Shown here in pieces: positions 1-64,000 of a stretch of 64,000 bases of DNA. The notes beneath the pieces were generated by a model, which was not told the origin of the DNA, searched no databases, and worked only from the letters and a program-made list of their open reading frames with translations. How positions within the stretch are numbered: position 1 is the stretch's first letter; the number at the start of each line of letters is the position of its first letter. The position numbers and the translations under genes were made by a program. The stretch is from the IMG/VR virus record IMGVR_UViG_3300042397_001844, positions 8,887 through 72,886 of that record; one strand, written 5' to 3'. Source of the DNA: a virus.

Positions 1-586
1 TAGTTGATGTTGATGTAGATGTAGTCGATGTAGTTGAAGTCGATGTTGTAGTTGTTGTATTTGTACAATTAACCGCAGTACTTTTTGTAGTCGATGCTCC
101 ACTACTATCTCTTAAAATTATAAACCAAGTTCCGTTAAATACACCAGTAAAACTATATGTACTAGCTCCACTCAATGCTATTGGTGTTGCCGATAATGCT
201 GAACCTGCGGAATTACCTATTGCTACACTCGTATATGTACCATTACCACCACTAAATCCATTGACAATTATTTTACCAGTACCATTAGTTCCACTACCCT
301 CACAAGAAGGAGTTAGTGTAAAATCAACAGGAGGTATTGTTGTTGATGTCGTTGTAGTTTCTCCAATCAAATAACATCCAGTACAATCATCATTACAATA
401 TCCAATTATAGATACCGTTGCTGCTGCGGATGCTGATACAGTATTGTTTTGTGCTTGGAAATCAATAGAAAGTAATCCATTGTGTAGGTATTGCGTAGGA
501 CCATAATAACCCTCACACTCAATCCAGTCCACTTTTGAAAATGAACCCGCTGGTACTGCAACTCTATAAAGATTTATATTAGCCAT
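1..586 (-). CDS. Partial (runs off window) virion surface/adhesin-like protein with SprB-like repeat and mucin-like Thr/Ser tracts
   Basis: Not in the ORF track. Hand translation from ATG at 586 is open to base 1: MANINLYRVAVPAG...ETTTTSTTIPPVDFTLTPSCEGSGTNGTGKIIVNGFSGGNGTY...YSFTGVFNGTWFIILRDSSG...NCTNTTTTTSTSTTSTTSTSTST. Confidence 0.75.
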   Translation of the reverse strand, partial: MANINLYRVAVPAGSFSKVDWIECEGYYGPTQYLHNGLLSIDFQAQNNTVSASAAATVSIIGYCNDDCTGCYLIGETTTTSTTIPPVDFTLTPSCEGSGTNGTGKIIVNGFSGGNGTYTSVAIGNSAGSALSATPIALSGASTYSFTGVFNGTWFIILRDSSGASTTKSTAVNCTNTTTTTSTSTTSTTSTSTST

Positions 587-633
587 TGATTAATTAAATA
601 GTGTCAATTACTAATAAGTATCTATCCTTTAAA

Positions 634-876
634 TTATGTGGTTACTAAAGAAGCTTGATATGCTGCTATCACTTCTTCTGTCCAAACTGCATTTGCGATA
701 GCTTGAACTTTTGGGTCTTCGTTTACAATATTATCACCAGGTGCTAATACATGTCTATGAAATGTTCTTGCAATTTCAGTACCATCTTTTTCAATGATAT
801 TTGCAGTACGAACTTGGATGTGATTTGATTGTACAAGTTCTACTAAGTCTACGATTTGTTTTTCTATTAATGCCAT
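634..876 (-). CDS. Small tail-fibre-associated protein (assembly/chaperone-like)
   Basis: 80 aa, QVRTA..IEKDGTEIARTFHRHVLAPG type, directly downstream of a DYEEGTxTP-type fibre gene. Confidence 0.6.
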   Translation of the reverse strand: MALIEKQIVDLVELVQSNHIQVRTANIIEKDGTEIARTFHRHVLAPGDNIVNEDPKVQAIANAVWTEEVIAAYQASLVTT

Positions 877-894
877 TTTATATTAATTTTATGT

Positions 895-3800
895 TTATAC
901 GAAATATGTTAGTGTAGCTCTTATCACATTTCTATTACCCGTTACATCTGCCATATCATCTGTCTTAACCGCAACCGGGTCAGTTCCAGCACCAGTTGCG
1001 CCAGAATCTCTATAAAGAAGAATTTCAGTTACGTTTGGTTGGATAACACCATATTTTGGCGGGTTTGTACTCCACCTAGAAGAATCTCCTATAACTAATG
1101 CGTTTGTAGCTTGAGCTGTAGAATTTGATGTAAATGGAAGTCCGCCTATTTTAAGGTTTTCAGAACCAACTACAGTAATATCTTCCGTCATTAAACAAAT
1201 TGTAACAGTTACCAAACGACCAACTTTAGTGTACCACCCAAATTGATTACCATAAGTAACAACAGTTAAATTCGTTCCAGTATATGTTGGTGTAAATGTT
1301 CCTTCTTCGTAATCATTTAATAATTCGGAACCTGTTGTACCACTACCATTTGATGTTGCCGAGAAGTCTATACCTTTACCAGATGTACCCATTACTAAGT
1401 TACCGGCTTTGATATTAACATCACCAGCAGCTGTCATAGATACTCTTGTAGTAGTTGATGGCAACGTTGCATTATCAGCTGATACTTGTACGTCCAATGT
1501 TCCCCAACCCTCATAGTTTGGAATCAATCTCCAGTTTCTAGCACCTCCGTTAGCCTGTGCTAATTGTGTAAAGTTTAGAGTTGGTGAATCACCATTTGAG
1601 ATGATTGAAATACCACTAGCTCCAACAGAATTAACCGCCAAAGAGCCACTTATACTTTGATTACCTTTAAATATAGAATCACCATTAGTTACTAAAGACC
1701 TTTGTACAATTAATTTACCTATATTAGCATCAGCAATTCCATCAACAAGAGAAACTTCTGAAATAGTTAATGTTATAGTTCCAGTTGTTGGGTATCCGGC
1801 AAAACCTATGTGAGTTGCGGATGCAGATGCTGTGAAGGTTACAGTATTATATACACCATTCGTTACTGATGGTAATGTTAATGTTTGAACTGTATTGGTT
1901 GCAAAGTTAGTACCATTTGATGTTATTATATTTCCTAATGTACCATTCGTTTCAACTGATTTAAAAAATAATGTATAGGTATTTCCACTTACTATCGTTG
2001 CTGGAAAATACCCATATCCTTGGTCTACTGCATCCACTCCAGTAAATGAAGTTGTAGTTCCAGTAAAACTACCATCAAATCCTCTATTACCACCACCAGT
2101 TCCATTAACAGCCGTTCCTAATTGTACGGATTTTAAGGTGCTACCAGTATTTGATATTGCTTTAATATCACCACTTATAGTTTGTGTACCATAAAATGTA
2201 TTTGCCGATGCCGTTTCAGCGAACTTATAATAGTTTGTTATTTGTTGTGAAGATGATACAATTGCTGCTCCTTTTAAAGATGCCGTATATGCTTCAATAC
2301 CACCTATCTCAGCTTTGATTGATGCGGTTTCAGCGTACAATTGATAAAGTTGTGCATCAGTTGCGTATGTTGAATCTAATGCCGCGGTAAACGCCATCAA
2401 ACCATTTGTTATTCCAATAAGAGAACCCGTAGTTAATTCAATAGAACGAGTTGCCTGATATAGTTGGAATAATTGTACATCAGTTGCGTATGTCGAATCT
2501 AATGCTGCCGTAAATGCCATCAATCCGTTTGTGATTCCTATTAGAGAACCAGTAGATGTATATAGATTAGAGTTTAATGCGAATACATCATAATTTTGAA
2601 CCTGCGTTGATGATGATACAATTGCTGCTGCTTTTAAAGATGCAGTATAAGATTCTATTCCAGCTACTTCCGCTTTTATAGAACCTGTACCATTATATAA
2701 GTTAGAGTTTAATGCGAATACATCGTAGTTCTGAATTTGTGTTGATGATGATACAATTGCTTGTCCTTTTAAAGATGCAGTATATGCTTCAATACCATCA
2801 ACTTCACCTCTTAAACCAGTATTCAAAGAAGTATTAGATGCCGTATATGCCATTAAACCATTTGTCACACCTATCATTGAACCACTATGTAATTCTAATG
2901 AACGAGTTGATTGATATAATTGATAAAGTTGTGCATCAGTTGCGTATGTATTATCTAAAGCCGCAGTGAATGCCATCAAACCATTAGTTATTCCTATTAA
3001 AGAACCAGTTACAGTTGAGAGTGTTAAGTTTCTACTATCTTGCGATGCGGTAAATTGTTGTAAAGATGCGGTAGCTACATGTAATGATTGTGTTGTCTGA
3101 TGTACTCTAGCTAATGTATCTCTTACCGATGATGTATATGTACTAATTCCAACAATATGAGAATCAACCGATGCCGTATAAATTGAGTTACCTAAGTTTA
3201 CTGCTAATTGAGATGAAGTAAATGCACTAATACCAACAATATGTGCATCAGTTGAAGATGTATATTGTGATATTGTAAAGTTTCTACTATCTTGTGATGC
3301 GGTAAATGCGTTTAAAGATGCCGTAGCTACATGTAATGATTGAGTAGTTTGATATACTCTAGCCAACTCACTATTAGTACCAGCTACGAATGCAGTAATT
3401 GTTGTTGAATTGGAACTACTAAATATAGTATTATAGCTTGAATTAGAACTACTGAATGTTGTATTGTAGCTTGAATTGGAACTACTTAATGCGGTTACAT
3501 ATGTTGCGTTTGAACTACTAAATATAGTATTATAGCTTGAATTTGAACTACTTAATGCGGTTACATATGCTGCGTTTGAACTACTGAATGTGGTATTGTA
3601 GCTTGAATTGGAACTACTAAATGTAGTGTTATATGTGGAATTTGATGAACTAAAGTTTGTAAATACCGTTGAGTTTGATGAACTATATAGTGTATAATCT
3701 TGTCCATTTATAAATACCGAACCAGTAAAATTAGATGAACCTGTAAATTGTTGTTTGTCTATAAGTTCATTACCAAAAATGTTACCGCCCTCCGAATATA

Positions 3801-4083
3801 TTATACTTGCGGTTTCATATGTAGCTACTAACTCATTTACTGTTAATTTTCCAGTAATAGTAACATTGTTATTAATAGTTTGAGGACCTGTAAATACGTT
3901 ACCAGCAGAACCCGTATGTGCGTTGTATGCATTTACAAATACGCTAAAATTTTCTACACTAATTTGGTTGGTAGTTCCTTGCAGTCCACCCCCAATAACG
4001 ATTGGTAATACACTCCCTCCTGCTACTTGTGAGCCGGATACCCTATTGACTAAAGGTAATTCTGATATCTTTTTGGTTGCCAT
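895..4083 (-). CDS. Long tail fibre / virion fibre protein, Ser/Thr-rich with internal repeats
   Basis: N-terminal KKISELP, internal coiled-coil-like repeats, C-terminal GIDFSAT...LLNDYEEGTFTP...YTKVGRLV motif typical of aquatic phage fibres. Confidence 0.75.
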   Translation of the reverse strand: MATKKISELPLVNRVSGSQVAGGSVLPIVIGGGLQGTTNQISVENFSVFVNAYNAHTGSAGNVFTGPQTINNNVTITGKLTVNELVATYETASIIYSEGGNIFGNELIDKQQFTGSSNFTGSVFINGQDYTLYSSSNSTVFTNFSSSNSTYNTTFSSSNSSYNTTFSSSNAAYVTALSSSNSSYNTIFSSSNATYVTALSSSNSSYNTTFSSSNSSYNTIFSSSNSTTITAFVAGTNSELARVYQTTQSLHVATASLNAFTASQDSRNFTISQYTSSTDAHIVGISAFTSSQLAVNLGNSIYTASVDSHIVGISTYTSSVRDTLARVHQTTQSLHVATASLQQFTASQDSRNLTLSTVTGSLIGITNGLMAFTAALDNTYATDAQLYQLYQSTRSLELHSGSMIGVTNGLMAYTASNTSLNTGLRGEVDGIEAYTASLKGQAIVSSSTQIQNYDVFALNSNLYNGTGSIKAEVAGIESYTASLKAAAIVSSSTQVQNYDVFALNSNLYTSTGSLIGITNGLMAFTAALDSTYATDVQLFQLYQATRSIELTTGSLIGITNGLMAFTAALDSTYATDAQLYQLYAETASIKAEIGGIEAYTASLKGAAIVSSSQQITNYYKFAETASANTFYGTQTISGDIKAISNTGSTLKSVQLGTAVNGTGGGNRGFDGSFTGTTTSFTGVDAVDQGYGYFPATIVSGNTYTLFFKSVETNGTLGNIITSNGTNFATNTVQTLTLPSVTNGVYNTVTFTASASATHIGFAGYPTTGTITLTISEVSLVDGIADANIGKLIVQRSLVTNGDSIFKGNQSISGSLAVNSVGASGISIISNGDSPTLNFTQLAQANGGARNWRLIPNYEGWGTLDVQVSADNATLPSTTTRVSMTAAGDVNIKAGNLVMGTSGKGIDFSATSNGSGTTGSELLNDYEEGTFTPTYTGTNLTVVTYGNQFGWYTKVGRLVTVTICLMTEDITVVGSENLKIGGLPFTSNSTAQATNALVIGDSSRWSTNPPKYGVIQPNVTEILLYRDSGATGAGTDPVAVKTDDMADVTGNRNVIRATLTYFV
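2170..3365 (-). repeat. Mosaic of longer intragenic repeats in the fibre gene
   Basis: TGSLIGITNGLMAFTAALDxTYATDxQL x3, ExYTASLKxxAIVSSSxQ x3, LARVxQTTQSLHVATASL x2. Confidence 0.85.
3388..3684 (-). repeat. Nine tandem 33-bp (11-aa) coding repeats, SSSN(S/A)xY(N/V)T(T/I/A)(F/L)
   Basis: Units such as SSSNSTYNTTF, SSSNSSYNTTF, SSSNAAYVTAL; 297 bp = 9 x 33. Confidence 0.9.
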
Positions 4084-4158
4084 TCTTAAATATATTTATA
4101 CACGTTGGTATTCAACTCCTATAAATATTGAAAAAATGAAATAAACTACTACTACAAG

Positions 4159-4689
4159 TTAGAAGTGTTTAACTTGTTGTATTTTTTGCTTAATATTTGG
4201 ATAATCTTTCAATCTCTTTCTAACTGCAGCTATATTCTTTTCTGAATCATCTACGAAGAAAACATCATCATACCCCTCTTTTACTCTATCCTCAATCCAA
4301 TCTGCTTTCTTTTCAGGATTATTATCACCCAATGCAATTACCTTCACACCACCTATCCCCAAATCCTTAATGAATTGAGATACGGGCCTTTCAGCTGCTC
4401 TAGCCGTTAAGATATAAACTTCTCTACTTCCACCACTATTAACCATTCTTCTCAATAATTCAACATATCCTTTTATAAGTTCGGGTCTTGTCACTTGCTG
4501 AAAATCTTTGAAATCGAATTCATCACCATCTCTAGCATCATACTTTGCGTATTGACCAGGCGATAGTTTTGATTTCATTCCGTTTCTATGTGTAACATAT
4601 ATGAATGAGTTTGTTTTAACTAACGTATCATCAAAATCAAAAATACGCAGTTTTTTACTTTCTACAAACAATGTTCTTGCTATTGGCAT
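4159..4689 (-). CDS. HAD-superfamily phosphatase-like protein
   Basis: Motif I IFDFDDTL, motif II ILTAR, Lys in PEKKA, motif IV FVDDSEKN. Confidence 0.75.
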   Translation of the reverse strand: MPIARTLFVESKKLRIFDFDDTLVKTNSFIYVTHRNGMKSKLSPGQYAKYDARDGDEFDFKDFQQVTRPELIKGYVELLRRMVNSGGSREVYILTARAAERPVSQFIKDLGIGGVKVIALGDNNPEKKADWIEDRVKEGYDDVFFVDDSEKNIAAVRKRLKDYPNIKQKIQQVKHF

Positions 4690-4690
4690 C

Positions 4691-5014
4691 CTATCCGTTT
4701 ATTTGTCTCTTAGTCTTTGGGAGTGCTTTTTCTAACTTATCGTTCTCTTTTGTAAGGAATTCAACTTTAACACCCAATGCTGCCACTTCTTTTGTAAGTT
4801 CTAACACCATAGTACGAAGTTCATCTTTCTCTTTTGAACTATTTTCTAATAAGGCTTCTAATTTAGAGATACGGTCTTTACAATCGTGTCTGATAAACTC
4901 ATCATCTCTTTCTTTATTTAGTGCTCTCTTTTCATAATATCTCCAAGCACCCGTTCCACCCAATACGGTGATAGCTGTGATTAATACTGAATACATATTT
5001 TCCATACTTAACAA
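4691..5014 (-). CDS. Membrane-anchored coiled-coil protein (holin-like possible)
   Basis: N-terminal TM segment (VLITAITVLGGTGAW) followed by a heptad-rich tail. Confidence 0.5.
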   Translation of the reverse strand: MLSMENMYSVLITAITVLGGTGAWRYYEKRALNKERDDEFIRHDCKDRISKLEALLENSSKEKDELRTMVLELTKEVAALGVKVEFLTKENDKLEKALPKTKRQING

Positions 5015-6045
5015 GTTTTACATTCTTTTATTGGTTCTTCTTCCGTTTGAGGTAACGCTGCAGCTACATGCTCCACTCCTTTATCATCAACGTATTCGTT
5101 TTTTGGTTTTTGTGTCATTCTAGCTGCTACCAATGAGATAACTGCAATTGTGAAAAATATAAAGAAAGCATACATTCCTAATTTACCATATATAGAACCT
5201 TCAGCTTGCCCAGCCCTTCCCAAATCTTGCATTACTTTCATTACTTCGGGTTCTGCTAATTTCTGAATTTCGGTGTAATACCATTTTGTGAATGATGAAT
5301 CTAAATATTGTATCCAACCACCCATAGATACCAATGCGGTAATAATACTCAACATAGTAGCACCAGTTCCTAATTTAACTGCAATCTTATTAATTGTAGC
5401 TTTAAGGTCCTCATCTAAATCGTTTTGTTGTAATAGTGCAGCTGTTGCTTTGTTCATAGCATCTTTACCATTGAAATCATCAGATGATGCTATGTTATCG
5501 ATGTTGAGATGTGATTTAGCTCTATCATATTTTATAGATGCCATCTTAATTGCCAAATTTCTAATCTTCTTTATAGAATCACCCAACCCTTCATTTAATG
5601 TAGATTCTTTTTTAATACTATAATCTTTCTTTATATTAGAAAGTGTTTGTAATGCGTTTTTTAATCTATCTTGAAATAATTTCTTTTGTTCCGATGATTT
5701 AGTTGCCGATAGTTTATCTCTTAATGCTTTAATTCTATTATTAAGGTTTTGTATTCTTTCTCCAGCCGGAACTGCTGCTTCTTTTACTGATTCCAATTTC
5801 AACTTAAAATGGTCCATTACATCCCAAATTTCATTATATCCCATATCACCCAAGTCATCCAATATTTGATTTCTATTTGCATTTGTTTTGCCAGACACAA
5901 ATATAGATACTGCCTTTTTAGTGCTATATGTACCTTTATCGTAGAATTTCATTATTTCCTTTACATGAATATCGTTTTTAGACATTTCATTCATAAAGTC
6001 TTCTCTTACTACTGAGCGGATTATTTCTTTAAGTTGCTTTTCCAT
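5008..6045 (-). CDS. Hypothetical protein with coiled coil and two TM-like segments; candidate internal head protein
   Basis: N-terminal LKEIIRSVVRE; hydrophobic segments ATMLSIITALVSMGGW and MYAFFIFFTIAVISLVAA. Confidence 0.5.
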   Translation of the reverse strand: MEKQLKEIIRSVVREDFMNEMSKNDIHVKEIMKFYDKGTYSTKKAVSIFVSGKTNANRNQILDDLGDMGYNEIWDVMDHFKLKLESVKEAAVPAGERIQNLNNRIKALRDKLSATKSSEQKKLFQDRLKNALQTLSNIKKDYSIKKESTLNEGLGDSIKKIRNLAIKMASIKYDRAKSHLNIDNIASSDDFNGKDAMNKATAALLQQNDLDEDLKATINKIAVKLGTGATMLSIITALVSMGGWIQYLDSSFTKWYYTEIQKLAEPEVMKVMQDLGRAGQAEGSIYGKLGMYAFFIFFTIAVISLVAARMTQKPKNEYVDDKGVEHVAAALPQTEEEPIKECKTC

Positions 6046-6081
6046 TTATATATGTACCAATTTAGATATAAATATAAAGTT

Positions 6082-6978
6082 TTAAGGATTAGATTGTTTT
6101 TTAATCAATTCTTTGGCAAATTTGGTAACTTCTTCTTGTCCTAATGAATTAGCTTTATCATAAAACTCTTTTTTTCTATCAATCGGTTTAATTTTACCAT
6201 CAAACGATGGGGTTCTATTTAAGTAATCTTCGGTAATATACACACCATCCATAACAAATTGCTTAATATCATAACCAATTTTTTTAGCTAATGTGGCTGC
6301 TGACATTCCATATGTATCTTCCGGCCCATATCCTCCAAATGATTCTGGGATTCCTACAAGTTCCCAAAATGATTTAGAATATAATGTATGCATACCACAC
6401 CCAAATTTAATAGTACGAACTTCTCTAGCATTAATTGCACCAATGGTTTGAGTATATGTACCTTCCATAACTTCTTTAGTATCTATTGCATAACCATATG
6501 GTTTATCAAAATAATCAGAGTGACATAATTCATCCCAACTACTATCCCACCACTTTGCCAAAGATGGAGAAAGTATATAAGTACCATCTAATTGATATGA
6601 TATATTTAATTGATGTTTTAACATATGTTCATGAAACAAAATATCAGTATCACAAAATATGAATTGGTCATAATCCAATTTATAACTTTCTCTCTTTTGT
6701 TGAGTAGTTCCCCAACAAGATGTATCCAATATTACTTCATTAATATTTTTTACACCATTAAATAATATTGCAAAACGAGATATAAAATGTCCGTTTTTCA
6801 ATTCACTGTTTTCCCAATCGGTCAATTCTGGGTTTAGATTTAATGTTACTTTTAAGGTTACATCATCATTATCATCCAAATACATTAATGCTCTTTTCAT
6901 TTGATGCATTAATCTTTCAAACATTTCAATCTCCGATGGCATAACGTGTATGCAAATAAGTGTTTTTTTCTTAGCCAT
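6082..6978 (-). CDS. GT-A fold glycosyltransferase-like protein
   Basis: FIFCDTD (DxD) and FGGYGPED motifs. Confidence 0.65.
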   Translation of the reverse strand: MAKKKTLICIHVMPSEIEMFERLMHQMKRALMYLDDNDDVTLKVTLNLNPELTDWENSELKNGHFISRFAILFNGVKNINEVILDTSCWGTTQQKRESYKLDYDQFIFCDTDILFHEHMLKHQLNISYQLDGTYILSPSLAKWWDSSWDELCHSDYFDKPYGYAIDTKEVMEGTYTQTIGAINAREVRTIKFGCGMHTLYSKSFWELVGIPESFGGYGPEDTYGMSAATLAKKIGYDIKQFVMDGVYITEDYLNRTPSFDGKIKPIDRKKEFYDKANSLGQEEVTKFAKELIKKQSNP

Positions 6979-8210
6979 TAAAATACATTTTTAAAGAATG
7001 GTATAACCATATCTTTTGTTCTTAAATTAAATATGTGTAGTTGGAATATATCCCATTCAAAGCTACCAACAGAATCGGTTTGCTGAATTATGAATGGTAT
7101 ATTCTTTATGAATGATGTAAAGTTTTCGTTTGTCAGCTTAGAACCATCAAACATTATTTGCACATCACCTTTCATCTCATCGCCAATTTCATGTATCTTA
7201 TCGGATAAATCAAACATAGTTTCTTTTTGTTCGTTATCTACATAACTTTGATATTCACAATCAACATACAATCTATCACACCAAGATTCTAATACGCCCA
7301 ATAGTTGCGGATGGCAATTATGAACCACAAATGTAGTATCATATCTATTAGGTACAATTGGCATCATTAATTCATCATGCAATACATCAGTATGCCATTT
7401 TCTCCACCACTCTTTAAATTTGTTTTGTCTTAATTCCAAATATTCTTTTGAATCTTTAGGTTTATACCAAATAGTTCCATCCGGTAATGGTATCTCTCTT
7501 TCAATTTCAATACCATCTTTGAATCTGCTACCTCTACAAGTCATATGATATACAAATGCATCTCTACTTTGAATTAATTTATAATCACATAAATGGAATC
7601 TATTGAATATATCAGAATCTTCCAACTCCATAGGTGCGAACAATTTATCGTGGCCTCCCATAGTTCTGAAATCTTCTTTGTATAACATCCAAGGTGCGAA
7701 AATACCATTTGTATTAGTATCTTTATTTTCGGCTTGCTTAACTTCTACAAACTTTTCAAACTCATCAAATTGTAATTGGAATTCTTCAGGCTCCATACCA
7801 AAGTTCTTTACATACTTTTCAGGACCAGGCGGATGTAATGGTGGTTCGATACGAGTAGCACTTACTACCGATAATGGAGTTAAGTTCTTTAACATATTTG
7901 AAACGTAATCTTTTGTAACAACCATATCCGAATGTAGAATTGTTACAATTGGAGTTTCTGCTAAACTAATACCAATATCATATAGTACAGTATGACCTAC
8001 TCTATCAGGTCCTTCGTTTCTGTATGTTTTTATATGTGGTTTGTTTAACGAGCTAATCCACTGCCAAGTTCCATCGTTTGAAGCATCATCTAATATTACA
8101 ATTTGATGATAATTGCTATAATAGTTTTCGATACTATTAACGGCTTGTTGTAGATATTTTAAATTATTTCTACAAGGTATAATAAAAGTAACCGATTGGT
8201 AATGTGCCAT
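6978..8210 (-). CDS. Glycosyltransferase family 2
   Basis: FIIPCRN, ILDDASNDGT, HSDM, LEDSD motifs. Confidence 0.85.
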   Translation of the reverse strand: MAHYQSVTFIIPCRNNLKYLQQAVNSIENYYSNYHQIVILDDASNDGTWQWISSLNKPHIKTYRNEGPDRVGHTVLYDIGISLAETPIVTILHSDMVVTKDYVSNMLKNLTPLSVVSATRIEPPLHPPGPEKYVKNFGMEPEEFQLQFDEFEKFVEVKQAENKDTNTNGIFAPWMLYKEDFRTMGGHDKLFAPMELEDSDIFNRFHLCDYKLIQSRDAFVYHMTCRGSRFKDGIEIEREIPLPDGTIWYKPKDSKEYLELRQNKFKEWWRKWHTDVLHDELMMPIVPNRYDTTFVVHNCHPQLLGVLESWCDRLYVDCEYQSYVDNEQKETMFDLSDKIHEIGDEMKGDVQIMFDGSKLTNENFTSFIKNIPFIIQQTDSVGSFEWDIFQLHIFNLRTKDMVIPFFKNVF

Positions 8211-9574
8211 TATTTTTTATTTTCTAAGTAATATTTTAAATCCTCGGGTGTACCTAATCCCCACATCTTATCAATATTGAATGTTTTTATTTTCTTACAA
8301 TCCGCAATTGCTTCATTAAAAGTTGGACAAGTATAAAATTCACCATTAGTTCTGATGTTCTTACTAATCATTTGTTCTGCATACTTTACATAATCAGAAC
8401 CTTTAGCCCAATAGTAAACACCAACCGTTGCTATGTCTGAAATTGGATTCTTTTCTGCTACTTCTGTCACATACCCATACTCATCCACTTTAGCGAATGA
8501 CCATTTAGGATGCGTTGCTGTAAATGTAAGAATACCACCATCCACTTTTTGTTCAATCATCTTATACATAAACTCATTTGAATCCCACTCCACAAATTGG
8601 TCAGAGTTTGCCATAACCAATGGAGAATCGTTATCAATATATTCTTTTGCTAATAGAGTTGTACACGCAGCTCCTTCAGTCAAACCATCAACTTCCACAA
8701 TTTTACAATTGGGAGTTATTAGATTTAATAAAGTATCTAAATTGTACTTCTCTCTATGTTCCTTTTGTACAACATAAATGTATGTAGCTTCTATGTTTAA
8801 GTTATCCACTACAACCTGAATCATTGGTTTTCCTTCCACATCGATTAGTGGTTTAGGGAATGTATATCCGGCAGCTTGAAATCTACTTCCTGCTCCAGCC
8901 ATTGGGATAAGTACATTCATCTTACCACCTTGCCACTTTGGTATGCTCATAACTTTTTTAGTTTCCTCTAATTTACGAATAATTTTTGATATTACCAAAT
9001 CTTTTGGGTTATCTACTCTCAAAACATTTGCTCTACTTCTACTTGCTGCCAATAAACCATGCGGAGAATCCTCCACAATAAGAGTTTCTTCCGGCAACAC
9101 ACTCATCATACTCATAGCCTTCCAATACATTTCAGGATGCGGTTTAGAGTTCTTTACGTCCTCATTAGAGATGATTAAATCCATATACTCAATTATACCT
9201 ATCTTAGCTAACATAACCAAGACAGACCTTCTAATTGAGTTTGAAGCACATGCTAACTTATATCCTCTATCTCTCAACTCTTTGAATAACTCAATCTTTT
9301 GTAAATCAGGTTGTAATTGTGAAATAGCTTCAATAGTTAGATGTTGCTTTCTATACCAAATATCATCATAGAATTCCGGATGTAATCCTTTGTTTTTACT
9401 AAGCATTTCAAGCTTTTGAGTTGTCTTTAATCCATCATATATAGATAGATGCTCCGATTCGGTAATTACATACTTCTCATCGATTTCTCTTAGAGCTTGA
9501 TTTAGGGTATCGTAGTGTATTTGCTTAGCCTCTACCAATACACCATCCAAGTCAAAGATTATTAATTTTGTCAT
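8210..9574 (-). CDS. Fusion of HAD phosphatase and sugar-1-phosphate nucleotidyltransferase-like domain
   Basis: N-terminal FDLDGVL...KPHP...VEDS; C-terminal IPMAGAGSRF..FPKPLI, EK, GTPEDL. Confidence 0.85.
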   Translation of the reverse strand: MTKLIIFDLDGVLVEAKQIHYDTLNQALREIDEKYVITESEHLSIYDGLKTTQKLEMLSKNKGLHPEFYDDIWYRKQHLTIEAISQLQPDLQKIELFKELRDRGYKLACASNSIRRSVLVMLAKIGIIEYMDLIISNEDVKNSKPHPEMYWKAMSMMSVLPEETLIVEDSPHGLLAASRSRANVLRVDNPKDLVISKIIRKLEETKKVMSIPKWQGGKMNVLIPMAGAGSRFQAAGYTFPKPLIDVEGKPMIQVVVDNLNIEATYIYVVQKEHREKYNLDTLLNLITPNCKIVEVDGLTEGAACTTLLAKEYIDNDSPLVMANSDQFVEWDSNEFMYKMIEQKVDGGILTFTATHPKWSFAKVDEYGYVTEVAEKNPISDIATVGVYYWAKGSDYVKYAEQMISKNIRTNGEFYTCPTFNEAIADCKKIKTFNIDKMWGLGTPEDLKYYLENKK

Positions 9575-10329
9575 TAATAGATTTTAATATGTTTACCAAC
9601 CTTTGTTACTCCTTTATGCTGAACTGCTATTGTAGCACATTCGTTAGCATAAATGATAGATTTATCAATATCATTACTTCTACAATATTCTATTGTTAGT
9701 GCTGATATGAATGAATCACCTGCTCCGCTATTATCTCTAACCTCTACCTCATCAACATTGAACTCCTTCTCCATATACTTACATCCCTTACCACTCATAG
9801 TTACAATTAATTTATCGTAGAATTCTTTGAAGTATTGTCCAGCTGCTATATTGTTTTCATACTCATGTTCATTTATTTTAATGAACTTAGCACCTAACAT
9901 TTTTTCATTCACAATCTTTTTAGTATCAATGAATACCGTATCATGCTTTGAACAAATGTATTCAATATCATCGTATTCCAAAAAACCTTTGTTGTAATCT
10001 GATATAATAACTGCACAATAATTTTGATATGGTATATGTTCCAATCCTTGTACTCTTTGTGATTTATTTGCATCAGAATCAACTCTGATAATTTGATGAT
10101 TTGTTTTTTCTTCAACATATCGTGTCTTTGTGATAGGTTCTGAATTTGTTATCAAATCAACTTCAACATTTAATGATTCTATATTCTCATATACATTAGC
10201 TGCCATTCCGCCTGTTTCAGTTTTTCTTTTAGGAATGAATACAGGCACAGGAGCTTCAGGACACAGCCTATTGGCTGTGCCATAAATGAATACATCTTTA
10301 CAACTATCTCCTATAACTAATATTTTCAT
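9574..10329 (-). CDS. PfkB-family sugar kinase, RfaE/HldE kinase-domain-like
   Basis: RLCPEAPVP, GGMAANV, SDYNKG, DNSGAGDSF. Confidence 0.85.
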   Translation of the reverse strand: MKILVIGDSCKDVFIYGTANRLCPEAPVPVFIPKRKTETGGMAANVYENIESLNVEVDLITNSEPITKTRYVEEKTNHQIIRVDSDANKSQRVQGLEHIPYQNYCAVIISDYNKGFLEYDDIEYICSKHDTVFIDTKKIVNEKMLGAKFIKINEHEYENNIAAGQYFKEFYDKLIVTMSGKGCKYMEKEFNVDEVEVRDNSGAGDSFISALTIEYCRSNDIDKSIIYANECATIAVQHKGVTKVGKHIKIY

Positions 10330-10345
10330 AACTTTTGTTTTAATA

Positions 10346-10750
10346 TTACCAGCTTATCTCCCAATCTTTAAAATCAGCTGCTAAGCAATCAATTTTATAA
10401 TCCTTTCTACCACCCATAACTTCTTGAATCTTATTTTTAGCTACGTTACGGATACCATTCAATCCATGTGTTAATTCTAAATTGTTACCATCTTTAATTC
10501 CTTTACGATAGTTTGATTCGTTGTGCCAAATATGTAAGTTCATTTGTGATAACACTACAATTGCTCTGATTGTTTCTGCTGTAATTGGTTCTTTACTCTC
10601 ATCCAAATATAATTGAATATCATGCACAATTGCGTTAATTTCTTCCGCATATTCTTCTTTGTGTTCAGCGATAAACACCTCTTTCAATTGTACGATAGAT
10701 AATCTGTCTACTAATTCGCTTAATGTTGGTAAGTACTTTCTGTCTGCCAT
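10346..10750 (-). CDS. Hypothetical helical protein (DUF4254/DUF6165-like)
   Basis: LSELVDRLSIVQLK motif, located inside the glycan locus. Confidence 0.45.
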   Translation of the reverse strand: MADRKYLPTLSELVDRLSIVQLKEVFIAEHKEEYAEEINAIVHDIQLYLDESKEPITAETIRAIVVLSQMNLHIWHNESNYRKGIKDGNNLELTHGLNGIRNVAKNKIQEVMGGRKDYKIDCLAADFKDWEISW

Positions 10751-10752
10751 AA

Positions 10753-11688
10753 TTAAAGGTTTGTAAAATTTTGATTGTTTTTGTTTATTACGATTTTGTA
10801 TGCTGACATCAATTGTTTGATTCCGTAATCTAAATCATAAATTGGTTTCCATCCTAATGCTTCTAACTTCTCATTTGATACGATATAATTTCTCTTATCA
10901 AAATCTTCTTTGAAATCATCTTGCTTAATCACTAATGATGGTATGTGTGATTTTATTTTTTCTGCTAATTCTAATTTGCTTAAGTTAGCAGTTGATAAAC
11001 CTACATTGAATGCATGCCCTTTACACTTATCGTAGTTTTCAATAATAAATTGGAATGTACGAGCTATGTCTTGAACGTGAATGTAGTTTCTCTTAAAGTG
11101 CGCTTCAAATAATACTAAGTATCCATCTACTACACTCTTATAAACGAAATCGTTTACCAATAAATCAGTTCTCATACGAGGTGATACACCAAATACAGTT
11201 GCTAATCTCAATGATACACCATTTCCTTTTGCCAACATAGTGTTCTCTGCATCACACTTAGTTTTAGCGTAAAGTGATAACGGATTAAATGGCGATTCTT
11301 CGGTGATGATTGAATCCGATGAACCATATTGTGAATTGGTATTAGGTAAGATTAATTTTTGGTCATCTCTTAACACTTCAACAATATCAGCTACTTGTTG
11401 ATAGTTTACAGCTACCGTTAATTCCGGATTAGCTTTACATGCAGGCATTCCTACAATTGCCGCCAATGGAATAATTACATCGTGCAATCCTACCAACTCC
11501 TGTAAAAGTTTTTTATCTCTTACATCTCCTAATTCAAATTGAAATTTAGGATTACCAAATAAATGTAATAAAGTTACTTGGTCATACATTAAATTGTCCA
11601 ATACCGTAACAGTGTAACCTGCTTCTAATAAATGTCTGGTTAAATTTGAACCTAAGTAACCAGCTCCTCCTGTAATTAATACTTTCAT
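10753..11688 (-). CDS. NAD-dependent NDP-sugar epimerase/dehydratase (extended SDR)
   Basis: TGGAGYLGS, YAKTK, RLATVFG. Confidence 0.9.
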   Translation of the reverse strand: MKVLITGGAGYLGSNLTRHLLEAGYTVTVLDNLMYDQVTLLHLFGNPKFQFELGDVRDKKLLQELVGLHDVIIPLAAIVGMPACKANPELTVAVNYQQVADIVEVLRDDQKLILPNTNSQYGSSDSIITEESPFNPLSLYAKTKCDAENTMLAKGNGVSLRLATVFGVSPRMRTDLLVNDFVYKSVVDGYLVLFEAHFKRNYIHVQDIARTFQFIIENYDKCKGHAFNVGLSTANLSKLELAEKIKSHIPSLVIKQDDFKEDFDKRNYIVSNEKLEALGWKPIYDLDYGIKQLMSAYKIVINKNNQNFTNL

Positions 11689-12659
11689 ACTCTTTGTTTT
11701 ATATCGTTATATACTATTGTTAATCCATCTCTTAAAGATGTTTGTGCTTCCCAACCTAATTCTTTTTTTGCTAAACTACAATCACACCATTGTCCCCAAA
11801 TGACTGTGTTCTTTGTTGTATCCCATTCAATGTTAATATCCTTACCACTAATTTCTACAACAGTGTTTGCTATATCTTCAATGGTACATCTTTCACCCTT
11901 ACCAACATTATATGGTCCAACGATTTGTTTCGTATCCATTGCTTCAATCATTTTATCAATACAATCTAATGCATCTTCAATGAAACAATAAGAACGTGTT
12001 TCCTTCCCAGTTCCCCATACACTAAATGGTACTTCAGGATATTTGATTGCTCTATGTGAAAATACAGGAATAACCGAACCACTCTCTAACTTAAAGTCCT
12101 GATTTGGTCCGTAGATTCCAATGAATCTTGCTATTGCTACTTTCATCCAATCATTCTCAACTACTGCTGATTCAATAGCTTTCTCACCAATCAACTTTGC
12201 CCAACCATATGTTAGTTCGGGATTAGCTGGGTAAGCATCTGATTCTTTAATCATTGGAGAATCTGCTATTGTTTGTAACTCCTTTGGATAGATGTGTGCT
12301 GATGATGCGTAGAAATATGTATCTATTTTATTTTCAATAATACCTCTCAATACATTACTATCCATTTTCATATTTGAGTTCATCACATCATATGGTTTGG
12401 ATAGATATGTTCCAATACCACCTACTTTAGATGCCAAATGAATTACCATATCTTTATCTTTGAACAAATGACTTACTTGCTCATAATTGGTTAAATCATA
12501 GTAAACTAATTTTATGTTTGATTTAACTTCTTCTAAAAATTCAGCCTTACCTCTTTCCAAATTATCGATTACCGTAACTTCATATCCTTGCTTAACTAAT
12601 CTCTTAACTAAATGAGAACCTATGAATCCAGCACCGCCTGTAACTAATATTTTTTTCAT
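11685..12659 (-). CDS. NAD-dependent NDP-sugar epimerase (GDP-mannose 3,5-epimerase-like)
   Basis: TGGAGFIGS, YASSA, DAYPANP, YGWAK, WGTGKETRSY. Confidence 0.85.
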   Translation of the reverse strand: MKKILVTGGAGFIGSHLVKRLVKQGYEVTVIDNLERGKAEFLEEVKSNIKLVYYDLTNYEQVSHLFKDKDMVIHLASKVGGIGTYLSKPYDVMNSNMKMDSNVLRGIIENKIDTYFYASSAHIYPKELQTIADSPMIKESDAYPANPELTYGWAKLIGEKAIESAVVENDWMKVAIARFIGIYGPNQDFKLESGSVIPVFSHRAIKYPEVPFSVWGTGKETRSYCFIEDALDCIDKMIEAMDTKQIVGPYNVGKGERCTIEDIANTVVEISGKDINIEWDTTKNTVIWGQWCDCSLAKKELGWEAQTSLRDGLTIVYNDIKQRV

Positions 12660-12664
12660 ATGTT

Positions 12665-13366
12665 TTATTTTGCGAAAAACATTCCGTAGTTTACACGTCT
12701 TTCTGGGTTAATTAATTTATCCAATTCCAAATCTTCTAAAGTATAAAAGTTATTAGGATATTGTAAATATGGGTCTCCCTTATCGGAGAAAGTTACCTTT
12801 TCAAAAATATTACCTTCTTCAAAATATCCAATAACACCAAATTGATTGTATCCAATACTTTGTAAGTGTTCTAATATTTTATATAAGTTATCCTTTTCTT
12901 CTTCATGCCATTCAAAACAAATATCATTAGCTTTTTGTGTCAATCCACTTAATACATTATATTCATATCCCTCAACATCAATCTTAATTAAATCAGGCAT
13001 ACCATATCTTTCAATCATAGCATCAAGCGTTGTTGATTGAACTTTAATAGGAGCTGCCCATTTAGTTGAATTTTCTTCAATATATTTACTACCTTTAGTA
13101 AATCTAGAGTTTTCCATAAATTGAGTTGATGCGGTAGAAATTCCAGATGCGTTTGGATTTATATAAAAATCCAATTGCTCACCGTCTCTATCCGAAACTA
13201 AATTATTAAGTAAGGAAAAGTTGTAGTTTGTAAAAAAATGTTGAGATACAGAATTAACCAAATTTGGATTTGCTTCCACAGCTATTACATTACAATCTTT
13301 GTATTTGTTGAAACATGTTTGTGTAAACTCCCCAACATTAAACCCGATATCAAATATTAAATTCAT
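12665..13366 (-). CDS. FkbM-family methyltransferase
   Basis: FDIGFNVG, VEANP, TTLD, IKIDVEGYE. Confidence 0.9.
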   Translation of the reverse strand: MNLIFDIGFNVGEFTQTCFNKYKDCNVIAVEANPNLVNSVSQHFFTNYNFSLLNNLVSDRDGEQLDFYINPNASGISTASTQFMENSRFTKGSKYIEENSTKWAAPIKVQSTTLDAMIERYGMPDLIKIDVEGYEYNVLSGLTQKANDICFEWHEEEKDNLYKILEHLQSIGYNQFGVIGYFEEGNIFEKVTFSDKGDPYLQYPNNFYTLEDLELDKLINPERRVNYGMFFAK

Positions 13367-13377
13367 ATTTTTGTTTT

Positions 13378-14325
13378 TTATTTTCTAAAAGTGTTTTTAT
13401 TTTGCTTAAACCAATCTATTGTTATTTTTAAACCATCTATTAACGTAGTATCGGGAACATATCCATATGTTTCTTTGAACTTAGTCATATCATAGAATCT
13501 TCTTGGTTGTCCATCGGGTCTATCCGAATTCCAAACTATGTTTCCATTATATTCAGTTAATTGAGCTATTGTTTCAACTAATTCTTTAACAGTCGATTCA
13601 ACACCAGTTCCCAAATTAAAAGGACCTGATTCTTTACAATCAACCGAATCTATAATTGCTTTCACTGCATCATCTACATAAAGAAATTCTCTAGTTGCTT
13701 TTCCTGTTCCCCAAACTTCAACACTATCAGAATTATTATCTTTAGCTTCTATAAATTTTCTAATTAAAGCAGGTACAACATGAGATGCTTCTAAATTAAA
13801 ATTATCTTCAGGTCCATATAAATTTGCTGGAAGTAATATTGTTGAATCAAATCCGTATTGCTCTCTATATGCCCAACTTTGTATGATTAAGTTTTTCTTA
13901 GCCAATGAATACCCATATGAATTTTCATCAGGCAATCCATTCCAAAAACCTTCTTCGGTAAATGGTACAGGTAAGTTTTTAGGGTAACCGCATCCAGCTG
14001 CTAATGATACAAACTTCTCAACACCGTTTAGGTATGAATTATGCATCAATAACACGCCCATCATTATATTCTCATAAAAGAATTCAGCCGGTTTAGCTTT
14101 ATTAATTGCAACTCCACCAACCTTTCCAGCTAAGTGTAGTACTATTTCTGGTTTGTGTAATTGTAAAAATCCTTTTACATCTCCTTCTTTTGTTAAATTA
14201 ACTTCCGTTGATGTTGGTGTTAATAAATTATCAGCTCCCATCTCTTTCAATGTTCTAACTAATGCTTTACCAACAAATCCATTAGCCCCAGTAATTAATA
14301 TTTTTTTATTTATCCAATTTTTCAT
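13378..14325 (-). CDS. fcl: GDP-L-fucose synthase-like epimerase/reductase
   Basis: HLAGKVGG, YSLAK, PANLYGPEDNF, SHVVPALIRKF, WGTGKATREFLYVDD. Confidence 0.8.
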   Translation of the reverse strand: MKNWINKKILITGANGFVGKALVRTLKEMGADNLLTPTSTEVNLTKEGDVKGFLQLHKPEIVLHLAGKVGGVAINKAKPAEFFYENIMMGVLLMHNSYLNGVEKFVSLAAGCGYPKNLPVPFTEEGFWNGLPDENSYGYSLAKKNLIIQSWAYREQYGFDSTILLPANLYGPEDNFNLEASHVVPALIRKFIEAKDNNSDSVEVWGTGKATREFLYVDDAVKAIIDSVDCKESGPFNLGTGVESTVKELVETIAQLTEYNGNIVWNSDRPDGQPRRFYDMTKFKETYGYVPDTTLIDGLKITIDWFKQNKNTFRK

Positions 14326-14330
14326 TTTTG

Positions 14331-14960
14331 TTATTTTATTTTTTTAGATGTGAAATATAAAGAACCACCACATTCTCTTAACTTATTGTTAAAGCAATAT
14401 GGTTCAAATGTTAATCCATTTTCCTTAAATTTATCTTCCCAAAATTCATATGGAAACGCAGATGGGTGATGTTCAGATTGATGTGTAGAAATACTTCCTA
14501 TAAAAATACCATCATCACTTAAATGATTCATTGCATTGGTAAAATAGTTATTAAGATTATTTGGAAATATATGTTCAATATTTTCCCAAGTACTTATACA
14601 ATCAAATTTAACAATGATTTCTTCATCTGAAATGGTGTATGGTTCGCCAGCATCTGCCAAAAAGAAATTCTTATTATAATAAGATTTCCAATTATGATGT
14701 CCGGCTGCTGCTTCGTTAGTTAAAACGTGGTCTACTCCATCTATTCCATAAGCATTATGTCCTTTGGTAAAACAATCAACTATAAATTGTCCACCAGCAC
14801 ATCCTATATCTAAAATGTACAATCCGTCTGTTCTATTAAAATATTTTTCAATTTCTTCTATTAAACCAGCGTTTGTATGATTATCAGCTACATTTCCAAT
14901 TGGATTTGTATAATCAAAGCTTTCATATACTATTTGTTTTTTTGTTTTTATTTTTATCAT
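14331..14960 (-). CDS. Class I SAM-dependent methyltransferase
   Basis: ILDIGCAGG, FDCISTWENIEH. Confidence 0.85.
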   Translation of the reverse strand: MIKIKTKKQIVYESFDYTNPIGNVADNHTNAGLIEEIEKYFNRTDGLYILDIGCAGGQFIVDCFTKGHNAYGIDGVDHVLTNEAAAGHHNWKSYYNKNFFLADAGEPYTISDEEIIVKFDCISTWENIEHIFPNNLNNYFTNAMNHLSDDGIFIGSISTHQSEHHPSAFPYEFWEDKFKENGLTFEPYCFNNKLRECGGSLYFTSKKIK

Positions 14961-14965
14961 ATTTT

Positions 14966-15724
14966 TTATTTTTTTGTGAAGTAAAATGAAGGTTTGCCAC
15001 CATCTTTACAATTTAAATTTATATCAAATTCATCCAATCCAGTTAAATTTAATTCTAGTTTATTCATAACAATAAATTCATTAACAGAATGATAGACACC
15101 TGGCCAATCGTTTAAATCATAATCATGTCCAGACAATATACCACCTATTTTTAATTTTTTATACCATGCATTTAAATCAGATTTTACAGAATTATAATCA
15201 TGTGCACCATCAATATAAACAAAATCCAAACTAGCATCTTCAAACATCTCACTAGCGGATGGTGAATATGCCTTTATCATTTCACATCTTTCACCAAATG
15301 GTTCTAATATACTTTTACAAGTTTCGTATATTTCTTTAGCTAGCCAATCGTATTTTTTTAAAAATATATCAACTTTAGTATTATTAATATTTTTATAAAT
15401 GTAATTATAAATAAATGATGTAATTAATGAAGGTTTTGTTTGAATTGATAATACATATTCCATATCACTATCGGATAAGATATTTAAAAATCTTATAAAA
15501 AATACATTATTAGTTAAATTTTTTTCTAGTATTTCATCGATAGTAGCTCCCAATTCAGCGTTACGTTCCCAAGGGTCAATAGCGTATAGTTTTTTAATTG
15601 ATGTATTATCTAATATAAATTTACTAAAATATCCATCTCTTACACCAACCTCAACGGCTAATTCAGCTTTAGTTTTATTAAGATGTAAAATTAATTCCCT
15701 TCTGTTTTTAAATTGTGCACTCAT
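14966..15724 (-). CDS. Methyltransf_24-like SAM-dependent methyltransferase
   Basis: VEVGVRDG, IDPW, LDFVYIDGAHDY, GGILSGHDY. Confidence 0.85.
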   Translation of the reverse strand: MSAQFKNRRELILHLNKTKAELAVEVGVRDGYFSKFILDNTSIKKLYAIDPWERNAELGATIDEILEKNLTNNVFFIRFLNILSDSDMEYVLSIQTKPSLITSFIYNYIYKNINNTKVDIFLKKYDWLAKEIYETCKSILEPFGERCEMIKAYSPSASEMFEDASLDFVYIDGAHDYNSVKSDLNAWYKKLKIGGILSGHDYDLNDWPGVYHSVNEFIVMNKLELNLTGLDEFDINLNCKDGGKPSFYFTKK

Positions 15725-15725
15725 A

Positions 15726-16676
15726 CTATTTAATTAAATGTTTATTTTCGTTATACCAATCGATTGTTTTTCTAAGATTGTTTTCTAATGTATCAGGCAT
15801 AATAGTATCCATCCACCCAAATTTTTCTTTTGCCAAAGATATGTTTAATACCTTATGCTTAACACCTACAAATCTATTTGTATTATAGAATATATTTCCA
15901 TCATATCCAACCAACACTTTTATAGTTTCTGCTAAATCTCTAATTGTAGTTGTCGAACCAGTTCCTATATTAATCAAATCACCATCGTAATCAATAACTG
16001 CCAAAAGTGCTTTAATTTGGTCTTCAATGTAAATTAATTCTCTAGTCTGAGTACCGTCTCCCCACACTTCAACTTCAGGTACGTTATTATCTTTAGCTTC
16101 AACAAACTTTCTAACCAAAGCAGATACAACGTGAGCTTTTTCTCTATCAAATGAATCGTGTGGACCGTATAGTGTTGCAAACACTACCGTTGTTCCTTTC
16201 AATCCGTATTGGTCTTTATATGCACCAATTCCAGTTGTCATCACCTTCTTTGTTAATCCATACACATCAACCGATTCGTGCATAGGTCCGTTCCAATAAT
16301 CACCTTCATGCAATTCTTCAATTGCACCAGGATAAGAACAAGAACTACCAATACCAATAAACTTTGCCTGTGGTTGGTATTTATTCCAACATGCTAATGT
16401 ATTTGCATGTATTTTACAATTTGTATCAAATTGTTCAGCTTTGTGCCTTAATGGCCAATCACCAGCACCCTGCAATACAGCTGCGTGTATTATATAATCA
16501 TATGTTTTATTAAAATCGGTGAATGCTCTTTCCGATTCTGATACAATTGATAAATCATATGAAGAACCAAAATAATCTGCTTCTCCACCATTATCAATAA
16601 CATATTTAACTAAATTCTTACCTAAAAATCCAGTTCCACCAGTTACTAAAAACTTTTTTCCTTTTACTATTTCCAT
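15726..16676 (-). CDS. Second GDP-fucose-synthase-like epimerase/reductase
   Basis: TGGTGFLG, SSCSYP, YGLTK, HVVSALVRKF, WGDGTQTRE. Confidence 0.8.
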   Translation of the reverse strand: MEIVKGKKFLVTGGTGFLGKNLVKYVIDNGGEADYFGSSYDLSIVSESERAFTDFNKTYDYIIHAAVLQGAGDWPLRHKAEQFDTNCKIHANTLACWNKYQPQAKFIGIGSSCSYPGAIEELHEGDYWNGPMHESVDVYGLTKKVMTTGIGAYKDQYGLKGTTVVFATLYGPHDSFDREKAHVVSALVRKFVEAKDNNVPEVEVWGDGTQTRELIYIEDQIKALLAVIDYDGDLINIGTGSTTTIRDLAETIKVLVGYDGNIFYNTNRFVGVKHKVLNISLAKEKFGWMDTIMPDTLENNLRKTIDWYNENKHLIK

Positions 16677-17608
16677 TTTTTATTGTTTTTTATATGTTCG
16701 TATAAATTTTTTGATTTATAATTTAAACTTTTGTTATAAGCGTTTTCAATCATCTGCTCATAATCTTTGTAGTTATGTAATATATCCCTAATCAAACCTT
16801 CTAATTCACTATTATCATTGAAGTAAATAAAATCAACATTTGGTTCATAATAGTATTCTATTAAATTCCAATAATCTCTTTTACATAAAATCAAAGTCCT
16901 ACTAAATGCTGATTCATGTACTCTTTGTTTAAATTGAGGTGCTCTACCCCAATCATCCATATACGCAAATGCCTCATTTTCCCACCACTTATCATATTGT
17001 TTAATACCATGTTGGTGATGCGGCTGAAAATGTAACATATTGTAACAAACTGATATTTTTGTTTTGGCAACTATATCTAATTTTTCTTTAAATGATACAT
17101 TAAAATCGGTTGGTGCAAATGGAGGTGCATAATTTTGTTGTGATATAAATCTATAATTAAATTTACTTATTTGTTGTAAACACTCAGCATGGTCTATACC
17201 ATGTATTCCACCAAAGTAAACAACATCATAAATTTTTTCTTGTCTTTCTGGAATTACATCATCACCAAACGGATAAAATATAGCTTCATGCTTTTCGTCA
17301 CCAAGCATTGTATTCATCCATTTAGCCGAATATGGACATATTGTATATACTTTAGTAAAATACTTAGTTTGTTGTAATGCATCTTCTCCTATTTCATTTT
17401 GAGGAAATACAAATTCACAAGGTTGCCATAGATTTAAAAGTTTTCTACTTTCAAAATCTTTGTATTTGTTTTGAATATCAAAATTCCAAGTGCAGTTTAT
17501 TCCTTGCATCAATACATCGTTTGTACTTGGTACTTCATGCTTATCTAAATTTAGATAAAAATTAACACCATCAGGAGTTTCACCTGCCATGTCTTTTACT
17601 ATTAACAT
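16667..17608 (-). CDS. GT-B glycosyltransferase-like protein (CgeB / Glyco_trans_1_2-like)
   Basis: YDVVYFGG, KQRVHESA, YEPNVDFIYF, MIENAY. Confidence 0.65.
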   Translation of the reverse strand: MLIVKDMAGETPDGVNFYLNLDKHEVPSTNDVLMQGINCTWNFDIQNKYKDFESRKLLNLWQPCEFVFPQNEIGEDALQQTKYFTKVYTICPYSAKWMNTMLGDEKHEAIFYPFGDDVIPERQEKIYDVVYFGGIHGIDHAECLQQISKFNYRFISQQNYAPPFAPTDFNVSFKEKLDIVAKTKISVCYNMLHFQPHHQHGIKQYDKWWENEAFAYMDDWGRAPQFKQRVHESAFSRTLILCKRDYWNLIEYYYEPNVDFIYFNDNSELEGLIRDILHNYKDYEQMIENAYNKSLNYKSKNLYEHIKNNKKWK

Positions 17609-18459
17609 AATATAAATTGTTTTGGATAAAATTTTTCTCTTTTTAAAGTTGGAGAATCCGGAGAATAATACTCAGGAGCAACTACTATTTTATTTTGATT
17701 TGGATTAACATATGCAGCCCACCATCCGAAACTACTAGCGTGCGAAAGTATGTTGTGGTCACATAACATAATTCTACAAAAATCATCTATTTGTGGTTGC
17801 CCTTCGGAAAACAAAAACTCATCTCCTTTAAAGAAGTTTTTACACCACTCCACATCAGTCGAGTTATCTTCGTTGAATCTCTGTCCACCAGTGAATACTA
17901 AAAACTTTACATTTTTACCCTCAAATACTTTTTTTGCTTTTGTAAAATATTGCTCATATAAACCACCAGGATTAAATGCTTCTATAAGTTCAGTTTGCCC
18001 ATTAGTCATATTATCACCTCTCCTAACGTGAACACTTACTATTTCACAATTATACTTATCTTTCAAAGATTGGATATATTGCTTACCATTATTTAGATAT
18101 TCATCTTTAGGAGTCAGTTCTTTTTTAATTTGAGATTCAATATGTTCAAAATAAAATGTACTTTGAAAGAATCCCTCCAATGTTGTGTTATCTGGAACAT
18201 TGAAGAAATTATCATCATACTTTTGCCACGTTGGTTCTTCGTATAAATTTTGCAAAGTATTCATATCTTCTTGAGTTGCATATTCACATTCTATATTAAA
18301 TTTATCTAATAATGAAACTTGCCCATGCCAACTCATTGTTTGTGGATTTGGTATCTTAGCTATGTATCCGTTTTTCAAAGCCAACCCTTTTAAAGCTGCG
18401 TATTGAAATAATTGATTTCCCAATCTACCTAATTCTCCTAATTTATGAAATGTTATCAT
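17602..18459 (-). CDS. Alpha-1,2-fucosyltransferase, GT11
   Basis: GRLGNQLFQYA, GFFQS, VHVRRGD, SSFGWWAAY. Confidence 0.9.
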   Translation of the reverse strand: MITFHKLGELGRLGNQLFQYAALKGLALKNGYIAKIPNPQTMSWHGQVSLLDKFNIECEYATQEDMNTLQNLYEEPTWQKYDDNFFNVPDNTTLEGFFQSTFYFEHIESQIKKELTPKDEYLNNGKQYIQSLKDKYNCEIVSVHVRRGDNMTNGQTELIEAFNPGGLYEQYFTKAKKVFEGKNVKFLVFTGGQRFNEDNSTDVEWCKNFFKGDEFLFSEGQPQIDDFCRIMLCDHNILSHASSFGWWAAYVNPNQNKIVVAPEYYSPDSPTLKREKFYPKQFILC

Positions 18460-20291
18460 TTTAAAAGTTTTTTAAAAAATTGATTATATTTAGTTACCAC
18501 CATTTCTTCTGAATTAAATTGCTTAACATACTCCAAATCCATATGATAGTTTTTATTGTAAAGAATATCATATAATTTAGATGCATATTCTTCTGTACCA
18601 TCTACTATGTATCCATTCTTTCCATCGTTTACCAAATCAGCGGCAATGTTAGTTGGAAATGAAACTAATGGTGTATTGTTTTTAATACATTCGGTAGCCA
18701 TCATCGGCCCAGCATCTGCTAAAGTTGTTAGAGCAAATACATCTACATTTTTGTAAACTTTAGATAACTCTTTTCTATTTGGAATTACTCCCAAATATTC
18801 AACCTCAAATTTAGTATCTATATTCGATTTAGGACCAATCGTCTTAATTAAAATATCATTTGGATTATCACACATTTTATAAAGCCAATCTAATATATTT
18901 TCAAAATACTCTTTTCCTTTCCTAGTAGTTTCAGGCTGCGTAGTTCCCCATAATATAGTTTTTCTACTTCCCGTTTGCTTTTCAGTATTATCTACTTCAA
19001 TCTCATCAAATGGAAATGGTATAAATTCATATGGTATATTCGATAGCTTACTTTTTAAATGTACATTCAATGAATGAGTAGAACCAACTATAATATAAGA
19101 TTCAACCGAATTGTATAATTCCACACGCTTATCTATAAATACACCATCAAACAAACCATCTAATTCAGGATATTCTGATTTGTTACCATACATCCAATGT
19201 GTCATTGTTATGTTTACCAATTTACTATCATTGGTTTGACATATGTTTTTTATTAAATTTTCGGGTAAATCATTACCAGAAGCGATTAATATTTTATGCT
19301 TTGGTATTTCATTCAATAGATATGGTATATTTTGCTGACATGGTTCTATGTAAGATAGAAAATCAGTTTCATCAACTTTATTTTTACTTTTAGTAAAATC
19401 AAAAACAGGCAAAACTTTAACTCTTACATTATCAAGCTTTTTTAATATCTTATAAAGAATATAGCTACCACTAACAGAATCTCCATAATCAATATCACCA
19501 CATACATACAAAACATCACAATATGTTTCTTTTCTTATTTTCCTATATCCAATATACGAATGTAAAAATTTAAAGTCAAAGAAAGAATACAAATTTATTA
19601 CAGGCAAATTATTTGAACTTATAAGAGCAGTTGCTGTAATTACATTTTTTTGCTTAAGAAACTGAAATATTCTATACCAAAAACTATATGATAGATGTGC
19701 GTATTTAGAATTAACTCCTCCCAATTCTAAATTACAAGTGTTAGTAGTATCATCTATTTTGAATGCCATAAATGAGAATACAACACCATCAATTTCTCCA
19801 ACAAATAAATTTGATTTTTTCTTCAAATCATCAATCCAATTTGAGTTTCTTGATTTAGCCAAATCTTTTGATATTTTTGGGTCTTCAAAAAATCTACCAT
19901 GATTAAAATTATTTGATGAAATATCCTTAATAGTATCGATATCATTATCAGTAGCCTCTCTTAAAATAAAATTAAACTTTTCAAGTATTTTATTTTCTTT
20001 TAAAGTTTTCAAATTGTTTGAAACTAATAAACTACTTTCTATGTTTATATAGTTGGATGCTTCTAAAACTTGCTTTATCAAACTATCAGTTGGTTGTATT
20101 CTCAATGATGTATATACTACATTATTTTCTTTACAATATAAATCAAATTTATCAATTAATTGTATTCCACTTTCTAAAGAATCTACGCATATTTCATAGA
20201 TTTCATTAGTTTCATTATTAAAAACTTTTGAATTCCAATCTGTCTTTTCAAAGAAAAGGTAATTATTATTATCTATCTCTATTTTTTGCAT
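18456..20291 (-). CDS. Fusion of WecD-like GNAT acyltransferase and GT4-type glycosyltransferase
   Basis: N-terminal TDWNSKVF, HGRFFEDP, NLPVINLY (WecD-like); C-terminal RKG, DVFALTTLADAGPMMATE, DGKNGYIV (GT-B). Confidence 0.7.
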   Translation of the reverse strand: MQKIEIDNNNYLFFEKTDWNSKVFNNETNEIYEICVDSLESGIQLIDKFDLYCKENNVVYTSLRIQPTDSLIKQVLEASNYINIESSLLVSNNLKTLKENKILEKFNFILREATDNDIDTIKDISSNNFNHGRFFEDPKISKDLAKSRNSNWIDDLKKKSNLFVGEIDGVVFSFMAFKIDDTTNTCNLELGGVNSKYAHLSYSFWYRIFQFLKQKNVITATALISSNNLPVINLYSFFDFKFLHSYIGYRKIRKETYCDVLYVCGDIDYGDSVSGSYILYKILKKLDNVRVKVLPVFDFTKSKNKVDETDFLSYIEPCQQNIPYLLNEIPKHKILIASGNDLPENLIKNICQTNDSKLVNITMTHWMYGNKSEYPELDGLFDGVFIDKRVELYNSVESYIIVGSTHSLNVHLKSKLSNIPYEFIPFPFDEIEVDNTEKQTGSRKTILWGTTQPETTRKGKEYFENILDWLYKMCDNPNDILIKTIGPKSNIDTKFEVEYLGVIPNRKELSKVYKNVDVFALTTLADAGPMMATECIKNNTPLVSFPTNIAADLVNDGKNGYIVDGTEEYASKLYDILYNKNYHMDLEYVKQFNSEEMVVTKYNQFFKKLLK

Positions 20292-20297
20292 AATATA

Positions 20298-21014
20298 TTA
20301 TATTGTACCAGAATCTACGTTTATTAATTGACCTGTTATTGAATTAGAATTATCTGATATTAAAAACTCTATTGTGTTTGCTACCGATATCATGTCCGTT
20401 GGCTTTTTTAAAGAAGTTCTATTATAAATTCTATCTTTTTGCTCATTGGTTAATGTACTACTCATATCAGTTTCCATAAAACCGGCTACAATACAATTTG
20501 AACGAATTCCCTTTCTACCCCACTCTCTAGCAGTATTTTTTGAAAATGCTTCTAAAGAACCTTTTGTGGATGCGTACATTGATAATCCATTATATCCAGT
20601 GTGAACACTTATGCTAGATATGTGTACAATAGAACCCATAATTTTATTATATATCATATTTCTAATCACAAACTTTGTTATGATAAATGGAGAAAATACA
20701 TTCACATCATACATTAATTTTAGCTTATCAATATCCATATTAGTTATAATATCATCATATGCAATAGCTGCGTTATTTATGAATCCATGTAAAGGAATAG
20801 AGTTACCAATTTCACTTTTTAACAAAGCTTCCACATCAGCACAATTTTGTAAATCTAATTCAATATGTTTAAAGTTTGGATAGTTTGCTAATTCAGTATG
20901 TGCAGTTCTACCAATACCATATACATTATAACCACTATCTAATAAAATTTTAGCAGTTTTAAATCCCAACCCTCTGGATATGCCTGTTATTAATATATTT
21001 TTATTTTCTTTCAA
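20298..21014 (-). CDS. 3-oxoacyl-ACP reductase-like classical SDR (FabG-like)
   Basis: TGISRGLG, NNAA, YASTK, GFMETDM, TGQLINVDSG. Confidence 0.85.
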   Translation of the reverse strand: MKENKNILITGISRGLGFKTAKILLDSGYNVYGIGRTAHTELANYPNFKHIELDLQNCADVEALLKSEIGNSIPLHGFINNAAIAYDDIITNMDIDKLKLMYDVNVFSPFIITKFVIRNMIYNKIMGSIVHISSISVHTGYNGLSMYASTKGSLEAFSKNTAREWGRKGIRSNCIVAGFMETDMSSTLTNEQKDRIYNRTSLKKPTDMISVANTIEFLISDNSNSITGQLINVDSGTI

Positions 21015-22107
21015 TTTTTCCGTTTTCAGTTATTTTAATTTCATCAACTATGTTTATCTTAGTTGGTACTTCGTAATCGTTCAATATTTTTTTAATATCT
21101 GATTTAATATCTACCACATTTTTAGAATATTGAGATTTTATTACAACATCACATACAATTATAGTTCCAAGTATAGAATTACTTTTTGAATACACATTAC
21201 ATAACTTAATATATTCTATACCACCAATTACATTTTCAATATAAATTGGATTTACCTGATAACCACCTATGTTTAATAAACTACCTTCTCTACCAACTAT
21301 TTTAAATTTATCATCGCCAACCATTTCAATTAAATCACCCGTATCATACCAATCCCCATCTATCTTTATATCATTTGATTTACCTACTAAACTTATATTA
21401 ACTTTTAATTTACCATCAGATAAATTTATTAATGATTTATATTTTTCAGGTATTATAAAGCTATCTCCATCAGTTGCAAATAAAGAACTAAGTTCAGTAG
21501 ATGCATATATGTTTTTTACTTTAGCATTTGGAAATCTTTTTTTAATTTCAGATTGTAATTCTACAGTAGAACCCTCTCCGCCAAATGATATTTGCTTTAC
21601 ATTTGAATAATCAATACCTTCCGATGTAAGTAATTTATAAAATGTAGGAGTTGCTGATATATGGCTGATTTCGTATTTTATAATTCTATCAGATGCTTCC
21701 TTAAAGTCACATTTAAATAAATTTACTAAAGTATTACCATTTAAAAGTGCCTGCAACAATACTTGATAACCTGCCATTTTATTTGGATTATAAGTAAATG
21801 CCCATATATCGTTAAATCTATTTTCTGATATTTTTATGTTTCTTGTTATAGATTCAAATGTATGAGTTATTGTTTTAGGAAAGCCTGTTGTTCCAGAAGT
21901 TTCCAATACTATATTTTTATTTTTACTTTTTAAAGCGTCAATTAATTCAGAGTAGTTTAATACATTTCCATCTAATAGATTTTTTATCTTATCAACTATT
22001 AATGATTGAAATTCTGACAAATTTACTTCAATAGATTTGTTATTTACTAACAGAATCAAATCATTATAAGTTATAATTTCAGTATCTATCAAAAATGGCT
22101 TATGCAT
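21001..22107 (-). CDS. AMP-binding (ANL family) acyl-ACP/CoA ligase
   Basis: TSGTTGFPK P-loop, YASTE, YDTGD, GR, terminal NGK. Confidence 0.85.
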   Translation of the reverse strand: MHKPFLIDTEIITYNDLILLVNNKSIEVNLSEFQSLIVDKIKNLLDGNVLNYSELIDALKSKNKNIVLETSGTTGFPKTITHTFESITRNIKISENRFNDIWAFTYNPNKMAGYQVLLQALLNGNTLVNLFKCDFKEASDRIIKYEISHISATPTFYKLLTSEGIDYSNVKQISFGGEGSTVELQSEIKKRFPNAKVKNIYASTELSSLFATDGDSFIIPEKYKSLINLSDGKLKVNISLVGKSNDIKIDGDWYDTGDLIEMVGDDKFKIVGREGSLLNIGGYQVNPIYIENVIGGIEYIKLCNVYSKSNSILGTIIVCDVVIKSQYSKNVVDIKSDIKKILNDYEVPTKINIVDEIKITENGKIERK

Positions 22108-22318
22108 TCAATTTCTTTTTAATATCACCAATTGTAAAAACAAGACTATCTTTAAAAATATCTATATTATACACTTCTTCAATTTCAACAGTCAATTCAG
22201 CTAACATAAAACTATCATAACCAATATCATTTTTTAAATTCATATCATCAGTTATTTCTAAAACTTTAGAATATCCATTATTCTCTAATACCTTATTTAC
22301 TATCTCTAACAATTCCAT
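22100..22318 (-). CDS. Acyl carrier protein
   Basis: 72 aa, acidic, with DIGYDSFMLAEL phosphopantetheine attachment motif. Confidence 0.85.
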   Translation of the reverse strand: MELLEIVNKVLENNGYSKVLEITDDMNLKNDIGYDSFMLAELTVEIEEVYNIDIFKDSLVFTIGDIKKKLNA

Positions 22319-22319
22319 A

Positions 22320-22952
22320 TTATTCTATTACTTTATTATTTTTAAAAACAGTAAATTCAGTTAAATCTCTATAACCATTTAATTCACCTTGGTCTGAATT
22401 GTGTATTGCTAAGTTTTGAAACATTGCCAATCCATGTGCTGCTTGTTGTGGAGTCATATACATATTCCATCCTAAGAATGTAATATCATCATCTTTATAA
22501 TATTTCTCACTTCTACCTTCATAACGAGCTTTTTTAAACCAATCAGCTGCTTCAGCGTTATCAGTTAAAATCATACCACCTTTCCAAATTGGAAGAATCT
22601 TTTTAATATGAAATGATAATCCCATAAATTGACCTGGCATATACATATCCTTTGTTAATCTCTTAGCCGCATCCCAAATTGGATATGGTTTCAATTGATA
22701 TGCACCTACCCAATGGTTTGTTTCAGGTCTTTTATCAAAGATAACTTCACCACCCGCATGTATAATTGATTGTGGTACTGAAAGGTAAGTTTTAGATGGG
22801 ATGGTTACCTCTTTAACTTCATTATATTTACAAATTAAGAATAGTGCATTAGTGCAACTATCAACTGAAATAGCATATGGTGCTCCCGTATAAGCTGCTA
22901 TTTCTTCTTCGAACATTCGTACTACTTTGTACGGGTTGTGTAACATTGGCAT
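22320..22952 (-). CDS. Short DegT/DnrJ/EryC1-type PLP sugar aminotransferase
   Basis: FEEEIA, SCTNAL, DAA, SFHIKK...GGMILT; only 210 aa. Confidence 0.8.
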   Translation of the reverse strand: MPMLHNPYKVVRMFEEEIAAYTGAPYAISVDSCTNALFLICKYNEVKEVTIPSKTYLSVPQSIIHAGGEVIFDKRPETNHWVGAYQLKPYPIWDAAKRLTKDMYMPGQFMGLSFHIKKILPIWKGGMILTDNAEAADWFKKARYEGRSEKYYKDDDITFLGWNMYMTPQQAAHGLAMFQNLAIHNSDQGELNGYRDLTEFTVFKNNKVIE

Positions 22953-22954
22953 AA

Positions 22955-23185
22955 TTAATCTTTTTTGGTTTCGTCTTGTCCTATTATTTCAATACAAAGT
23001 ATATTCTTATCATTAACCATTACCAATCTACCATCGCTTGTTTCAAACTTTGTAAATTGACCTTGCTTAATTGAATATGAATCAACTCCCTCAAAAGTTC
23101 GTTTTTCTCCATTAATGAAGTGAAGTATTTGAGAAACATATCTTCCTTTTTTTGTTATTGATGATTTTAAATTTGGGTTTGTCAT
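22955..23185 (-). CDS. Hypothetical protein
   Basis: 76 aa ORF tightly packed in the operon. Confidence 0.55.
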   Translation of the reverse strand: MTNPNLKSSITKKGRYVSQILHFINGEKRTFEGVDSYSIKQGQFTKFETSDGRLVMVNDKNILCIEIIGQDETKKD

Positions 23186-23197
23186 TTTTTTATTTTA

Positions 23198-23977
23198 TTA
23201 ATTCCATATACATATTTTTTGTATATCCTGTCCACCTGTGTAATTCCAAAATGCTTTTAGATAACCTCTTTCAGTTGGCATGTTCATCATCGGAGTAAGG
23301 CACGTTCCAATATCAATATAGGAATTATTGGGAAAATCTCTGAATAATTCATATACTGCCAAATTTGTGAACGTTGAAGCTGAAAATAAGAATACGTGAT
23401 TTGTGATGTTATTTTCTTTAATCCACTGTCTAATAATTTCAATTTTATCATAATCATTTATAAATGCGTTATATCCCACTCTAAAATCTTTTTTAATGAA
23501 TGGTAGTTTAGATGTATCTGCTTTTTCATGTCCAACGAATACACAATCTTTACTATAAAAAATTGGAAGTGTATTCATTATAAATGCTGGGTAATTTCCA
23601 TTAACCCATAAGTTTGCCCATGTTAAACTATCATCATCTCCACCATGCAAATCAATTTGCCAATCGAAGTTTTCTTTACCAACACAACAACTACAACTAA
23701 TACCTTTGTAATAGTTTGATTGTCTATGTTTATAAGCCTCCACTAATTTTTTTTGAAATAATTGGTGTTGATTTGGGTCAAAGTGCTTAAAATCTAATGG
23801 TTGATAAAATCCAGATTGCTTATGTTCTCCAATTTGAATTAAACCTTGGTCTAATTTTGATTCTTTATTTTGAAGAATGTACATTTCACCATCAGAATAT
23901 CTAGCGAATGCAAAGTGTACATCGTTACGAATCATATCCGTAAACTTAGCAAAGTGTTCTCTAAAGTTTTTCTGCAT
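23198..23977 (-). CDS. GT-D/DUF1792-like putative glycosyltransferase
   Basis: FARYSDGE near the N-terminus and IDIG near the C-terminus. Confidence 0.55.
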   Translation of the reverse strand: MQKNFREHFAKFTDMIRNDVHFAFARYSDGEMYILQNKESKLDQGLIQIGEHKQSGFYQPLDFKHFDPNQHQLFQKKLVEAYKHRQSNYYKGISCSCCVGKENFDWQIDLHGGDDDSLTWANLWVNGNYPAFIMNTLPIFYSKDCVFVGHEKADTSKLPFIKKDFRVGYNAFINDYDKIEIIRQWIKENNITNHVFLFSASTFTNLAVYELFRDFPNNSYIDIGTCLTPMMNMPTERGYLKAFWNYTGGQDIQKICIWN

Positions 23978-24962
23978 CTAATATTTTTTTAATTTGTTTT
24001 GCTGCATACCCATCTCCATACGGACAAGGTTTACAAATATACGAATTTTTTTCCAAAGTAACAAATAAATCTTTTAATTTATCAGTAGTTTTACAAAGAT
24101 GCAAATGCCCAGTATAAATTGCTTCAGGTCTTTCCGTTACTTCTCTACATACAATTACCTTCTTATTAAGAAAAGATGCTTCTTCCTGTATCCCACCACT
24201 ATCACTTATTACTAACTTACATTCCAATAGGATAGCTATTAGTTCATCATGTGAAAGTGGTTCTACTATTTTAACGTTTGTTAGTAAGTTTCTATGAATT
24301 TGTACATTTGGATTTGGATGTATTGGTAATATAAATTCTAACTCTGGGTATTGTATTGCCAAATCATTTACTTCTTTAAACCACTCATGCATTATAGGAT
24401 GATTCTCTCTACGATGTAATGTAACCAATACTTTGTTTCCGTAAGTTGGCGTAGGTAAATCAACTAAGTTATCTAGCACAGTGTTACCAACTAACCAAGT
24501 ATCACCTAAAGATTTTTCTTCAAATAGATTAACCATTGCCGTTTGAGTTGGTGCAAAATTTACATCGGAAATACGAGCTATCATTTGTCTGTAACCTTCC
24601 TCAGGAAAGGGGTGTTTTAGACTCTTACTTCGAAGGCCTGCTTCTAAGTAGTATATTCTCATTCCTCTATGATATGCTCCTAAAGCACATGCAAATGCTG
24701 ATGCCGTATCACCTTGAACCATAACACCTCTAAACTCACCTTCCGGTAAATCTAAACATCCTTTTACAACTTCATCTAATCTATTAGAACCTTCTTTGAT
24801 AGTTGCTTTATAATCAACATCAACTTCTTTAAGTAAATCTTCATGCTGACCTGTAAAGAATAATTTATACTCACTACGGTCCATTATTTTAATTAAAGGC
24901 TTTATCTTTAGCCATTCCGGTCTAGTTCCGAAACATATTAATATGGGTAATTTATTTTTCAT
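23961..24962 (-). CDS. wecB: UDP-N-acetylglucosamine 2-epimerase
   Basis: FGTRPE, TGQH, QGDT, EAGLRS, TLHRREN, SDSGGIQEEA, ERPE, YGDG. Confidence 0.93.
   Translation of the reverse strand: MKNKLPILICFGTRPEWLKIKPLIKIMDRSEYKLFFTGQHEDLLKEVDVDYKATIKEGSNRLDEVVKGCLDLPEGEFRGVMVQGDTASAFACALGAYHRGMRIYYLEAGLRSKSLKHPFPEEGYRQMIARISDVNFAPTQTAMVNLFEEKSLGDTWLVGNTVLDNLVDLPTPTYGNKVLVTLHRRENHPIMHEWFKEVNDLAIQYPELEFILPIHPNPNVQIHRNLLTNVKIVEPLSHDELIAILLECKLVISDSGGIQEEASFLNKKVIVCREVTERPEAIYTGHLHLCKTTDKLKDLFVTLEKNSYICKPCPYGDGYAAKQIKKILDAEKL
24034..24065 (-). promoter_or_regulatory. Bacteroidota sigma-A-type promoter, internal to wecB
   Basis: Minus strand TTTG-N20-TATATTTG with TTCG just before the -7 box. Confidence 0.6.
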
Positions 24963-25722
24963 TTACTAATTTCCAACCTTTTTGTCTTTGTTCGTTAAAA
25001 TATTGATTCATTAATTGTTTGAATGGTACACCTTCTACACTTCTTTGATTTGATTCCCACAGTGAATTAGCATCGCCACCATAAGTTGCACCCTTAGTAC
25101 TTCCCCACATTTCCATATCAGAACGAGGATGAGGTGGTACATAAGTTTTAATACCAGCATACTTTTGTAACATATAGGAGAAGTGCATATCTTCACCACA
25201 GGTATTATATTTAGGGTCTGGTAATTCTCTAACCATAATAGGTAACCATTCTTTTTTAAAGAACCAACTATGCCCCACTAAATCAACTTCTACAGTCCTA
25301 TCATTGTTACCTTGGTCAGGCCATCCGAATCTTAAGTAGTGTTCGTAGTATGAAGATTGTTGCGGAGGTAATGGATTCAAATACATCAATCCTACCGTTC
25401 CCAATAAACCTTCCTTCTCATTCATTGTGTTCATACAATTCTCTAACCATTTCTTACCAGGAATCGTATCATCATCAAATACACACACATAGGGATTCTT
25501 AGCGTTCATAGCAAAATAGAATCTTGCCCACACTCCGAAGTTGTAATTACAATAGGCAACAGGAACTTCCGTACCAATATCGTAATTAATCAAATCGTTA
25601 TCGCCGGGGTTATTGTACCATACTAATATCTCATCCGGCGGTAATGTTTGATTTTTCAGAGCTTCTATTTGTTCATTTAGATTATCTCCTCTTTTGTAAC
25701 CATTTAATATAACTGTTATCAT
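24952..25722 (-). CDS. GT-A / family 2-like glycosyltransferase
   Basis: QTLPPDEI, VFDDD, GEDM. Confidence 0.8.
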   Translation of the reverse strand: MITVILNGYKRGDNLNEQIEALKNQTLPPDEILVWYNNPGDNDLINYDIGTEVPVAYCNYNFGVWARFYFAMNAKNPYVCVFDDDTIPGKKWLENCMNTMNEKEGLLGTVGLMYLNPLPPQQSSYYEHYLRFGWPDQGNNDRTVEVDLVGHSWFFKKEWLPIMVRELPDPKYNTCGEDMHFSYMLQKYAGIKTYVPPHPRSDMEMWGSTKGATYGGDANSLWESNQRSVEGVPFKQLMNQYFNEQRQKGWKLVNEK

Positions 25723-26723
25723 TGTAAATAATTTTTAATTCGTTCTATCCAAACTTCTTGCGAAAAAAGTTCTTTATAATTTTCTTTTGCTGTCTTAGAG
25801 CATTTATCATAAAACTCTTTATCTTCTCTTAACATAGTTGCCATCTCTCTTGCACTTTCCAAATCATTAACCATTACTGATGTATATGGGTGACATAACA
25901 TTTGAGTATCTACATCCATATTTCCAATACAAGGAATTCCAAAATATGCACAATTCAACGCAAATGTACCAGCTGCCACCGTTGGCATCATATGAACTGC
26001 ATATTTGAATGTTGATAAATTTTGCATCCATTCACTCCACATCATACGAGGTAAGTGATTTAAATTATCCACACTACCTTCATTCTCTCTCATAGCATGT
26101 GATGTTTGTGCCCAAATAGGAACTTCAAAATTGTTAGCTATAATGTAACTTTCAAATCCACCATACCATCTTGCAAAGTTACCACCTATAATTGCTTTAT
26201 CTTCTTTTGTAGGTACTATATCTTTGATTAGAGTATCAATCATCAATGTACCGATAGGTTGGATTGTTTTGTTAGGAAATAACCCCTTATAATACATTAC
26301 ATCGGAATCATTGTGAGTAAAGATTGAATCACATGATTGTAAAAAATTGAAGAAGTAAATTTGGTCTGCTATCTCATAATCGTTATACCACCAATGAGGT
26401 CCTTCTTGAATATAGTGAACCGAAGTATTACCTTTTTCTTTTATTCTACCAACAATATCTTGCTGAAGTAATTCTGAAAATGGATTAACTCCGTTTACCA
26501 ATCTACTTCCTTCCGAACTTAAGAATGTTTTACCTTTTGGAAATATAACAAAGACATGGTCATAACCTGTCAAATTTTTATCTGCACCAAACAAATGAAT
26601 ATTAAAATGGTCAGCATCTAAAGCATGCATCCAAGCAAACTCCGTTCTCATATTTGGATGATTGGCTGGAACTTTCCCAACGAATCCCATTTCAGTAAGG
26701 AAAGCTATCTTAGATTGTATCAT
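25719..26723 (-). CDS. Putative GT-B glycosyltransferase-like protein
   Basis: C-terminal AAGTFALNCAYFGIPCIG resembles the GT-B donor-binding segment; operon context. Confidence 0.5.
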   Translation of the reverse strand: MIQSKIAFLTEMGFVGKVPANHPNMRTEFAWMHALDADHFNIHLFGADKNLTGYDHVFVIFPKGKTFLSSEGSRLVNGVNPFSELLQQDIVGRIKEKGNTSVHYIQEGPHWWYNDYEIADQIYFFNFLQSCDSIFTHNDSDVMYYKGLFPNKTIQPIGTLMIDTLIKDIVPTKEDKAIIGGNFARWYGGFESYIIANNFEVPIWAQTSHAMRENEGSVDNLNHLPRMMWSEWMQNLSTFKYAVHMMPTVAAGTFALNCAYFGIPCIGNMDVDTQMLCHPYTSVMVNDLESAREMATMLREDKEFYDKCSKTAKENYKELFSQEVWIERIKNYLQ

Positions 26724-27342
26724 AATAAGCGTTTTGTTTTTCTTGCCTATCTATTTGTTTATGATGATATAAACAATATATTTCTTCGTTTGGTAATATT
26801 GATAATGTATTATATCCAACAATTCTTTCATGCACTTTACCAACCCATTCAATTTCAGATGTTCTACGATATATACGAGTTTGATAATCAGGAAAATTAA
26901 CCCAACCGTTATCATTTACATTCCACTTCCATTTTTTAATATGTGTTTTAGTTAAACCTTCAACGGTGTTAATTCTAGGAACAAAGAATAAATCAACATC
27001 TTTATTAAATTCAATAAATTCTGATAAGTTTTCTACCAAATATTCTGATGGTATTTCATCTGCATCAATTTGAAAAATGAATATTCCGTTTGCATTATTC
27101 TTTATATTATTTTTAAATGATGCAAAATCATTATTAAGAGGATATCCAATTACTTTGATTGTATTTGTATGTAACTGTGATAAAATGGTTAAATAACTTT
27201 TAATAGGGTCTGTAACCGATTCTTCATCATATTGAATTAAAATCTCATCATCCTTTTTAATTCTATCCTTTAGGAAGTCTACTAATTTTGTAATTTCTTC
27301 CAATTCATTGCAAACAGTAATTGCGTAAGTAATATTAATCAT
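26710..27342 (-). CDS. Glycosyltransferase family 2 (start moved to MINITY)
   Basis: IFQIDADE, FPDYQTRI, VHE; the longer start overlaps the promoter. Confidence 0.85.
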   Translation of the reverse strand: MINITYAITVCNELEEITKLVDFLKDRIKKDDEILIQYDEESVTDPIKSYLTILSQLHTNTIKVIGYPLNNDFASFKNNIKNNANGIFIFQIDADEIPSEYLVENLSEFIEFNKDVDLFFVPRINTVEGLTKTHIKKWKWNVNDNGWVNFPDYQTRIYRRTSEIEWVGKVHERIVGYNTLSILPNEEIYCLYHHKQIDRQEKQNAYYDTI

Positions 27343-27360
27343 AGTATTTTTATTTGAATA

Positions 27361-27392
27361 CAAATATACGAAAATTATATGAGATTAACAAA
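27361..27392 (-). promoter_or_regulatory. Bacteroidota-type promoter heading the glycan operon
   Basis: TTTG-N20-TATATTTG on the minus strand. Confidence 0.75.
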
Positions 27393-27447
27393 TATATCTT
27401 TGTATATGTATATATAGATATAAATATACAATTTTCAAGTAAAGCAC

Positions 27448-27482
27448 AAAAAAATGGGTAACTTTTTTAAGATTACCCATTT
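27448..27482 (-). terminator. Intrinsic terminator after the collagen-like fibre gene
   Basis: AAATGGGTAA...TTACCCATTT stem followed by a T-tract on the minus strand. Confidence 0.7.
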
Positions 27483-27500
27483 ATATTTTATTAAATCCTA

Positions 27501-29582
27501 TTAATACGTTGTATTAACAGTTATCCAAGTACTACCATTATGGAACATTAACCAAGATTGTCCAGCTGAGCCAGATGAGTATAACATACCAGCCTGCCCA
27601 GTTGGTGCGAATTGATTTGGTATTAAATGAATTCCAGAATACAAAGCAATAGAACCACTAACCGTTAATATTTTTTGAGTTGGTTCAAATCTTAAATCAG
27701 CTTCAACAGCACCTGCCGTTGTTACATTATTATATGTTATTATACCATCATTAGTAGTTCCTGTTAAAGTTAAAAATCCACTCACACCACTTGTACCACT
27801 TGTACCACTCACACCACTTGAACCACCACCACCTGTCAATCCAGCTGAACCATTTGTACCAGAAGTACCGTTTGAACCAGAAGTACCATTTGTACCTTCT
27901 ACCCCACTTACTCCAGAAGTTCCCGATGTACCTGAAGTTCCATTAGAACCATTAGAACCAAATCCATTACTTCCACTTATTCCACTTGTACCAGATGTAC
28001 CATCCGTTCCAATTCCATCATTTCCAGAAGTTCCCGATGTACCACCTGGCCCTTGCGTTCCACTAGTACCCGATGAACCATTTGAACCAGCAGCGGATGA
28101 AATACCCGATGAACCATTTGTACCAGAAGTTCCACTACTACCAGGAATACCATTAAATCCACTCACACCAGATGTTCCAGATGTACCACCACCACCGCCG
28201 CCTGTTATAGTAACTTGTGCTGTTGAATTACCCAAATCAGTAACAGTTGCTCCAGTAAATGTTAATATAGAAACATTAGATACACTATTAGGATTTGAAT
28301 CCTCAACAGTTAATTTTAAAGAAGATGTTGGTGTCTGAGAATTACTTCTTCCACCCACGGCACCTACCCAAACATATCCTTGTCTTAAAGATGCTGTCAT
28401 AGAACCTAATACATCCAAAGAACCTGTTATTTGTATATTATTTGTAGTTGCTACAACAGAACCCGTTGCTCTAAATATACCATCAGTTGTTGCAGTTCCC
28501 CCACCACTTCCAAATGATGAAGTAGCTACTAAAGATGTTATATTATTAGGTCCACCTACCCAAGCATAACCTTCTCTCAAAGATGCAGTTAATGTTGAAC
28601 TAATATTTAACGAACCAGTTATGCGTTGATTACCATAAAAAGTATTTGCAGATGATGTTTGTGCAAATAAATTATAGTTTTGTATTTGTGTAGATGAACT
28701 TACAATTGCTGCCCCTTTTAAAGATGCAGTATATGCCAATACATTATTTATTAAAGTTGTATCGATGGATGTTCCAGATGAACCACTTATTCCTGATGTA
28801 CCACTTGTACCGCTACTTCCACTTACTCCAGATGTACCACTTGTACCGCTACTTCCACTTACTCCAGAAGTTCCCGAAGTTCCAAAATTTGTACCATCTA
28901 ATCCGCTTGTACCACTTGTACCACTTGTACCAGAAGTTCCGCTTATACCAGATGTACCAGATGTTCCCGAAGTTCCAGAAGAACCAGAAGTTCCTGATGA
29001 ACCACTTATTCCACTTGTACCGCTTGTACCAGAAGTTCCTGATGTACCTGATGTACCACTACTACCAGAAGTACCCGAAGTACCACTACTACCAGATGTA
29101 CCACTACTACCAGCTTGTCCCGTAGCACCTGCTGTATTTATAAACCAAGATGTAAATGGTCCTCCACTACCAACAACAGAACCAACATTAACAACAAATT
29201 GACCCGTACCACTATTATATGATGTAACGGTAGCTGTCATATAATTGCTACCATCTTTAGATATAATTGTTTGTTGACCAGGTGTCCAAGAAAGACCCGT
29301 ACCTATTGTGAAGGTTTTAGCTCCAATTGTTATTGATTCCGATGTTGATGAAATTGATGTGAATAAATCACCTTTTACGCCGGATGTTCCAGATGAACCA
29401 GACGAACCACCACTTCCAGCCGTACCATTTGTACCATTAATTCCAGAAGTACCAGCAAGACCTGATGTTCCACTTGTACCATTAGTACCTGCACTTATTA
29501 TACCTTCTAAGTATGTAAGATTATCATCCATCTCCACTGCGGTAAGTGGAGAACCCTTTGATAGACGTTTAGTTAATGCCAT
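27501..29582 (-). CDS. Collagen-like (Gly-Thr-Ser / Gly-Ser-Ser) fibre protein
   Basis: N-terminal KGSPLTAVEMDDN and three Gly-X-Y tracts of SGTSGS type. Confidence 0.8.
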   Translation of the reverse strand: MALTKRLSKGSPLTAVEMDDNLTYLEGIISAGTNGTSGTSGLAGTSGINGTNGTAGSGGSSGSSGTSGVKGDLFTSISSTSESITIGAKTFTIGTGLSWTPGQQTIISKDGSNYMTATVTSYNSGTGQFVVNVGSVVGSGGPFTSWFINTAGATGQAGSSGTSGSSGTSGTSGSSGTSGTSGTSGTSGTSGISGSSGTSGSSGTSGTSGTSGISGTSGTSGTSGTSGLDGTNFGTSGTSGVSGSSGTSGTSGVSGSSGTSGTSGISGSSGTSIDTTLINNVLAYTASLKGAAIVSSSTQIQNYNLFAQTSSANTFYGNQRITGSLNISSTLTASLREGYAWVGGPNNITSLVATSSFGSGGGTATTDGIFRATGSVVATTNNIQITGSLDVLGSMTASLRQGYVWVGAVGGRSNSQTPTSSLKLTVEDSNPNSVSNVSILTFTGATVTDLGNSTAQVTITGGGGGGTSGTSGVSGFNGIPGSSGTSGTNGSSGISSAAGSNGSSGTSGTQGPGGTSGTSGNDGIGTDGTSGTSGISGSNGFGSNGSNGTSGTSGTSGVSGVEGTNGTSGSNGTSGTNGSAGLTGGGGSSGVSGTSGTSGVSGFLTLTGTTNDGIITYNNVTTAGAVEADLRFEPTQKILTVSGSIALYSGIHLIPNQFAPTGQAGMLYSSGSAGQSWLMFHNGSTWITVNTTY

Positions 29583-29653
29583 GACTTATATTTTCCTATT
29601 ATAATTGTAATTGTTATAACAGTAAATATAATTAATTCCCAAAATAGAGAATT

Positions 29654-30121
29654 CTAGTAGTAAGATTTTAGAATATCAGGCTTAATTCTGATTTCTTGTA
29701 TTTGTTTTATCCCAGATATGTTGTAAGTTCTATATGCGGATGGGTCTTTTTTATATATTGTATTGGATTTGACAAACTGATTAAATATTTTACTTCCCTG
29801 CCTATCGCATAATATTAATAATTGTCCAAGCTTTTGTTCAGTAGCGAAATCGGCATCTGTTAAACCTTTTCTAAATATTGGTTTTAACCATTGAAAAAAC
29901 TTTTCAGGTTTAATATCACTTATTTTTATACAAGTTAATTTTTTATCTGTTGTAATTCCAATAACAAATACAAATGCTGTTTTTGTACCTGATAATGTTT
30001 TTGTTGTACCATCTACATATTCGTAGGATGTAATTTTATATATGTTACGAGGAAGAATCTGCGATTTACTCACAGATTCCTCACTCAATATTAATGGTTT
30101 ATATTGTAATGAAAATGCCAT
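29654..30121 (-). CDS. Hypothetical protein
   Basis: 155 aa ORF coupled to the upstream glycosyltransferase. Confidence 0.55.
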   Translation of the reverse strand: MAFSLQYKPLILSEESVSKSQILPRNIYKITSYEYVDGTTKTLSGTKTAFVFVIGITTDKKLTCIKISDIKPEKFFQWLKPIFRKGLTDADFATEQKLGQLLILCDRQGSKIFNQFVKSNTIYKKDPSAYRTYNISGIKQIQEIRIKPDILKSYY

Positions 30122-31413
30122 TAGTTAATTTTATTCAATTTAGGTATTTGCATTTTCGAGCTATTAACCTTTGGTAAATTAAACGGAACTAATTTTGGTT
30201 GTGCTTTTACATAACTTTCCATTATTTCAATAAATTTATCATTCATCTTATCTAATGTAAAATTATTTAATGTATTAGTTCTCAACCCTTCAGATTTCTT
30301 TAAATAAATATCATAGTTTTTATAAACATCATAGATTTTATTTGCGGCTGTAGAGTAATTTACACTAAACCATTGTGCTTCTTTCATAAGAAATTGGTCA
30401 GCTGCAGATTCATCTACCGATGTCAAACTACCTTCCAATAAAACAGAATGTTCTGGTGGTAGGAAATCCAATTGTCCACTCCAACCACTAGCTATAATCG
30501 GTTTACCGGTCAAAGTAAACTCAGCCATAGGTCTACCATATCCCTCACCCTTAGCGAATGAAATCATCGATTTAACTTTAGGATGGTGGTATAAGTTACT
30601 CATATCACTTTCTTCCATATCCCCATGTACTAAATAAATAGATGGGCATTTATCACCAAATGTTTTAACTACACTTTCTATTTTTTCACGAGTTGCTTCT
30701 CTATCAATTACAGAAAAACCTGCTGATGATGTTTTGATAATAAGACCAGGTCTTTTATCTTTAGGAGTATGTTGAAATACTGTGGCAAATGTTTTAATTG
30801 CCATACCAATATCTTTTCTATCTTGTCCTAAATTTCCTTTCAACCAATGCCCTACAATTAAGAAGTTAAAATCTTCTTTTACATTTTTTAATATATCCTT
30901 ACCACTTCCTTTAGAAAATATATCAGTATCAACTCCTTCAAAAAGAACTTCAATTGGAGTAATTGTTTTAATCTCTCCAACAATCTGTCCACTATCATTA
31001 TCTTTTTGCTGATATACAGTTCCACCTAAATTTTGTTTTGTAAAATTAGATGGTACAATTATCAAATTCATTTTGTTAGAACCATCGATAAAATCCTTTG
31101 GTGCTATTGTAGTTTCAACACCAGCAGTTATACCAATATTATAGTGTCCTTTTGGTTCAAACTCATTTGCTACCGAAACTTGCATAAACACATCCGGCTT
31201 TTCAGTTATTTCAGTAATAACTCTTTCTAACATCCATCTACCAAATTCGCTCTCACCATCAACTTGGTTTTGTGGAGTATTACCCCATCTTAAAGGTATG
31301 ATTTTAATATCATATTTATCCATCTTGCGTAAAGATTTCATTAAATCTCTACAATGGTCACCGTAACCACTACGAGTGAATATAGGTCCTTGAAATACTA
31401 ATGTTGGTTTCAT
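30121..31413 (-). CDS. GT4-type glycosyltransferase
   Basis: SGYG, RKDIG, KGEGYGRPMAE, WSGQLDF. Confidence 0.85.
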   Translation of the reverse strand: MKPTLVFQGPIFTRSGYGDHCRDLMKSLRKMDKYDIKIIPLRWGNTPQNQVDGESEFGRWMLERVITEITEKPDVFMQVSVANEFEPKGHYNIGITAGVETTIAPKDFIDGSNKMNLIIVPSNFTKQNLGGTVYQQKDNDSGQIVGEIKTITPIEVLFEGVDTDIFSKGSGKDILKNVKEDFNFLIVGHWLKGNLGQDRKDIGMAIKTFATVFQHTPKDKRPGLIIKTSSAGFSVIDREATREKIESVVKTFGDKCPSIYLVHGDMEESDMSNLYHHPKVKSMISFAKGEGYGRPMAEFTLTGKPIIASGWSGQLDFLPPEHSVLLEGSLTSVDESAADQFLMKEAQWFSVNYSTAANKIYDVYKNYDIYLKKSEGLRTNTLNNFTLDKMNDKFIEIMESYVKAQPKLVPFNLPKVNSSKMQIPKLNKIN

Positions 31414-31422
31414 TTATATAAC

Positions 31423-32805
31423 TTATTTAATTTTAAATACTTCGAATCTTTCTCTTGGTTTCCAATTTTCAAAAACCGATTCGATTCCGTTTTCTAATTG
31501 TTGACACATATTCTTATGTGTTAAACCCATATCGCCCATAAATGCTTCTCTACCTATCAATCCATTTGCTTTACGAACTTCTTTTGGTGTGTTGTACATT
31601 TCCTCAATTGCTTCAGCAACTTCCTCCACATCAACTCTATCATCCCAAATATAAGGTGTTGGTACTGAACCTGCTAATGCTAATGCTCTACTCCATACAG
31701 GTTTAACCCAAGGACCAGGTTTAGCTTTTTGTTCCCACTTCCTCCACTCATGTAAAGAACCAATTTTAATGTAATCTTCGTGTGTTAATAATTTACCATC
31801 AACTTCAAATCCACATTGGTCTTGCAATCCACCAGTTACGTTTACAATGATGGGAGTTCCCGTCATTACCGATTCTGCAGTTGCCAATCCAAATCCTTCG
31901 TTGTTAGCAATATTGATTGTTACATCTGCTATATTGTAAATAAGATTTAATTCTTCTTGAGGTCTTCTCTTTTCAGAAAATATGATATTACAATTAGGTG
32001 CTACTGCATCAATTACTGCTGGTAAATCAGTTCCATTCTCATCAACAGGTTGTGTGTGCATTACTAATACACATTTATCTGCTTTCTCCTTACCAATCTT
32101 ATCACAAAACTTTTGGAAAGCTACGATAACATCAGCTGGTTGTTTTCTACGGATATTTCTATTACTCCAATATAATACGAAGTCATATTCCTTATCACCT
32201 AAAATTTCTTTACGGAACTCAGCAGGTACTTCAGTTGGTTTGTATAAATTAAAATCAATACCATGTGGTACATAATCAATTTGCCAATCTGCTTTTGGTT
32301 TCCACGTTGGTTTAGTATCTAATGCTGATAATCTTTTAATGATACCATATGTTTGACGAGAGATACAACCAATCCAATCACAACTTTCATAGAAGTTACG
32401 ATTATATAATGGGTCTGGTAAATCATCCCAAATTGCGTAGAATAAAAGTGGGACATTTTGTCTGATTTCATGTTCGATATCATACAACCATGTCCAATAA
32501 CGAGGGTCAGTAAAATGTACAATTGCATCCGGCTTCTCTGCATTGATTAATTGTCTAATCAAATCAGCGTTACCATACCCATTCCAAGGTAAAATCTTTA
32601 CATTAGCATCAGCGATACCATATCTTTCTTGGATATCTTGGCTAACATCTAAAACCTTTCCTGCTTCGGGGTGATTAATTGCGGCTCCTACTTGAAACCA
32701 ATCATATTTGTGTGCAGTTCCCAATACTAATTCTTTGGAAACGGTGGCAATACCACTTGCCATTCTTAAGTCATCTGATAATAACAGAATTTTCTTTTTT
32801 GCCAT
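31423..32805 (-). CDS. GT4-type glycosyltransferase
   Basis: VPHGID, NRNIRRKQ, NEGFGLATAES, TGGLQDQ. Confidence 0.87.
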   Translation of the reverse strand: MAKKKILLLSDDLRMASGIATVSKELVLGTAHKYDWFQVGAAINHPEAGKVLDVSQDIQERYGIADANVKILPWNGYGNADLIRQLINAEKPDAIVHFTDPRYWTWLYDIEHEIRQNVPLLFYAIWDDLPDPLYNRNFYESCDWIGCISRQTYGIIKRLSALDTKPTWKPKADWQIDYVPHGIDFNLYKPTEVPAEFRKEILGDKEYDFVLYWSNRNIRRKQPADVIVAFQKFCDKIGKEKADKCVLVMHTQPVDENGTDLPAVIDAVAPNCNIIFSEKRRPQEELNLIYNIADVTINIANNEGFGLATAESVMTGTPIIVNVTGGLQDQCGFEVDGKLLTHEDYIKIGSLHEWRKWEQKAKPGPWVKPVWSRALALAGSVPTPYIWDDRVDVEEVAEAIEEMYNTPKEVRKANGLIGREAFMGDMGLTHKNMCQQLENGIESVFENWKPRERFEVFKIK

Positions 32806-32820
32806 AACTTATTTGTGTTG

Positions 32821-33021
32821 TTAAAATTGTGAACCTGAAATTTGTAATTTTAAGTATTCGTTCATTGATTCCCTAAATTCGATATCTGTTACATATCTCT
32901 CCACAGTCCTATTAACTAGCTTTTGAAGTGTAACATCCGAAGTAAAGGAAACCTTTTTGAAACTTGAATATACATCTTTAAGTATTTTCACAGTTGTCAA
33001 TTTTGTGTTTTCTTGATTCAT
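32821..33021 (-). CDS. Small ribbon-helix-helix-like DNA-binding protein
   Basis: LTTVKI strand followed by two helices (VYSSFKK; LQKLVNRTVERY). Confidence 0.5.
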   Translation of the reverse strand: MNQENTKLTTVKILKDVYSSFKKVSFTSDVTLQKLVNRTVERYVTDIEFRESMNEYLKLQISGSQF

Positions 33022-33073
33022 TGTTTATATATTTATATATATAAGTATAATGATTTAAAAAAAACATAAATTT

Positions 33074-33946
33074 TTATTTTGTAGCTTTTTTATCACATAT
33101 TCCCCTATTTCCAAACTCACAAAACTTACAATTCTTTTTTGCTGCACCAGGTACTTTTGGGAATTCGATATCTTTAAACGTACCACCATCATCAAATACA
33201 GTATTGATAAATTCCATAAATTCATCATATACTTTTTTAACAGATGGAGAACCATGTGCTGGAATATGCTTAGATACATGTGGTACTGGAAATGCCGAAT
33301 CTTCGGGCAATTTTCTACGAAGTATCTGATACTCTACTTTAATCTTTTGTAATGGAATATTAAATAACTCTGAATAATACTTTTTGTATAATAGTATTTG
33401 TGAGTTCTTCATCTTATCAGCTTTTTGATACTGATTCCATCCCATAGTGGATGTCTTTAAATCTATAATAATGATTTCGTTTGATGCCAAATCTCTAATA
33501 ACAATATCGATAAATCCAATAAAATGTACACCCTCTTTAATGGTTGCGTTTAATGGAATCTCAATACCCACTAATTCAAATCCACTCTTTGAGTAAAATT
33601 TGTGCATATGTTTATCCAACCATTGTAGAATACGTCTACCATCACCATAAAATTCTTCTAATTGAATTTGAGTACAAGGAGTTCCTTCGCTCATTTTATC
33701 AGCTTCACTTTTATAAGCTTCTCTCATTTTTTCCAATAAGAGCTTGTCTTTGTTGATTTCATCTGCTTGCTTTTTAGAAACACCATACATAACCGAAAGG
33801 TAATGTTGGATAGTTTCGTGCATAGCAGTTCCAAAGATTGTATGGATATTAGATGAACTTTCACCTAATTTATCTATGTAGTTTAATTTGTATTGATGTG
33901 GACATGAACTCCACATACTATATTGTGAAAATGATACTTTAGCCAT
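33074..33946 (-). CDS. PD-(D/E)XK exonuclease (RecB/Cas4-like)
   Basis: SFSQ..CP, GTAMHE, IDIV...IIDLKT, C-terminal CKFC...C. Confidence 0.85.
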   Translation of the reverse strand: MAKVSFSQYSMWSSCPHQYKLNYIDKLGESSSNIHTIFGTAMHETIQHYLSVMYGVSKKQADEINKDKLLLEKMREAYKSEADKMSEGTPCTQIQLEEFYGDGRRILQWLDKHMHKFYSKSGFELVGIEIPLNATIKEGVHFIGFIDIVIRDLASNEIIIIDLKTSTMGWNQYQKADKMKNSQILLYKKYYSELFNIPLQKIKVEYQILRRKLPEDSAFPVPHVSKHIPAHGSPSVKKVYDEFMEFINTVFDDGGTFKDIEFPKVPGAAKKNCKFCEFGNRGICDKKATK

Positions 33947-33963
33947 TATGTTGTTTTATTGTA

Positions 33964-33995
33964 TAAAGATACGAAAAATACCCGAGTTTACCAAA
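33964..33995 (-). promoter_or_regulatory. Bacteroidota-type promoter
   Basis: TTTG-N20-TATCTTTA. Confidence 0.65.
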
Positions 33996-34445
33996 TTAAA
34001 CTTTTAGTTTTAACTTAGTTATTTGCTTTGGGTCAGTACCATAATTCTCTGCAATTTCCTTAATATGCATCTTACCGCTGGTGGTTTCGTAAAGGATTTT
34101 AAGATAATCCTCTGCTTCAGTTAAAGATACTTCGTATTGTCTTGCTACCAATTCAATAATCCAATCTTCATATTTTTCAGATGAAGCTGGTTTCATATAT
34201 TTTAAAAATGCTCTTGTCTTTGGAATTAATCCTATCAAACATAAATACATCGCTTTAGGAGGTGCCTCCTGTATGTAAGGTTGTATATCTGCAATCAATT
34301 CTATCCATTCGGGTTTCATAGAAAGAAAACGGAGTATCATATAGTTACTCCATGTCTTTTTATCACTTTCATCAAGTGTGTCCCAATACTTTGGGTCTTT
34401 CTTATCCGTAATTGCGTTTAGATGGTCGAATAATGTTTTAGCCAT
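33996..34445 (-). CDS. Clamp loader small subunit (T4 gp62-like)
   Basis: LFDHLNAI..K, YMILRFLSM; adjacent to a gp44-like gene. Confidence 0.7.
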   Translation of the reverse strand: MAKTLFDHLNAITDKKDPKYWDTLDESDKKTWSNYMILRFLSMKPEWIELIADIQPYIQEAPPKAMYLCLIGLIPKTRAFLKYMKPASSEKYEDWIIELVARQYEVSLTEAEDYLKILYETTSGKMHIKEIAENYGTDPKQITKLKLKV

Positions 34446-34446
34446 A

Positions 34447-34713
34447 TTATGCTTCTTCTTCTACTTTTAAACCCGGAGGTAATAATTCATTAAGTACTTC
34501 ACCACAATCTCCACAAAGGAATAGTTCAACCGGCAGTACTTCATCTTTTGGTTTACCAGTTAATAACTTTGAAATTCTACGGAATCCAAAACCTTGTACG
34601 AAAATCTCACCACCACATTTCTTACATCCGATTGCTTCGGTTTTTTCTAATGAAACTGCTTTTTCTTCTTGTCCTCCGATTGGTTGCCCACCTGCTCCTA
34701 AAATGTTTGCCAT
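34447..34713 (-). CDS. Zinc-ribbon protein
   Basis: CKKC...CGDC. Confidence 0.6.
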   Translation of the reverse strand: MANILGAGGQPIGGQEEKAVSLEKTEAIGCKKCGGEIFVQGFGFRRISKLLTGKPKDEVLPVELFLCGDCGEVLNELLPPGLKVEEEA

Positions 34714-35654
34714 TATATAATATTTAAAATTTGAATTAATGTAGCTGCTGCTGGAATTTCTTTATCAATTGCTACTGCTGATTTGTTTACTCCATCGCCT
34801 AATAGTAAGATTACATTTGCCGTATTTTCTCCTGCATACTCATCTACCTTATCATATAACATTGTATATAAATCGGTAAAGTCAGTAACTTTAGAATCAA
34901 TAAGAGCCTGTCTTACTTTCATATATTTGTTTCTCTTATCATCCGAAGATTTTAAGATATCAATAATTTTATTTCTATAATCATTCTCTAATAGATTTTG
35001 TACATCCACTTTCAACTTACCTTTGTTGGAGTTCAATTGACAAGTATTAATAATCTTACGAATATCAGGATACGATGCGTCAATGATTGGAACTAAATCC
35101 TTAACTTCAAATTCAATCTCCTCATTCTTTAAGATTTTACTAATTTGCATAGCAACATCTTTTTTAGTTGGAGGTACGATTTGAAATGATTGACATCTAC
35201 TTTGAATCGGGTCAATTACTTTCTCAACATAGTTACAAGTTAATATGAAACGGCAATGTGCTGAAAATGTTTCCATTAAGTTTCTTAAGATAGCTTGTGC
35301 GTTGTGAGTCATATAATCAAACTCATCCAATATAATAATCTTAAATGGTTTGAATCCCATTGAAGATGCAAAGTTAGTTACTTTGTTTCTTACGGTATCC
35401 ACATTGTTCTCCGAAGATGCATTGATAATCATATAATCACATTCAATTGATTTTATAATTAACTTTGCTAATGTAGTTTTACCAGTACCGGCTTTTCCGT
35501 ACAAAAGTAAATGTGGAATTTCGCCTGTTTCTAAGTAACCTTCTACTTTTGATTTTAGATGTTCATTACCTACATAATCAACAAGCTTTGTTGGGCGATA
35601 CTTCTCTACCCACAAATTATTATTTACTTTTTCTTCCGATTGTTCTATAAACAT
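34713..35654 (-). CDS. Clamp loader AAA+ subunit (RFC small subunit / T4 gp44-like)
   Basis: LWVEKYRP, GKAGTGKTT, ILDEFD, SRC. Confidence 0.93.
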   Translation of the reverse strand: MFIEQSEEKVNNNLWVEKYRPTKLVDYVGNEHLKSKVEGYLETGEIPHLLLYGKAGTGKTTLAKLIIKSIECDYMIINASSENNVDTVRNKVTNFASSMGFKPFKIIILDEFDYMTHNAQAILRNLMETFSAHCRFILTCNYVEKVIDPIQSRCQSFQIVPPTKKDVAMQISKILKNEEIEFEVKDLVPIIDASYPDIRKIINTCQLNSNKGKLKVDVQNLLENDYRNKIIDILKSSDDKRNKYMKVRQALIDSKVTDFTDLYTMLYDKVDEYAGENTANVILLLGDGVNKSAVAIDKEIPAAATLIQILNII

Positions 35655-35664
35655 ATTTTATTTT

Positions 35665-36084
35665 TTATTTTCCAGTTGAACCAAATCCACCATCACCCCT
35701 TTCAGTATCCGATAACTCAGCTACTTCATCAAACTCAATTGGAGGATGTGGAATAATCATAATTTGTGCACCTCTATCACCAACTTCATATTTAGGCCTA
35801 AATCCAGTTGTTTTAAAGGTAGCTTGTAATTCACCTCTATATCCACTATCAATTACACCAACTGAATTTGATAAAATTAAATCAGTTTTTCTAATAGATG
35901 AACGAGGGAATACTAATCCTACAAATCCATAAGGAATTTCAAGTGCAATACCAAATCCATAAGTAATATCTCCCTCACTTCTAGCAATGATAGATGTAAT
36001 AACTAAATCCATTCCAGCATCACCATCTTTTGCATATGATGGGATTACTGCATTTTCATTAAGCTTCTTTATTCGTACTTTCAT
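35665..36084 (-). CDS. dut: Trimeric dUTPase
   Basis: AGMDL, PRSS, GVIDSGYRGE, RGDGGFGSTG. Confidence 0.95.
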   Translation of the reverse strand: MKVRIKKLNENAVIPSYAKDGDAGMDLVITSIIARSEGDITYGFGIALEIPYGFVGLVFPRSSIRKTDLILSNSVGVIDSGYRGELQATFKTTGFRPKYEVGDRGAQIMIIPHPPIEFDEVAELSDTERGDGGFGSTGK

Positions 36085-36415
36085 TTTCTAAATTTTGTTT
36101 TACTAATTCAGCTTGCTTTGTTTGAAACTCTCTCATTTCTTTACCTTCTTTGGAAAGTTCTCTAGCAAATAATTTAAATTTCTTACCAGTTTCTCTGTTT
36201 GTAAACGAGATGTAAGCATCTTTTGTGTTACTAACCGTAAATGTAACTGTTGGGTCTTCATCTGTCATATCTTCACTAGTCCAAGCAAAGATTTGTGGTT
36301 CATCTTCATCAAACTGAAATACCCATTCACATTGTTCTAACTTTTCAGGTGGTGTCATTTTTATTTCACCAATTGGTTCTAATTTTTCTTCTTTTGTTTT
36401 TTTAGCCTTTGCCAT
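36059..36415 (-). CDS. Hypothetical protein
   Basis: 118 aa ORF in the operon. Confidence 0.55.
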   Translation of the reverse strand: MAKAKKTKEEKLEPIGEIKMTPPEKLEQCEWVFQFDEDEPQIFAWTSEDMTDEDPTVTFTVSNTKDAYISFTNRETGKKFKLFARELSKEGKEMREFQTKQAELVKQNLENESTNKEA

Positions 36416-36432
36416 AATTTTTCTTTTTATTT

Positions 36433-37644
36433 TTATCTCCCTACTTCTGATAGGTATTTAGCTTTCATTTCTTCCCAACTAATTCCAATAGCATCTATAT
36501 AGAATAAGTGTTCGGGTTTAATTCTTCCTTCATCGTGTAGTTTTGTATATCTACTGATTGCATGTTTCTTCCACCATTTGTTAATGTATTCAGTACCTTG
36601 CTTAAACTTATTTTTGATGATTAATTTATCTTCGGTAATTTCGTTACGAAGAAATTCATTTCCATTCTCATACATCATAGCTAAGTACACACCTCTTTTA
36701 AATCCGTGATGATATTCAGTTGCCTTAATACCACACTCTTTGAATATCTTACCTAATATCTTTTGTTTGATACCACTAACAGGTCCGTTTCTTTCATAAC
36801 CCATATTAGCTCCATTACGGGCTCTTTCTTCGGTAATGTTTTCGGAATACCATTCTGCATGATTTTCTTTAATCCATTGATGCCACGGGTCATAGAATTT
36901 ATCATCCGGCTTCAAACTAATCTTACCAGCCGATTCACCTAAAGTTTTGAATAAGGGGATACCATTATATTGAGAGTGAATACCATATAAAGATGTTGTA
37001 CCTACTGCAATCAATATATTCTTATACTTCTCTTTCCAATAGTTTCTAACTTCAGGTACAGTAGTCATCATAGCGATTAATTTACCACCTAAAAAGTTAT
37101 AACCTAATGGTTGAGTACATACAATAGTAGAAGCAATAGTAGTGTTGTTTAACTTACCATCAACAAACTTATTATCTTTAGTCCAACCAATGAAGTTATC
37201 TCTAACTCCCATAGCGGTTACATCGGATGCTAATGAAATTTGTCCTAATAGTTTTCCACTCACTCTATCCTTTACATTAATCTTTACATTACGGCCAGGG
37301 TTTGCTGTAAAATCCATTGTGTGAATCATACGTCTTACCGCTGCCCATTTAGTAGATTCTTTTGGGTCATCCACAATCTCAACGTAAGGGTCTAACGATT
37401 CAATTTCTTTTATCGTTAGCTCCTTATTGTTGATATCAGTTGGTTTCCATTGAGAATCATAATAAGATGCTATTTGGGCTTTTGCTTGAATCATTGTAGG
37501 TTCTTGCAATTCTACCCACTTCTTATACAAAGTTTGTTCTTGTACAGACATTGTCATAAGGTAATCCATATTTTCTATTAACTTTGATTTTTCAGATTCA
37601 AAGTCAAAGACAGGTTTTTGTGGTTCAGTATCCCAAAAGCTCAT
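36433..37644 (-). CDS. DUF4338 / DruA-like protein (Mom/GNAT-related, putative DNA-modifying)
   Basis: PGRN, RDNFIGW, LGGKLIA, TTSLYG..SQYN motifs recognised by eye. Confidence 0.65.
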   Translation of the reverse strand: MSFWDTEPQKPVFDFESEKSKLIENMDYLMTMSVQEQTLYKKWVELQEPTMIQAKAQIASYYDSQWKPTDINNKELTIKEIESLDPYVEIVDDPKESTKWAAVRRMIHTMDFTANPGRNVKINVKDRVSGKLLGQISLASDVTAMGVRDNFIGWTKDNKFVDGKLNNTTIASTIVCTQPLGYNFLGGKLIAMMTTVPEVRNYWKEKYKNILIAVGTTSLYGIHSQYNGIPLFKTLGESAGKISLKPDDKFYDPWHQWIKENHAEWYSENITEERARNGANMGYERNGPVSGIKQKILGKIFKECGIKATEYHHGFKRGVYLAMMYENGNEFLRNEITEDKLIIKNKFKQGTEYINKWWKKHAISRYTKLHDEGRIKPEHLFYIDAIGISWEEMKAKYLSEVGR

Positions 37645-37650
37645 ATTATA

Positions 37651-37830
37651 TTATTTTACGATTGCTCTAATTTGATTAGTTTCTATTGATGGTACATAAA
37701 TGTATATCTCCTTACCAGCATTTTCAATAAGAAATTTTTCTAAATTCAAATTCCATGTTTCAGTTTGATATAACTTACCATCTATTTCAAATACAGGTTC
37801 ACTTATTAATTTATAATGTTGGTTTGCCAT
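37651..37830 (-). CDS. Small hypothetical protein (59 aa, below ORF-track cut-off)
   Basis: MANQHYKLISEPVFEIDGKLYQTETWNLNLEKFLIENAGKEIYIYVPSIETNQIRAIVK fills the gap exactly. Confidence 0.65.
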   Translation of the reverse strand: MANQHYKLISEPVFEIDGKLYQTETWNLNLEKFLIENAGKEIYIYVPSIETNQIRAIVK

Positions 37831-37831
37831 A

Positions 37832-38527
37832 TTACTTAATTTCTACTAAATAGTAATTTGAAGTGTAGTCACCATCAACGAATGCTACGTGCGATAATCC
37901 CTTAGATGAGATTTTCAATGAAGATGATTTAGAACCTTTGTTAGCCATTAAGATAGCTTTCAAATACTTTGCAGAAAATGCAATTGGTTCAATATCTTCT
38001 TTAGCAGTTGCTTCTACTGCAATTGAAATTCGGTTTGAGTTGATTGAAGAATATCCTAAGATAATTTCAGCTTTACCAGCCTTAACCGTAAATGTGAATG
38101 TATCTGAATCAGATAATACACCTTTTGATTTGATGAACTTATTTACAAAGTCATCATCTAAGCTTACTTCCGTATCAAATGAAGGTAATGCTTTTAAATC
38201 AGGTACTGCAGGAATCACCGATGGTGCTGCTAACATATATTGTACCTTTGTTTTCTTATCAGAAAACTTCAATGCTCCAGTAACTTCTTCTACTGCAATT
38301 GTGTCATCCAATACACTCAATAATCCTTTTAATTGAGATGTAGTGTAAATACCAAACTCACCGCTTGGAAATTCACCACCTACTACTGTAACATCACCTA
38401 ATAAGGTTTTGTCATCTGAAATCATTCTTACCGATAAGTTCTTGTCATCGGATTTTACCATAACGGATTCAATCTCACCACCTAAGTTGTAACGATTTAC
38501 GAAACCATCAAATTTGCTTTTGTTCAT
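37832..38527 (-). CDS. Sliding clamp (T4 gp45/PCNA-like); start moved to MNKSK
   Basis: About 231 aa beta-rich protein with EFGIY motif and C-terminal SNYYLV, located between PolB and the clamp loader. Confidence 0.8.
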   Translation of the reverse strand: MNKSKFDGFVNRYNLGGEIESVMVKSDDKNLSVRMISDDKTLLGDVTVVGGEFPSGEFGIYTTSQLKGLLSVLDDTIAVEEVTGALKFSDKKTKVQYMLAAPSVIPAVPDLKALPSFDTEVSLDDDFVNKFIKSKGVLSDSDTFTFTVKAGKAEIILGYSSINSNRISIAVEATAKEDIEPIAFSAKYLKAILMANKGSKSSSLKISSKGLSHVAFVDGDYTSNYYLVEIK

Positions 38528-38563
38528 AATTGAAATTTTAAATTTATGTTTTAATTTGTTATA

Positions 38564-38595
38564 CAAATATACGAAAAATACCTGAAACTACCAAA
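38564..38595 (-). promoter_or_regulatory. Bacteroidota-type promoter
   Basis: TTTG-N20-TATATTTG. Confidence 0.75.
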
Positions 38596-38600
38596 TATTC

Positions 38601-41123
38601 TTAAAAAGAAAAGAATTGTTCAGCGGTTTTTTGTGAAGAAAGTACTGCACCCCACCCTAAAGCCCCATAGAAGTCCTCTAATTTCTTCAATAATTCCCTT
38701 TCGAAGATTTTATCATAATCGATATACGTCCTCACCAAGTCCATTATTTCATCAGGGTCATCATGTCCTTTGAATCCAACCGCATCCAATCCATATGGGT
38801 TTTGTTTCAAATATACCCACTTAATCTTATCACCATCTCTCATTGGAGCGTGCTTAGCTGCACATTTGAAGTGAACTAATAATTGGTTATGTGCAATTGC
38901 TGCTTTAACGTGCGCCGGAGTTCCACTATTAAATTGGAACATTGCTCTATTATCTTTCTTCTTTGGAATATATTTTGATAATTCTTTTACTGCTGAGTTT
39001 TTAGCAATTGAAGTTACATCCATATTAACCAAGTCCTTTTTGAAATCATATATCCTGTCAGTTAGAACCATTTCAGTTTCACCTTGTAGAATTGAAATAA
39101 GGATACCACTCATAAACTTACGGAATTGTGCGGGGTACGATGAACGAACCACATCCAATCCTTTAACTTGCAACGTATCACAAGGAATACCATTCTCCGC
39201 AATAATCCATTGAGCGTATCTTTTCTTAGCAATCCAAATACCACTTCTACTTACGAATTCTTTTTTGATTTGGAATCTATGTTTTGTTTTATCAACATTA
39301 AATACTTTCTCAGCCAATACATCATAAAACTTATTTAAAAAGTCTTGTGTTTCACCAGCAATAGCATCCACCTTTAATGCAATTTCTGCATCAGTCAAAT
39401 TTCTCCAATCTTTATAACGATGGTCTAAGATAGGTACTGCTGAAAAGAATACGGAATCCGTATCAATGTATATGTTAAAGTCTTGTCCGTTTGTTCCTAA
39501 TTCTTTATTGTATTTAATGTTAGCCATATCAGCCGTAGATTTAATTACAGTCTGACCTGTTGTTGTTACAGCCTCAGCGTTGTCCACATCATAGAAACGG
39601 AAAGCCGGCAAACCTAACACACCATACAAAGAGTTCAATAAGATTTTTTGTACCAACTGTCTTTTTTTATAGAAAGCGTATTTCTCTTTGTCACCACTCT
39701 CACCATACTTCTTCTCTAATGCTCTAAACTCCACACGTTGTTTGAACCATAGGTCTAAGATATCAGGAATACAACCTACTTTATCAGTAGTGTAAAGAAC
39801 TCCGTTAGATGATATAGCGTATTTACTTTCATCCAACAATTTTTTAAGATTATCTTTTGTAATACTTTTATCTCCTAAAAAGAAAGTATCAATTTCACCC
39901 TTCATAAACTTTTGTGCATCCCAATTATCAATCTTACCAACTTTAGTTTCTGGTGAAATGTTAGTTGTCATAATGATTGAAGGATATAGTGAAGTTAAAT
40001 CCAAGTCATATATCCATTCGTACTTACCAACGATAGGTGCCTTCACATATGCTCCAATGAATTTCTCTTGGTCATTATCTCTAAGTGCTTGCATTCTTTC
40101 TTGTCTATCCGCAGGTTTGTTAGGAGCTACAATGTTTCTTCTCTTAAGGTAACATAACAATGCACCCTCTAAGTATTTCGATGAATAAACAAAGTCCTCA
40201 TATGGAACGTGTCCAGCGTGACAGATACCTCTAGCCGTATCAATGAATTGTAACTTCTTATCCATATCAGCTACTAACTGAACATCGACTAAGTTATACT
40301 CAATAAACTTTTCAATATCATCTTTGAATAAATCATCTAAGTTACCAGAGTACTCAATCTTACCTCTACCCAATTCCTTCATCGCAATACTATCCAAACG
40401 ATAGTTATCTAATTCCGAATAGGTGAAGTTTTTATATAAAGCTAGGTAATCTAAATAAGATACGCCGGCCATATAGAATCTCTTACGATATGGAGACCAA
40501 AAACATTCACCTATTGGGCTTAATCTATTAGCGTGTTTAACACCTAATAGTCTTTTAATACGATTATATAAATAAGGAGTATCGAAGTTATCAATGTTCC
40601 AACCAGTTACGATTGTTGGATTGATGTATTCATACAATTCTAAATATTTCATACACATATCCCTCTCATCTTTGAAAGGAATTACAGTACGATTGCCGGT
40701 CTTCTTCTCACTCATTTTACCAGCTTTGTCCATAATCAAAACCCAATAATGATTAGTAGCAGAATCATGCAAACCAATTGCCGTTAATTCATTTTCTGAT
40801 TTTTCTACATCAGGCAAACCACTATCCATTTCACACTCAATATCATATGTAAGCGTAACGTGTCCTTCTGATGGTATATCTGAATCAGTATATGTATCAA
40901 CCAAAACTCTAGTGGTTTCGGCTACATCGGATTCAAATAAATTCGGGTCATCTTTTGTGAATTTAAAAATCTTATCTAACTTATCTCCATACAAAGATGT
41001 GTATTGTCCTCTTTGTGCTTTTTCATAAGCATACCTAACATACGGAAAGGTTCTATATCCTAACTTATCATCCCAAATGTGTACTAAATTTCTTTCTCTC
41101 TGATAATAAATATTTTGATACAT
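38601..41123 (-). CDS. Family B DNA polymerase with 3'-5' exonuclease
   Basis: YDIE, GWNIDNFD, YNLVD, DLTSLYPS, KILLNSLYG, YIDTDS, KKRY; C-terminal PIP-like QKTAEQFF. Confidence 0.96.
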   Translation of the reverse strand: MYQNIYYQRERNLVHIWDDKLGYRTFPYVRYAYEKAQRGQYTSLYGDKLDKIFKFTKDDPNLFESDVAETTRVLVDTYTDSDIPSEGHVTLTYDIECEMDSGLPDVEKSENELTAIGLHDSATNHYWVLIMDKAGKMSEKKTGNRTVIPFKDERDMCMKYLELYEYINPTIVTGWNIDNFDTPYLYNRIKRLLGVKHANRLSPIGECFWSPYRKRFYMAGVSYLDYLALYKNFTYSELDNYRLDSIAMKELGRGKIEYSGNLDDLFKDDIEKFIEYNLVDVQLVADMDKKLQFIDTARGICHAGHVPYEDFVYSSKYLEGALLCYLKRRNIVAPNKPADRQERMQALRDNDQEKFIGAYVKAPIVGKYEWIYDLDLTSLYPSIIMTTNISPETKVGKIDNWDAQKFMKGEIDTFFLGDKSITKDNLKKLLDESKYAISSNGVLYTTDKVGCIPDILDLWFKQRVEFRALEKKYGESGDKEKYAFYKKRQLVQKILLNSLYGVLGLPAFRFYDVDNAEAVTTTGQTVIKSTADMANIKYNKELGTNGQDFNIYIDTDSVFFSAVPILDHRYKDWRNLTDAEIALKVDAIAGETQDFLNKFYDVLAEKVFNVDKTKHRFQIKKEFVSRSGIWIAKKRYAQWIIAENGIPCDTLQVKGLDVVRSSYPAQFRKFMSGILISILQGETEMVLTDRIYDFKKDLVNMDVTSIAKNSAVKELSKYIPKKKDNRAMFQFNSGTPAHVKAAIAHNQLLVHFKCAAKHAPMRDGDKIKWVYLKQNPYGLDAVGFKGHDDPDEIMDLVRTYIDYDKIFERELLKKLEDFYGALGWGAVLSSQKTAEQFFSF

Positions 41124-42239
41124 CTATGCTTTTAATTTTATATTTAATTGTTGTAACATTCTACCTTCGTTTTCTGAAAGTTCTAATGCTCTTTCTATAC
41201 TTTTAATCTCTCTATCCTTTCTATAATTATCGTCATCCAATATTTTATCTAGCATTTCAAACAGGTCTTTTTTAAATTTAAAAAACAATCCGTTTGGTTC
41301 TATTTCCTGATAACATAAAGATTCTTGATATATCATTGGAGTACCATTCATCAAACAATCCGTTGCTGATACACTCCAACCATAATTCGTTTGCCTCATT
41401 TGAATACCGACTTTACATTGTTGTAATCTACCATAGTATTCATGCTTTGGAAGTTTAGTTGAATCAATCCAGCTATGTTCCGGCGTTCCTTTTAATTGAG
41501 GCACCCATACACTAAAATCTTGTCTACGTTCTCTATATTCCTCCATCAATTTAATGAAAGTAGGGTATCCTTTATAAGCTGCTGCTCTATGATTGAATAC
41601 TATAATATTTCGTTTTTCTTCTGATGCTGATTCAATTACATTTTGTTTTGGTAGTCCCAAATTCCATACCACCAAAATATCATCTAACTTTTTAACAAAC
41701 TCATCATTGAACCAAATCTTAGCTTCTTCCAATACTCTATTCTTTTGGTCTTGTGTATTAAGGTAACAAGTTTCCATTTGAGATATACCTAATAGTTCAA
41801 TAGGCATCCATCTCCATTTATTCTTTCTATCTTCCGCATTGCAGGTTTTCATTTCCCACCAATGGCAATATCCAATAATTTTTGTGTTGAAATCGTTTTT
41901 GTATCTACCAACTTGAGGCCAATCAGGCAAATGTGAGTAGATAACATCATACTCTAATGTTTCTAATAATCGATTGAAGTCGGGCGGATAGGTACGCATT
42001 TTAATCATATCGCCAGAGAAGGGTAAGATATGCTGCTTTACATTTAGTAAATTCAGTTTCCTAACCGGCTCTGGTAATATAATATTCCAAAAGTATTCAC
42101 CGTGTTGCTCTAAACCTTTTATGTGGTTGTAGATAACATCAACGAATGAATCCTTTTCTATATTAGCGGAATTGGTGATATTAGGTATCACCAAAACACG
42201 CCTTGCTTCTTTACTTAATTGTCCTTCCCAAAATGTCAT
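41124..42239 (-). CDS. GT-B glycosyltransferase, candidate DNA-base glycosyltransferase
   Basis: DVIYSHLP, VFNHR..YKG, WSVSATDCLMNGTP; abuts PolB with no gap. Confidence 0.65.
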   Translation of the reverse strand: MTFWEGQLSKEARRVLVIPNITNSANIEKDSFVDVIYNHIKGLEQHGEYFWNIILPEPVRKLNLLNVKQHILPFSGDMIKMRTYPPDFNRLLETLEYDVIYSHLPDWPQVGRYKNDFNTKIIGYCHWWEMKTCNAEDRKNKWRWMPIELLGISQMETCYLNTQDQKNRVLEEAKIWFNDEFVKKLDDILVVWNLGLPKQNVIESASEEKRNIIVFNHRAAAYKGYPTFIKLMEEYRERRQDFSVWVPQLKGTPEHSWIDSTKLPKHEYYGRLQQCKVGIQMRQTNYGWSVSATDCLMNGTPMIYQESLCYQEIEPNGLFFKFKKDLFEMLDKILDDDNYRKDREIKSIERALELSENEGRMLQQLNIKLKA

Positions 42240-42249
42240 TAATTATTAT

Positions 42250-43725
42250 TTAATTTAAAAGTGATTTGTACTCATCACCACTCATATTCAACTTTTTAAG
42301 ATTATGAGATTTGCTAGTTACTACAAGATTATCATATTCAGTAACACCACCTTTTTTCTTTCCCCAACTTCTAGGAATATAATGGTCACCAACCAACTTC
42401 TTATTATCCAAAGGTTGTCCATCGTAGAAATCAATTCTACCTTGCTCTTCCCATTTTCTGATAATTTGGTCTCTAGTAAAATCACGATTATCAATTTCAA
42501 TTACCCCAAAAGAATCCATATTTTCTTTTAATTCCTTATCCAATATATAAGTGATTGTACCAATTGCTTTTGGATTTTTACCACCAAATAGTTTATTGAA
42601 TGGCTCCATTTGCTCATCATCAGTACCAAACATTAATTCATCAGCATACAACTTACCACCAGTCTTTTTATCGGTATTACTCCATTTATCATATACTTCA
42701 AAAAACTTATTTACATAGGTTTCTATAATAAGCTTTCCGTATTTGTTTTTTAACTCATAACCATATAAAATTAACATTTGAGAAAACATTGGTACAAGTT
42801 TATATTTTCTATCAGATGCAACAGATGTAATGATATCATAAGAAAATTGAATTAGTGGTTCTAAAACCGATTCTTTATAATCTTCAAATTGTTCTTCGGT
42901 AGATAAGATACCATTGGTGGCCTGAGCCTTTGTAATCCAATCGGTGTGTTTTCCTTGTGTAAGTCCATTACGATAACCATTATGTTGTAACATAATCATT
43001 TCGGAAACAAACTCATCTACTTCCATACGGCCGTTGATTACGAACCCTTCGGAGAAATTAGATAATTTCCATTTTTTCTTCTTTCCACTATCAATTAATG
43101 TTCTATCAAATAGTTTATGCTTATTTTCAAATCTTGATATATTACGAATATATTCAGATAATCTACCACGAATAGCGTTTCTCTTTTCTTGTGGTTTCAT
43201 TTCATTTGAATTATTCAAAACATTAATGAATAAATCAGCCGTTTGAGAATCTGATAAGTTTTCGTACCACTTACAGCTAATTCTATAAGAAAGTATTGTT
43301 TGATATAAATTTGGTTCGTTTTGTCTAATCCAATCTATATTCTTTTCGCGCAAATCAATACCATTGATTATAAAAGAGTCATGTTTTGGTAAACAAAACT
43401 CACCATTTATAAAATCCAAAATAGATGTTATTCTTTGCTGCCCGTCAATAAGTTCAAAGATAAAAGATTTTCCTTTCTTAACAACTCTAATATGAATTTC
43501 AGGAATCTTTTTATACGAATTGAGAATAACAGTTAGCATTATACCTTGTTTAAAGGTAAGAGATGCTACTTTTTCTCTTTGATACTCCCTAGCCCCAGTT
43601 TCAATTTTTGGAGTTTTAGAGTCTGTTAAATACGAAATACTAACATCTCCATCGTAAGATGTTGGTTTGTTTGTTTGGCCAAAGCTTTCTTCGGCGATTT
43701 CACAATAAATGAAATTTTCAGTCAT
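42250..43725 (-). CDS. DUF262 (ParB-like) plus HNH protein, GmrSD-like
   Basis: YQR, IDGQQR, F..LNN; C-terminal DHYIP...GG...NL......N. Confidence 0.85.
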   Translation of the reverse strand: MTENFIYCEIAEESFGQTNKPTSYDGDVSISYLTDSKTPKIETGAREYQREKVASLTFKQGIMLTVILNSYKKIPEIHIRVVKKGKSFIFELIDGQQRITSILDFINGEFCLPKHDSFIINGIDLREKNIDWIRQNEPNLYQTILSYRISCKWYENLSDSQTADLFINVLNNSNEMKPQEKRNAIRGRLSEYIRNISRFENKHKLFDRTLIDSGKKKKWKLSNFSEGFVINGRMEVDEFVSEMIMLQHNGYRNGLTQGKHTDWITKAQATNGILSTEEQFEDYKESVLEPLIQFSYDIITSVASDRKYKLVPMFSQMLILYGYELKNKYGKLIIETYVNKFFEVYDKWSNTDKKTGGKLYADELMFGTDDEQMEPFNKLFGGKNPKAIGTITYILDKELKENMDSFGVIEIDNRDFTRDQIIRKWEEQGRIDFYDGQPLDNKKLVGDHYIPRSWGKKKGGVTEYDNLVVTSKSHNLKKLNMSGDEYKSLLN

Positions 43726-43814
43726 AGTTTAAAATTTGCGATAATATCTTAACCTCTAATTTATAATTTTTTTGGGTTTTTAGATATCATCAGTTTTATA
43801 AATTGTTTACTATG

Positions 43815-43846
43815 TAAAGGTACGAATAATTTGTGAATTCGCCAAA
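43815..43846 (-). promoter_or_regulatory. Bacteroidota-type promoter for the DUF262-HNH gene
   Basis: TTTG-N20-TACCTTTA. Confidence 0.65.
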
Positions 43847-43863
43847 TCTTTTTTACTATTTAT

Positions 43864-43892
43864 TATAACTGATTGATTATCAATGAGTTATA
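43864..43892. repeat. Near-perfect palindrome, 13-bp arms with 3-bp spacer
   Basis: TATAACTGATTGA-TTA-TCAATGAGTTATA (one mismatch). Confidence 0.8.
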
Positions 43893-43894
43893 TA

Positions 43895-44695
43895 TTACCA
43901 AAAATTTTCAGTACCTTCCGGTACTTCGTATGTAGTTAGATGATGTACCACTTCTGTGTTGTATGAAGCGGTATCTTTTGGATACGGCCTGATTTCGTGC
44001 TTTAATCGTTTCATCAAATCCTTCTTTTCTTTTTTATCTTGCGCAAGTATTTGAACATATCTATGTTTTGGTGGTTCTTCCCTTCTCCAAAACTCTTTAT
44101 ATCCTTGCTTACCAATTTCCATTTGTAAGTGTGCTAAGTTACCACTACCCCACATTGAAAATACAGTTCTACTATGAATCCATTGATACGGGTCTTTGTG
44201 TAATGATATACCCCAATTTGGCATCAATGCAATATCCGTAGATAATCCTTGATAAATCCAATTGGTAGCTTGGTATATTCCTCCCAAGTGAGCTTGTCCG
44301 TTATCAGCGTATGAAAGTAATACCTTAATATTCTTATCATGCTCTTTTAACCATTTGAAAGATTGTCCTAATGCAAATGATTCAATATTAGAACCATAAC
44401 CATCATCACAATATAAACGTGTCAATTCTAAAATGTTATCTTTGGTCAATCCTTCACAAATAGAAGTGGATGCTTTTGCTCCAACAGGAAACCCATAGAT
44501 TAAACAACCTATAAGTTTATCACCATCAAAGGTATTAGCATCTTCTGATTTGTAATATATTCCAATTGCATATCTACAAGCTGTCCAAGCGTGAGTATAG
44601 TGCTTCTTAACAATAATATCTTTAGCGATACTCTTTGCTATTGGAGCTACATATACTTTGGATGTATCACAATAATTTTTACCTTCTACCTTCAT
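43895..44695 (-). CDS. Mom-family DNA modification protein, paralogue 1
   Basis: HY, LELTRL, N.ES, SYAD..Q.HLGGIYQATNWIYQG, KHRY. Confidence 0.85.
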   Translation of the reverse strand: MKVEGKNYCDTSKVYVAPIAKSIAKDIIVKKHYTHAWTACRYAIGIYYKSEDANTFDGDKLIGCLIYGFPVGAKASTSICEGLTKDNILELTRLYCDDGYGSNIESFALGQSFKWLKEHDKNIKVLLSYADNGQAHLGGIYQATNWIYQGLSTDIALMPNWGISLHKDPYQWIHSRTVFSMWGSGNLAHLQMEIGKQGYKEFWRREEPPKHRYVQILAQDKKEKKDLMKRLKHEIRPYPKDTASYNTEVVHHLTTYEVPEGTENFW

Positions 44696-44933
44696 TCTTT
44701 TTTGCTTGTTTTGCTTTTTCTAAAATAGATAAACTTCTCTCAGCCTTTGCTAATTTTTGTCTTTGTTTCAAATCTTTTACATAACCAGCAGGATATTTGT
44801 TCTCTACTGATATAGGTCCATTTGGGAATTTATCCAAATCGTATTTCCAAATTGATTCACATCCATCATCATCTTTGTAGATATGTTCAAATTTACGTGG
44901 TTTATCCTTAGCGCTGGGTTCTACTCTTGCCAT
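44679..44933 (-). CDS. Hypothetical basic protein between the Mom paralogues
   Basis: 84 aa ORF with its own promoter, overlapping the start of Mom paralogue 1. Confidence 0.6.
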   Translation of the reverse strand: MARVEPSAKDKPRKFEHIYKDDDGCESIWKYDLDKFPNGPISVENKYPAGYVKDLKQRQKLAKAERSLSILEKAKQAKKNEGRR

Positions 44934-44940
44934 AACATTA

Positions 44941-44972
44941 CAAATATACGAAATTAATCTGAAACTACCAAA
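44941..44972 (-). promoter_or_regulatory. Bacteroidota-type promoter, nearly leaderless transcript
   Basis: TTTG-N20-TATATTTG ending 7 nt before the ATG. Confidence 0.7.
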
Positions 44973-45727
44973 TCTATCGGCTCCATTTTATGAACTTCAT
45001 CGATAATATCCAACTCTACCTTTGGATATGGGAATACCTCATGTTTAAGCGATTTTAAGAGGGCTTTACGTTCCTTTTTATCTTTGGTTAGAATATACAC
45101 ATAGCGATGCTTACGGGGTTCTCTTTTAATCCAGAATGGGCTTGTAACCATTGTCTGAATTATCTTTGGGTCATTCGTTCCGTACTTCACATAGGATGTC
45201 CGAGAATGATGCCATTCATCATCTTCACTCCATTTGAAACTCCAACTATCTGACCATCTGATTTTGTTACCTTGATATATCCAATTAGTAGCTTGATATA
45301 CCGTTCCTAAGTGCCCAGCGTTTGGGTCTGAATAAGATATTAGGGCTTTGATACGAGGTACATTAGTTCTTAACCATTCAAAAGATTGTCCAACGAACCA
45401 ACTCTCAATGTTACTACCATATCCATCGAATACGAATAGTCGTGTTAATTCTAATACACCATCTCTAGGAAGTAATTCGGAAATTGATGCGCCGGCATTT
45501 CTACCAACCGGGTCACCATAACAGGCAACTCCAACTAATTGTTCATTCACTCCACTAAAGAATGAATGTTCATCATCGGATATATAAAATAATCCAATGG
45601 CATAGGATACCTTTGTCCATATTCCACTATAATGGTTATTGACAATGATATCCTTTGCTATGTTCTTATTAATCTCTCTAATTGAAAATTTAGAGATATC
45701 GCAATATTGTTTACCTTCTACTTTCAT
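44954..45727 (-). CDS. Mom-family DNA modification protein, paralogue 2
   Basis: HYSG, LELTRL, SNIES, SYSDPNAGHLGTVYQATNWIYQG, KHRY. Confidence 0.85.
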   Translation of the reverse strand: MKVEGKQYCDISKFSIREINKNIAKDIIVNNHYSGIWTKVSYAIGLFYISDDEHSFFSGVNEQLVGVACYGDPVGRNAGASISELLPRDGVLELTRLFVFDGYGSNIESWFVGQSFEWLRTNVPRIKALISYSDPNAGHLGTVYQATNWIYQGNKIRWSDSWSFKWSEDDEWHHSRTSYVKYGTNDPKIIQTMVTSPFWIKREPRKHRYVYILTKDKKERKALLKSLKHEVFPYPKVELDIIDEVHKMEPIDLVVSD

Positions 45728-45927
45728 AAGCTACCACTCCAAAAATGATTTAAATGAGTCCAAGTTTTACGTTGAATTATCTTCAATACATTTGATGGTG
45801 ATACCTTATTGTTTTGGGCAATAACTTTAATATTACGATGACCCATTCTCCATAGGTCTCTAATGATTAAAACTTGTTCCTCTGTCAGTTTTGCTGACGG
45901 GTGTTGCTGCCCTCTTAAAATTGCCAT
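45724..45927 (-). CDS. Small HTH protein resembling the DNA-binding tail of HNH homing endonucleases
   Basis: GQQHPSAKLTEEQV..IR...IA....VS...I...KTWTH. Confidence 0.65.
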   Translation of the reverse strand: MAILRGQQHPSAKLTEEQVLIIRDLWRMGHRNIKVIAQNNKVSPSNVLKIIQRKTWTHLNHFWSGSL

Positions 45928-45950
45928 AAATGTAACCTTTATTTTTTGTT

Positions 45951-46214
45951 CTACTTCAATCCTTCGTTGATAGCGTTTACATACGCCATCTTAGAAGACA
46001 TTCCAGTAAATCTATTTATTTCTACTCCATCTTTTACTATCACTACAGTTGGTACTGAACGTACTCCGTATTCAGTTGCTGCTTCATATGCCGTATCTAC
46101 ATCATAATCAGTAAACTTAACATTTGTAAATTGTCCCTTAACTTCATTCATAATAGGAGCTAATGCTCTGCATGGGCCACACCACACTGCTGAAAATTTC
46201 TTTACTTCTAACAT
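45951..46214 (-). CDS. trxA: Thioredoxin
   Basis: WCGPC and SVPT. Confidence 0.93.
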   Translation of the reverse strand: MLEVKKFSAVWCGPCRALAPIMNEVKGQFTNVKFTDYDVDTAYEAATEYGVRSVPTVVIVKDGVEINRFTGMSSKMAYVNAINEGLK

Positions 46215-46236
46215 CTTCTTTTTTTATTTTAATTGT

Positions 46237-48015
46237 TTATGCTTCACAACTTACACAGTCAGGGTTCATAGCTTGTTGAGCTATATCTCCTCTCAATACT
46301 GATTCAGTTCTCATATAATATAATGTTTTAACTCCTTGCTTCCAAGCTTCCAAATGTACCTGATTAATCCATTTAGGGTCAGCTATTGCTGGAAATGCTA
46401 AATTCAATGAAACCGCCTGGTCTATATATTGTTGTCTAACACCTGCTTGTCTTACCAAATCCAATTGATTAATTTCTTTGAATGTTTTGAATACATCTTT
46501 AACTGATGTACATTTATGTTTTGCTTCACCCTCTACTTCTTTACACTCCACAATCTTTCCATCTACATAACACCACTCATCTAAAAAATCCAATCCCATT
46601 ACAGAACCACCATCTGCTAAAATCTTATCCCAAGTTTCTTTTGTATCAAATCCTATTTTCTTTAACACCTTTTTTAATTCAGGATTCTTTCTGATGAAAG
46701 TTCCTTTTGATGTTTGTTCGGTAAATACATTAGCTGCCCAAGGTTCAATACCACTACTTACGTTACCACTCAACTTAGAGTTTGATACCGTAGGTGCTAC
46801 TGCTCTTAAATGTGTATTTCTCATACCACTTTCTTTACACCATAGTGGTTCACCATATTCAGTTGCTAACCATCTACTTGCTCTTTCAGATTCAATCTTT
46901 AATTGAGAGAAAATCTTACGGGTTTCAAATTGAGCTTGTAAACCTTCAAATGGCAATCCTTTTTGTTGTAAATAAGTGTGCCATCCCAATACACCTAAAC
47001 CCAATGCTCTACCTCTTTCTGCTGAACGTACTGAATTTTCAAATCCTTTTAAGTTTTTAGCTCTTTGGATAAATTCTTCCAATACACCATCTAAAAAGAT
47101 AGTAGCTGTATAAACTAAATCCGTATCTTTCCACTCATCGTACTTTGCTAAGTTTAGAGAACTTAAGCAACAAACAAATGAATGTTGTTCATCAGTATGT
47201 AATACGATTTCAGAACATATATTAGTCATATGAACTTTCAAACCATTCTTTTTATACATTTCAGGATTTGCTTTGTTTACATTTCCTTTATACATAATGT
47301 ATGGTTCACCAGTTGCTTTTCTTTTTTGTAATAATTTACCCCACTTTCTACGAGCATCAGGCTCACCTTCTTCTAACTTCTTCATAAATCTATCACTAAT
47401 TACAACACATTGATGTAAGTTAAGTGATTGACGATTTACATCTCCCTTTGGTTCTCTAATCTCTAAGAAATCTTCAAAATCTTTGTGTTCAATTTTAATG
47501 TTTACCGATGCTGCTCCTCTACGAACTGAACCCTGATTTGTAGCTAGAATAGTTGAATCATAGATTTTACAAAATGGAACTACACCATCTGATGTACCAT
47601 TTCCAGTAATTTTAGTACCAGCCGGTCTAATCATATTAATACCAATACCAACACCACCGCCATGCTTTGCTAACAACATCAATTCTAAATTCTTAGAACC
47701 AATCTCATAGATACTATCACCCACATCAATACCGAAGCATGAAATAGGTAATCCTCTATCAGTACCAGTATTTGCTAATACAGGTGTTGCTAAACATAAC
47801 CAACCCTTCCACATATAATCAAAAAACTTTGTTGCTAATTGTGGTTTATCCAATCTCTTAGCAACTGCCGTAGCAACTCTCCAATATGCATCTTTAGGCT
47901 TTTCGCCTGATTGTAAATAAGTCTTTGATATAGTTTTTATATATATCTCATTGTTTCCCCAAGAAGGAAAATCAACATCTATTTCCCATCCATTTTCTTC
48001 TCCGTAATTTTTCAT
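46237..48015 (-). CDS. nrdA: Class I ribonucleotide reductase alpha subunit (no ATP cone)
   Basis: ATPVLAN, ISCF, TNICSEI, APTVSNS, KTLYY, C-terminal CVSC. Confidence 0.95.
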   Translation of the reverse strand: MKNYGEENGWEIDVDFPSWGNNEIYIKTISKTYLQSGEKPKDAYWRVATAVAKRLDKPQLATKFFDYMWKGWLCLATPVLANTGTDRGLPISCFGIDVGDSIYEIGSKNLELMLLAKHGGGVGIGINMIRPAGTKITGNGTSDGVVPFCKIYDSTILATNQGSVRRGAASVNIKIEHKDFEDFLEIREPKGDVNRQSLNLHQCVVISDRFMKKLEEGEPDARRKWGKLLQKRKATGEPYIMYKGNVNKANPEMYKKNGLKVHMTNICSEIVLHTDEQHSFVCCLSSLNLAKYDEWKDTDLVYTATIFLDGVLEEFIQRAKNLKGFENSVRSAERGRALGLGVLGWHTYLQQKGLPFEGLQAQFETRKIFSQLKIESERASRWLATEYGEPLWCKESGMRNTHLRAVAPTVSNSKLSGNVSSGIEPWAANVFTEQTSKGTFIRKNPELKKVLKKIGFDTKETWDKILADGGSVMGLDFLDEWCYVDGKIVECKEVEGEAKHKCTSVKDVFKTFKEINQLDLVRQAGVRQQYIDQAVSLNLAFPAIADPKWINQVHLEAWKQGVKTLYYMRTESVLRGDIAQQAMNPDCVSCEA

Positions 48016-48024
48016 AAACTTTTT

Positions 48025-49038
48025 TTAAAATATATCATCCCAATTTTCACCTTCACCAGCCTTACTATAATCAGTAGGTCTCATAGCGAAGAAATCCGTA
48101 TGGGTTACTCCACCTGTAAGATGGTAGAACCAATCTAATTCAGATGCTTTCTTTTCGTTAAACTCAAAGTAGTCATCTCCACCTTTAATTGGGTTGTATC
48201 CTAATTCTCCTAATTTCTCATTAACTCTTTTTGTAATGAATTCTTTTAAGTTATCTTTTTTAAGATTATCCAAATCACCCATTTCAAAAATTTTATCAAT
48301 AAATTTATGTTCTAAATCTCTAATAATTAGTGCTGCCTCATAAATATCTTTTTTAGCTTCCTCTAATAATTCAGGAAACTCCTCACACATGTGTCTGAAT
48401 AATTGACAACCCATCTTTGAATGTAGGGATTCATCTCTTACACTCCACTTCATTTGTTGTCCGATTCCTTTTAATAGATTTCTCATTTGAAAAGAATACA
48501 ATACAGCGAATGATGAGTATAATGCTACACCTTCAGCAAATGCCGAAAAGATAGCAAGTGAACGAGCAACTTCAACTCTAGCCTGATGATTTGTTTGTAA
48601 ATCTTTAGGAGTCCAATCTGCAGTTGTGTTTGTTAATAACTCAAATCTTTCCTTCATTGTTTCATCATGTAGGAAACCTGCGAAATCATCTAATCCCAAT
48701 GTTTCATTAAGATATGAATATGCAACTGAATGGATTGTTTCTTGCGAACCAAATGCCATCGCCATCTGTCTAATCTCATGCTTTGGAAACCATTTGGTAA
48801 CCATACCTGTCCAATAATCTGATACTGCACATTCCGTTTGAGCAAACCCCAAAAGAATATTTCCAACTAAATGTTTTTCTTCTTTTGTTAAATTCTCATT
48901 CCAATCCTTCACATCTCCCTGCATTGGGATTTCAGTATGTAACCAAAATGCTTGCATTTGTTTCAACCAACCTTCATTGTAGTAGTCTGGGAATTCAAAT
49001 GGTTTGTAGGGAATCCTATCCGTAAATAATTTGCTCAT
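48025..49038 (-). CDS. nrdB: Ribonucleotide reductase beta subunit (start moved to MSKLF)
   Basis: FWLHTE, ETIH..AY, EGV, RDESLH, DFFA. Confidence 0.93.
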   Translation of the reverse strand: MSKLFTDRIPYKPFEFPDYYNEGWLKQMQAFWLHTEIPMQGDVKDWNENLTKEEKHLVGNILLGFAQTECAVSDYWTGMVTKWFPKHEIRQMAMAFGSQETIHSVAYSYLNETLGLDDFAGFLHDETMKERFELLTNTTADWTPKDLQTNHQARVEVARSLAIFSAFAEGVALYSSFAVLYSFQMRNLLKGIGQQMKWSVRDESLHSKMGCQLFRHMCEEFPELLEEAKKDIYEAALIIRDLEHKFIDKIFEMGDLDNLKKDNLKEFITKRVNEKLGELGYNPIKGGDDYFEFNEKKASELDWFYHLTGGVTHTDFFAMRPTDYSKAGEGENWDDIF

Positions 49039-49170
49039 AGTGTAATCTAATTTTGTAAGTTCTTTGAGGGGTGAATATAAATACAATATATACTCATAAA
49101 CCTTTCAGAATTCACAACTATTTTTTAATATTTTTGTCTGTTCTTATTAATGTCTATTATAACATATAGT

Positions 49171-49192
49171 TAGGGGAGTGTTACCTCCCCTA
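49171..49192 (-). terminator. Hairpin after the Hc1-like gene
   Basis: TAGGGGAG-TGTTAC-CTCCCCTA inverted repeat; weak T-tract. Confidence 0.55.
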
Positions 49193-49197
49193 TCATA

Positions 49198-49368
49198 TTA
49201 TGCTTTTTGCTCTGCGGTAGATGCTTGTCTATACGCAGTAATCAATTTCTTCAAATCACCGATAGCTTTTCTAGCTCTTGATTTGTTTACTTTTTTAGTT
49301 CCGTTGTGCTCTGTTTCAAATTGTGTAAACAAAGTCTTCATTTGTTCGAATAGTTCTTGACTGTTCAT
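49198..49368 (-). CDS. Histone H1-like (Hc1 family) nucleoid protein, 56 aa
   Basis: Not in the ORF track: MNSQELFEQMKTLFTQFETEHNGTKKVNKSRARKAIGDLKKLITAYRQASTAEQKA; the RARKA..L.K....R..S pattern matches Bacteroidota Hc1-like proteins. Confidence 0.75.
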   Translation of the reverse strand: MNSQELFEQMKTLFTQFETEHNGTKKVNKSRARKAIGDLKKLITAYRQASTAEQKA

Positions 49369-49392
49369 AGTTTTTGTTTTTAATTGTTATTA

Positions 49393-50787
49393 TTAACCCA
49401 ATCCAGATACCAGTGCCGGCTTTGCACCAGGCATTGTATCTAAATATTTTTTGTGTAACATTTGTTTTTCCATTTCAGCACCACTAGCACTTTCTTTTGA
49501 TGCTATGATACCATCGGATGAAGATGCTGCATATACTTCTATCGTTCCAGTATTAGTATCCATTTTAGAAGGGAAGGTCAAACCATCCGAACCAAAACGA
49601 TTCTTCATAATGTGTACTCTAGCCGTATTGTTTATCTTATCTTTTGCCTTTCTACTTAAACTCATAATAAAGTCAGCGTTCATTACTTTAGCGTAACTAT
49701 CTGCTATCTTATCTGCTTCAATAACCTCACTATCTATTGCTGAACGATTTGTTTGTGATGCTGTCCAAATTGGTATTTGTAACTCACCACTCATTCCTCT
49801 CAAATCGATATATACACCACCTTGCTCAGCGTATGTACTATCAGTTTTATTTGAGTGTGATAATAACAAGTCGGCGTAATCCACAATAATTAAATCGGGC
49901 TTATTACCAGCTGCTATCATCTTCTCAATGTGAAGTTGAATTGTTTTTGATGATGCTCCTTTAGGTGGATAGTATTTAACTTTAAGTTTACCTGGCAATC
50001 TTTTAAGTTTACCATATACTTCATCTTTCTTTTCTTTTAAATCAACAGATGGAATATGAGTAAACACAGTATCGTATCTTAATCCTACATAATGTTGTGA
50101 AAGTTCTAATGTATAATGTACTACGGTCTTACCAGCTCTTACAGCTGCTGCTCCTAAACACGCCAACATCCAACTCTTACCAACACCAGAAGGTGCTACT
50201 ACTACTCCCAATTCACCCGGTCCTAAACCACCACCCATTAAATCATCAACACAATCCCATCCCGTTGCCACAGTCAACCTTCCAGTCTCACTAAATCTTT
50301 CCTCAAAATCTAAAAGGTAATCCATACCTAAATCTGATTCAACTCCAACCTTCATTGCCTTATCAACTAAGTCTTTGATTCTATCGTAGTTGCCTGATTT
50401 AAGTAAATCTACTGATTGTAGAATTACGTTCTTCATATTCTGATTGATACAAAATGATGTGAATTCGTTTTTCACATATTCAAAATCATCTTGTCCAATT
50501 TGTGTGTAGACCGTTTTAAGTTGTTCTACTACTGATTTCTTTAGCGATGGATTATCTAGCTTTGATACTTGCCCTTTGAATACATCCAATGTAGGTTCTT
50601 TCTTATACTCATCGTAATAATCTTTAATCTCTTGTACTATCCATTTGTTAGCATCGGATTCGAAAAACTTCTTATCAATGATTTCGCACAATGTGTCCAT
50701 CATTCTAACATCGGTAAGTAAAGCAGATATTACTTTAGCTTGAAACGATTGCCCATATTTAGAGAGTGTATCTACTTGCTCTGCCAT
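49393..50787 (-). CDS. Replicative DnaB-like helicase (T4 gp41-like)
   Basis: APSGVGKS, TLE, IVDYADLL, TASQTNR, KNRFG. Confidence 0.93.
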   Translation of the reverse strand: MAEQVDTLSKYGQSFQAKVISALLTDVRMMDTLCEIIDKKFFESDANKWIVQEIKDYYDEYKKEPTLDVFKGQVSKLDNPSLKKSVVEQLKTVYTQIGQDDFEYVKNEFTSFCINQNMKNVILQSVDLLKSGNYDRIKDLVDKAMKVGVESDLGMDYLLDFEERFSETGRLTVATGWDCVDDLMGGGLGPGELGVVVAPSGVGKSWMLACLGAAAVRAGKTVVHYTLELSQHYVGLRYDTVFTHIPSVDLKEKKDEVYGKLKRLPGKLKVKYYPPKGASSKTIQLHIEKMIAAGNKPDLIIVDYADLLLSHSNKTDSTYAEQGGVYIDLRGMSGELQIPIWTASQTNRSAIDSEVIEADKIADSYAKVMNADFIMSLSRKAKDKINNTARVHIMKNRFGSDGLTFPSKMDTNTGTIEVYAASSSDGIIASKESASGAEMEKQMLHKKYLDTMPGAKPALVSGLG

Positions 50788-51831
50788 CTATTTTACTATT
50801 ATATTTGTATAAGTTGATTTCAACCAATCGTTTATATCTTTCCAGTTTTGTAGTATCTTATACTTCATTGCTGCCTTAATAAAATCAAACTTATCAAACT
50901 TTTTATTAGGTTCGTTAAAACGGTCTAATATTTTAAGAGTTTGGTTTGTATTGATATGTGCTTCTTCTAATTGCATCAGATGCCTATTTCTCAATACCTC
51001 ATTTCTTTGAGAAAGGATATCAGCGTATATTTTAGCATCATCTTTTTTAGATTCACATATACCAAAGAATTCATCAAAGGTAATTAATCTATCTTCCTCT
51101 AATTCAGGAAATCTTTTCAGTACAGTCTTTAAACCACATCCTTTAACGCCAGGAATATTATCTGAATTATCACCATCCAATGTTCTGAATAGTAAAAGGT
51201 TTTGTGGGTACATTCCCCATTCTGCTTTTACCATCTCTCTATCATAAAGTTTCTTTTTAGTTGGTGAATAAACTTTCGTCTTATCATCTACTAATTGTAA
51301 GAAATCTTTATCAGTTGATACAATAATACATTCTTCATCTTCACCTAATATTTGTCTAGCTATGTTAGCTATTACATCATCAGCTTCGATTCCATCATAT
51401 ATCATTGTTGTAATTGGAAGTGAATCTAACAAATCAACTAACCAAACGAATTGGCGTTTCATTGAAAGTTGTTCTTCTTCCTGTGACATCATTTCAGGAT
51501 ATTGTCTATTAACTCTAAAACGATTTTTACCTCTATCAGCTTTGTATCCTTCAAACACTTCCTTTCTACCTTTAGAACCACCCTTACCATCAAAGATAAG
51601 AACTACTCTAGTCGGATTGAATTGGCGTATTTGAGAACCAATTGAATTTAATGAACCAATAACTCCACCCGTATGGTCACCATCCTCATTCATTGTAGGG
51701 TTGGTAGTCCAACTACGGATGAAGGTATTAAGTCCATCAATGACAAGAACTCTACTATTACGCACTCTTAAGTGTGATGTCTCATGTTCTGATTCTACTT
51801 CGTTAAGAAGCTTTTTGTATAAGTCTTTCAT
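50788..51831 (-). CDS. 5'-3' exonuclease / flap endonuclease (T4 RNase H-like)
   Basis: IDGLN, YKADR, EADD, STDKD, GDNSDNIPGV. Confidence 0.93.
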   Translation of the reverse strand: MKDLYKKLLNEVESEHETSHLRVRNSRVLVIDGLNTFIRSWTTNPTMNEDGDHTGGVIGSLNSIGSQIRQFNPTRVVLIFDGKGGSKGRKEVFEGYKADRGKNRFRVNRQYPEMMSQEEEQLSMKRQFVWLVDLLDSLPITTMIYDGIEADDVIANIARQILGEDEECIIVSTDKDFLQLVDDKTKVYSPTKKKLYDREMVKAEWGMYPQNLLLFRTLDGDNSDNIPGVKGCGLKTVLKRFPELEEDRLITFDEFFGICESKKDDAKIYADILSQRNEVLRNRHLMQLEEAHINTNQTLKILDRFNEPNKKFDKFDFIKAAMKYKILQNWKDINDWLKSTYTNIIVK

Positions 51832-51851
51832 TTGTTTTGTAACCTTTTATT

Positions 51852-52973
51852 TTAATCCCCAATTACTTCTGAATCTACAACTAAGTTATCAGAGTCTAGT
51901 GAATCTTTTTTGTATTGTAAAATTGTAGATTCGCAAATTCTTTTATAAATCTGCTCTTTAACTTCCGTATTGTTTTCCAATGTAGAAGGAAAATCTTTCG
52001 CCTGAAACTTAATGATTTCACCAGTATCAATATCAGTATATTCATACCATGCACCACTTTGTTTTACGATTCCATTTTCTTTCATCATTCCCAACCATGC
52101 TCCGTAGTTATCAATACCTCTATCAAAGAAGATATCGAAATCTGCTGAACGTAATGGTGGTCCCATACGATTCTTTACAACCTGGCATCTTACTTTGATA
52201 CCAACAATTCTATCGTTACCATTTTCTTTTGCCTTAATCGTTCCCATACTCTTTAATCTTAAACGAACCGATGCATGGAAAGCAATTGCTTTACCACCAG
52301 AAGTTGTCCAAGGGTCAGAGAATGGCATTGCGTTCATCTTCTGTCTTAATTGGTTTGTGAAAACTAGAGTGATTTTCTGTCTACCAATAAGATTTGTGAT
52401 TTTACGCATTGCTTTGGAAATGATAATTGCTTTATCCGTAGCGTAACCATCCTTACCATAATCAGCTTCCATCTCCTTTTCAGTTGATGCTGCTGCTACT
52501 GAATCCACAACGATTGTTACATACTTATCTTTCGATGAAACTCTCACCTTTTCGATAATTGTTTCCGTATATTCAAAACATTGTTCAACAGTCTCAGCTG
52601 CTACATAAAGTAATTTGGTTGTATCTACTCCAATGGCTTCTAAGAATTCTCTACTTACGGCGTTCTCCGTGTCAATCAATACAGCGATACCACCTAACTT
52701 TTGTGTTTCGGCAAGTAAGTGAGCTGATACTAATGATTTACCACTTTGTTCTAATCCCGTAATTTCGGTAATTCTACCAACAGGCAAACCTCCATAAGGT
52801 CTATTAGAGATTGCCACATCCAACATTGATGCTCCGGTTGATACCCAACCTTCTACGTTTGTAGGGGAGTCATTGTTGTCCAAAAAGAATGCTACCTTTT
52901 GGTCTTTTGCTTGTTTGTTTAGGGAGTCCGCTAGCACTTCTGCTAAGTCTACCTCTTTCGTTGCTTTCGCCAT
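51852..52973 (-). CDS. recA: RecA/UvsX recombinase
   Basis: STG, GRITEI.GLEQSGKS, DTE, DSVAA, NQLR, GGKA. Confidence 0.92.
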   Translation of the reverse strand: MAKATKEVDLAEVLADSLNKQAKDQKVAFFLDNNDSPTNVEGWVSTGASMLDVAISNRPYGGLPVGRITEITGLEQSGKSLVSAHLLAETQKLGGIAVLIDTENAVSREFLEAIGVDTTKLLYVAAETVEQCFEYTETIIEKVRVSSKDKYVTIVVDSVAAASTEKEMEADYGKDGYATDKAIIISKAMRKITNLIGRQKITLVFTNQLRQKMNAMPFSDPWTTSGGKAIAFHASVRLRLKSMGTIKAKENGNDRIVGIKVRCQVVKNRMGPPLRSADFDIFFDRGIDNYGAWLGMMKENGIVKQSGAWYEYTDIDTGEIIKFQAKDFPSTLENNTEVKEQIYKRICESTILQYKKDSLDSDNLVVDSEVIGD

Positions 52974-52988
52974 GTTGTTACTTATTTA

Positions 52989-53810
52989 CTATGAATTGAA
53001 AAGGTCATCAAATGCTGATGCTACATCATCGATTTTCTTCGGTGATTCTTTTGGTGCTGATTTTGCGTCATCAACATCAAATGGTGCTTCATCATTTTTT
53101 GCGGTAGATGCTAACGTCTCTGCTGCTGCAGTAGATGTATCTTCATCACCATTAGCGGATGGGTTTAACCAACCTTCTAATACATTTTTCAATTCCGAAT
53201 AAGTCAACTCTTGGTAAAGGTCTGTGATTTCGGTTTGTCCATTGATAAACTTATCAGTTTCTTCTTTAGTTGCTGCTAAAGGAGTTTCCTTTGGTTTAAC
53301 ACGGATTGTTGTTACAGGGTAAGAAGTACCACTGTCTTCAGCTGATACTACTTCAACAGTAATATCTCTACCTTCATTTGGGTCAGTAATATCACCATAA
53401 TCAGGATCTGCGATGTAACCAAGAATTTCTTGATATACAGTTTTTCCAAAGCCCCAGAATCTTACACCTTCACCTTCTTCACCTCTTACCAATACTGGTA
53501 CGAATGTTCTAAGTTTCGGCTCCATTTTCTTGGCAGCTTTCCAATCTTCTTTATCACCCATTCTTTTCAACTTATCAGCGAACTCAACGATAGGGTCAGG
53601 TCTGCCAAAAGAAGATGGAGATAGATAAGATTTGTTGTTAATGTTGTAGTGAAAGAATAATTCAATAAAAGGATTCTCTTTGTTGAATTTGTAAGGGACT
53701 AAACGAATAGTGTGTTTGCCCGGAGCTGGTTTCCAAAGTTCTACTTTCTTTGAAGTTGTGCTTTGTAGTTTGTTCAGTCTACCTCTGATTGCGTCTAAGT
53801 TAATAGCCAT
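52989..53810 (-). CDS. Single-stranded DNA-binding protein (T4 gp32-like); start moved to MAINL
   Basis: WKP, IRLVP, DITDPNEGRD, acidic tail AFDDLFNS; first gene of the replication block. Confidence 0.8.
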   Translation of the reverse strand: MAINLDAIRGRLNKLQSTTSKKVELWKPAPGKHTIRLVPYKFNKENPFIELFFHYNINNKSYLSPSSFGRPDPIVEFADKLKRMGDKEDWKAAKKMEPKLRTFVPVLVRGEEGEGVRFWGFGKTVYQEILGYIADPDYGDITDPNEGRDITVEVVSAEDSGTSYPVTTIRVKPKETPLAATKEETDKFINGQTEITDLYQELTYSELKNVLEGWLNPSANGDEDTSTAAAETLASTAKNDEAPFDVDDAKSAPKESPKKIDDVASAFDDLFNS

Positions 53811-53896
53811 TTTTTTACGTTTTAAGAGTTTATGTTTTATGGTTTTATTTAGGTGAGTGTCCTTCACCCTCTATGTATATAAATATTAAGAGATTA

Positions 53897-54018
53897 CAAA
53901 TATACGACAAATTATCGGACTTTCCAAATCTTTTTTGAAGTATATTTTTAACCCATTTAAGCATGTATATATGTTTGAGATTTACTCAAAGATACGAAAA
54001 ATATACGAAACTACCAAA
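53897..54018 (-). promoter_or_regulatory. Two tandem Bacteroidota-type promoters (53897-53928 and 53987-54018)
   Basis: TTTG-N20-TATATTTG and TTTG-N20-TATCTTTG. Confidence 0.75.
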
Positions 54019-54019
54019 T

Positions 54020-54045
54020 AAAAAAGGGGATTAATTTTCCCCTTC
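54020..54045 (-). terminator. Intrinsic terminator overlapping the ADP-ribosyltransferase stop codon
   Basis: AAGGGGA...TCCCCTT stem followed by a T-tract. Confidence 0.6.
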
Positions 54046-55887
54046 TTTTGTATATAATAATGATGTTCTGTTTGGATATTGTAGATGTTTCTTTAAAATG
54101 TCCTTTTCGTTATCATCTATAAACTCTCTTAACTTAATTTCGTTTTTAGTTCCCGCTTGTTCTAATGTTATAATAGTAAAATTACGGCCTTTTTCCATTT
54201 TTGTAGATTCGGTTTTCACAACTTTATATTTATTGTTTGATGGTAAAAGTACTTCATGTTGGCCAGACCAATCACCAAAATCATTACCAAACATTTTATC
54301 TTTATTTTTAGCAGATACATTACCTACATTTGCATTCATACAAAATCCATTGAATGTATTTTTTGAATTTACTACTTTGATTATTATGGATTGATTATTT
54401 GATTCATTTACCAATGAATTTGCGTTACCAACATTATTAGCAAATTCAGTAGCTGTTGTTGCATCAAATGAAAATGAAGATATTGGTAAATCAATATTAC
54501 CACCTTCCTTAAAAGATTTCATAAATTTAGAATAATCAAAAGAATTCATAGCCATACCCCTATACAAAGCGTTTGTTTGTACTGGAGGTGGTGGTTCTGA
54601 TTTCAACATCTCATCAATTCTATTTAATGCATCTTTGTTAATCATTGATTGATATGAAATCATATCATTTATATAATTTGGATTCTTTTTAGCTTGCTGC
54701 TTAACCCATTTAGATTGATTTTTATCATTAGCTTCCGAAATACCTACAAAAGAATTATCCTTATCATCTCCCCTTTCCTTTTTAATAAAGTTACGAAGTC
54801 CACCATCCACAGTTGTTGGGTTCTCTAACTCATTCTGCATTGTCTTATTCCACTCATCATCTGAAAGTGTTTTATATTTTAGTGGATATGCTAATTGTAA
54901 ATTTGATAAATCATCCATAGCATCAGTCTCATTATCTTTTCCAAAATAAATGGTATTCCCCATTTTAACTAAAGCATACTCTGATAAACTTTTATAACCC
55001 CAAGCTTTTAAATCTTCTTTATTTGGAGTAAATCCGGATATATCAAAATACATTTCAGGATGTTGTAATATTCTATTTACATCTATTTTATATTTGTTAG
55101 CCACTTTAGCAACATCTTTTGGAGTAAATGTTCCAGAAAATATAATTTTATTCTTTACCTTTGAAAGTGCATTTGTTAAATTTTTAGTAGTTTTATCGTT
55201 ATACAAATCATTTTTATCCGATTCAGCTTTAGCTATTTTTTTATCTGCTTTCTTTTGAATTCCTTCCGGGTCAATTATTTTTTTAATTTTTTCAACAGTA
55301 GCATCTTTACTAAATCCGTAAGCATTATAATATCTTGCATCTTCAGCCTTTCCACCTGGTGCGTACTGATTTAATTCAACACTTTTCATAATCAAATCTC
55401 TAATAAATGTATGAAAAGGTTTGCTCCTACCATTATCTTTTATTTTAGTTTCTGCTCCAAAAGAATTTACAAGATTTATATCAATATCATTATCTTCTAA
55501 TGTTTTTTTAATAAGTTCCGATGTTATATCCGATTGTCTAAATTCGGCATCTGGTACTATTTTTCCGTTTTTATTTTTTCTACTAAGACGAACCACAACA
55601 GTCCCAGCTTTTGTATCTTTCATTGCATTTACAAATTCTTCGGATGGTTCTTTATTATCAATTGTGTCACCTCTTTCCTTTTCATAATCCCCTTTAAATA
55701 AATCGGAAGATTTTGGAGCTTCTACATCCTTTCCTTTTACTTTAGGTGTATTATGTGTACCATCCTTAACTGCAGTATCCATATTATCTTTAGTATCAAA
55801 ATATACTAATTTACCTGTTTTTTTGGATATTGCCGAAAAATCAGTTGTTTTTGGGTTGGCCTCAAATAGTTCTTTAAGTAAAATCAT
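54031..55887 (-). CDS. R-S-E clade ADP-ribosyltransferase (Alt/VIP2-like C-terminal domain), probable virion-packaged protein
   Basis: LYRG, SSFS and QHEVLLP in the C-terminal ~180 aa; N-terminal LLKELFE. Confidence 0.75.
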   Translation of the reverse strand: MILLKELFEANPKTTDFSAISKKTGKLVYFDTKDNMDTAVKDGTHNTPKVKGKDVEAPKSSDLFKGDYEKERGDTIDNKEPSEEFVNAMKDTKAGTVVVRLSRKNKNGKIVPDAEFRQSDITSELIKKTLEDNDIDINLVNSFGAETKIKDNGRSKPFHTFIRDLIMKSVELNQYAPGGKAEDARYYNAYGFSKDATVEKIKKIIDPEGIQKKADKKIAKAESDKNDLYNDKTTKNLTNALSKVKNKIIFSGTFTPKDVAKVANKYKIDVNRILQHPEMYFDISGFTPNKEDLKAWGYKSLSEYALVKMGNTIYFGKDNETDAMDDLSNLQLAYPLKYKTLSDDEWNKTMQNELENPTTVDGGLRNFIKKERGDDKDNSFVGISEANDKNQSKWVKQQAKKNPNYINDMISYQSMINKDALNRIDEMLKSEPPPPVQTNALYRGMAMNSFDYSKFMKSFKEGGNIDLPISSFSFDATTATEFANNVGNANSLVNESNNQSIIIKVVNSKNTFNGFCMNANVGNVSAKNKDKMFGNDFGDWSGQHEVLLPSNNKYKVVKTESTKMEKGRNFTIITLEQAGTKNEIKLREFIDDNEKDILKKHLQYPNRTSLLYTKEGEN

Positions 55888-55908
55888 GTATATAAATATA
55901 AGGCAAAT

Positions 55909-55939
55909 AAAAAGGGAGAATTTTTACGTTCTCCCTTTT
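55909..55939 (-). terminator. Intrinsic terminator after the endolysin
   Basis: AAAAGGGAGAA...TTCTCCCTTTT. Confidence 0.75.
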
Positions 55940-55943
55940 GTTA

Positions 55944-56783
55944 TTATGCTAATAAATGATAATATTCTTTAAAGTGTTTAATTCTATCAGGCAATCCAAT
56001 AGTACCACCATTTACTCTTTTAGTAATCTTTGTTACAACTGTATCACTAGCTCCTTCATCCGCCATCTTATGTAATCCGTTTTTAGAAAAGAACCAAGCT
56101 GCTGATAATAAAGCGTAAGATGATGCTACCTTATCAGGGTTTGCTGTCATATCTTCACCAATTGATTTACCAAATGCAGTGTAATTTTCTTTACCTGTCA
56201 ATTGGATATATCCTCTACCTCTGAATTTATAGCCTTCACCGCTTGCTTCAGTTCCATTGCCCATTCTATTTGCATATACTTTAGATGCAATCTTTTGTGG
56301 TTGTCTAGCATATGGAGTTGCTGCTGCTTCAGTTGGGAAGTATTTCTTAAAGATACCAGCCAATCCTTTTGCTGAATAGTTTAGGTTTTCTTGAGTTGCT
56401 CTAAATCCACCACTCTCGTGTCCACATTGTGCTAAGAAGTGTGCCAATCTCAATGGAGTATTAATTTGGAACTTAGCTGCCGTATCAGGAATCATAGCAA
56501 TAACCGCATCAGGAATATGTCCTTTAAGTTTATCTAATTTTAATCCACCTACCGGTGCTATTGGTGCAGATACGATTGGAGTAGGGGCTGCTACAGATTC
56601 TCCCATAATCTTTGCCCAAGTTGATGGTCCTACAATACCATCTGCAGTTAAACCATTCTTTGCTTGCCATTCTTTTACAGCTGCTTCGGTTTTAGGTCCA
56701 AAGTTAGTTACCGCTGGTTCAATACCCAGCTTTTGTTGCATTAACTTTACGTTTTCGTTATTATCTCCTTTTTTTAATAACAT
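55944..56783 (-). CDS. Endolysin: peptidoglycan-binding domain plus GH19 (chitinase/lysozyme-like)
   Basis: WQ..NGL.ADGIVGP.TW; FLAQCGHESGG, ENLNYS, RGRGYIQLTG, VNGG..GL.DR. Confidence 0.92.
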   Translation of the reverse strand: MLLKKGDNNENVKLMQQKLGIEPAVTNFGPKTEAAVKEWQAKNGLTADGIVGPSTWAKIMGESVAAPTPIVSAPIAPVGGLKLDKLKGHIPDAVIAMIPDTAAKFQINTPLRLAHFLAQCGHESGGFRATQENLNYSAKGLAGIFKKYFPTEAAATPYARQPQKIASKVYANRMGNGTEASGEGYKFRGRGYIQLTGKENYTAFGKSIGEDMTANPDKVASSYALLSAAWFFSKNGLHKMADEGASDTVVTKITKRVNGGTIGLPDRIKHFKEYYHLLA

Positions 56784-56791
56784 AATAAAAA

Positions 56792-57223
56792 TTATTTAGA
56801 TTGTCCTTCCGTAACTTCTTTATTTCCTTCTCCGAAATCAATTACTTCAAAAATTCTTGTCTGAATTTTCTTTGTACCTTCGGCGTTTGTTAATATGATT
56901 GAATTCTTAAACTTTTGCCAATTGATGACAAAAGATGTATCTAACACCCCACCATTCTCCTCTTTAACTAATTCGTTAAGAGCATTAATAGTGTAAAGTG
57001 AATTAGATTCTTTCTTTCTATGTATTAGTATTGTATTTTCCAATGGAGTCTCCGGTTGGAAAGCAGTATCTATATTATAAGTCACAAACAATTCCTCTAA
57101 ATTGGACTTGTTTTGTAGTATATAGATATAGTTGTAGACTATATGGTAAGTCTCTCTTATCTGTTGTAGAGTATTTTGTAACTCCTCTTTTGTTGTAAAT
57201 GTACAAAGTAACTGTGTCTTCAT
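56792..57223 (-). CDS. Hypothetical phage protein
   Basis: 143 aa, LLCTF...HRKKESNSLYTINALN. Confidence 0.6.
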   Translation of the reverse strand: MKTQLLCTFTTKEELQNTLQQIRETYHIVYNYIYILQNKSNLEELFVTYNIDTAFQPETPLENTILIHRKKESNSLYTINALNELVKEENGGVLDTSFVINWQKFKNSIILTNAEGTKKIQTRIFEVIDFGEGNKEVTEGQSK

Positions 57224-57287
57224 CCTTCCTCTTGTGTCTTTTTATTATCTATAAATATCAAAAACCAAAAGGAAGGATAAAAACGGG

Positions 57288-60200
57288 TTATTTTTTCTTA
57301 TTTGCTTTTGCCGCTCTATTATTTACTCTTTTACCAATAGATTGTCTAGCTTTCTCATTTGATTCGGATGTATCTCCATTTTTACGATTTGCTTCAGAAA
57401 TAGCTAATGCAAAATCATCGGAACAAGATATTTCAAAACCAACAGTTCCTTCATATCCTTTACCTTTTTGTCTTGCACCTACTACACCAATCGGAATATC
57501 TTTACCATCTTTGGTTTTTGCACCATATACTAATATAGTTTCACCATTTGGTAATCTTTTTAATTTCATACCTTTTTGTAATTCATCATAGTTTGCTACA
57601 CCAAATACAGTTTGTAAAGTTTTTTGAGTTACTTTCATACCATCTATACACATAAACTCCTCACCCTGCATACAAGTCTTCATTGGGAATGCATCTGCCA
57701 ATTTCTGCATTAAACCTCCCATTAATTGAGGACTTTCTGGTAATACTTCCATTAAAGCATTTCCGGCTTCTACTGCTAAATTATAATGTTTACTCAAAGC
57801 TTTTTCAGCTTTAGTATCACCAGCAGCTATTGCTACTTTAGATGCCAACACTGCTACTTTACATACTCTATCATCGGTTGTATCCTCCCCAGCTGCACTT
57901 AATTTTTGTCTTATACATGTAGTTATATCTTTAGTACCACTTGCTTTACAATCCTTAACTGCTTTGTAAGCAAATTTAGCAAAATCTTTATCACCACCAT
58001 CTATATTTTTTGCATTATCAATCACATTATTTGCGTTTCTAATATTAGTGTTTGCTGTTTTAATTAAACTTTCTGCTGATTTTGTTTGAGCTCCTCCAAA
58101 ATTTCTAACTTTAGAAACTGCTTGTTGTACATGCGAAGGTGCTGCATCAAATGCTTTTGTTCTAATATCACCTGCTAATTGTTTCAATGCAGCTATTGCT
58201 TTTGTACCTTTTAATCCAGTAATTCTTTCAGCTGCTGCTAAGGCGGCCGCTCTATCTTCTGGATTTTTGTTTGATGCTCCTGCTTTTGTTACTATTGCTT
58301 CATATCCTTTTACTCTTTTTCTCTCCTTATCATCTAAGAAGTTTAATACAAAATTATTAACTTCATTAATTGAACCATTAAAGAAGAAAATGTTTTCATC
58401 TTTCTTTAAAGAATTCTTTTGTGCTCTAGCAGGTCCGTTTGGTTTACCATTTTTATCTAAAGGTTGTACTCTTAACATTACATCGGTTGAGAATCCTTTG
58501 TTTTTATAATCTAATCCTAATGATTCAACATCACTCCTAATATCCCAAGCAGCTCCTTCAAATCTCCACTGACCTTTACCATATTTTTCATCCATTGCCG
58601 AATCAAATGCTTCTGCGTGTGTTAGTGAGGCCTCTACCCAATCTTTAGTTGCAATTGAACTTTGTTTTCCACCTCCAAATTCTTCTGCTGATTTTGCAAT
58701 CTCAGCGCTCATTATATCAGCAAGTTGTCTTCTTTGTTGTGGGTCTCTCATTGACATAAATGCCATTGCCATTACTTCACCAAATTGAGATTGAATTTGC
58801 CCAGCACCACCTTGCTTTATTAATTCAGTTACAGGTGGTTTTTTACCTTTAACTTGTGTATTAATACATCTTTCTAAAAACTTAATATATTTTTCAGGAA
58901 ATCCTGATTCTTTTAATTTTGTTCTTGTATCTTTATCTACTTTATATGGCTCTTTTCTAACCAAAGAAGAATGCTTTCTTCCACCATTTGAAGTTGAATA
59001 GTAATCATCATCGGAATATCCATCAGCCATATCTTGGTTTGAATACTCTGGTGCCAATTCTCTCATATCATCAGGAGTTGCTTCTCCCGTATTTACATAT
59101 TTTTCTAATATAGAATCAAGTTCTTCGGGTTTTACTTCTAAAATAGTCTTACCTTCATCTCCGTTCTTTTTGTGTGGATTATTTGTTTCAACTCTTTCTT
59201 TTTTAGCTGGAACTGATGCTTTTTTTACATCCGGCTTCATATCAGGAGTTTTTCTAAAATCACCAGCTCCTAATTTTTTAGTTGGAGCTTGTGGTGTTGT
59301 AGTACCTCCTGCATTTTTAATATCTCTCTTATTAGGAACATCGTGTTGTGCTGATTTTGGTGCTATTACAGTATAAACATTACCAGTCTTTTTACTTTTT
59401 ACCCAATACTTACCATCATCTGATTTTGGATATGTTGCTTCATCTATAAAGCCATAAATCATTTCTAACATTAACTCATTTGCTAAATCTATACTTTCTT
59501 CTTTCATTTTTGGTTCTATTGGTGTTTCAACGTTATCAGTTTCACCATTTTCTTTTTTCTTATTATATGAATCAACCATATCCTCCATCATTTCATCACT
59601 AATTTCCATTTCTTCAAGTCCTTTTGCAATCAATTCAGTAAACTTTAATATGTTTGCATCCATTTCAGCTTCACCATCCGCATCAGCAAATACAGCTGCT
59701 TTACCAACTCCCTTTAGAATTGTCTCACCAATAATGTGAGGTATAAACTCCATTGCTACGTGCTTTCCAAATGCAGCAACACCATGTGATAATCCACCAA
59801 ATGCAGCTCCGAATACGGCGGTAGTTACTACTTTAAATGCAACTGCTTTAACGGCTTTTTGTTCATGCTCACTCAAAGGTTTACCACTAAAAAAGTTTTG
59901 AACTCCTTTACCAGCTGCTTTAAATTCCTCAACCTCATGCTTAGCTCCTTTCTTAATTGCCTTCAAAGCCCCAGCTGCTTTATCTTTTAAAGCCTGTCCT
60001 AAACTTCTACGTTCTTTTGAACCAGGCGCACCTTCGTTTTTCTCAAAGAATGCTTTTTCCTTTTCAGTCCATTTATCTATTTTTTGTTTTATCTTATCAG
60101 TAATTTTTGGTACTGATGTTACGGCTGATGGTGTCTCTTTATTTGCATCTGCTTTCTTAGGTGCGATTCCCATATCTTCTGCAAACTTATTTGCCATTGG

Positions 60201-61478
60201 TATTGCATCTTTAATATCCTGGTCTAATACCGTTGTTTTCATTGGTATTTGTTTGTCTGGATTTTGTGCATTATATGCTACAATTGCTGCCCATCTATGG
60301 TGGCCATCAATTACATATCCATCTCTACTCACATATATTGGTGCGGTAATTTTTGGATGATTAGGGTCTTTCTCTAAAGCCCCCATCATACCAACTACTT
60401 TTGCTCCAACTAAATCTTTTTGTGTTGCTTTTAATTTATCAGCAGGTACTTCAGTTTGTAAGGTTTTAATTCCCTTCTCTTTTAACATTTCTTTGAATAC
60501 AGGTTCAGTATCAACCTCACCACTAGCATCAGCTTCCATTCCAGCTGCTCTACTACCCGGCGATGCATTTCCTTTAAATTGTGGCATCTCATCTCTTGGT
60601 ATTCCTAAGTTATCATCACAATATAAGTTTGTACCTGGCACAGTTACATCACATAAATTAACATTTGGTGCAGGTTCTCCTTTAGCTTTAGCATCAGCTA
60701 CTTGCTGTGCTACTTTATTAATATCTGTATTGAATTGTTCTAACTCCTTTGGGTCTATTGCATCTGGAATATCACTACCACCACTAAATGTATCAGTATC
60801 GGCTTGTGGCATTTCCTTTGCTACATCTTTAATATCAATTGGATTAAATTTAGCATCTAATGGATTTGGTTCTTCTTTTGATTTTTCAGAATCAGCTTCT
60901 TTATCCTTTTGTGCTATCTTATCATTTGCCGCTTTTTCTCTATCCATTCTAGCTCCCATTGCAGGGTCTGCTTTTGGGTCAAACATTGATGCCGCTTGCT
61001 TTTGTTTTTCCTTTTCAGCATCAGCTCCACCTACCGCACCACCTTCTCCACCTTCAGGTTTTTTTGGTTGTCCTTCACCACCCAATTCCTGATTTAATTT
61101 TTCTCTTTCTGGAGAACCTTCCGGTGGTAACATTTTTTCTGCTGCCGTTCTAGCAGGACTTCCTTCCGGTTGTCTTAATAGATTTCCAACAATACCTTCT
61201 TTATCTTCACCACCTGTACTCTTATAAGTTACTTTTTTATTTAAGATAGGATTAGTAAAGTTTTTATCAGCTTCTGCAATATCTTGAGGAGTCTTTCCCT
61301 TTTCGGTTAAAAGATTTTCAATTAGCATATCTTCTATTTGAGATATTCCCATTTCTTTTAATACAATACGCAACTCTTTTAAGTGAGTTGGATTTTTCAC
61401 ATCAGGCATACCATCTTTTACTCTGTATGCCCAATCTGATACGATTTCCTTTATTAATTCAGTTATATTCATATTCAT
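57288..61478 (-). CDS. Large multidomain protein: ParB/Srx-like domain, hydrophobic segment, possible C-terminal PD-(D/E)XK domain
   Basis: PIYVSRDGYVIDGHHRWAA; VVTTAVFGAAFGGL; GEV...STDV...NSLKK. Confidence 0.6.
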   Translation of the reverse strand: MNMNITELIKEIVSDWAYRVKDGMPDVKNPTHLKELRIVLKEMGISQIEDMLIENLLTEKGKTPQDIAEADKNFTNPILNKKVTYKSTGGEDKEGIVGNLLRQPEGSPARTAAEKMLPPEGSPEREKLNQELGGEGQPKKPEGGEGGAVGGADAEKEKQKQAASMFDPKADPAMGARMDREKAANDKIAQKDKEADSEKSKEEPNPLDAKFNPIDIKDVAKEMPQADTDTFSGGSDIPDAIDPKELEQFNTDINKVAQQVADAKAKGEPAPNVNLCDVTVPGTNLYCDDNLGIPRDEMPQFKGNASPGSRAAGMEADASGEVDTEPVFKEMLKEKGIKTLQTEVPADKLKATQKDLVGAKVVGMMGALEKDPNHPKITAPIYVSRDGYVIDGHHRWAAIVAYNAQNPDKQIPMKTTVLDQDIKDAIPMANKFAEDMGIAPKKADANKETPSAVTSVPKITDKIKQKIDKWTEKEKAFFEKNEGAPGSKERRSLGQALKDKAAGALKAIKKGAKHEVEEFKAAGKGVQNFFSGKPLSEHEQKAVKAVAFKVVTTAVFGAAFGGLSHGVAAFGKHVAMEFIPHIIGETILKGVGKAAVFADADGEAEMDANILKFTELIAKGLEEMEISDEMMEDMVDSYNKKKENGETDNVETPIEPKMKEESIDLANELMLEMIYGFIDEATYPKSDDGKYWVKSKKTGNVYTVIAPKSAQHDVPNKRDIKNAGGTTTPQAPTKKLGAGDFRKTPDMKPDVKKASVPAKKERVETNNPHKKNGDEGKTILEVKPEELDSILEKYVNTGEATPDDMRELAPEYSNQDMADGYSDDDYYSTSNGGRKHSSLVRKEPYKVDKDTRTKLKESGFPEKYIKFLERCINTQVKGKKPPVTELIKQGGAGQIQSQFGEVMAMAFMSMRDPQQRRQLADIMSAEIAKSAEEFGGGKQSSIATKDWVEASLTHAEAFDSAMDEKYGKGQWRFEGAAWDIRSDVESLGLDYKNKGFSTDVMLRVQPLDKNGKPNGPARAQKNSLKKDENIFFFNGSINEVNNFVLNFLDDKERKRVKGYEAIVTKAGASNKNPEDRAAALAAAERITGLKGTKAIAALKQLAGDIRTKAFDAAPSHVQQAVSKVRNFGGAQTKSAESLIKTANTNIRNANNVIDNAKNIDGGDKDFAKFAYKAVKDCKASGTKDITTCIRQKLSAAGEDTTDDRVCKVAVLASKVAIAAGDTKAEKALSKHYNLAVEAGNALMEVLPESPQLMGGLMQKLADAFPMKTCMQGEEFMCIDGMKVTQKTLQTVFGVANYDELQKGMKLKRLPNGETILVYGAKTKDGKDIPIGVVGARQKGKGYEGTVGFEISCSDDFALAISEANRKNGDTSESNEKARQSIGKRVNNRAAKANKKK

Positions 61479-62080
61479 TAAAATTTATGGTCGTTTGCTT
61501 CACATACCATTTCCAACTCATCCCAATTAAATTTAGGTTTTTCATTTAGAAATACATAACACTTCCATTTCTTTTGTTTTTCAAAATAGATATGTTTTTG
61601 TAAGTGGGATGGTATTGCTGCTCCAGTTGCTACTCTTTTAGCAGGAGTATCAAAGAATGTTTTTATTAATACGGTAATATTTTCGGTATCATCCCATTTA
61701 CGGATTTGTTCTTCTAACATTCTCCATTCACCTCTATTAAGATATTTATCCTGCATTATGCAATTTAGATAAGAAAATGTTTGTTTTAGATTTACCATAT
61801 TATCAGAAAATGTTGCAGCTGGTGCACCATGTCCTTTGTCATATATGTTTGCTTTATAATCATCACCATCTGATGTTTTGATATTTGCTTCTTTATAAAA
61901 ATCCATAGCTCCTCTATTCACATTTGTAGGACGGTTAGTAGAACGATACTTAATTACTAAGGGTTGTTCTAACGATTGTGAGTATAAAACCTCAAACACA
62001 TTATTTTTAATTCTTACATTTTGTCCAAAGGAAACCAAAGAAAGGATTAAAAAAATAAAAAGGATAACGATTTTCTTCAT
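61478..62080 (-). CDS. DNA/RNA non-specific endonuclease (His-Me finger) with signal peptide
   Basis: MKKIVILFIFLILSLVSFG signal peptide; YDKGH.APAA, TF...N...Q...LNRGEW..LE. Confidence 0.88.
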   Translation of the reverse strand: MKKIVILFIFLILSLVSFGQNVRIKNNVFEVLYSQSLEQPLVIKYRSTNRPTNVNRGAMDFYKEANIKTSDGDDYKANIYDKGHGAPAATFSDNMVNLKQTFSYLNCIMQDKYLNRGEWRMLEEQIRKWDDTENITVLIKTFFDTPAKRVATGAAIPSHLQKHIYFEKQKKWKCYVFLNEKPKFNWDELEMVCEANDHKF

Positions 62081-62119
62081 ATTATAGCACGTTTTTGTAT
62101 ATACTATAAATATGGGTTC

Positions 62120-63406
62120 TTATAGTTTTCCGTAATCCAAACCCCAACTAGCCTTAACAGGGAAACCACTTCCTTCGATGATTTCCTTCAATCCCTTAAT
62201 CAATCCCTTATCAATATCAGTCGGAACATCAAAAAGAAACGAGTCATATGTGTATAAACAAAAGTTAATACCACTACCTCTTATATAATCCAATATCTTT
62301 CTCATAACCTCAATGTTCATCTCAGTCTCAACGGCTTGTAATAAGTAGTTGAATACCTTTTGTGCATTTGGTTGTTCTATCCAGCTCAATGGGATTTCTC
62401 TATGTGGTGTTTGTAAGTATCCCTTCTTTTGTACATCAATCCATAAGGTATCAATGTAATCAGCTACCGCATTAAAATATGGGATTTGACGGAAATCATC
62501 ATCAATACCACCATAAAGTAATTGGAACGTAATACCCTTTGATTCATCCACACTACATCCATATTGTTCGGCCAACCACTCATGCACACTGGTTTTGGGA
62601 AGCTCAAAGTTTACCAACTTACCAATCAATCGAGGGTGATATGCGTTATAATCCATTTGTAGGAATATACCATCGGAAACGAAACATTCTCTACTACCAT
62701 CGGTTTTATTTAAGGCGGCATAGTTCACACCACCATGTCTATTGGATGGTCTACCTGTCACCGTAAATGGATTGTATTCGGTGTACACTAAGTTATCGGA
62801 GGATACTTGCTTTTGAGCTTGTGGCCATCTATCAGTAAATTTTTTCCCATCGACACGGATTCCAAATTGTTCGATATCTGAAAGGGTAGGTATAAACACT
62901 TCGTTGTACCACTTAAGAGTAGTAGTGTATGGTTCATTATGGAAGTATTTACGAAATTGCGGTTCTATCACCTCTACAATCTTCATTAGAGGAAGGGATT
63001 GGATTAAGTCATCTCTATACCCTTTGTGAGTCAACGTTGAAAGGAGAGGATTTAAAGGGGCTTCATAATCAATTACCTTTGCTTCCTTTCTAAAGTATGC
63101 AGAATCTACATCGTATAGATTTACTGAAACATTAAGAGTATGTAATATCTTCTTTTTTTGGAATACCCACTTTTGTCCGTTGGTATTTATGATAGATTCT
63201 ATTTGCGCATTACTTAACGATAGAGCGTCTGTATGTTTATGAGGTAGAATGTATAAGCCATCTGAACATCGTACAACTACGAGCGAAATAGAAGTGTTTA
63301 ATGGATGCTTACTATTATCTACCCACAATGGATACCAAATAGATGCTTCCGTTTCCAGCTTTTGTTTTAATTCATTAATTTCCTCAATAGACTCAATAAT
63401 CTTCAT
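62120..63406 (-). CDS. Short, divergent family A DNA polymerase
   Basis: T.TGRPS, motif A DYNAYHPR, motif B KGITFQLLYG, NYLLQ, motif C YDSFLFD. Confidence 0.8.
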   Translation of the reverse strand: MKIIESIEEINELKQKLETEASIWYPLWVDNSKHPLNTSISLVVVRCSDGLYILPHKHTDALSLSNAQIESIINTNGQKWVFQKKKILHTLNVSVNLYDVDSAYFRKEAKVIDYEAPLNPLLSTLTHKGYRDDLIQSLPLMKIVEVIEPQFRKYFHNEPYTTTLKWYNEVFIPTLSDIEQFGIRVDGKKFTDRWPQAQKQVSSDNLVYTEYNPFTVTGRPSNRHGGVNYAALNKTDGSRECFVSDGIFLQMDYNAYHPRLIGKLVNFELPKTSVHEWLAEQYGCSVDESKGITFQLLYGGIDDDFRQIPYFNAVADYIDTLWIDVQKKGYLQTPHREIPLSWIEQPNAQKVFNYLLQAVETEMNIEVMRKILDYIRGSGINFCLYTYDSFLFDVPTDIDKGLIKGLKEIIEGSGFPVKASWGLDYGKL

Positions 63407-63411
63407 AGATA

Positions 63412-63443
63412 CAAAGATACGAAAATTATATTAAAATACCAAA
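63412..63443 (-). promoter_or_regulatory. Bacteroidota-type promoter, probably leaderless transcript for the PolA gene
   Basis: TTTG-N20-TATCTTTG ending 5 nt before the ATG. Confidence 0.7.
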
Positions 63444-63448
63444 TCTTT

Positions 63449-63841
63449 TTAGGAAATATCAACTACCCATAATTTTGGGTTATATCCATAATGTACCAAT
63501 CCAGACAAACGAGTATTACCTGCAACCAAATCATAATCATTATCTGAAAACTTTACTACGATTGGATATTCCACTAATCCATCTTGAATGTATTGTTTTA
63601 CAAATTTAATTTTTTTGGGTTCTAATGAATTAAAGTTTAAATCAACATTACCTAATATATCTTTTATAGAATTGAAATCAATAACATATCCGGCTTTACC
63701 TTTTTTAATCCATTCCAATCTACCCATTTCAACGAATTCAGGATATCGTTCAGCTTCCTCCCATTCACTATCAAAGTTTGGATGGATATACTTAATATTA
63801 TTTTTTTCTTCCAATAATGCTTTTAAAGATATCATATACAT
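63449..63841 (-). CDS. Small ParB/Srx-like protein
   Basis: YPIVVK...YDLVAGNTRL; N-terminal SLKALLEE. Confidence 0.6.
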   Translation of the reverse strand: MYMISLKALLEEKNNIKYIHPNFDSEWEEAERYPEFVEMGRLEWIKKGKAGYVIDFNSIKDILGNVDLNFNSLEPKKIKFVKQYIQDGLVEYPIVVKFSDNDYDLVAGNTRLSGLVHYGYNPKLWVVDIS

Positions 63842-63847
63842 AAATAT

Positions 63848-63881
63848 AAAAAAATCCCAAACTATTAAAGTTCGGGATTTT
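63848..63881 (-). terminator. Intrinsic terminator directly after the tmRNA
   Basis: AAAATCCCGAACT-TTAAT-AGTTTGGGATTTT plus T-tract on the minus strand. Confidence 0.75.
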
Positions 63882-64000
63882 GGTGGAGATGAGGGGAATC
63901 GAACCCCTGTCTTACAAAGTAATCATAATACCAGCATATCACACGTTTAGGTAAAGTTTAATCTTATTCACTTTCCAAAATAATTGGGGCCGTATGGTTA
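63881..64000 (-). ncRNA. ssrA: tmRNA, 3' part (continues beyond the window)
   Basis: Minus strand ends ...CTAAACGTGTGA...GACAGGGGTTCGATTCCCCTCATCTCCACCA: T-arm, Ala-type acceptor CTCCACCA, no anticodon arm upstream. Confidence 0.85.

Follow-up and report, generated by a model that had tools for sequence, protein, structure and literature searches.

Two candidate modification modules, a Mom pair and a DruA-like/glycosyltransferase pair, within the replisome gene cluster of an uncultured T4-like aquatic phage

If two Mom-family genes, a DUF262-HNH gene, a glycosyltransferase (GT) gene and a DruA-like gene lie together in a replication cluster, do they lay down one multistep mark, several marks, or none as a system, and on what would the glycosyltransferase act? 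Phage DNA hypermodifications decide which restriction and defence systems a phage escapes, and they are a source of new enzymology. The record IMGVR_UViG_3300042397_001844 is from an uncultured T4-like aquatic myophage, in which the modification genes are inserted into the replisome cluster. The window is the whole 64-kb stretch of DNA that was analysed; its source contig spans 72.9 kb, with a CheckV completeness of only 38%. In a preliminary description of the window, the two Mom-family paralogues, the DUF262-HNH gene and the GT had been placed upstream of PolB and the DruA-like gene past the clamp. All five were recovered in these positions and, as had also been reported, the GT stop codon (TAG) directly abuts the PolB ATG and all genes of the region are co-oriented (Table 1).

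Table 1. Genes of the modification region and adjoining replisome genes, by open reading frame coordinates in the 64-kb window
Feature	Coordinates	Strand	Remarks
67-aa small protein	45724..45927	-	heads the modification slot; weak HTH signal
MomA	44954..45727	-	Pfam Mom PF25680, phrog_1384, PDB 8bv8
84-aa protein between the two Moms	44679..44933	-	function not assigned
MomB	43895..44695	-	Pfam Mom; second Mom paralogue
DUF262 (ParB-like) + HNH nuclease	42250..43725	-	in swappable cassette, ~42257-43794
GT-B (GT4-like) glycosyltransferase, 'c5' type	41124..42239	-	AlphaFold2/Foldseek fold match
Family B DNA polymerase (PolB)	38601..41123	-	Pfam DNA_pol_B + exonuclease domain
Sliding clamp	37832..38566	-	phrog_223, E 7.4e-13
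DruA/DUF4338-like protein	36433..37644	-	Pfam DruA, PADLOC DruA

The 67-aa gene overlaps the MomA start by 4 nt, and its product has weak profile matches to MarR (E 0.0071) and HTH_28 (E 0.085); because this gene also follows thioredoxin in nearly all relatives, Mom-less ones included (e.g. L073 and L079), it is not Mom-specific. Nothing in Pfam or PHROG matched the 84-aa protein, which is 51-99% identical in nearer relatives and missing from more distant Mom-bearing ones; the end of its gene overlaps the MomB start by 17 nt. PolB, the anchor for locus comparisons, is 52% identical to that of Microcystis phage Mel-JY01. The DruA-like gene lies 188 bases past the clamp gene, and its further neighbours are a 118-aa unknown gene, dUTPase and the clamp loader.

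Both Mom assignments proved solid. MomA and MomB match the Pfam profile far above its cut-off of 27.1 bits (E 1.2e-43, 149.5 bits and E 1.5e-44, 152.6 bits, respectively), account for the two Mom profile matches in the 72.9-kb contig, share 49% identity, and match Mu Mom (8bv8) with E values of 4.6e-11 and 4.5e-6. In the alignment to 8bv8, for which the chain index was taken as the paper numbering minus 9 on the basis of matching letters, both keep equivalents of Mu H58, Y59, R111, S124, D149 and Y159, and the motifs HY, ELTRL, NIES, SY[SA]D and YQATNW are invariant in 19/19 clade sequences. The exception among the residues essential in Mu Mom is R151, which is replaced by N in MomA and by G in MomB. 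Additionally, W48 aligns to S22 in MomB, and the MomA alignment begins one residue past the W48 position. According to Silva et al. 2026 (PMC13219725), R151 is one of the essential residues of Mu Mom, W48 lies at the dimer interface, and the donor in the revised chemistry is Gly-tRNA, not acetyl-CoA. Judged by sequence, MomA and MomB are Mom-family proteins, predicted to be of the tRNA-dependent adenine-N6 aminoacyl transferase type. Like Mu Mom, they have catalytic residues retained, are phage-encoded and occur in an anti-restriction context. Apart from the changes at R151 and W48, they differ from Mu Mom in being tandem paralogues with a small gene ahead of each, and in lying within the early/replication cluster of a lytic T4-like phage, whereas Mu, a transposable phage, has mom at its late end.

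Comparison with 80 related viral contigs identified two slots, between thioredoxin and PolB and between the clamp and clamp loader, as DNA-modification hot spots. For instance, three N6_N4 DNA methylases (E 1e-43 to 1e-46) occur in the Mom-less sisters L073-L080, whose clamp slot additionally contains either TAGT (PF20691; 4.6e-32) or a 496-aa gene of unassigned function. Similarly, a TS-like gene, an Asn-synthase-type amidotransferase and a PALP (PLP) enzyme occupy the slots in L083, and in L064 TAGT adjoins MomB. The presence of other DNA-modification genes in both slots of sister phages agrees with the earlier view of this region as a modification locus. Within the clade, the two Moms, the GT and the DruA-like gene co-occur without exception: where the thioredoxin-PolB slot was bounded on both sides (n=36), 30 loci have two Moms and the GT, six have neither and none is mixed, and of the 51 loci with a readable GT status and a readable clamp slot, 46 have the GT and the DruA-like gene, five lack both and none is discordant. 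On the PolB tree, presence changes three times, each time for the Moms, GT and DruA-like gene together; these absences trace back to no more than 2-3 independent events, and a sign test on independent pairs gave p = 0.5.

To our knowledge, known DNA glycosylation begins from hydroxymethyl- or hydroxy-pyrimidines. Neither thymidylate synthase nor Tet/JBP was matched in the 72.9-kb contig (38% complete), and in complete relatives the only thymidylate synthase is a single canonical ThyA (TIGR03284, 283-338 bits against a cut-off of 108), with no match to Tet/JBP and no hydroxymethylase- or hydroxylase-type thymidylate synthase homologue. The preliminary description had already remarked that the window has no hydroxymethylase or TET/JBP gene.

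A distant set of 80 T4-like marine phage loci with GT homologues, whose PolB is 29-33% identical to that of the window, corrects the intuitive pairing of the GT with Mom: its conserved partner is the DruA-like protein. Mom is found at none of the 80 loci and in none of five of their contigs (fragments, 11-47% complete). A DruA-like gene lies within three genes upstream of the GT at 51 of the 72 readable loci, directly upstream (homologues at 24-30% identity) at 36 and with one or two genes between at 15; the other 21 have none within three genes of the GT, and a further eight loci were unreadable. The frames overlap by 4 nt in 33/36 adjacent pairs. Adjacency recurs in at least four flanking contexts, the pair lying, for instance, between gp44 and gp62-RegA or between PolB and MazG-UvsX. 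Some distant GT homologues are beside TAGT (L155 and L170) or DNA methylases (among L155, L170 and L134-L169), and this subfamily has 508 relatives in IMG/VR. DruA-like genes are also widespread in cyanophages and pelagiphages, and 31 records of cultured phages have one but no GT. The GT is mostly found with a DruA-like gene, and the DruA-like gene is also found without the GT, a pattern expected if the DruA-like protein does the first step.

The DruA-like protein matches Pfam DruA PF14236 (E 3.3e-19, 69.6 bits, cut-off 27) and PADLOC DruA (E 1.2e-15), and is 75-100% identical across the clade. It had been counted with the two Moms as a third Mom/GNAT-type enzyme. The two Moms stand, and for the DruA-like protein the GNAT assignment comes from the literature: DUF4338 is described as a GNAT domain in PMC10853773, and a cyanophage homologue is described as structurally similar to Mu Mom (PMC12801897). 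Profile comparison with Mom (hhalign) was not significant (probability 0.7-1%), no PDB profile or sequence was matched, and the AlphaFold2 model (pLDDT 41.6) was unusable for fold comparison. The DruA/DUF4338 domain is shared, above the Pfam cut-off, with Druantia type I. Unlike Druantia DruA, the window protein is phage-encoded within a replisome cluster and paired with a glycosyltransferase, and none of the partners DruB, DruC, DruD and DruE helicase is beside its gene. No established function of DruA itself was found in the literature.

Structure prediction recovered the fold that had been proposed for the GT. The AlphaFold2 model (pLDDT 84.4) has a two-Rossmann GT-B architecture, all 50 listed PDB matches in Foldseek are GT-B enzymes, and the best is MshA (3c4q, E 4.9e-14, TM 0.70). 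The top structural neighbours are MshA, BshA, and tetrahydrobiopterin and selenosugar glycosyltransferases, and the predicted fold resembles that of generic GT4 enzymes whose acceptors are small molecules, lipids or glycans (MshA, BshA, PglA, PimA). Pfam GT4 and GT1 matches are sub-threshold (19.6 and 18.4 bits; cut-offs 28.5 and 26.4; E ~1e-3), and one distant homologue, L102, passes the Pfam cut-off (27.0 vs 26.4 bits). The family has no match in 50,697 phage records, a single match in 185,579 prokaryote genomes and 761 clusters at 50% identity in a large protein library; it is essentially phage-only. It retains 37 invariant positions over 34 sequences, at identities down to ~28%. GT types c4 and c5 (~30% identical) switch nine times on the PolB tree (57 rows), and such repeated switching is typical of an arms-race locus.

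As in T-even hmC glucosylation and in the arabinosyl-5-hydroxycytosine phages RB69, DLP3 and HY126 (described in PMC13326640), a GT-B enzyme is encoded among replication genes, and as in T-even systems the diversity of GT alleles is in keeping with an arms race against restriction. Unlike in T-even systems, the GT has no specific similarity to the T4 alpha- or beta-glucosyltransferases (AGT, BGT), which are absent among the 50 listed PDB matches; the phage HY126 glycosyltransferase (9ir0) ranks 27th among these, and the sole 'DNA alpha-glucosyltransferase' among the BFVD matches listed ranks 25th (TM 0.52). A further difference is that the conserved neighbour of the GT is a GNAT-type enzyme, which would make the acceptor a group of another kind. 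The GT shares its genomic slots with TAGT, which sits there in the sister phages L079, L080 and L064, but differs from it in having a GT-B fold, no Pfam match to TAGT (PF20691) and no Tet/JBP partner.

The DUF262-HNH gene had been listed as part of the candidate system. It is not a constant part, being one of more than ten unrelated cassettes that swap beside the GT across relatives. The replacements have sharp breakpoints, and those relative to L004 and L005 set the cassette limits in Table 1. HNH signatures and faint GIY-YIG/SegE signatures are seen in the variable genes, and the DUF262-HNH family also lies between the DruA-like gene and the GT in distant phages. Its N-terminus matches GmrSD_N (E 2.3e-7, 31.6 bits, just below the cut-off of 33.2), and the protein matches PADLOC NsnA (7.7e-7) and REase_II (1.5e-5); the C-terminal HNH matches phrog_1035 (5e-5) and a Cas9d HNH stretch (2.6e-5). 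The DGQQR (residue 94) and YQR motifs are conserved, D447, H448, N466 and N475 are invariant in 12/12 family members, and most of the 330 full-length metagenomic homologues have a precomputed PF03235 assignment.

GmrSD and BrxU-type DUF262 nucleases carry out type IV restriction of glucosylated DNA. Like them, the window protein has a putative DUF262/ParB-like N-terminus with DGQQR followed by a His-Me-type nuclease. Unlike in GmrSD, this C-terminus is a classical HNH of the Cas9/EndoVII type and not DUF1524, for which there was no match even up to E 10; unlike both, it is encoded by a phage gene that occurs sporadically and can be exchanged for unrelated genes. T-even phages carry free-standing homing endonucleases (Seg and Mob genes), which the cassettes resemble as optional nuclease genes with sharp boundaries between conserved genes, the same families recurring at the same locus in distant phages. 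In contrast to Seg/Mob, the cassette proteins are much larger (400-680 aa) and have a ParB-like NTP-binding domain, and the nuclease family is intact, with all catalytic residues present in every member examined. For the DUF262-HNH protein, a role as a free-standing homing endonuclease targeting the locus and a role as a modification-aware nuclease are about equally likely.

These results can tentatively be read, with a probability of roughly 0.45, as two separate modules: the Mom pair acting on adenine, and the DruA-like protein and the GT making a second mark. In the first module, by homology to Mu Mom, MomA and MomB would each move an aminoacyl group from charged tRNA to adenine N6 of dsDNA after replication, and the mark would shield the phage genome from restriction. 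In the second, which would presumably act on DNA as well, the DruA-like protein as a GNAT-type enzyme would install a first group, and the GT would then add a sugar onto it. By analogy, this would parallel T-even hydroxymethylation followed by glucosylation, but without a hydroxymethyl pyrimidine. The putative second-module genes are split by PolB and the clamp here, and are adjacent, with overlapping frames, in distant phages. The two-module reading is weakened by the generic GT4-like fold of the GT, the absence of T4 glucosyltransferases among its 50 listed PDB matches, the 21/72 distant GT loci without a nearby DruA-like gene, the lack of significant Mom-likeness of the DruA-like protein, the few independent losses, the presence of a glycan-synthesis cluster in the window, and the failure of both Moms to keep Mu R151 and of MomB to keep W48.

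If, as suggested, the Mom product were the GT acceptor, the outcome would instead be one multistep mark, an N6-acyl or aminoacyl adenine that is then glycosylated. MomB, the variable gene and the GT directly follow one another in the window, two Moms accompany the GT in 30/30 Mom-bearing bounded loci, complete relatives give no hydroxymethylase or Tet/JBP match, and diverged Moms without Mu R151 could use a non-glycine donor, e.g. a hydroxy amino acid. However, this pathway appears highly improbable given that distant GT loci and contigs lack Mom (0/80; 0/5, fragments) and have a DruA-like gene upstream in 51/72. Similarly, in the rearranged relatives L059, L062 and L072 the variable gene and GT are by PolB and the Moms are by thioredoxin, ~9-11 kb away, and the GT type swaps nine times while the Moms are 92-100% identical in nearer relatives. 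Additionally, the known Mom product, 6-NcmdA (carbamoylmethyl-adenine), carries no hydroxyl (PMC13219725).

The DruA-GT pair could also be real and have a non-DNA target (a replisome or host protein, a tRNA or nucleotide, or a small metabolite). This is somewhat unlikely, since the pair is always inside replication-gene clusters, swaps position with DNA methylases and TAGT (which some GT homologues adjoin), lies next to cassettes of DNA nucleases, and includes a GT family almost absent from cellular genomes. Nevertheless, the best Foldseek matches, MshA and BshA, are enzymes of low-molecular-weight thiol pathways, tetrahydrobiopterin and selenosugar glycosyltransferases are also matched, and a large glycan cluster is present in this phage. 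Most GNAT enzymes acylate proteins or small molecules, and DruA-like genes are common in cyanophages and pelagiphages, for which the literature found reports no hypermodified DNA. Finally, the genes may be independent anti-restriction, defence or selfish elements in hyperplastic replisome gaps, with co-occurrence reflecting descent and linkage; the small number of independent presence/absence events, the sharp cassette breakpoints with HNH and faint GIY-YIG/SegE signatures as in T-even homing endonucleases, and the DruA-like genes that stand alone in cultured phages all fit this. Yet adjacency of the DruA-like gene and GT in at least four contexts, with the 4-nt overlap in 33/36 pairs, and their joint loss each time in the clade despite PolB and the clamp lying between them, make the absence of any system distinctly unlikely.

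A wider version of the two-module reading, in itself unlikely, is that a two-step DruA-like/GT route is widespread in aquatic T4-like phages and yields a glycosylated acyl or aminoacyl adduct on a DNA base without recourse to a hydroxymethyl pyrimidine, that Druantia DruA also marks DNA, and that the nuclease cassettes are a 'restriction' arm. The cassettes, including DUF262-HNH, would then cut DNA without the mark or with a rival mark, giving the phage a modification-dependent self/non-self system of its own. T4-like phages of both seawater and fresh water commonly carry the DruA-GT module, and among them are relatives of cultured pelagiphages and cyanophages; the module could therefore affect host range and the recovery of such genomes by sequencing. 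It hints at an undescribed way to decorate viral DNA; if true, a GNAT-plus-GT route would add a chemical class to those known, and would give a first functional handle on DruA/DUF4338, a component of Druantia defence.

Two further GT-B genes, at 30121-32805, are kept in Mom-less relatives and in Mel-JY01, unlike the GT of the modification region, a contrast that counts in favour of the two-module reading. A 23-kb glycan-synthesis cluster and a gene for a collagen-repeat protein also lie in the window, and non-DNA glycosylation therefore certainly occurs in this phage.

The source contig is 72.9 kb long, viral according to IMG/VR, and 38% complete by CheckV; the window spans its bases 8887-72886. 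All genes of the region lie on the minus strand, and the TAG stop codon of GT, the glycosyltransferase gene next to PolB, stands directly 5' of the PolB ATG with no gap. A preliminary description had placed two Mom paralogues (MomA and MomB), a DUF262-HNH protein, GT, and a DruA-like gene beside the replisome genes. This observation is borne out by the Mom and DruA profile scores, the modelled GT-B fold, and the DGQQR and HNH residues of the DUF262-HNH protein, whose D447, H448, N466, and N475 are shared by 12 of 12 family members. Scans for promoters, terminators, and T4 late-promoter motifs returned counts at or below chance, and operon structure is therefore not claimed. A search for nanopore libraries containing the region listed none. 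No tRNA genes were found by a tRNA scan of the window, which also encodes gp32, a UvsX-like RecA, a DnaB-type helicase, and a flap endonuclease.

Features of the window, the modification and replisome genes being listed in order of transcription
Feature	Position	Strand	Remarks
Ribonucleotide reductase, then thioredoxin		-	first in transcription order
67-aa HTH-like gene	45724-45927	-	after thioredoxin
MomA	44954-45727	-	~150 bits (cut-off 27)
84-aa gene	44679-44933	-	between MomA and MomB
MomB	43895-44695	-	~150 bits (cut-off 27)
DUF262-HNH gene	42250-43725	-	DGQQR motif and HNH signature
GT	41124-42239	-	GT-B fold (AlphaFold2 model); in Pfam, sub-threshold matches only
PolB	38601-41123	-
Sliding clamp	37832-38566	-
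DruA/DUF4338-like gene	36433-37644	-	69.6 bits (cut-off 27)
118-aa unknown gene, dUTPase, clamp loader		-	after DruA-like gene
Two further GT-B genes	30121-32805		phrog_2170
Glycan cluster, then collagen-repeat gene	4159-29582		cluster of 23 kb

According to PMC13219725 (2026), Mom of phage Mu is a dimer with a GNAT fold that moves glycine from Gly-tRNA onto adenine N6 in double-stranded DNA, after which the adduct rearranges to carbamoylmethyl-adenine; its essential residues are R111, S124, and R151, with H58, Y59, D149, Y159, and W48 also important. In alignments to crystal chain 8bv8, MomA and MomB both retain H58, Y59, R111, S124, D149, and Y159. At the position of R151, MomA has N and MomB has G, and MomB also lacks W48. 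The two paralogues, both conserved throughout the clade, share 49% identity. On sequence grounds, both are very likely to be active adenine-N6 modifiers.

A PolB search of IMG/VR returned 249 relatives, the best 80 of which (PolB 72-100% identical) were compared as loci by tblastn, ORF clustering, and Pfam. The usual layout is thioredoxin, a 67-aa gene, MomA, in some cases an 84-aa gene, MomB, a variable gene, GT, PolB, the clamp, and the DruA-like gene. The slot from thioredoxin to PolB is bounded on both sides in 36 loci, and 30 of these carry two Moms and GT, six carry none of them, and none are mixed. Similarly, where GT status and the slot between clamp and clamp loader are both readable (51 loci), 46 have GT and the DruA-like gene, five have neither, and none are discordant. 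Loci that lack Mom, GT, and the DruA-like gene hold other DNA-modification genes at the same positions: three N6_N4 DNA methylases with a TET-associated glycosyltransferase or an unknown 496-aa gene in loci L073-L080, a PALP enzyme and a methylase in L082, and a thymidylate synthase-like gene, an Asn-synthase-type amidotransferase, and a PALP enzyme in L083. The broader idea of the preliminary description, that DNA-modification genes form a cluster interwoven with those of the replisome, is well supported by genomic context.

The three genes of L083 (3116-6163) lie directly upstream of PolB and resemble thymidine hypermodification clusters, the thymidylate synthase-like match being weak and the amidotransferase of Asn-synthase/GATase type. 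TET-associated glycosyltransferase genes occur at L079 7062-8297 and L080 8272-9507, where three N6_N4 methylases accompany them, and at L064 1207-2016, between MomB and the variable gene; none of these loci contains a Tet/JBP gene. The Mom-to-GT slot of L032 contains an additional, short DruA-like gene (238 aa) along with a DUF6998 gene, at 3140-4333. In L065-L068, L073, and L081, both ribonucleotide reductase subunits are 30-40% identical to those of the window and the flanking genes ~75%, a pattern suggesting replacement by another allele or class of the enzyme.

The clade was also placed on a PolB tree (quick IQ-TREE, 73 rows) from which 9 of 82 sources were excluded because PolB was cut or contained a stop. 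Two types of GT, c5 (that of the window) and c4, are only ~30% identical and have 50 invariant positions in common, and GT type switches nine times over 57 rows of the tree. The gene between MomB and GT belongs to more than ten families among the clade loci and is missing from five of them; L009, L010, and L015 are cassette-free. These families include S2, the DUF262-HNH family of the window; S4, with a terminal HNH; S1 (425-443 aa), with faint similarity to GIY-YIG or homing endonucleases (PADLOC HEase 0.0023; Pfam GIY-YIG and SegE E 0.12-0.18); S3 and S5, two related 600-aa families with no function assigned; and several singletons. Boundaries of cassette replacement are sharp. For instance, relative to L004 (PolB 100% and GT 99% identical), only 42257-43794 is swapped, and relative to L007 (PolB 98%), the swapped stretch is 41148-43859, comprising the variable gene and GT. 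The window's DUF262-HNH protein has 330 full-length metagenomic homologues (46-100% identity). Its gene is an optional nuclease cassette, the product of which would be a homing endonuclease or, about as likely, a nuclease that senses modification. ESM Atlas searches with a 619-aa protein of the variable slot and with the DruA-like protein returned only their own families or scores below 0.8.

The AlphaFold2 model of GT (pLDDT 84.4, pTM 0.80) has a predicted GT-B fold and is nearest to retaining GT4 enzymes, with MshA (3c4q; E 4.9e-14, TM 0.70) followed by BshA, PglA, and PimA; the glycosyltransferase of phage HY126 ranks 27th among the structural matches. Members of the GT family within a library of 1.84 billion proteins fall into 761 clusters at 50% identity, and a pattern-based scan of limited sensitivity across 185,579 prokaryote genomes gave one match, on a 1.7-kb contig of a Bacteroidetes MAG. 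No match to GT was obtained by tblastn among 50,697 cultured phage records. The family is essentially phage-specific.

Two single distant GT representatives retrieved no loci from IMG/VR. An alignment of 24 distant library members, used as the query, retrieved 508 relatives, and the best 80 of these loci are from T4-like marine phages with RegA, gp45, gp44/62, UvsX, gp41, PhoH, MazG, and Hsp20, whose PolB is only 29-33% identical to that of the window. In 36 of the 80 loci the gene immediately upstream of GT is DruA-like (24-30% identical, Pfam DruA), with a 4-nt frame overlap in 33 of these pairs; in another 15, one or two genes intervene. In 21 loci no DruA-like gene was found within three genes of GT, and in eight the upstream side is unreadable. 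The pair is found between gp44 and gp62-RegA, between PolB and MazG-UvsX, and elsewhere. The intervening genes are of the same families as in the variable slot of the window, namely DUF262-HNH (41-54% identity, phmmer 3.5e-131), c26 (1.6e-115), and S1 (1e-38 to 1e-83). Elsewhere, GT homologues adjoin a methylase (Dam-type or N6_N4) or a TET-associated glycosyltransferase (TAGT). In L100 (4853-5242) and L140, a 129-aa cytidylyltransferase-like (TagD-like) gene, cluster d47, lies between the DruA-like and DUF262-HNH genes upstream of GT, which hints at a CDP-activated donor.

Mom was found in none of these best 80 distant loci (tblastn at 1e-4), nor in five whole contigs that were 11-47% complete. 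Because DruA-like and GT are paired in distant loci without Mom, the conserved unit is DruA-like plus GT. The preliminary description had suggested that GT might glycosylate the product of Mom; with DruA-like as the conserved partner of the GT family, this pathway is very unlikely. Within the window's clade, PolB and the clamp split the DruA-GT unit, yet both genes are gained and lost jointly. Presence of Mom, GT, and DruA-like changes three times each on the PolB tree, always together and twice on well-supported branches; a paired sign test was not significant (p = 0.5) because there are few such events. An alternative of low probability is that these genes share a hot spot without being linked.

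The favoured reading, tentative at a probability of about 0.45, is that there are two modules, in which the Mom pair would mark adenine and DruA-like with GT would make a second, uncharacterised putative DNA mark, probably glycosylated. Regarding the acceptor, just one thymidylate synthase homologue is present in each of four relatives, two of them 100% complete with the full gene set and two ~80% complete. It scores 283-338 bits on the ThyA equivalog model (cut-off 108), and no match to Tet/JBP was found in these relatives, the control genomes being likewise silent. Hydroxymethyl and hydroxy pyrimidines, the usual acceptors, thus seem to be absent, leaving the DruA-like product, the Mom product, or a non-DNA substrate. 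Action of the DruA-GT pair on a non-DNA target is unlikely. Among cultured phages, 31 records (25 Synechococcus, three Pelagibacter, two marine virus, and one cyanophage) have a DruA-like gene and no GT, and there too the gene lies among those for replication or recombination; such phages include Pelagibacter phages HTVC008M and Mosig and Synechococcus phages S-SM2, S-SSM7, S-CAM9, S-T4, and S-PRM1. Of the four ThyA genes (L084-L087), three have matched stretches of 324-377 aa within open frames of 333-383 aa, and their HMM match is broken into two or three stretches, which suggests an inserted segment.

PMC10853773 calls DUF4338 a GNAT domain, PMC12801897 describes an S-SCSM2R homologue as 'structurally similar to Mu-mom', and a Phold preprint reports DruA-like proteins in six Synechococcus phages. 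Profile comparison of DruA-like with Mom was not significant with either shallow or deeper alignments (hhalign probability ~1%), and a DruA-like profile search against PDB sequences gave no credible match. The AlphaFold2 model of DruA-like, from a 14-row alignment, has a pLDDT of 41.6, too low for a fold search. The deep alignment contains an invariant QPxGxNxLGGKL and TTSLYG core in both phage groups. No description of a DruA-GT module was found among the papers listed on DUF4338 and DruA, and a search for Mom-like enzymes together with phage glycosyltransferases and adenine gave no papers.

PolB of the window shares 52% identity with its counterpart in Microcystis phage Mel-JY01 and ~32% with the polymerases of T4-like cyanophages. 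Mel-JY01 has the same backbone of thioredoxin, PolB, clamp, clamp loader, and PD-(D/E)XK nuclease, then glycosyltransferases, and searches of it for Mom, GT, and DruA gave no match. The window's sugar-nucleotide/glycan cluster encodes four GT2, one GT11, and one GT1 glycosyltransferases, four epimerase/dehydratases, three methyltransferases, a HAD and nucleotidyl-transferase fusion, a PfkB kinase, an AMP-binding enzyme, an SDR, an aminotransferase, and a UDP-GlcNAc 2-epimerase, and is followed by a 693-aa collagen-repeat protein; its role is likely fibre or host-surface glycosylation. The two further GT-B genes, one with a weak GT4-conflict match (3e-6), were dropped as members of the modification system. 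They are retained in Mom-less relatives and in Mel-JY01, and belong to the glycan/collagen region, outside the modification set.

Follow-up and report, generated by a model that had tools for sequence, protein, structure and literature searches.

The gene at the head of the replication block of this phage encodes a 428-residue polymerase that is a member of divPolA1, a family that has already been described. The family departs from Pol I by four family-wide replacements in the sugar/triphosphate pocket: E710 by His, R754 by Val or Tyr, H881 by Tyr and E883 by Ser or Ala. The DNA analysed here (the window) is a stretch of 64,000 nt that forms the end of a 72.9 kb record estimated to be 38% complete; its relevant features are listed in Table 1. 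We tentatively favour, with something short of even confidence, the explanation that divPolA1 is an active, distributive, non-proofreading and primer-dependent accessory DNA polymerase of an SSB–UvsX–FEN–DnaB module.

Table 1. Features of the window considered in this work
Feature	Coordinates	Strand	Remarks
Promoter-like site TTTGGTATTTTAATATAATTTTCGTATCTTTG	63412..63443	-	Ends 5 nt before the divPolA1 ATG
divPolA1	62120..63406	-	428 aa, ATG start; compact family A-type polymerase
DNA/RNA non-specific endonuclease, signal-peptide-like N-terminus	61478..62080	-	PF01223, E 4e-19
1396-aa protein, unknown function	57288..61478	-	phrog_2859
g2	56792..57223	-	143 aa, no known family; linked to divPolA1
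gp32-like single-strand DNA binding protein (SSB)	52989..53867	-	phrog_1192; PF08804, E 8e-14
UvsX/RecA-like recombinase	51852..52973	-	phrog_97, E 7.5e-76; 55/79 loci
Pol I-type 5'-3' exonuclease / flap endonuclease (FEN)	50788..51831	-	PF02739, E 6.3e-34, and PF01367; 42/79 loci
DnaB-like replicative helicase	49393..50787	-	phrog_19, E 4.7e-74; PF03796; 31/79 loci
Family B DNA polymerase (PolB), 840 aa, exonuclease domain	38601..41123	-	phrog_262, E 6.1e-181; PF00136, PF03104
Sliding clamp (processivity factor)	37832..38566	-	phrog_223, E 7.4e-13
Clamp-loader large subunit	34713..35654	-	phrog_168, E 1.2e-80
Clamp-loader small subunit	33996..34445	-	phrog_225, E 1.1e-16

Identity of the gene and its family

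The initial annotation had described a second, compact family A-type polymerase beside PolB, and the open reading frame, the profile comparison and the fold agree on this. The translation contains MDYNAYHPRLIG, VDESKGITFQLLYGG and LYTYDSFLFD; all of the motif strings quoted in that annotation are present and every statement it made about the motifs is correct. Homology to family A is visible only by way of phrog_17, of a family profile compared with PDB sequences and of the fold. Residues 188–420 match phrog_17 ('DNA polymerase') with an E value of 5.8e-13, and a profile built from 93 homologues (A1) matches the Klenow fragment with an E value of 2.9e-12. Among curated models there was no match to any Pfam family at E <= 1, including PF00476 (DNA_pol_A), or to any NCBIfam family at E <= 0.1, and a single-sequence phmmer search of the PDB gave chance matches only (E 1.8).

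In a tblastn comparison the protein matches gene 1 of Flavobacterium phage vB_FspM_immuto (E 4e-36, 25.5% identity, 92% of the query), which is annotated as 'DNA polymerase family A' in its own record, and the motif residues are all common to the two proteins (alignment A2). Phage immuto is named as the type member of divPolA1 in the text of the paper that defines the family, 'DNA polymerase swapping in Caudoviricetes bacteriophages' (Yutin et al., Virol J 2024, PMC11348598; preprint 10.1101/2024.04.26.591309). That paper describes divPolA1, from 14 phages, as a second PolA that accompanies a regular polymerase of family A, B or C; its thumb is truncated, its exonuclease inactivated and its palm residues conserved, and replication genes lie alongside. 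The assignment of the window protein to divPolA1 follows from the homology to immuto, from the same genes downstream and from the features that define divPolA1 in the text of the papers; nothing in that text separates it from the family.

In metagenomes the family comprises 1001 clusters at 50% identity, and it was found in at least 576 IMG/VR stretches. Scanning genome contigs with a profile (A3) gave seven relatives, each on a contig from a metagenome-assembled genome, which is no firm evidence on hosts. Fused forms of greater length (750–2140 aa) were sought and none was found, which is weak evidence.

Overall fold

The predicted model (pLDDT 97.1) aligns with the Klenow fragment (1d9d_A) over 420 of its 428 residues, with a Z score of 23.9 and an rmsd of 3.2, and a Foldseek comparison with 1kfd gives an E value of 4.3e-19. 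DNA polymerases match the model with Z scores of 18–24 over 371–420 residues and single-subunit RNA polymerases with Z scores of 9.4–13.5 over about 250 residues. The whole two-domain fold is common to divPolA1 and the Klenow fragment, but Klenow has 605 residues. Klenow residues 559 to 635 or thereabouts, a thumb tip of about 77 residues, have no counterpart in the profile alignment, and the fingers of divPolA1 are shorter.

Residues 1 to about 180 form a 3'-5' exonuclease-like domain that matches DEDD-type exonuclease folds (for example 7r0t_A, Z 11.4), and the remainder is the polymerase domain without its thumb tip. The N-domain has kept the exonuclease fold and lost the acidic site, in keeping with the earlier remark that there is no clear exonuclease motif. 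Of the acidic positions only the first survives in part: among 257 aligned family members, the set to which all residue counts below refer, D30 is present in 206 and an Asp or Glu stands at position 32 in 114. The remaining exonuclease motifs we take to lie where the Pol I motifs would place them, which is not residue-level structural evidence. A new metal site formed by the conserved H34, H58 and D99 of this domain was considered and dropped; judged by the same Pol I motifs H58 and D99 look structural and inherited.

The active site

Residues were counted in the alignment of the A1 profile with Klenow, where Pol I numbering is the chain index plus 323; this gives the numbers used in the initial annotation. 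In motif A, D252, H257 and R259 pair with D705, E710 and R712. In motif B, V286, K290, F294 and Y298 pair with R754, K758, F762 and Y766, and Y387-D388-S389 of motif C pairs with H881-D882-E883. R219, H275, N353 and Q357 are the equivalents of R668, H734, N845 and Q849.

Much of the Klenow active site is retained. The motif A Asp, the motif B Lys, Phe and Tyr and the motif C Asp are all present in a Klenow-type fold, as is the equivalent of H734. D252, K290, Q357, E360, Y387 and D388 are each found in 257/257 members, so that both catalytic aspartates are kept, as annotated. The equivalents of R668 and Q849 are likewise invariant, and those of N845 (252 members), F762 (253) and Y766 (256) are nearly so. 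R668, N845 and Q849 contact the minor groove of the primer–template duplex, and the conservation of their equivalents argues for a primer-dependent, duplex-binding enzyme.

The Glu gate and the His-Asp-Glu motif C of Pol I, in contrast, are both absent from the family. The presence of His in place of E710, put forward in the initial annotation, is borne out by sequence and structure: the His of DxxxYHPR (position 257) is found in 256 members, with Phe in one and Glu in none. The R754 equivalent, said there to be lost, is Val in the window protein; across the family position 286 is Val in 113 members, Tyr in 100, Ile in 27, Leu in eight and Arg in only four. Motif C reads YDS rather than HDE, again as annotated, and position 389 is Ser (231), Ala (23) or Gly (three) and never Glu. 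These family-wide counts indicate that the unusual motifs are not a matter of chance. To our knowledge, and in the literature searched, divPolA1 is the only family A lineage in which the Glu gate is replaced in all examined members. R754 contacts the triphosphate and E883 supplies a carboxylate; both matter for catalysis by Pol I, so with their equivalents lost the activity of divPolA1 could be low or different.

The palm/fingers core has the same origin as that of the T7-like RNA polymerases, which carry a small residue (Ser or Ala) after the motif C Asp; T7 RNA polymerase itself has no Glu at the gate. divPolA1 differs from these enzymes in having an exonuclease-like N-domain and, at the Q849 position, the Gln of DNA polymerases. 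Against the explanation favoured here, Ser or Ala after the motif C Asp together with the loss of the Glu gate could point instead to the use of ribonucleotides.

Genomic context

The replicase had been placed about 21 kb away, and PolB, the clamp and both loader subunits are all located in the window. Downstream of divPolA1 lie the genes for SSB, UvsX, FEN and DnaB, and also for RNR. The order divPolA1–g2–SSB–UvsX–FEN–DnaB is kept across a range of 28% to 96% divPolA1 identity, and occurs in Flavobacterium phage immuto and Microcystis phage Mel-JY01. We compared the 79 divPolA1 loci that have a downstream flank of 7 kb or more. SSB follows divPolA1 and g2 in 66 of them, a count limited by flank length. 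The endonuclease gene, a clade-specific insertion into the interval from divPolA1 to g2, stands directly after divPolA1 in 47/79 loci and is absent in distant clades. The phrog_2859 gene is a second such insertion in the same interval (53/79 loci).

The proposal that divPolA1 has its own host-type promoter agrees with a promoter-like site just before the ATG. The site reads TTTG-N20-TATCTTTG and resembles the promoter consensus of Bacteroidota, the presumed host type. TTTG-N17-23-TANNTTTG occurs 12 times, where 5.83 +/- 2.36 occurrences would be expected. Seven of the 12 are on the minus strand and share a longer consensus, two lying upstream of the SSB gene; this longer motif, TTTGgtAgTTTC...TTCGTATaTTTG, is repeated in the phage in seven copies on the coding strand.

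The linked gene g2

The product of g2 is a homologue of immuto gene 2, in a family of proteins of 130–150 aa. The linkage with divPolA1 is strict. In all 79 loci g2 is downstream of divPolA1, and among g2-anchored loci whose upstream flank is 9 kb or longer divPolA1 precedes g2 in 31/31. Other g2-anchored counts were 34/34 and 41/45. All four misses belong to near relatives of the window clade and have an upstream flank under 5 kb, against an expected distance of 4–6 kb. In distant clades the gap between the two genes is only 5–8 nt, and in two loci (L239 and L249) they abut. Judged solely on this gene linkage, g2 probably works with divPolA1. A predicted complex of the two (A1 with A4), made without controls, gave no answer either way (score 0.00, mark 0.32).

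The invariant residues of g2 are N50, H68-R69-K70-K71, N74, Y77, N80, N83, G92 and W102 (alignment A4). Its model has a pLDDT of 90.4, and the top fold match is weak (Z 6.2), covers residues 1–67 only and is ferredoxin/ACT/RRM-like; there was no OB fold among the matches listed in the structure comparison. There was no match in Pfam or PHROG, nor in Foldseek at E <= 0.001. A g2 profile found nothing significant among PDB sequences, the best E value of 0.093 being a chance match of 35 residues, and in the protein atlas g2 falls in its own cluster only.

The primase

Profile searches found no primase within the window, and the initial annotation was literally right that none is visible beside the helicase. 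The argument it built on this fails. A DnaG-type primase (phrog_47) is present in 4/4 large or complete divPolA1 genomes searched together and also in divPolA1 records G002 and G005, and it is a conventional enzyme with Zn-finger and Toprim domains; the AEP-type models PF09250 and PF01896 each matched 0/5 records. The missing primase is an artefact of the 38%-complete record.

In G002 and G005 the genes flanking the primase include a fused SbcCD/gp46-47-like gene. No homologues of these flanking genes were found in G001 or the window, and the SbcCD/gp46-47-like gene is missing from G003, G004 and G000. A Pfam scan of 187 ORFs of G001 gave no terminase, portal or capsid match. Since the primase-less records also lack the gp46/47-like gene that adjoins the primase, we regard them as incomplete and uninformative on this point. 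A real absence of primase from G001 (207 kb, CheckV 100%) and G003 (188 kb, 97%) was rejected on that account.

Possible functions

The literature searched held no biochemistry of any divPolA1 member. divPolA1 is a Klenow-fragment-like enzyme reduced to 428 aa that heads the block divPolA1–g2–SSB–UvsX–FEN–DnaB from its own promoter-like site. In our tentatively favoured explanation it probably synthesises short patches during lagging-strand maturation, recombination-dependent replication or both, and would extend primers or invading 3' ends and fill gaps for FEN and ligase. The FEN domain of Pol I is here a separate gene, three genes away. On this explanation a Pol I-like job would be divided among several genes, with bulk synthesis left to the regular, swappable replicase. 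T4-type replisomes need no extra gap-filling polymerase, and the proposed role is therefore not required by analogy. The His at this position, or the Phe in one member, most likely acts as a steric gate whose aromatic ring packs beneath the sugar. A Phe-type residue is the steric gate in other polymerase families, and aromatic gates serve in family B and Y polymerases and in reverse transcriptases. That the sole member without His has Phe is at least as compatible with a steric role that is kept as with one that is relaxed.

The pocket can also be read more boldly. divPolA1 and g2 might together make up an enzyme of two subunits, in which the rebuilt pocket (a His gate, R754 lost, Tyr-Asp-Ser in motif C) allows chains to be started or extended with ribonucleotides. 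It would then be a primase-polymerase or serve in the hand-off of RNA primers. We judge this unlikely. Two related explanations are considered in turn.

The first, a primase-polymerase that starts chains de novo beside DnaB, with divPolA1 catalytic and g2 holding the single-stranded template, has a precedent in CcPol-MP and the 'PolA-SSB' primases of Firmicutes mobile elements, as set out in the text of Bebel et al. (eLife 2020, PMC7581432) and Rice (bioRxiv 10.1101/2022.12.02.518924). There too a trimmed family A polymerase with a shortened thumb and a small adjacent protein make up a primase encoded near a helicase gene. The strict linkage of divPolA1 and g2, their close spacing in distant clades, the invariant basic HRKK patch of g2 and the presence of SSB and DnaB in the same block are consistent with such a system. 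The likeness ends at several points: according to the same texts CcPol retains a Glu at the E710 position and a Phe at that of F762, so that the His of divPolA1 is no mark of a CcPol-MP system; MP is an OB fold, but g2 is not recognisably so, its first half being weakly ferredoxin/ACT/RRM-like; and the hosts are Firmicutes elements (staphylococcal SCC elements for CcPol-MP) rather than large aquatic phages. In every large or complete genome examined a conventional primase coexists with divPolA1, which is no stand-in for one as in the PolA-SSB systems. A primase-polymerase is on this evidence distinctly unlikely.

The second gives divPolA1 relaxed or inverted sugar selectivity, for the insertion of ribonucleotides or the extension of RNA primers, or makes it the enzyme that hands over from DnaG to a replicase of family A, B or C. 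It takes its appeal from the pocket, where Glu is missing from the gate and Ser, Ala or Gly takes the place of the acidic residue behind the motif C Asp in 257/257 members, changes that would both remove carboxylates beside the 2' positions. A constant divPolA1 beside a regular polymerase of exchanged family, as the text of Yutin et al. describes, would also suit a universal primer-extension adaptor. However, His and Phe are bulky planar side chains and the equivalents of F762 and Y766 are kept, and we find this reading very doubtful.

Yutin et al. lean in their text towards divPolA1 as a replication enzyme proper, since it sits in a better conserved context than the regular polymerases do (PMC11348598). 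Taken further, divPolA1, with g2, would act as the principal replicase and leave the accessory part to the regular polymerase of family A, B or C. In that paper's account divPolA1 sits in a conserved replication block and the regular polymerases are swapped, in variable neighbourhoods; the family is, moreover, extremely conserved and widespread. Yet an enzyme with no proofreading site and a truncated thumb would have to copy genomes of 155–270 kb, and in the window a PolB with an exonuclease domain adjoins the clamp and both loader subunits, a standard T4-type set. We consider such a role quite improbable.

Finally, divPolA1 might transcribe phage genes as a DNA-dependent RNA polymerase, or be a scaffold without catalytic activity; the Tyr-Asp-Ser motif C and the missing Glu gate would suit either. 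We regard this as highly improbable. T7-like enzymes share the origin of the fold, but DNA polymerases give much the better match, the N-domain is typical of DNA polymerases and there is no promoter-binding domain; the family-wide retention of the catalytic and duplex-contact residues argues against a dead protein.

Implications

The window gene adds one more member to a family whose in silico description dates from 2024, and is not a discovery. What is added here to the text of the divPolA1 papers, whose figures and supplements may show some of it, is the fixed His at the E710 position, the replacements of R754, H881 and E883, the strict linkage to g2 and how large the family is in metagenomes; the text of neither paper contains the word 'steric' or 'ribonucleotide'. 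The family merits a test at the bench, given a Glu gate replaced in all examined members by an aromatic or imidazole side chain, three further pocket changes, an obligate-looking small partner of no known family and its abundance. A compact, 428-residue Klenow-like enzyme with altered sugar handling could interest enzyme engineers.

Were a ribonucleotide-using divPolA1–g2 pair to prove true, the replication module of a very large group of aquatic phages would have this pair as its constant core, and the swapping of their replicases between families A, B and C would be explained. Whatever it proves to be, the function of divPolA1, once known, would clarify lagging-strand or recombination-dependent synthesis in large phages of Bacteroidota and cyanobacteria, and might explain why their main polymerase is exchangeable.

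Family assignment and residue correspondences

The polymerase described here reads from an ATG, and the three motif strings quoted in the initial annotation are present in its translation. No Pfam family (E <= 1) and no NCBIfam family matched the protein; phrog_17, 'DNA polymerase', covers residues 188-420 (E 5.8e-13). Of 5115 candidates in a 90%-identity collection, 1493 are relatives at E <= 0.001, and the top 120 of these have 424-439 residues, the same length class; at the 50% level there are 1001 related representatives, 479 of them at E <= 1e-30. Because it matches gene 1 of Flavobacterium phage immuto, the divPolA1 type member (E 4e-36 over 92% of its length), and shares downstream genes identical in kind, the window protein is a member of the divPolA1 family.

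This family was named by Yutin et al. (preprint 10.1101/2024.04.26.591309; Virol J 2024, PMC11348598). The sections of the article drawn on here describe 14 such phages, immuto and its relatives, of 155-190 kb, each of which also has a regular family A, B or C polymerase, with replication genes 3' of divPolA1 in a conserved arrangement. Palm residues are retained, the thumb is truncated and the exonuclease inactivated, its three catalytic Asp residues being replaced in a structure-guided alignment (10.1101/2024.04.26.591309; PMC11348598). The authors concluded that divPolA1 is probably still active as a polymerase and participates in replication (PMC11348598). In the available text of preprint and article the words 'steric' and 'ribonucleotide' do not occur. 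As far as its available text goes, a 2023 reclassification of family A has 19 clusters, none resembling divPolA1 (PMC10201439), and our full-text literature search met the term only in the Yutin et al. papers. The window gene adds a member to a family first described in 2024.

A profile of 93 divPolA1 homologues matched Klenow-fragment chains (E 2.9e-12) and, less strongly, the Taq, Bst, Aquifex and apicoplast enzymes. Pol I numbering, counted along this alignment as Klenow chain index + 323, reproduces the numbers of the initial annotation. D252 corresponds to D705, H257 to E710, R259 to R712, R219 to R668 and H275 to H734; in motif B, V286 corresponds to R754, K290 to K758, F294 to F762 and Y298 to Y766. 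Further pairs are N353 with N845, Q357 with Q849, and Y387-D388-S389 with H881-D882-E883. Given these correspondences the motif statements made earlier are all correct, namely His at E710, loss of the R754 equivalent and YDS in place of HDE. The observation of a second compact family A polymerase with a replaced gate is confirmed.

Coordinates of features in the window and, where stated, in the related genome record G001
Feature	Position	Strand	Remarks
divPolA1-type polymerase ORF	62120-63406	minus	428 aa, ATG start
g2	56792-57223	minus	143 aa, homologue of immuto gene 2
32-nt promoter-like motif, TTTGgtAgTTTC...TTCGTATaTTTG	63412-63443, 53987-54018, 53897-53928, 44941-44972, 38564-38595, 27361-27392, 24034-24065	minus	
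Endonuclease, non-specific DNA/RNA	61478-62080	minus	PF01223, E 4e-19
1396-aa protein	57288-61478	minus	sole match phrog_2859 (residues 272-453)
tmRNA gene, 3' part	63881-64000	minus	Rfam RF00023 positions 259-374 of 374, 41.1 bits (gathering score 47), E 5.9e-15
Terminator-like hairpin	63851-63881		follows tmRNA piece
Two adjacent paralogous Mom-family DNA-modification genes	43895-44695, 44954-45727	minus	PF25680, E 1.5e-44; phrog_1384, E 1e-46 to 2e-47
DruA homologue (Druantia defence)	36433-37644	minus	PF14236, E 3.3e-19
Probable HNH nuclease, 491 aa	42250-43725	minus	adjoins PolB
Ferredoxin-dependent bilin reductase, heme oxygenase, tryptophan-halogenase-like and further genes (G001)	L090:6397-7555, L089:13814-15340	minus	

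Predicted structure and conservation

An AlphaFold2 model built on the profile alignment has a mean pLDDT of 97.1 and a pTM of 0.94. Klenow fragment was the top Foldseek match (1kfd, E 4.3e-19, TM 0.72 on the query), and an exhaustive structural aligner placed 420 of the 428 residues on Klenow 1d9d_A (Z 23.9, rmsd 3.2). Other family A DNA polymerases gave Z 18-23.6 over 371-418 residues. DEDD-type exonucleases align to residues 1 to about 180 (Z 8-11.4). These matches point to a whole Klenow fragment in miniature, with a predicted exonuclease-fold N-domain and a polymerase domain. In the profile alignment with Klenow the thumb tip (Klenow residues ~559-635) has no counterpart and the fingers are shorter.

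Conservation was assessed in 257 sequences: the window protein and 256 stored homologues of 380-500 residues, taken from 270 after 14 shorter fragments were left out. D252, K290, R219, E179, Q357, E360, Y387 and D388 are invariant; Y298 is present in 256 and F294 in 253. The gate position, equivalent to E710, is His in 256, Phe in one (P0221, motif DYKAFFPRI) and Glu in none. His is likewise found in the three relatives known from phage isolates or databases (25-32% identity). The DxxxYH pattern is fixed. An aromatic ring serves as the steric gate in several other polymerase families; as the sole exception to His is Phe, the sequences suggest that this position still acts by bulk. Motif C Asp is followed by Ser (231), Ala (23) or Gly (3), never by Glu, and the R754 equivalent is Val (113), Tyr (100), Ile (27), Leu (8) or Arg (4). 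Of the acidic positions in the N-domain, the first alone is partly retained (D30 in 206 of 257; Asp or Glu at position 32 in 114 of 257).

Distribution and gene neighbourhood

At least 576 IMG/VR stretches encode divPolA1 relatives. Among 185,579 prokaryotes (one genome per species) there are seven, all on contigs of metagenome-assembled genomes assigned to Flavobacteriales, Saprospirales, Microbacteriaceae, Ignavibacteria, Nitrosopelagicus and others. Judged by these figures, the family is viral.

We searched 154 related loci by tblastn, drawn from 83 confirmed stretches and the best 80 of the at least 576; in 79 loci the sequence extended 7 kb or more beyond divPolA1 on its downstream side. 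All 79 have, downstream and on the same strand, a homologue of immuto gene 2 (151 aa, 'hypothetical'), here called g2. SSB follows in 66, UvsX in 55, FEN in 42 and DnaB in 31, counts below 79 because the flank was 10 kb; no primase was hit inside these flanks. The window's clade has insertions on both sides of g2: the endonuclease and the 1396-aa protein separate it from divPolA1, and a lysin and a 618-aa protein separate it from SSB. Among distant clades g2 begins 5-8 nt after divPolA1, the next ORF lies about 65 nt further, and SSB comes after g2 in comparable loci. The reverse test, anchored on g2, used the best 80 of 588 confirmed stretches, 79 of which were analysed. It placed divPolA1 upstream on the same strand in 31/31 loci whose upstream flank is 9 kb or longer, 34/34 with at least 6 kb and 41/45 with at least 3 kb.

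Conservation is higher in g2 than in divPolA1: the best 120 g2 hits have 77-97% identity, and 4205 proteins match at E <= 0.001. Invariant positions in g2 are N50, HRKK 68-71, N74, Y77, N80, N83, G92 and W102, none of them acidic. Relatives were not found in Pfam, PHROG, PDB sequences or the protein atlas. Its model (pLDDT 90.4) had no Foldseek match at E <= 0.001; residues 1-67 are weakly ferredoxin/ACT/RRM-like (best Z 6.2, 64 aligned, rmsd 2.1). The strict gene linkage makes divPolA1 and g2 a putative functional pair.

The endonuclease, with a hydrophobic, signal-peptide-like N-terminus, adjoins the 3' side of divPolA1, and occupies the same place in 47 of the 79 loci. Relatives of the 1396-aa protein vary greatly in length; it has a weak ParB/SerK-like stretch around DGHHRW.

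The 42-nt spacer 5' of the divPolA1 ATG holds TTTG-N20-TATCTTTG, ending 5 nt before the start codon. A search of the window for TTTG-N17-23-TANNTTTG gives 12 sites where 5.83 +/- 2.36 are expected; one shuffle in 100 gives as many as 12. Seven minus-strand sites have in common a much longer, 32-nt consensus; one lies upstream of divPolA1, two of SSB, one of the clamp and the rest of other genes. This motif has the look of a phage promoter class based on the Bacteroidota -33/-7 layout. We take the TTTG-type motif to be the Bacteroidota host promoter consensus. A generic sigma-70 scan of the window stayed at chance level (13 found, 15.7 expected). The proposal that divPolA1 has its own host-type promoter is plausible if the host is a Bacteroidota, given the site so near the ATG and the repeated motif.

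Other genes

The tmRNA piece, cut on its 5' side by the contig end, would be a phage-encoded tmRNA; ARAGORN reported none there, probably because the gene is truncated. The Mom-family pair lies between the RNR genes and the PolB region, and the DruA homologue between clamp and dUTPase; both recur in G001. The C-terminus (426-480) of the 491-aa protein weakly matches the HNH region of Cas9d model NF049971 (E 2.6e-5, far below cut-off). G001 also encodes a tryptophan-halogenase-like protein and a superoxide dismutase, and its sugar-nucleotide and glycosyltransferase genes form a long series.

Primase

The initial annotation had drawn on the lack of a visible primase. The window covers the final 64 kb of a 72.9-kb record with a CheckV completeness of 38%, so that little can be read from the lack of a gene there. 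Immuto has a 306-aa ORF with Zn-finger and Toprim that matches phrog_47, 'DNA primase' (E 5.5e-42), with homologues in the related records G002 (274 kb) and G005. Four records searched together all have phrog_47: a 169-kb record with terminal repeats, immuto, Microcystis phage Mel-JY01 and the 484-kb LR756508. Judged by complete relatives, divPolA1 phages carry a conventional primase.

The primase homologue had no match in G001, G003, G004 or the window's own record, and a Pfam scan of G001 that covered 187 coding-strand ORFs of 100 aa or more (both strands together have 200) found none. We rejected the idea that these records are genuinely primase-free. The neighbours of the primase in G002 and G005, a fused SbcCD-like gene among them, all lack homologues in G001 and the window, and the SbcCD-like gene is likewise absent from G003, G004 and G000; that part of the genome is therefore missing. 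The search for DnaG or AEP enzymes elsewhere thus yielded DnaG-type genes in relatives and none in the window's record, and AEP-type models matched none of five records. Since relatives have a conventional primase and the primase-less records are incomplete, divPolA1 is not a stand-in for a missing primase, and the argument from its absence fails.

CheckV rates G001 (L086-L097) at 100% and G003 at 97%, yet both lack the primase/SbcCD-like region. Nor did the Pfam scan of G001 hit a terminase, portal or major capsid gene. For phages of this group CheckV seems to overestimate completeness.

Function

Both catalytic Asp residues are intact, and the minor-groove (primer-template) and triphosphate contacts are conserved except R754. 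The proofreading site is absent and the thumb is a stump. The gene has a fixed partner, g2, and a fixed position heading the SSB-UvsX-FEN-DnaB block. As had been noted, a complete PolB-clamp-loader set lies elsewhere in the window, and complete relatives have a conventional primase. We infer that divPolA1 would be an active, distributive, non-proofreading, primer-dependent DNA polymerase. It might carry out short-patch synthesis during Okazaki-fragment maturation, together with the Pol I-type FEN, or extend UvsX-made recombination intermediates, or both; Pol I function would then be split over separate genes and held constant while the bulk replicase is swapped. As a whole, this accessory-polymerase reading is our leading one, at a little under even chances. 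The initial interpretation is supported in part: it stands as regards a second polymerase without a proofreading site beside the PolB set, and falls as regards the missing primase.

It is unlikely that divPolA1 and g2 form a primase-polymerase like CcPol-MP of staphylococcal SCC elements, which is, in the parts of those reports drawn on here, a precedent for an A-family polymerase priming with a small partner (Bebel et al., eLife 2020, PMC7581432; Rice, bioRxiv 10.1101/2022.12.02.518924). CcPol keeps Glu at the gate, whereas divPolA1 has His or, once, Phe, and CcPol-MP elements have no other primase, in contrast to divPolA1 phages. divPolA1 may nevertheless provide a second priming route.

We are rather doubtful of a ribonucleotide-tolerant or RNA-primer hand-off polymerase, for which the replaced gate Glu is the relevant feature.

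A role as main replicase is improbable, the enzyme having no proofreading site and the PolB-clamp-loader set being complete. Least probable by our estimate is an RNA polymerase or dead scaffold, single-subunit RNA polymerases matching the model at Z 9.4-13.5 over ~250 residues and the catalytic residues being invariant.

New relative to the published text available to us are the gate, invariantly aromatic or imidazole, with its three companion replacements, and the strict linkage of g2. Together, the fixed gate with its companions and the g2 linkage pose a clean biochemical question.
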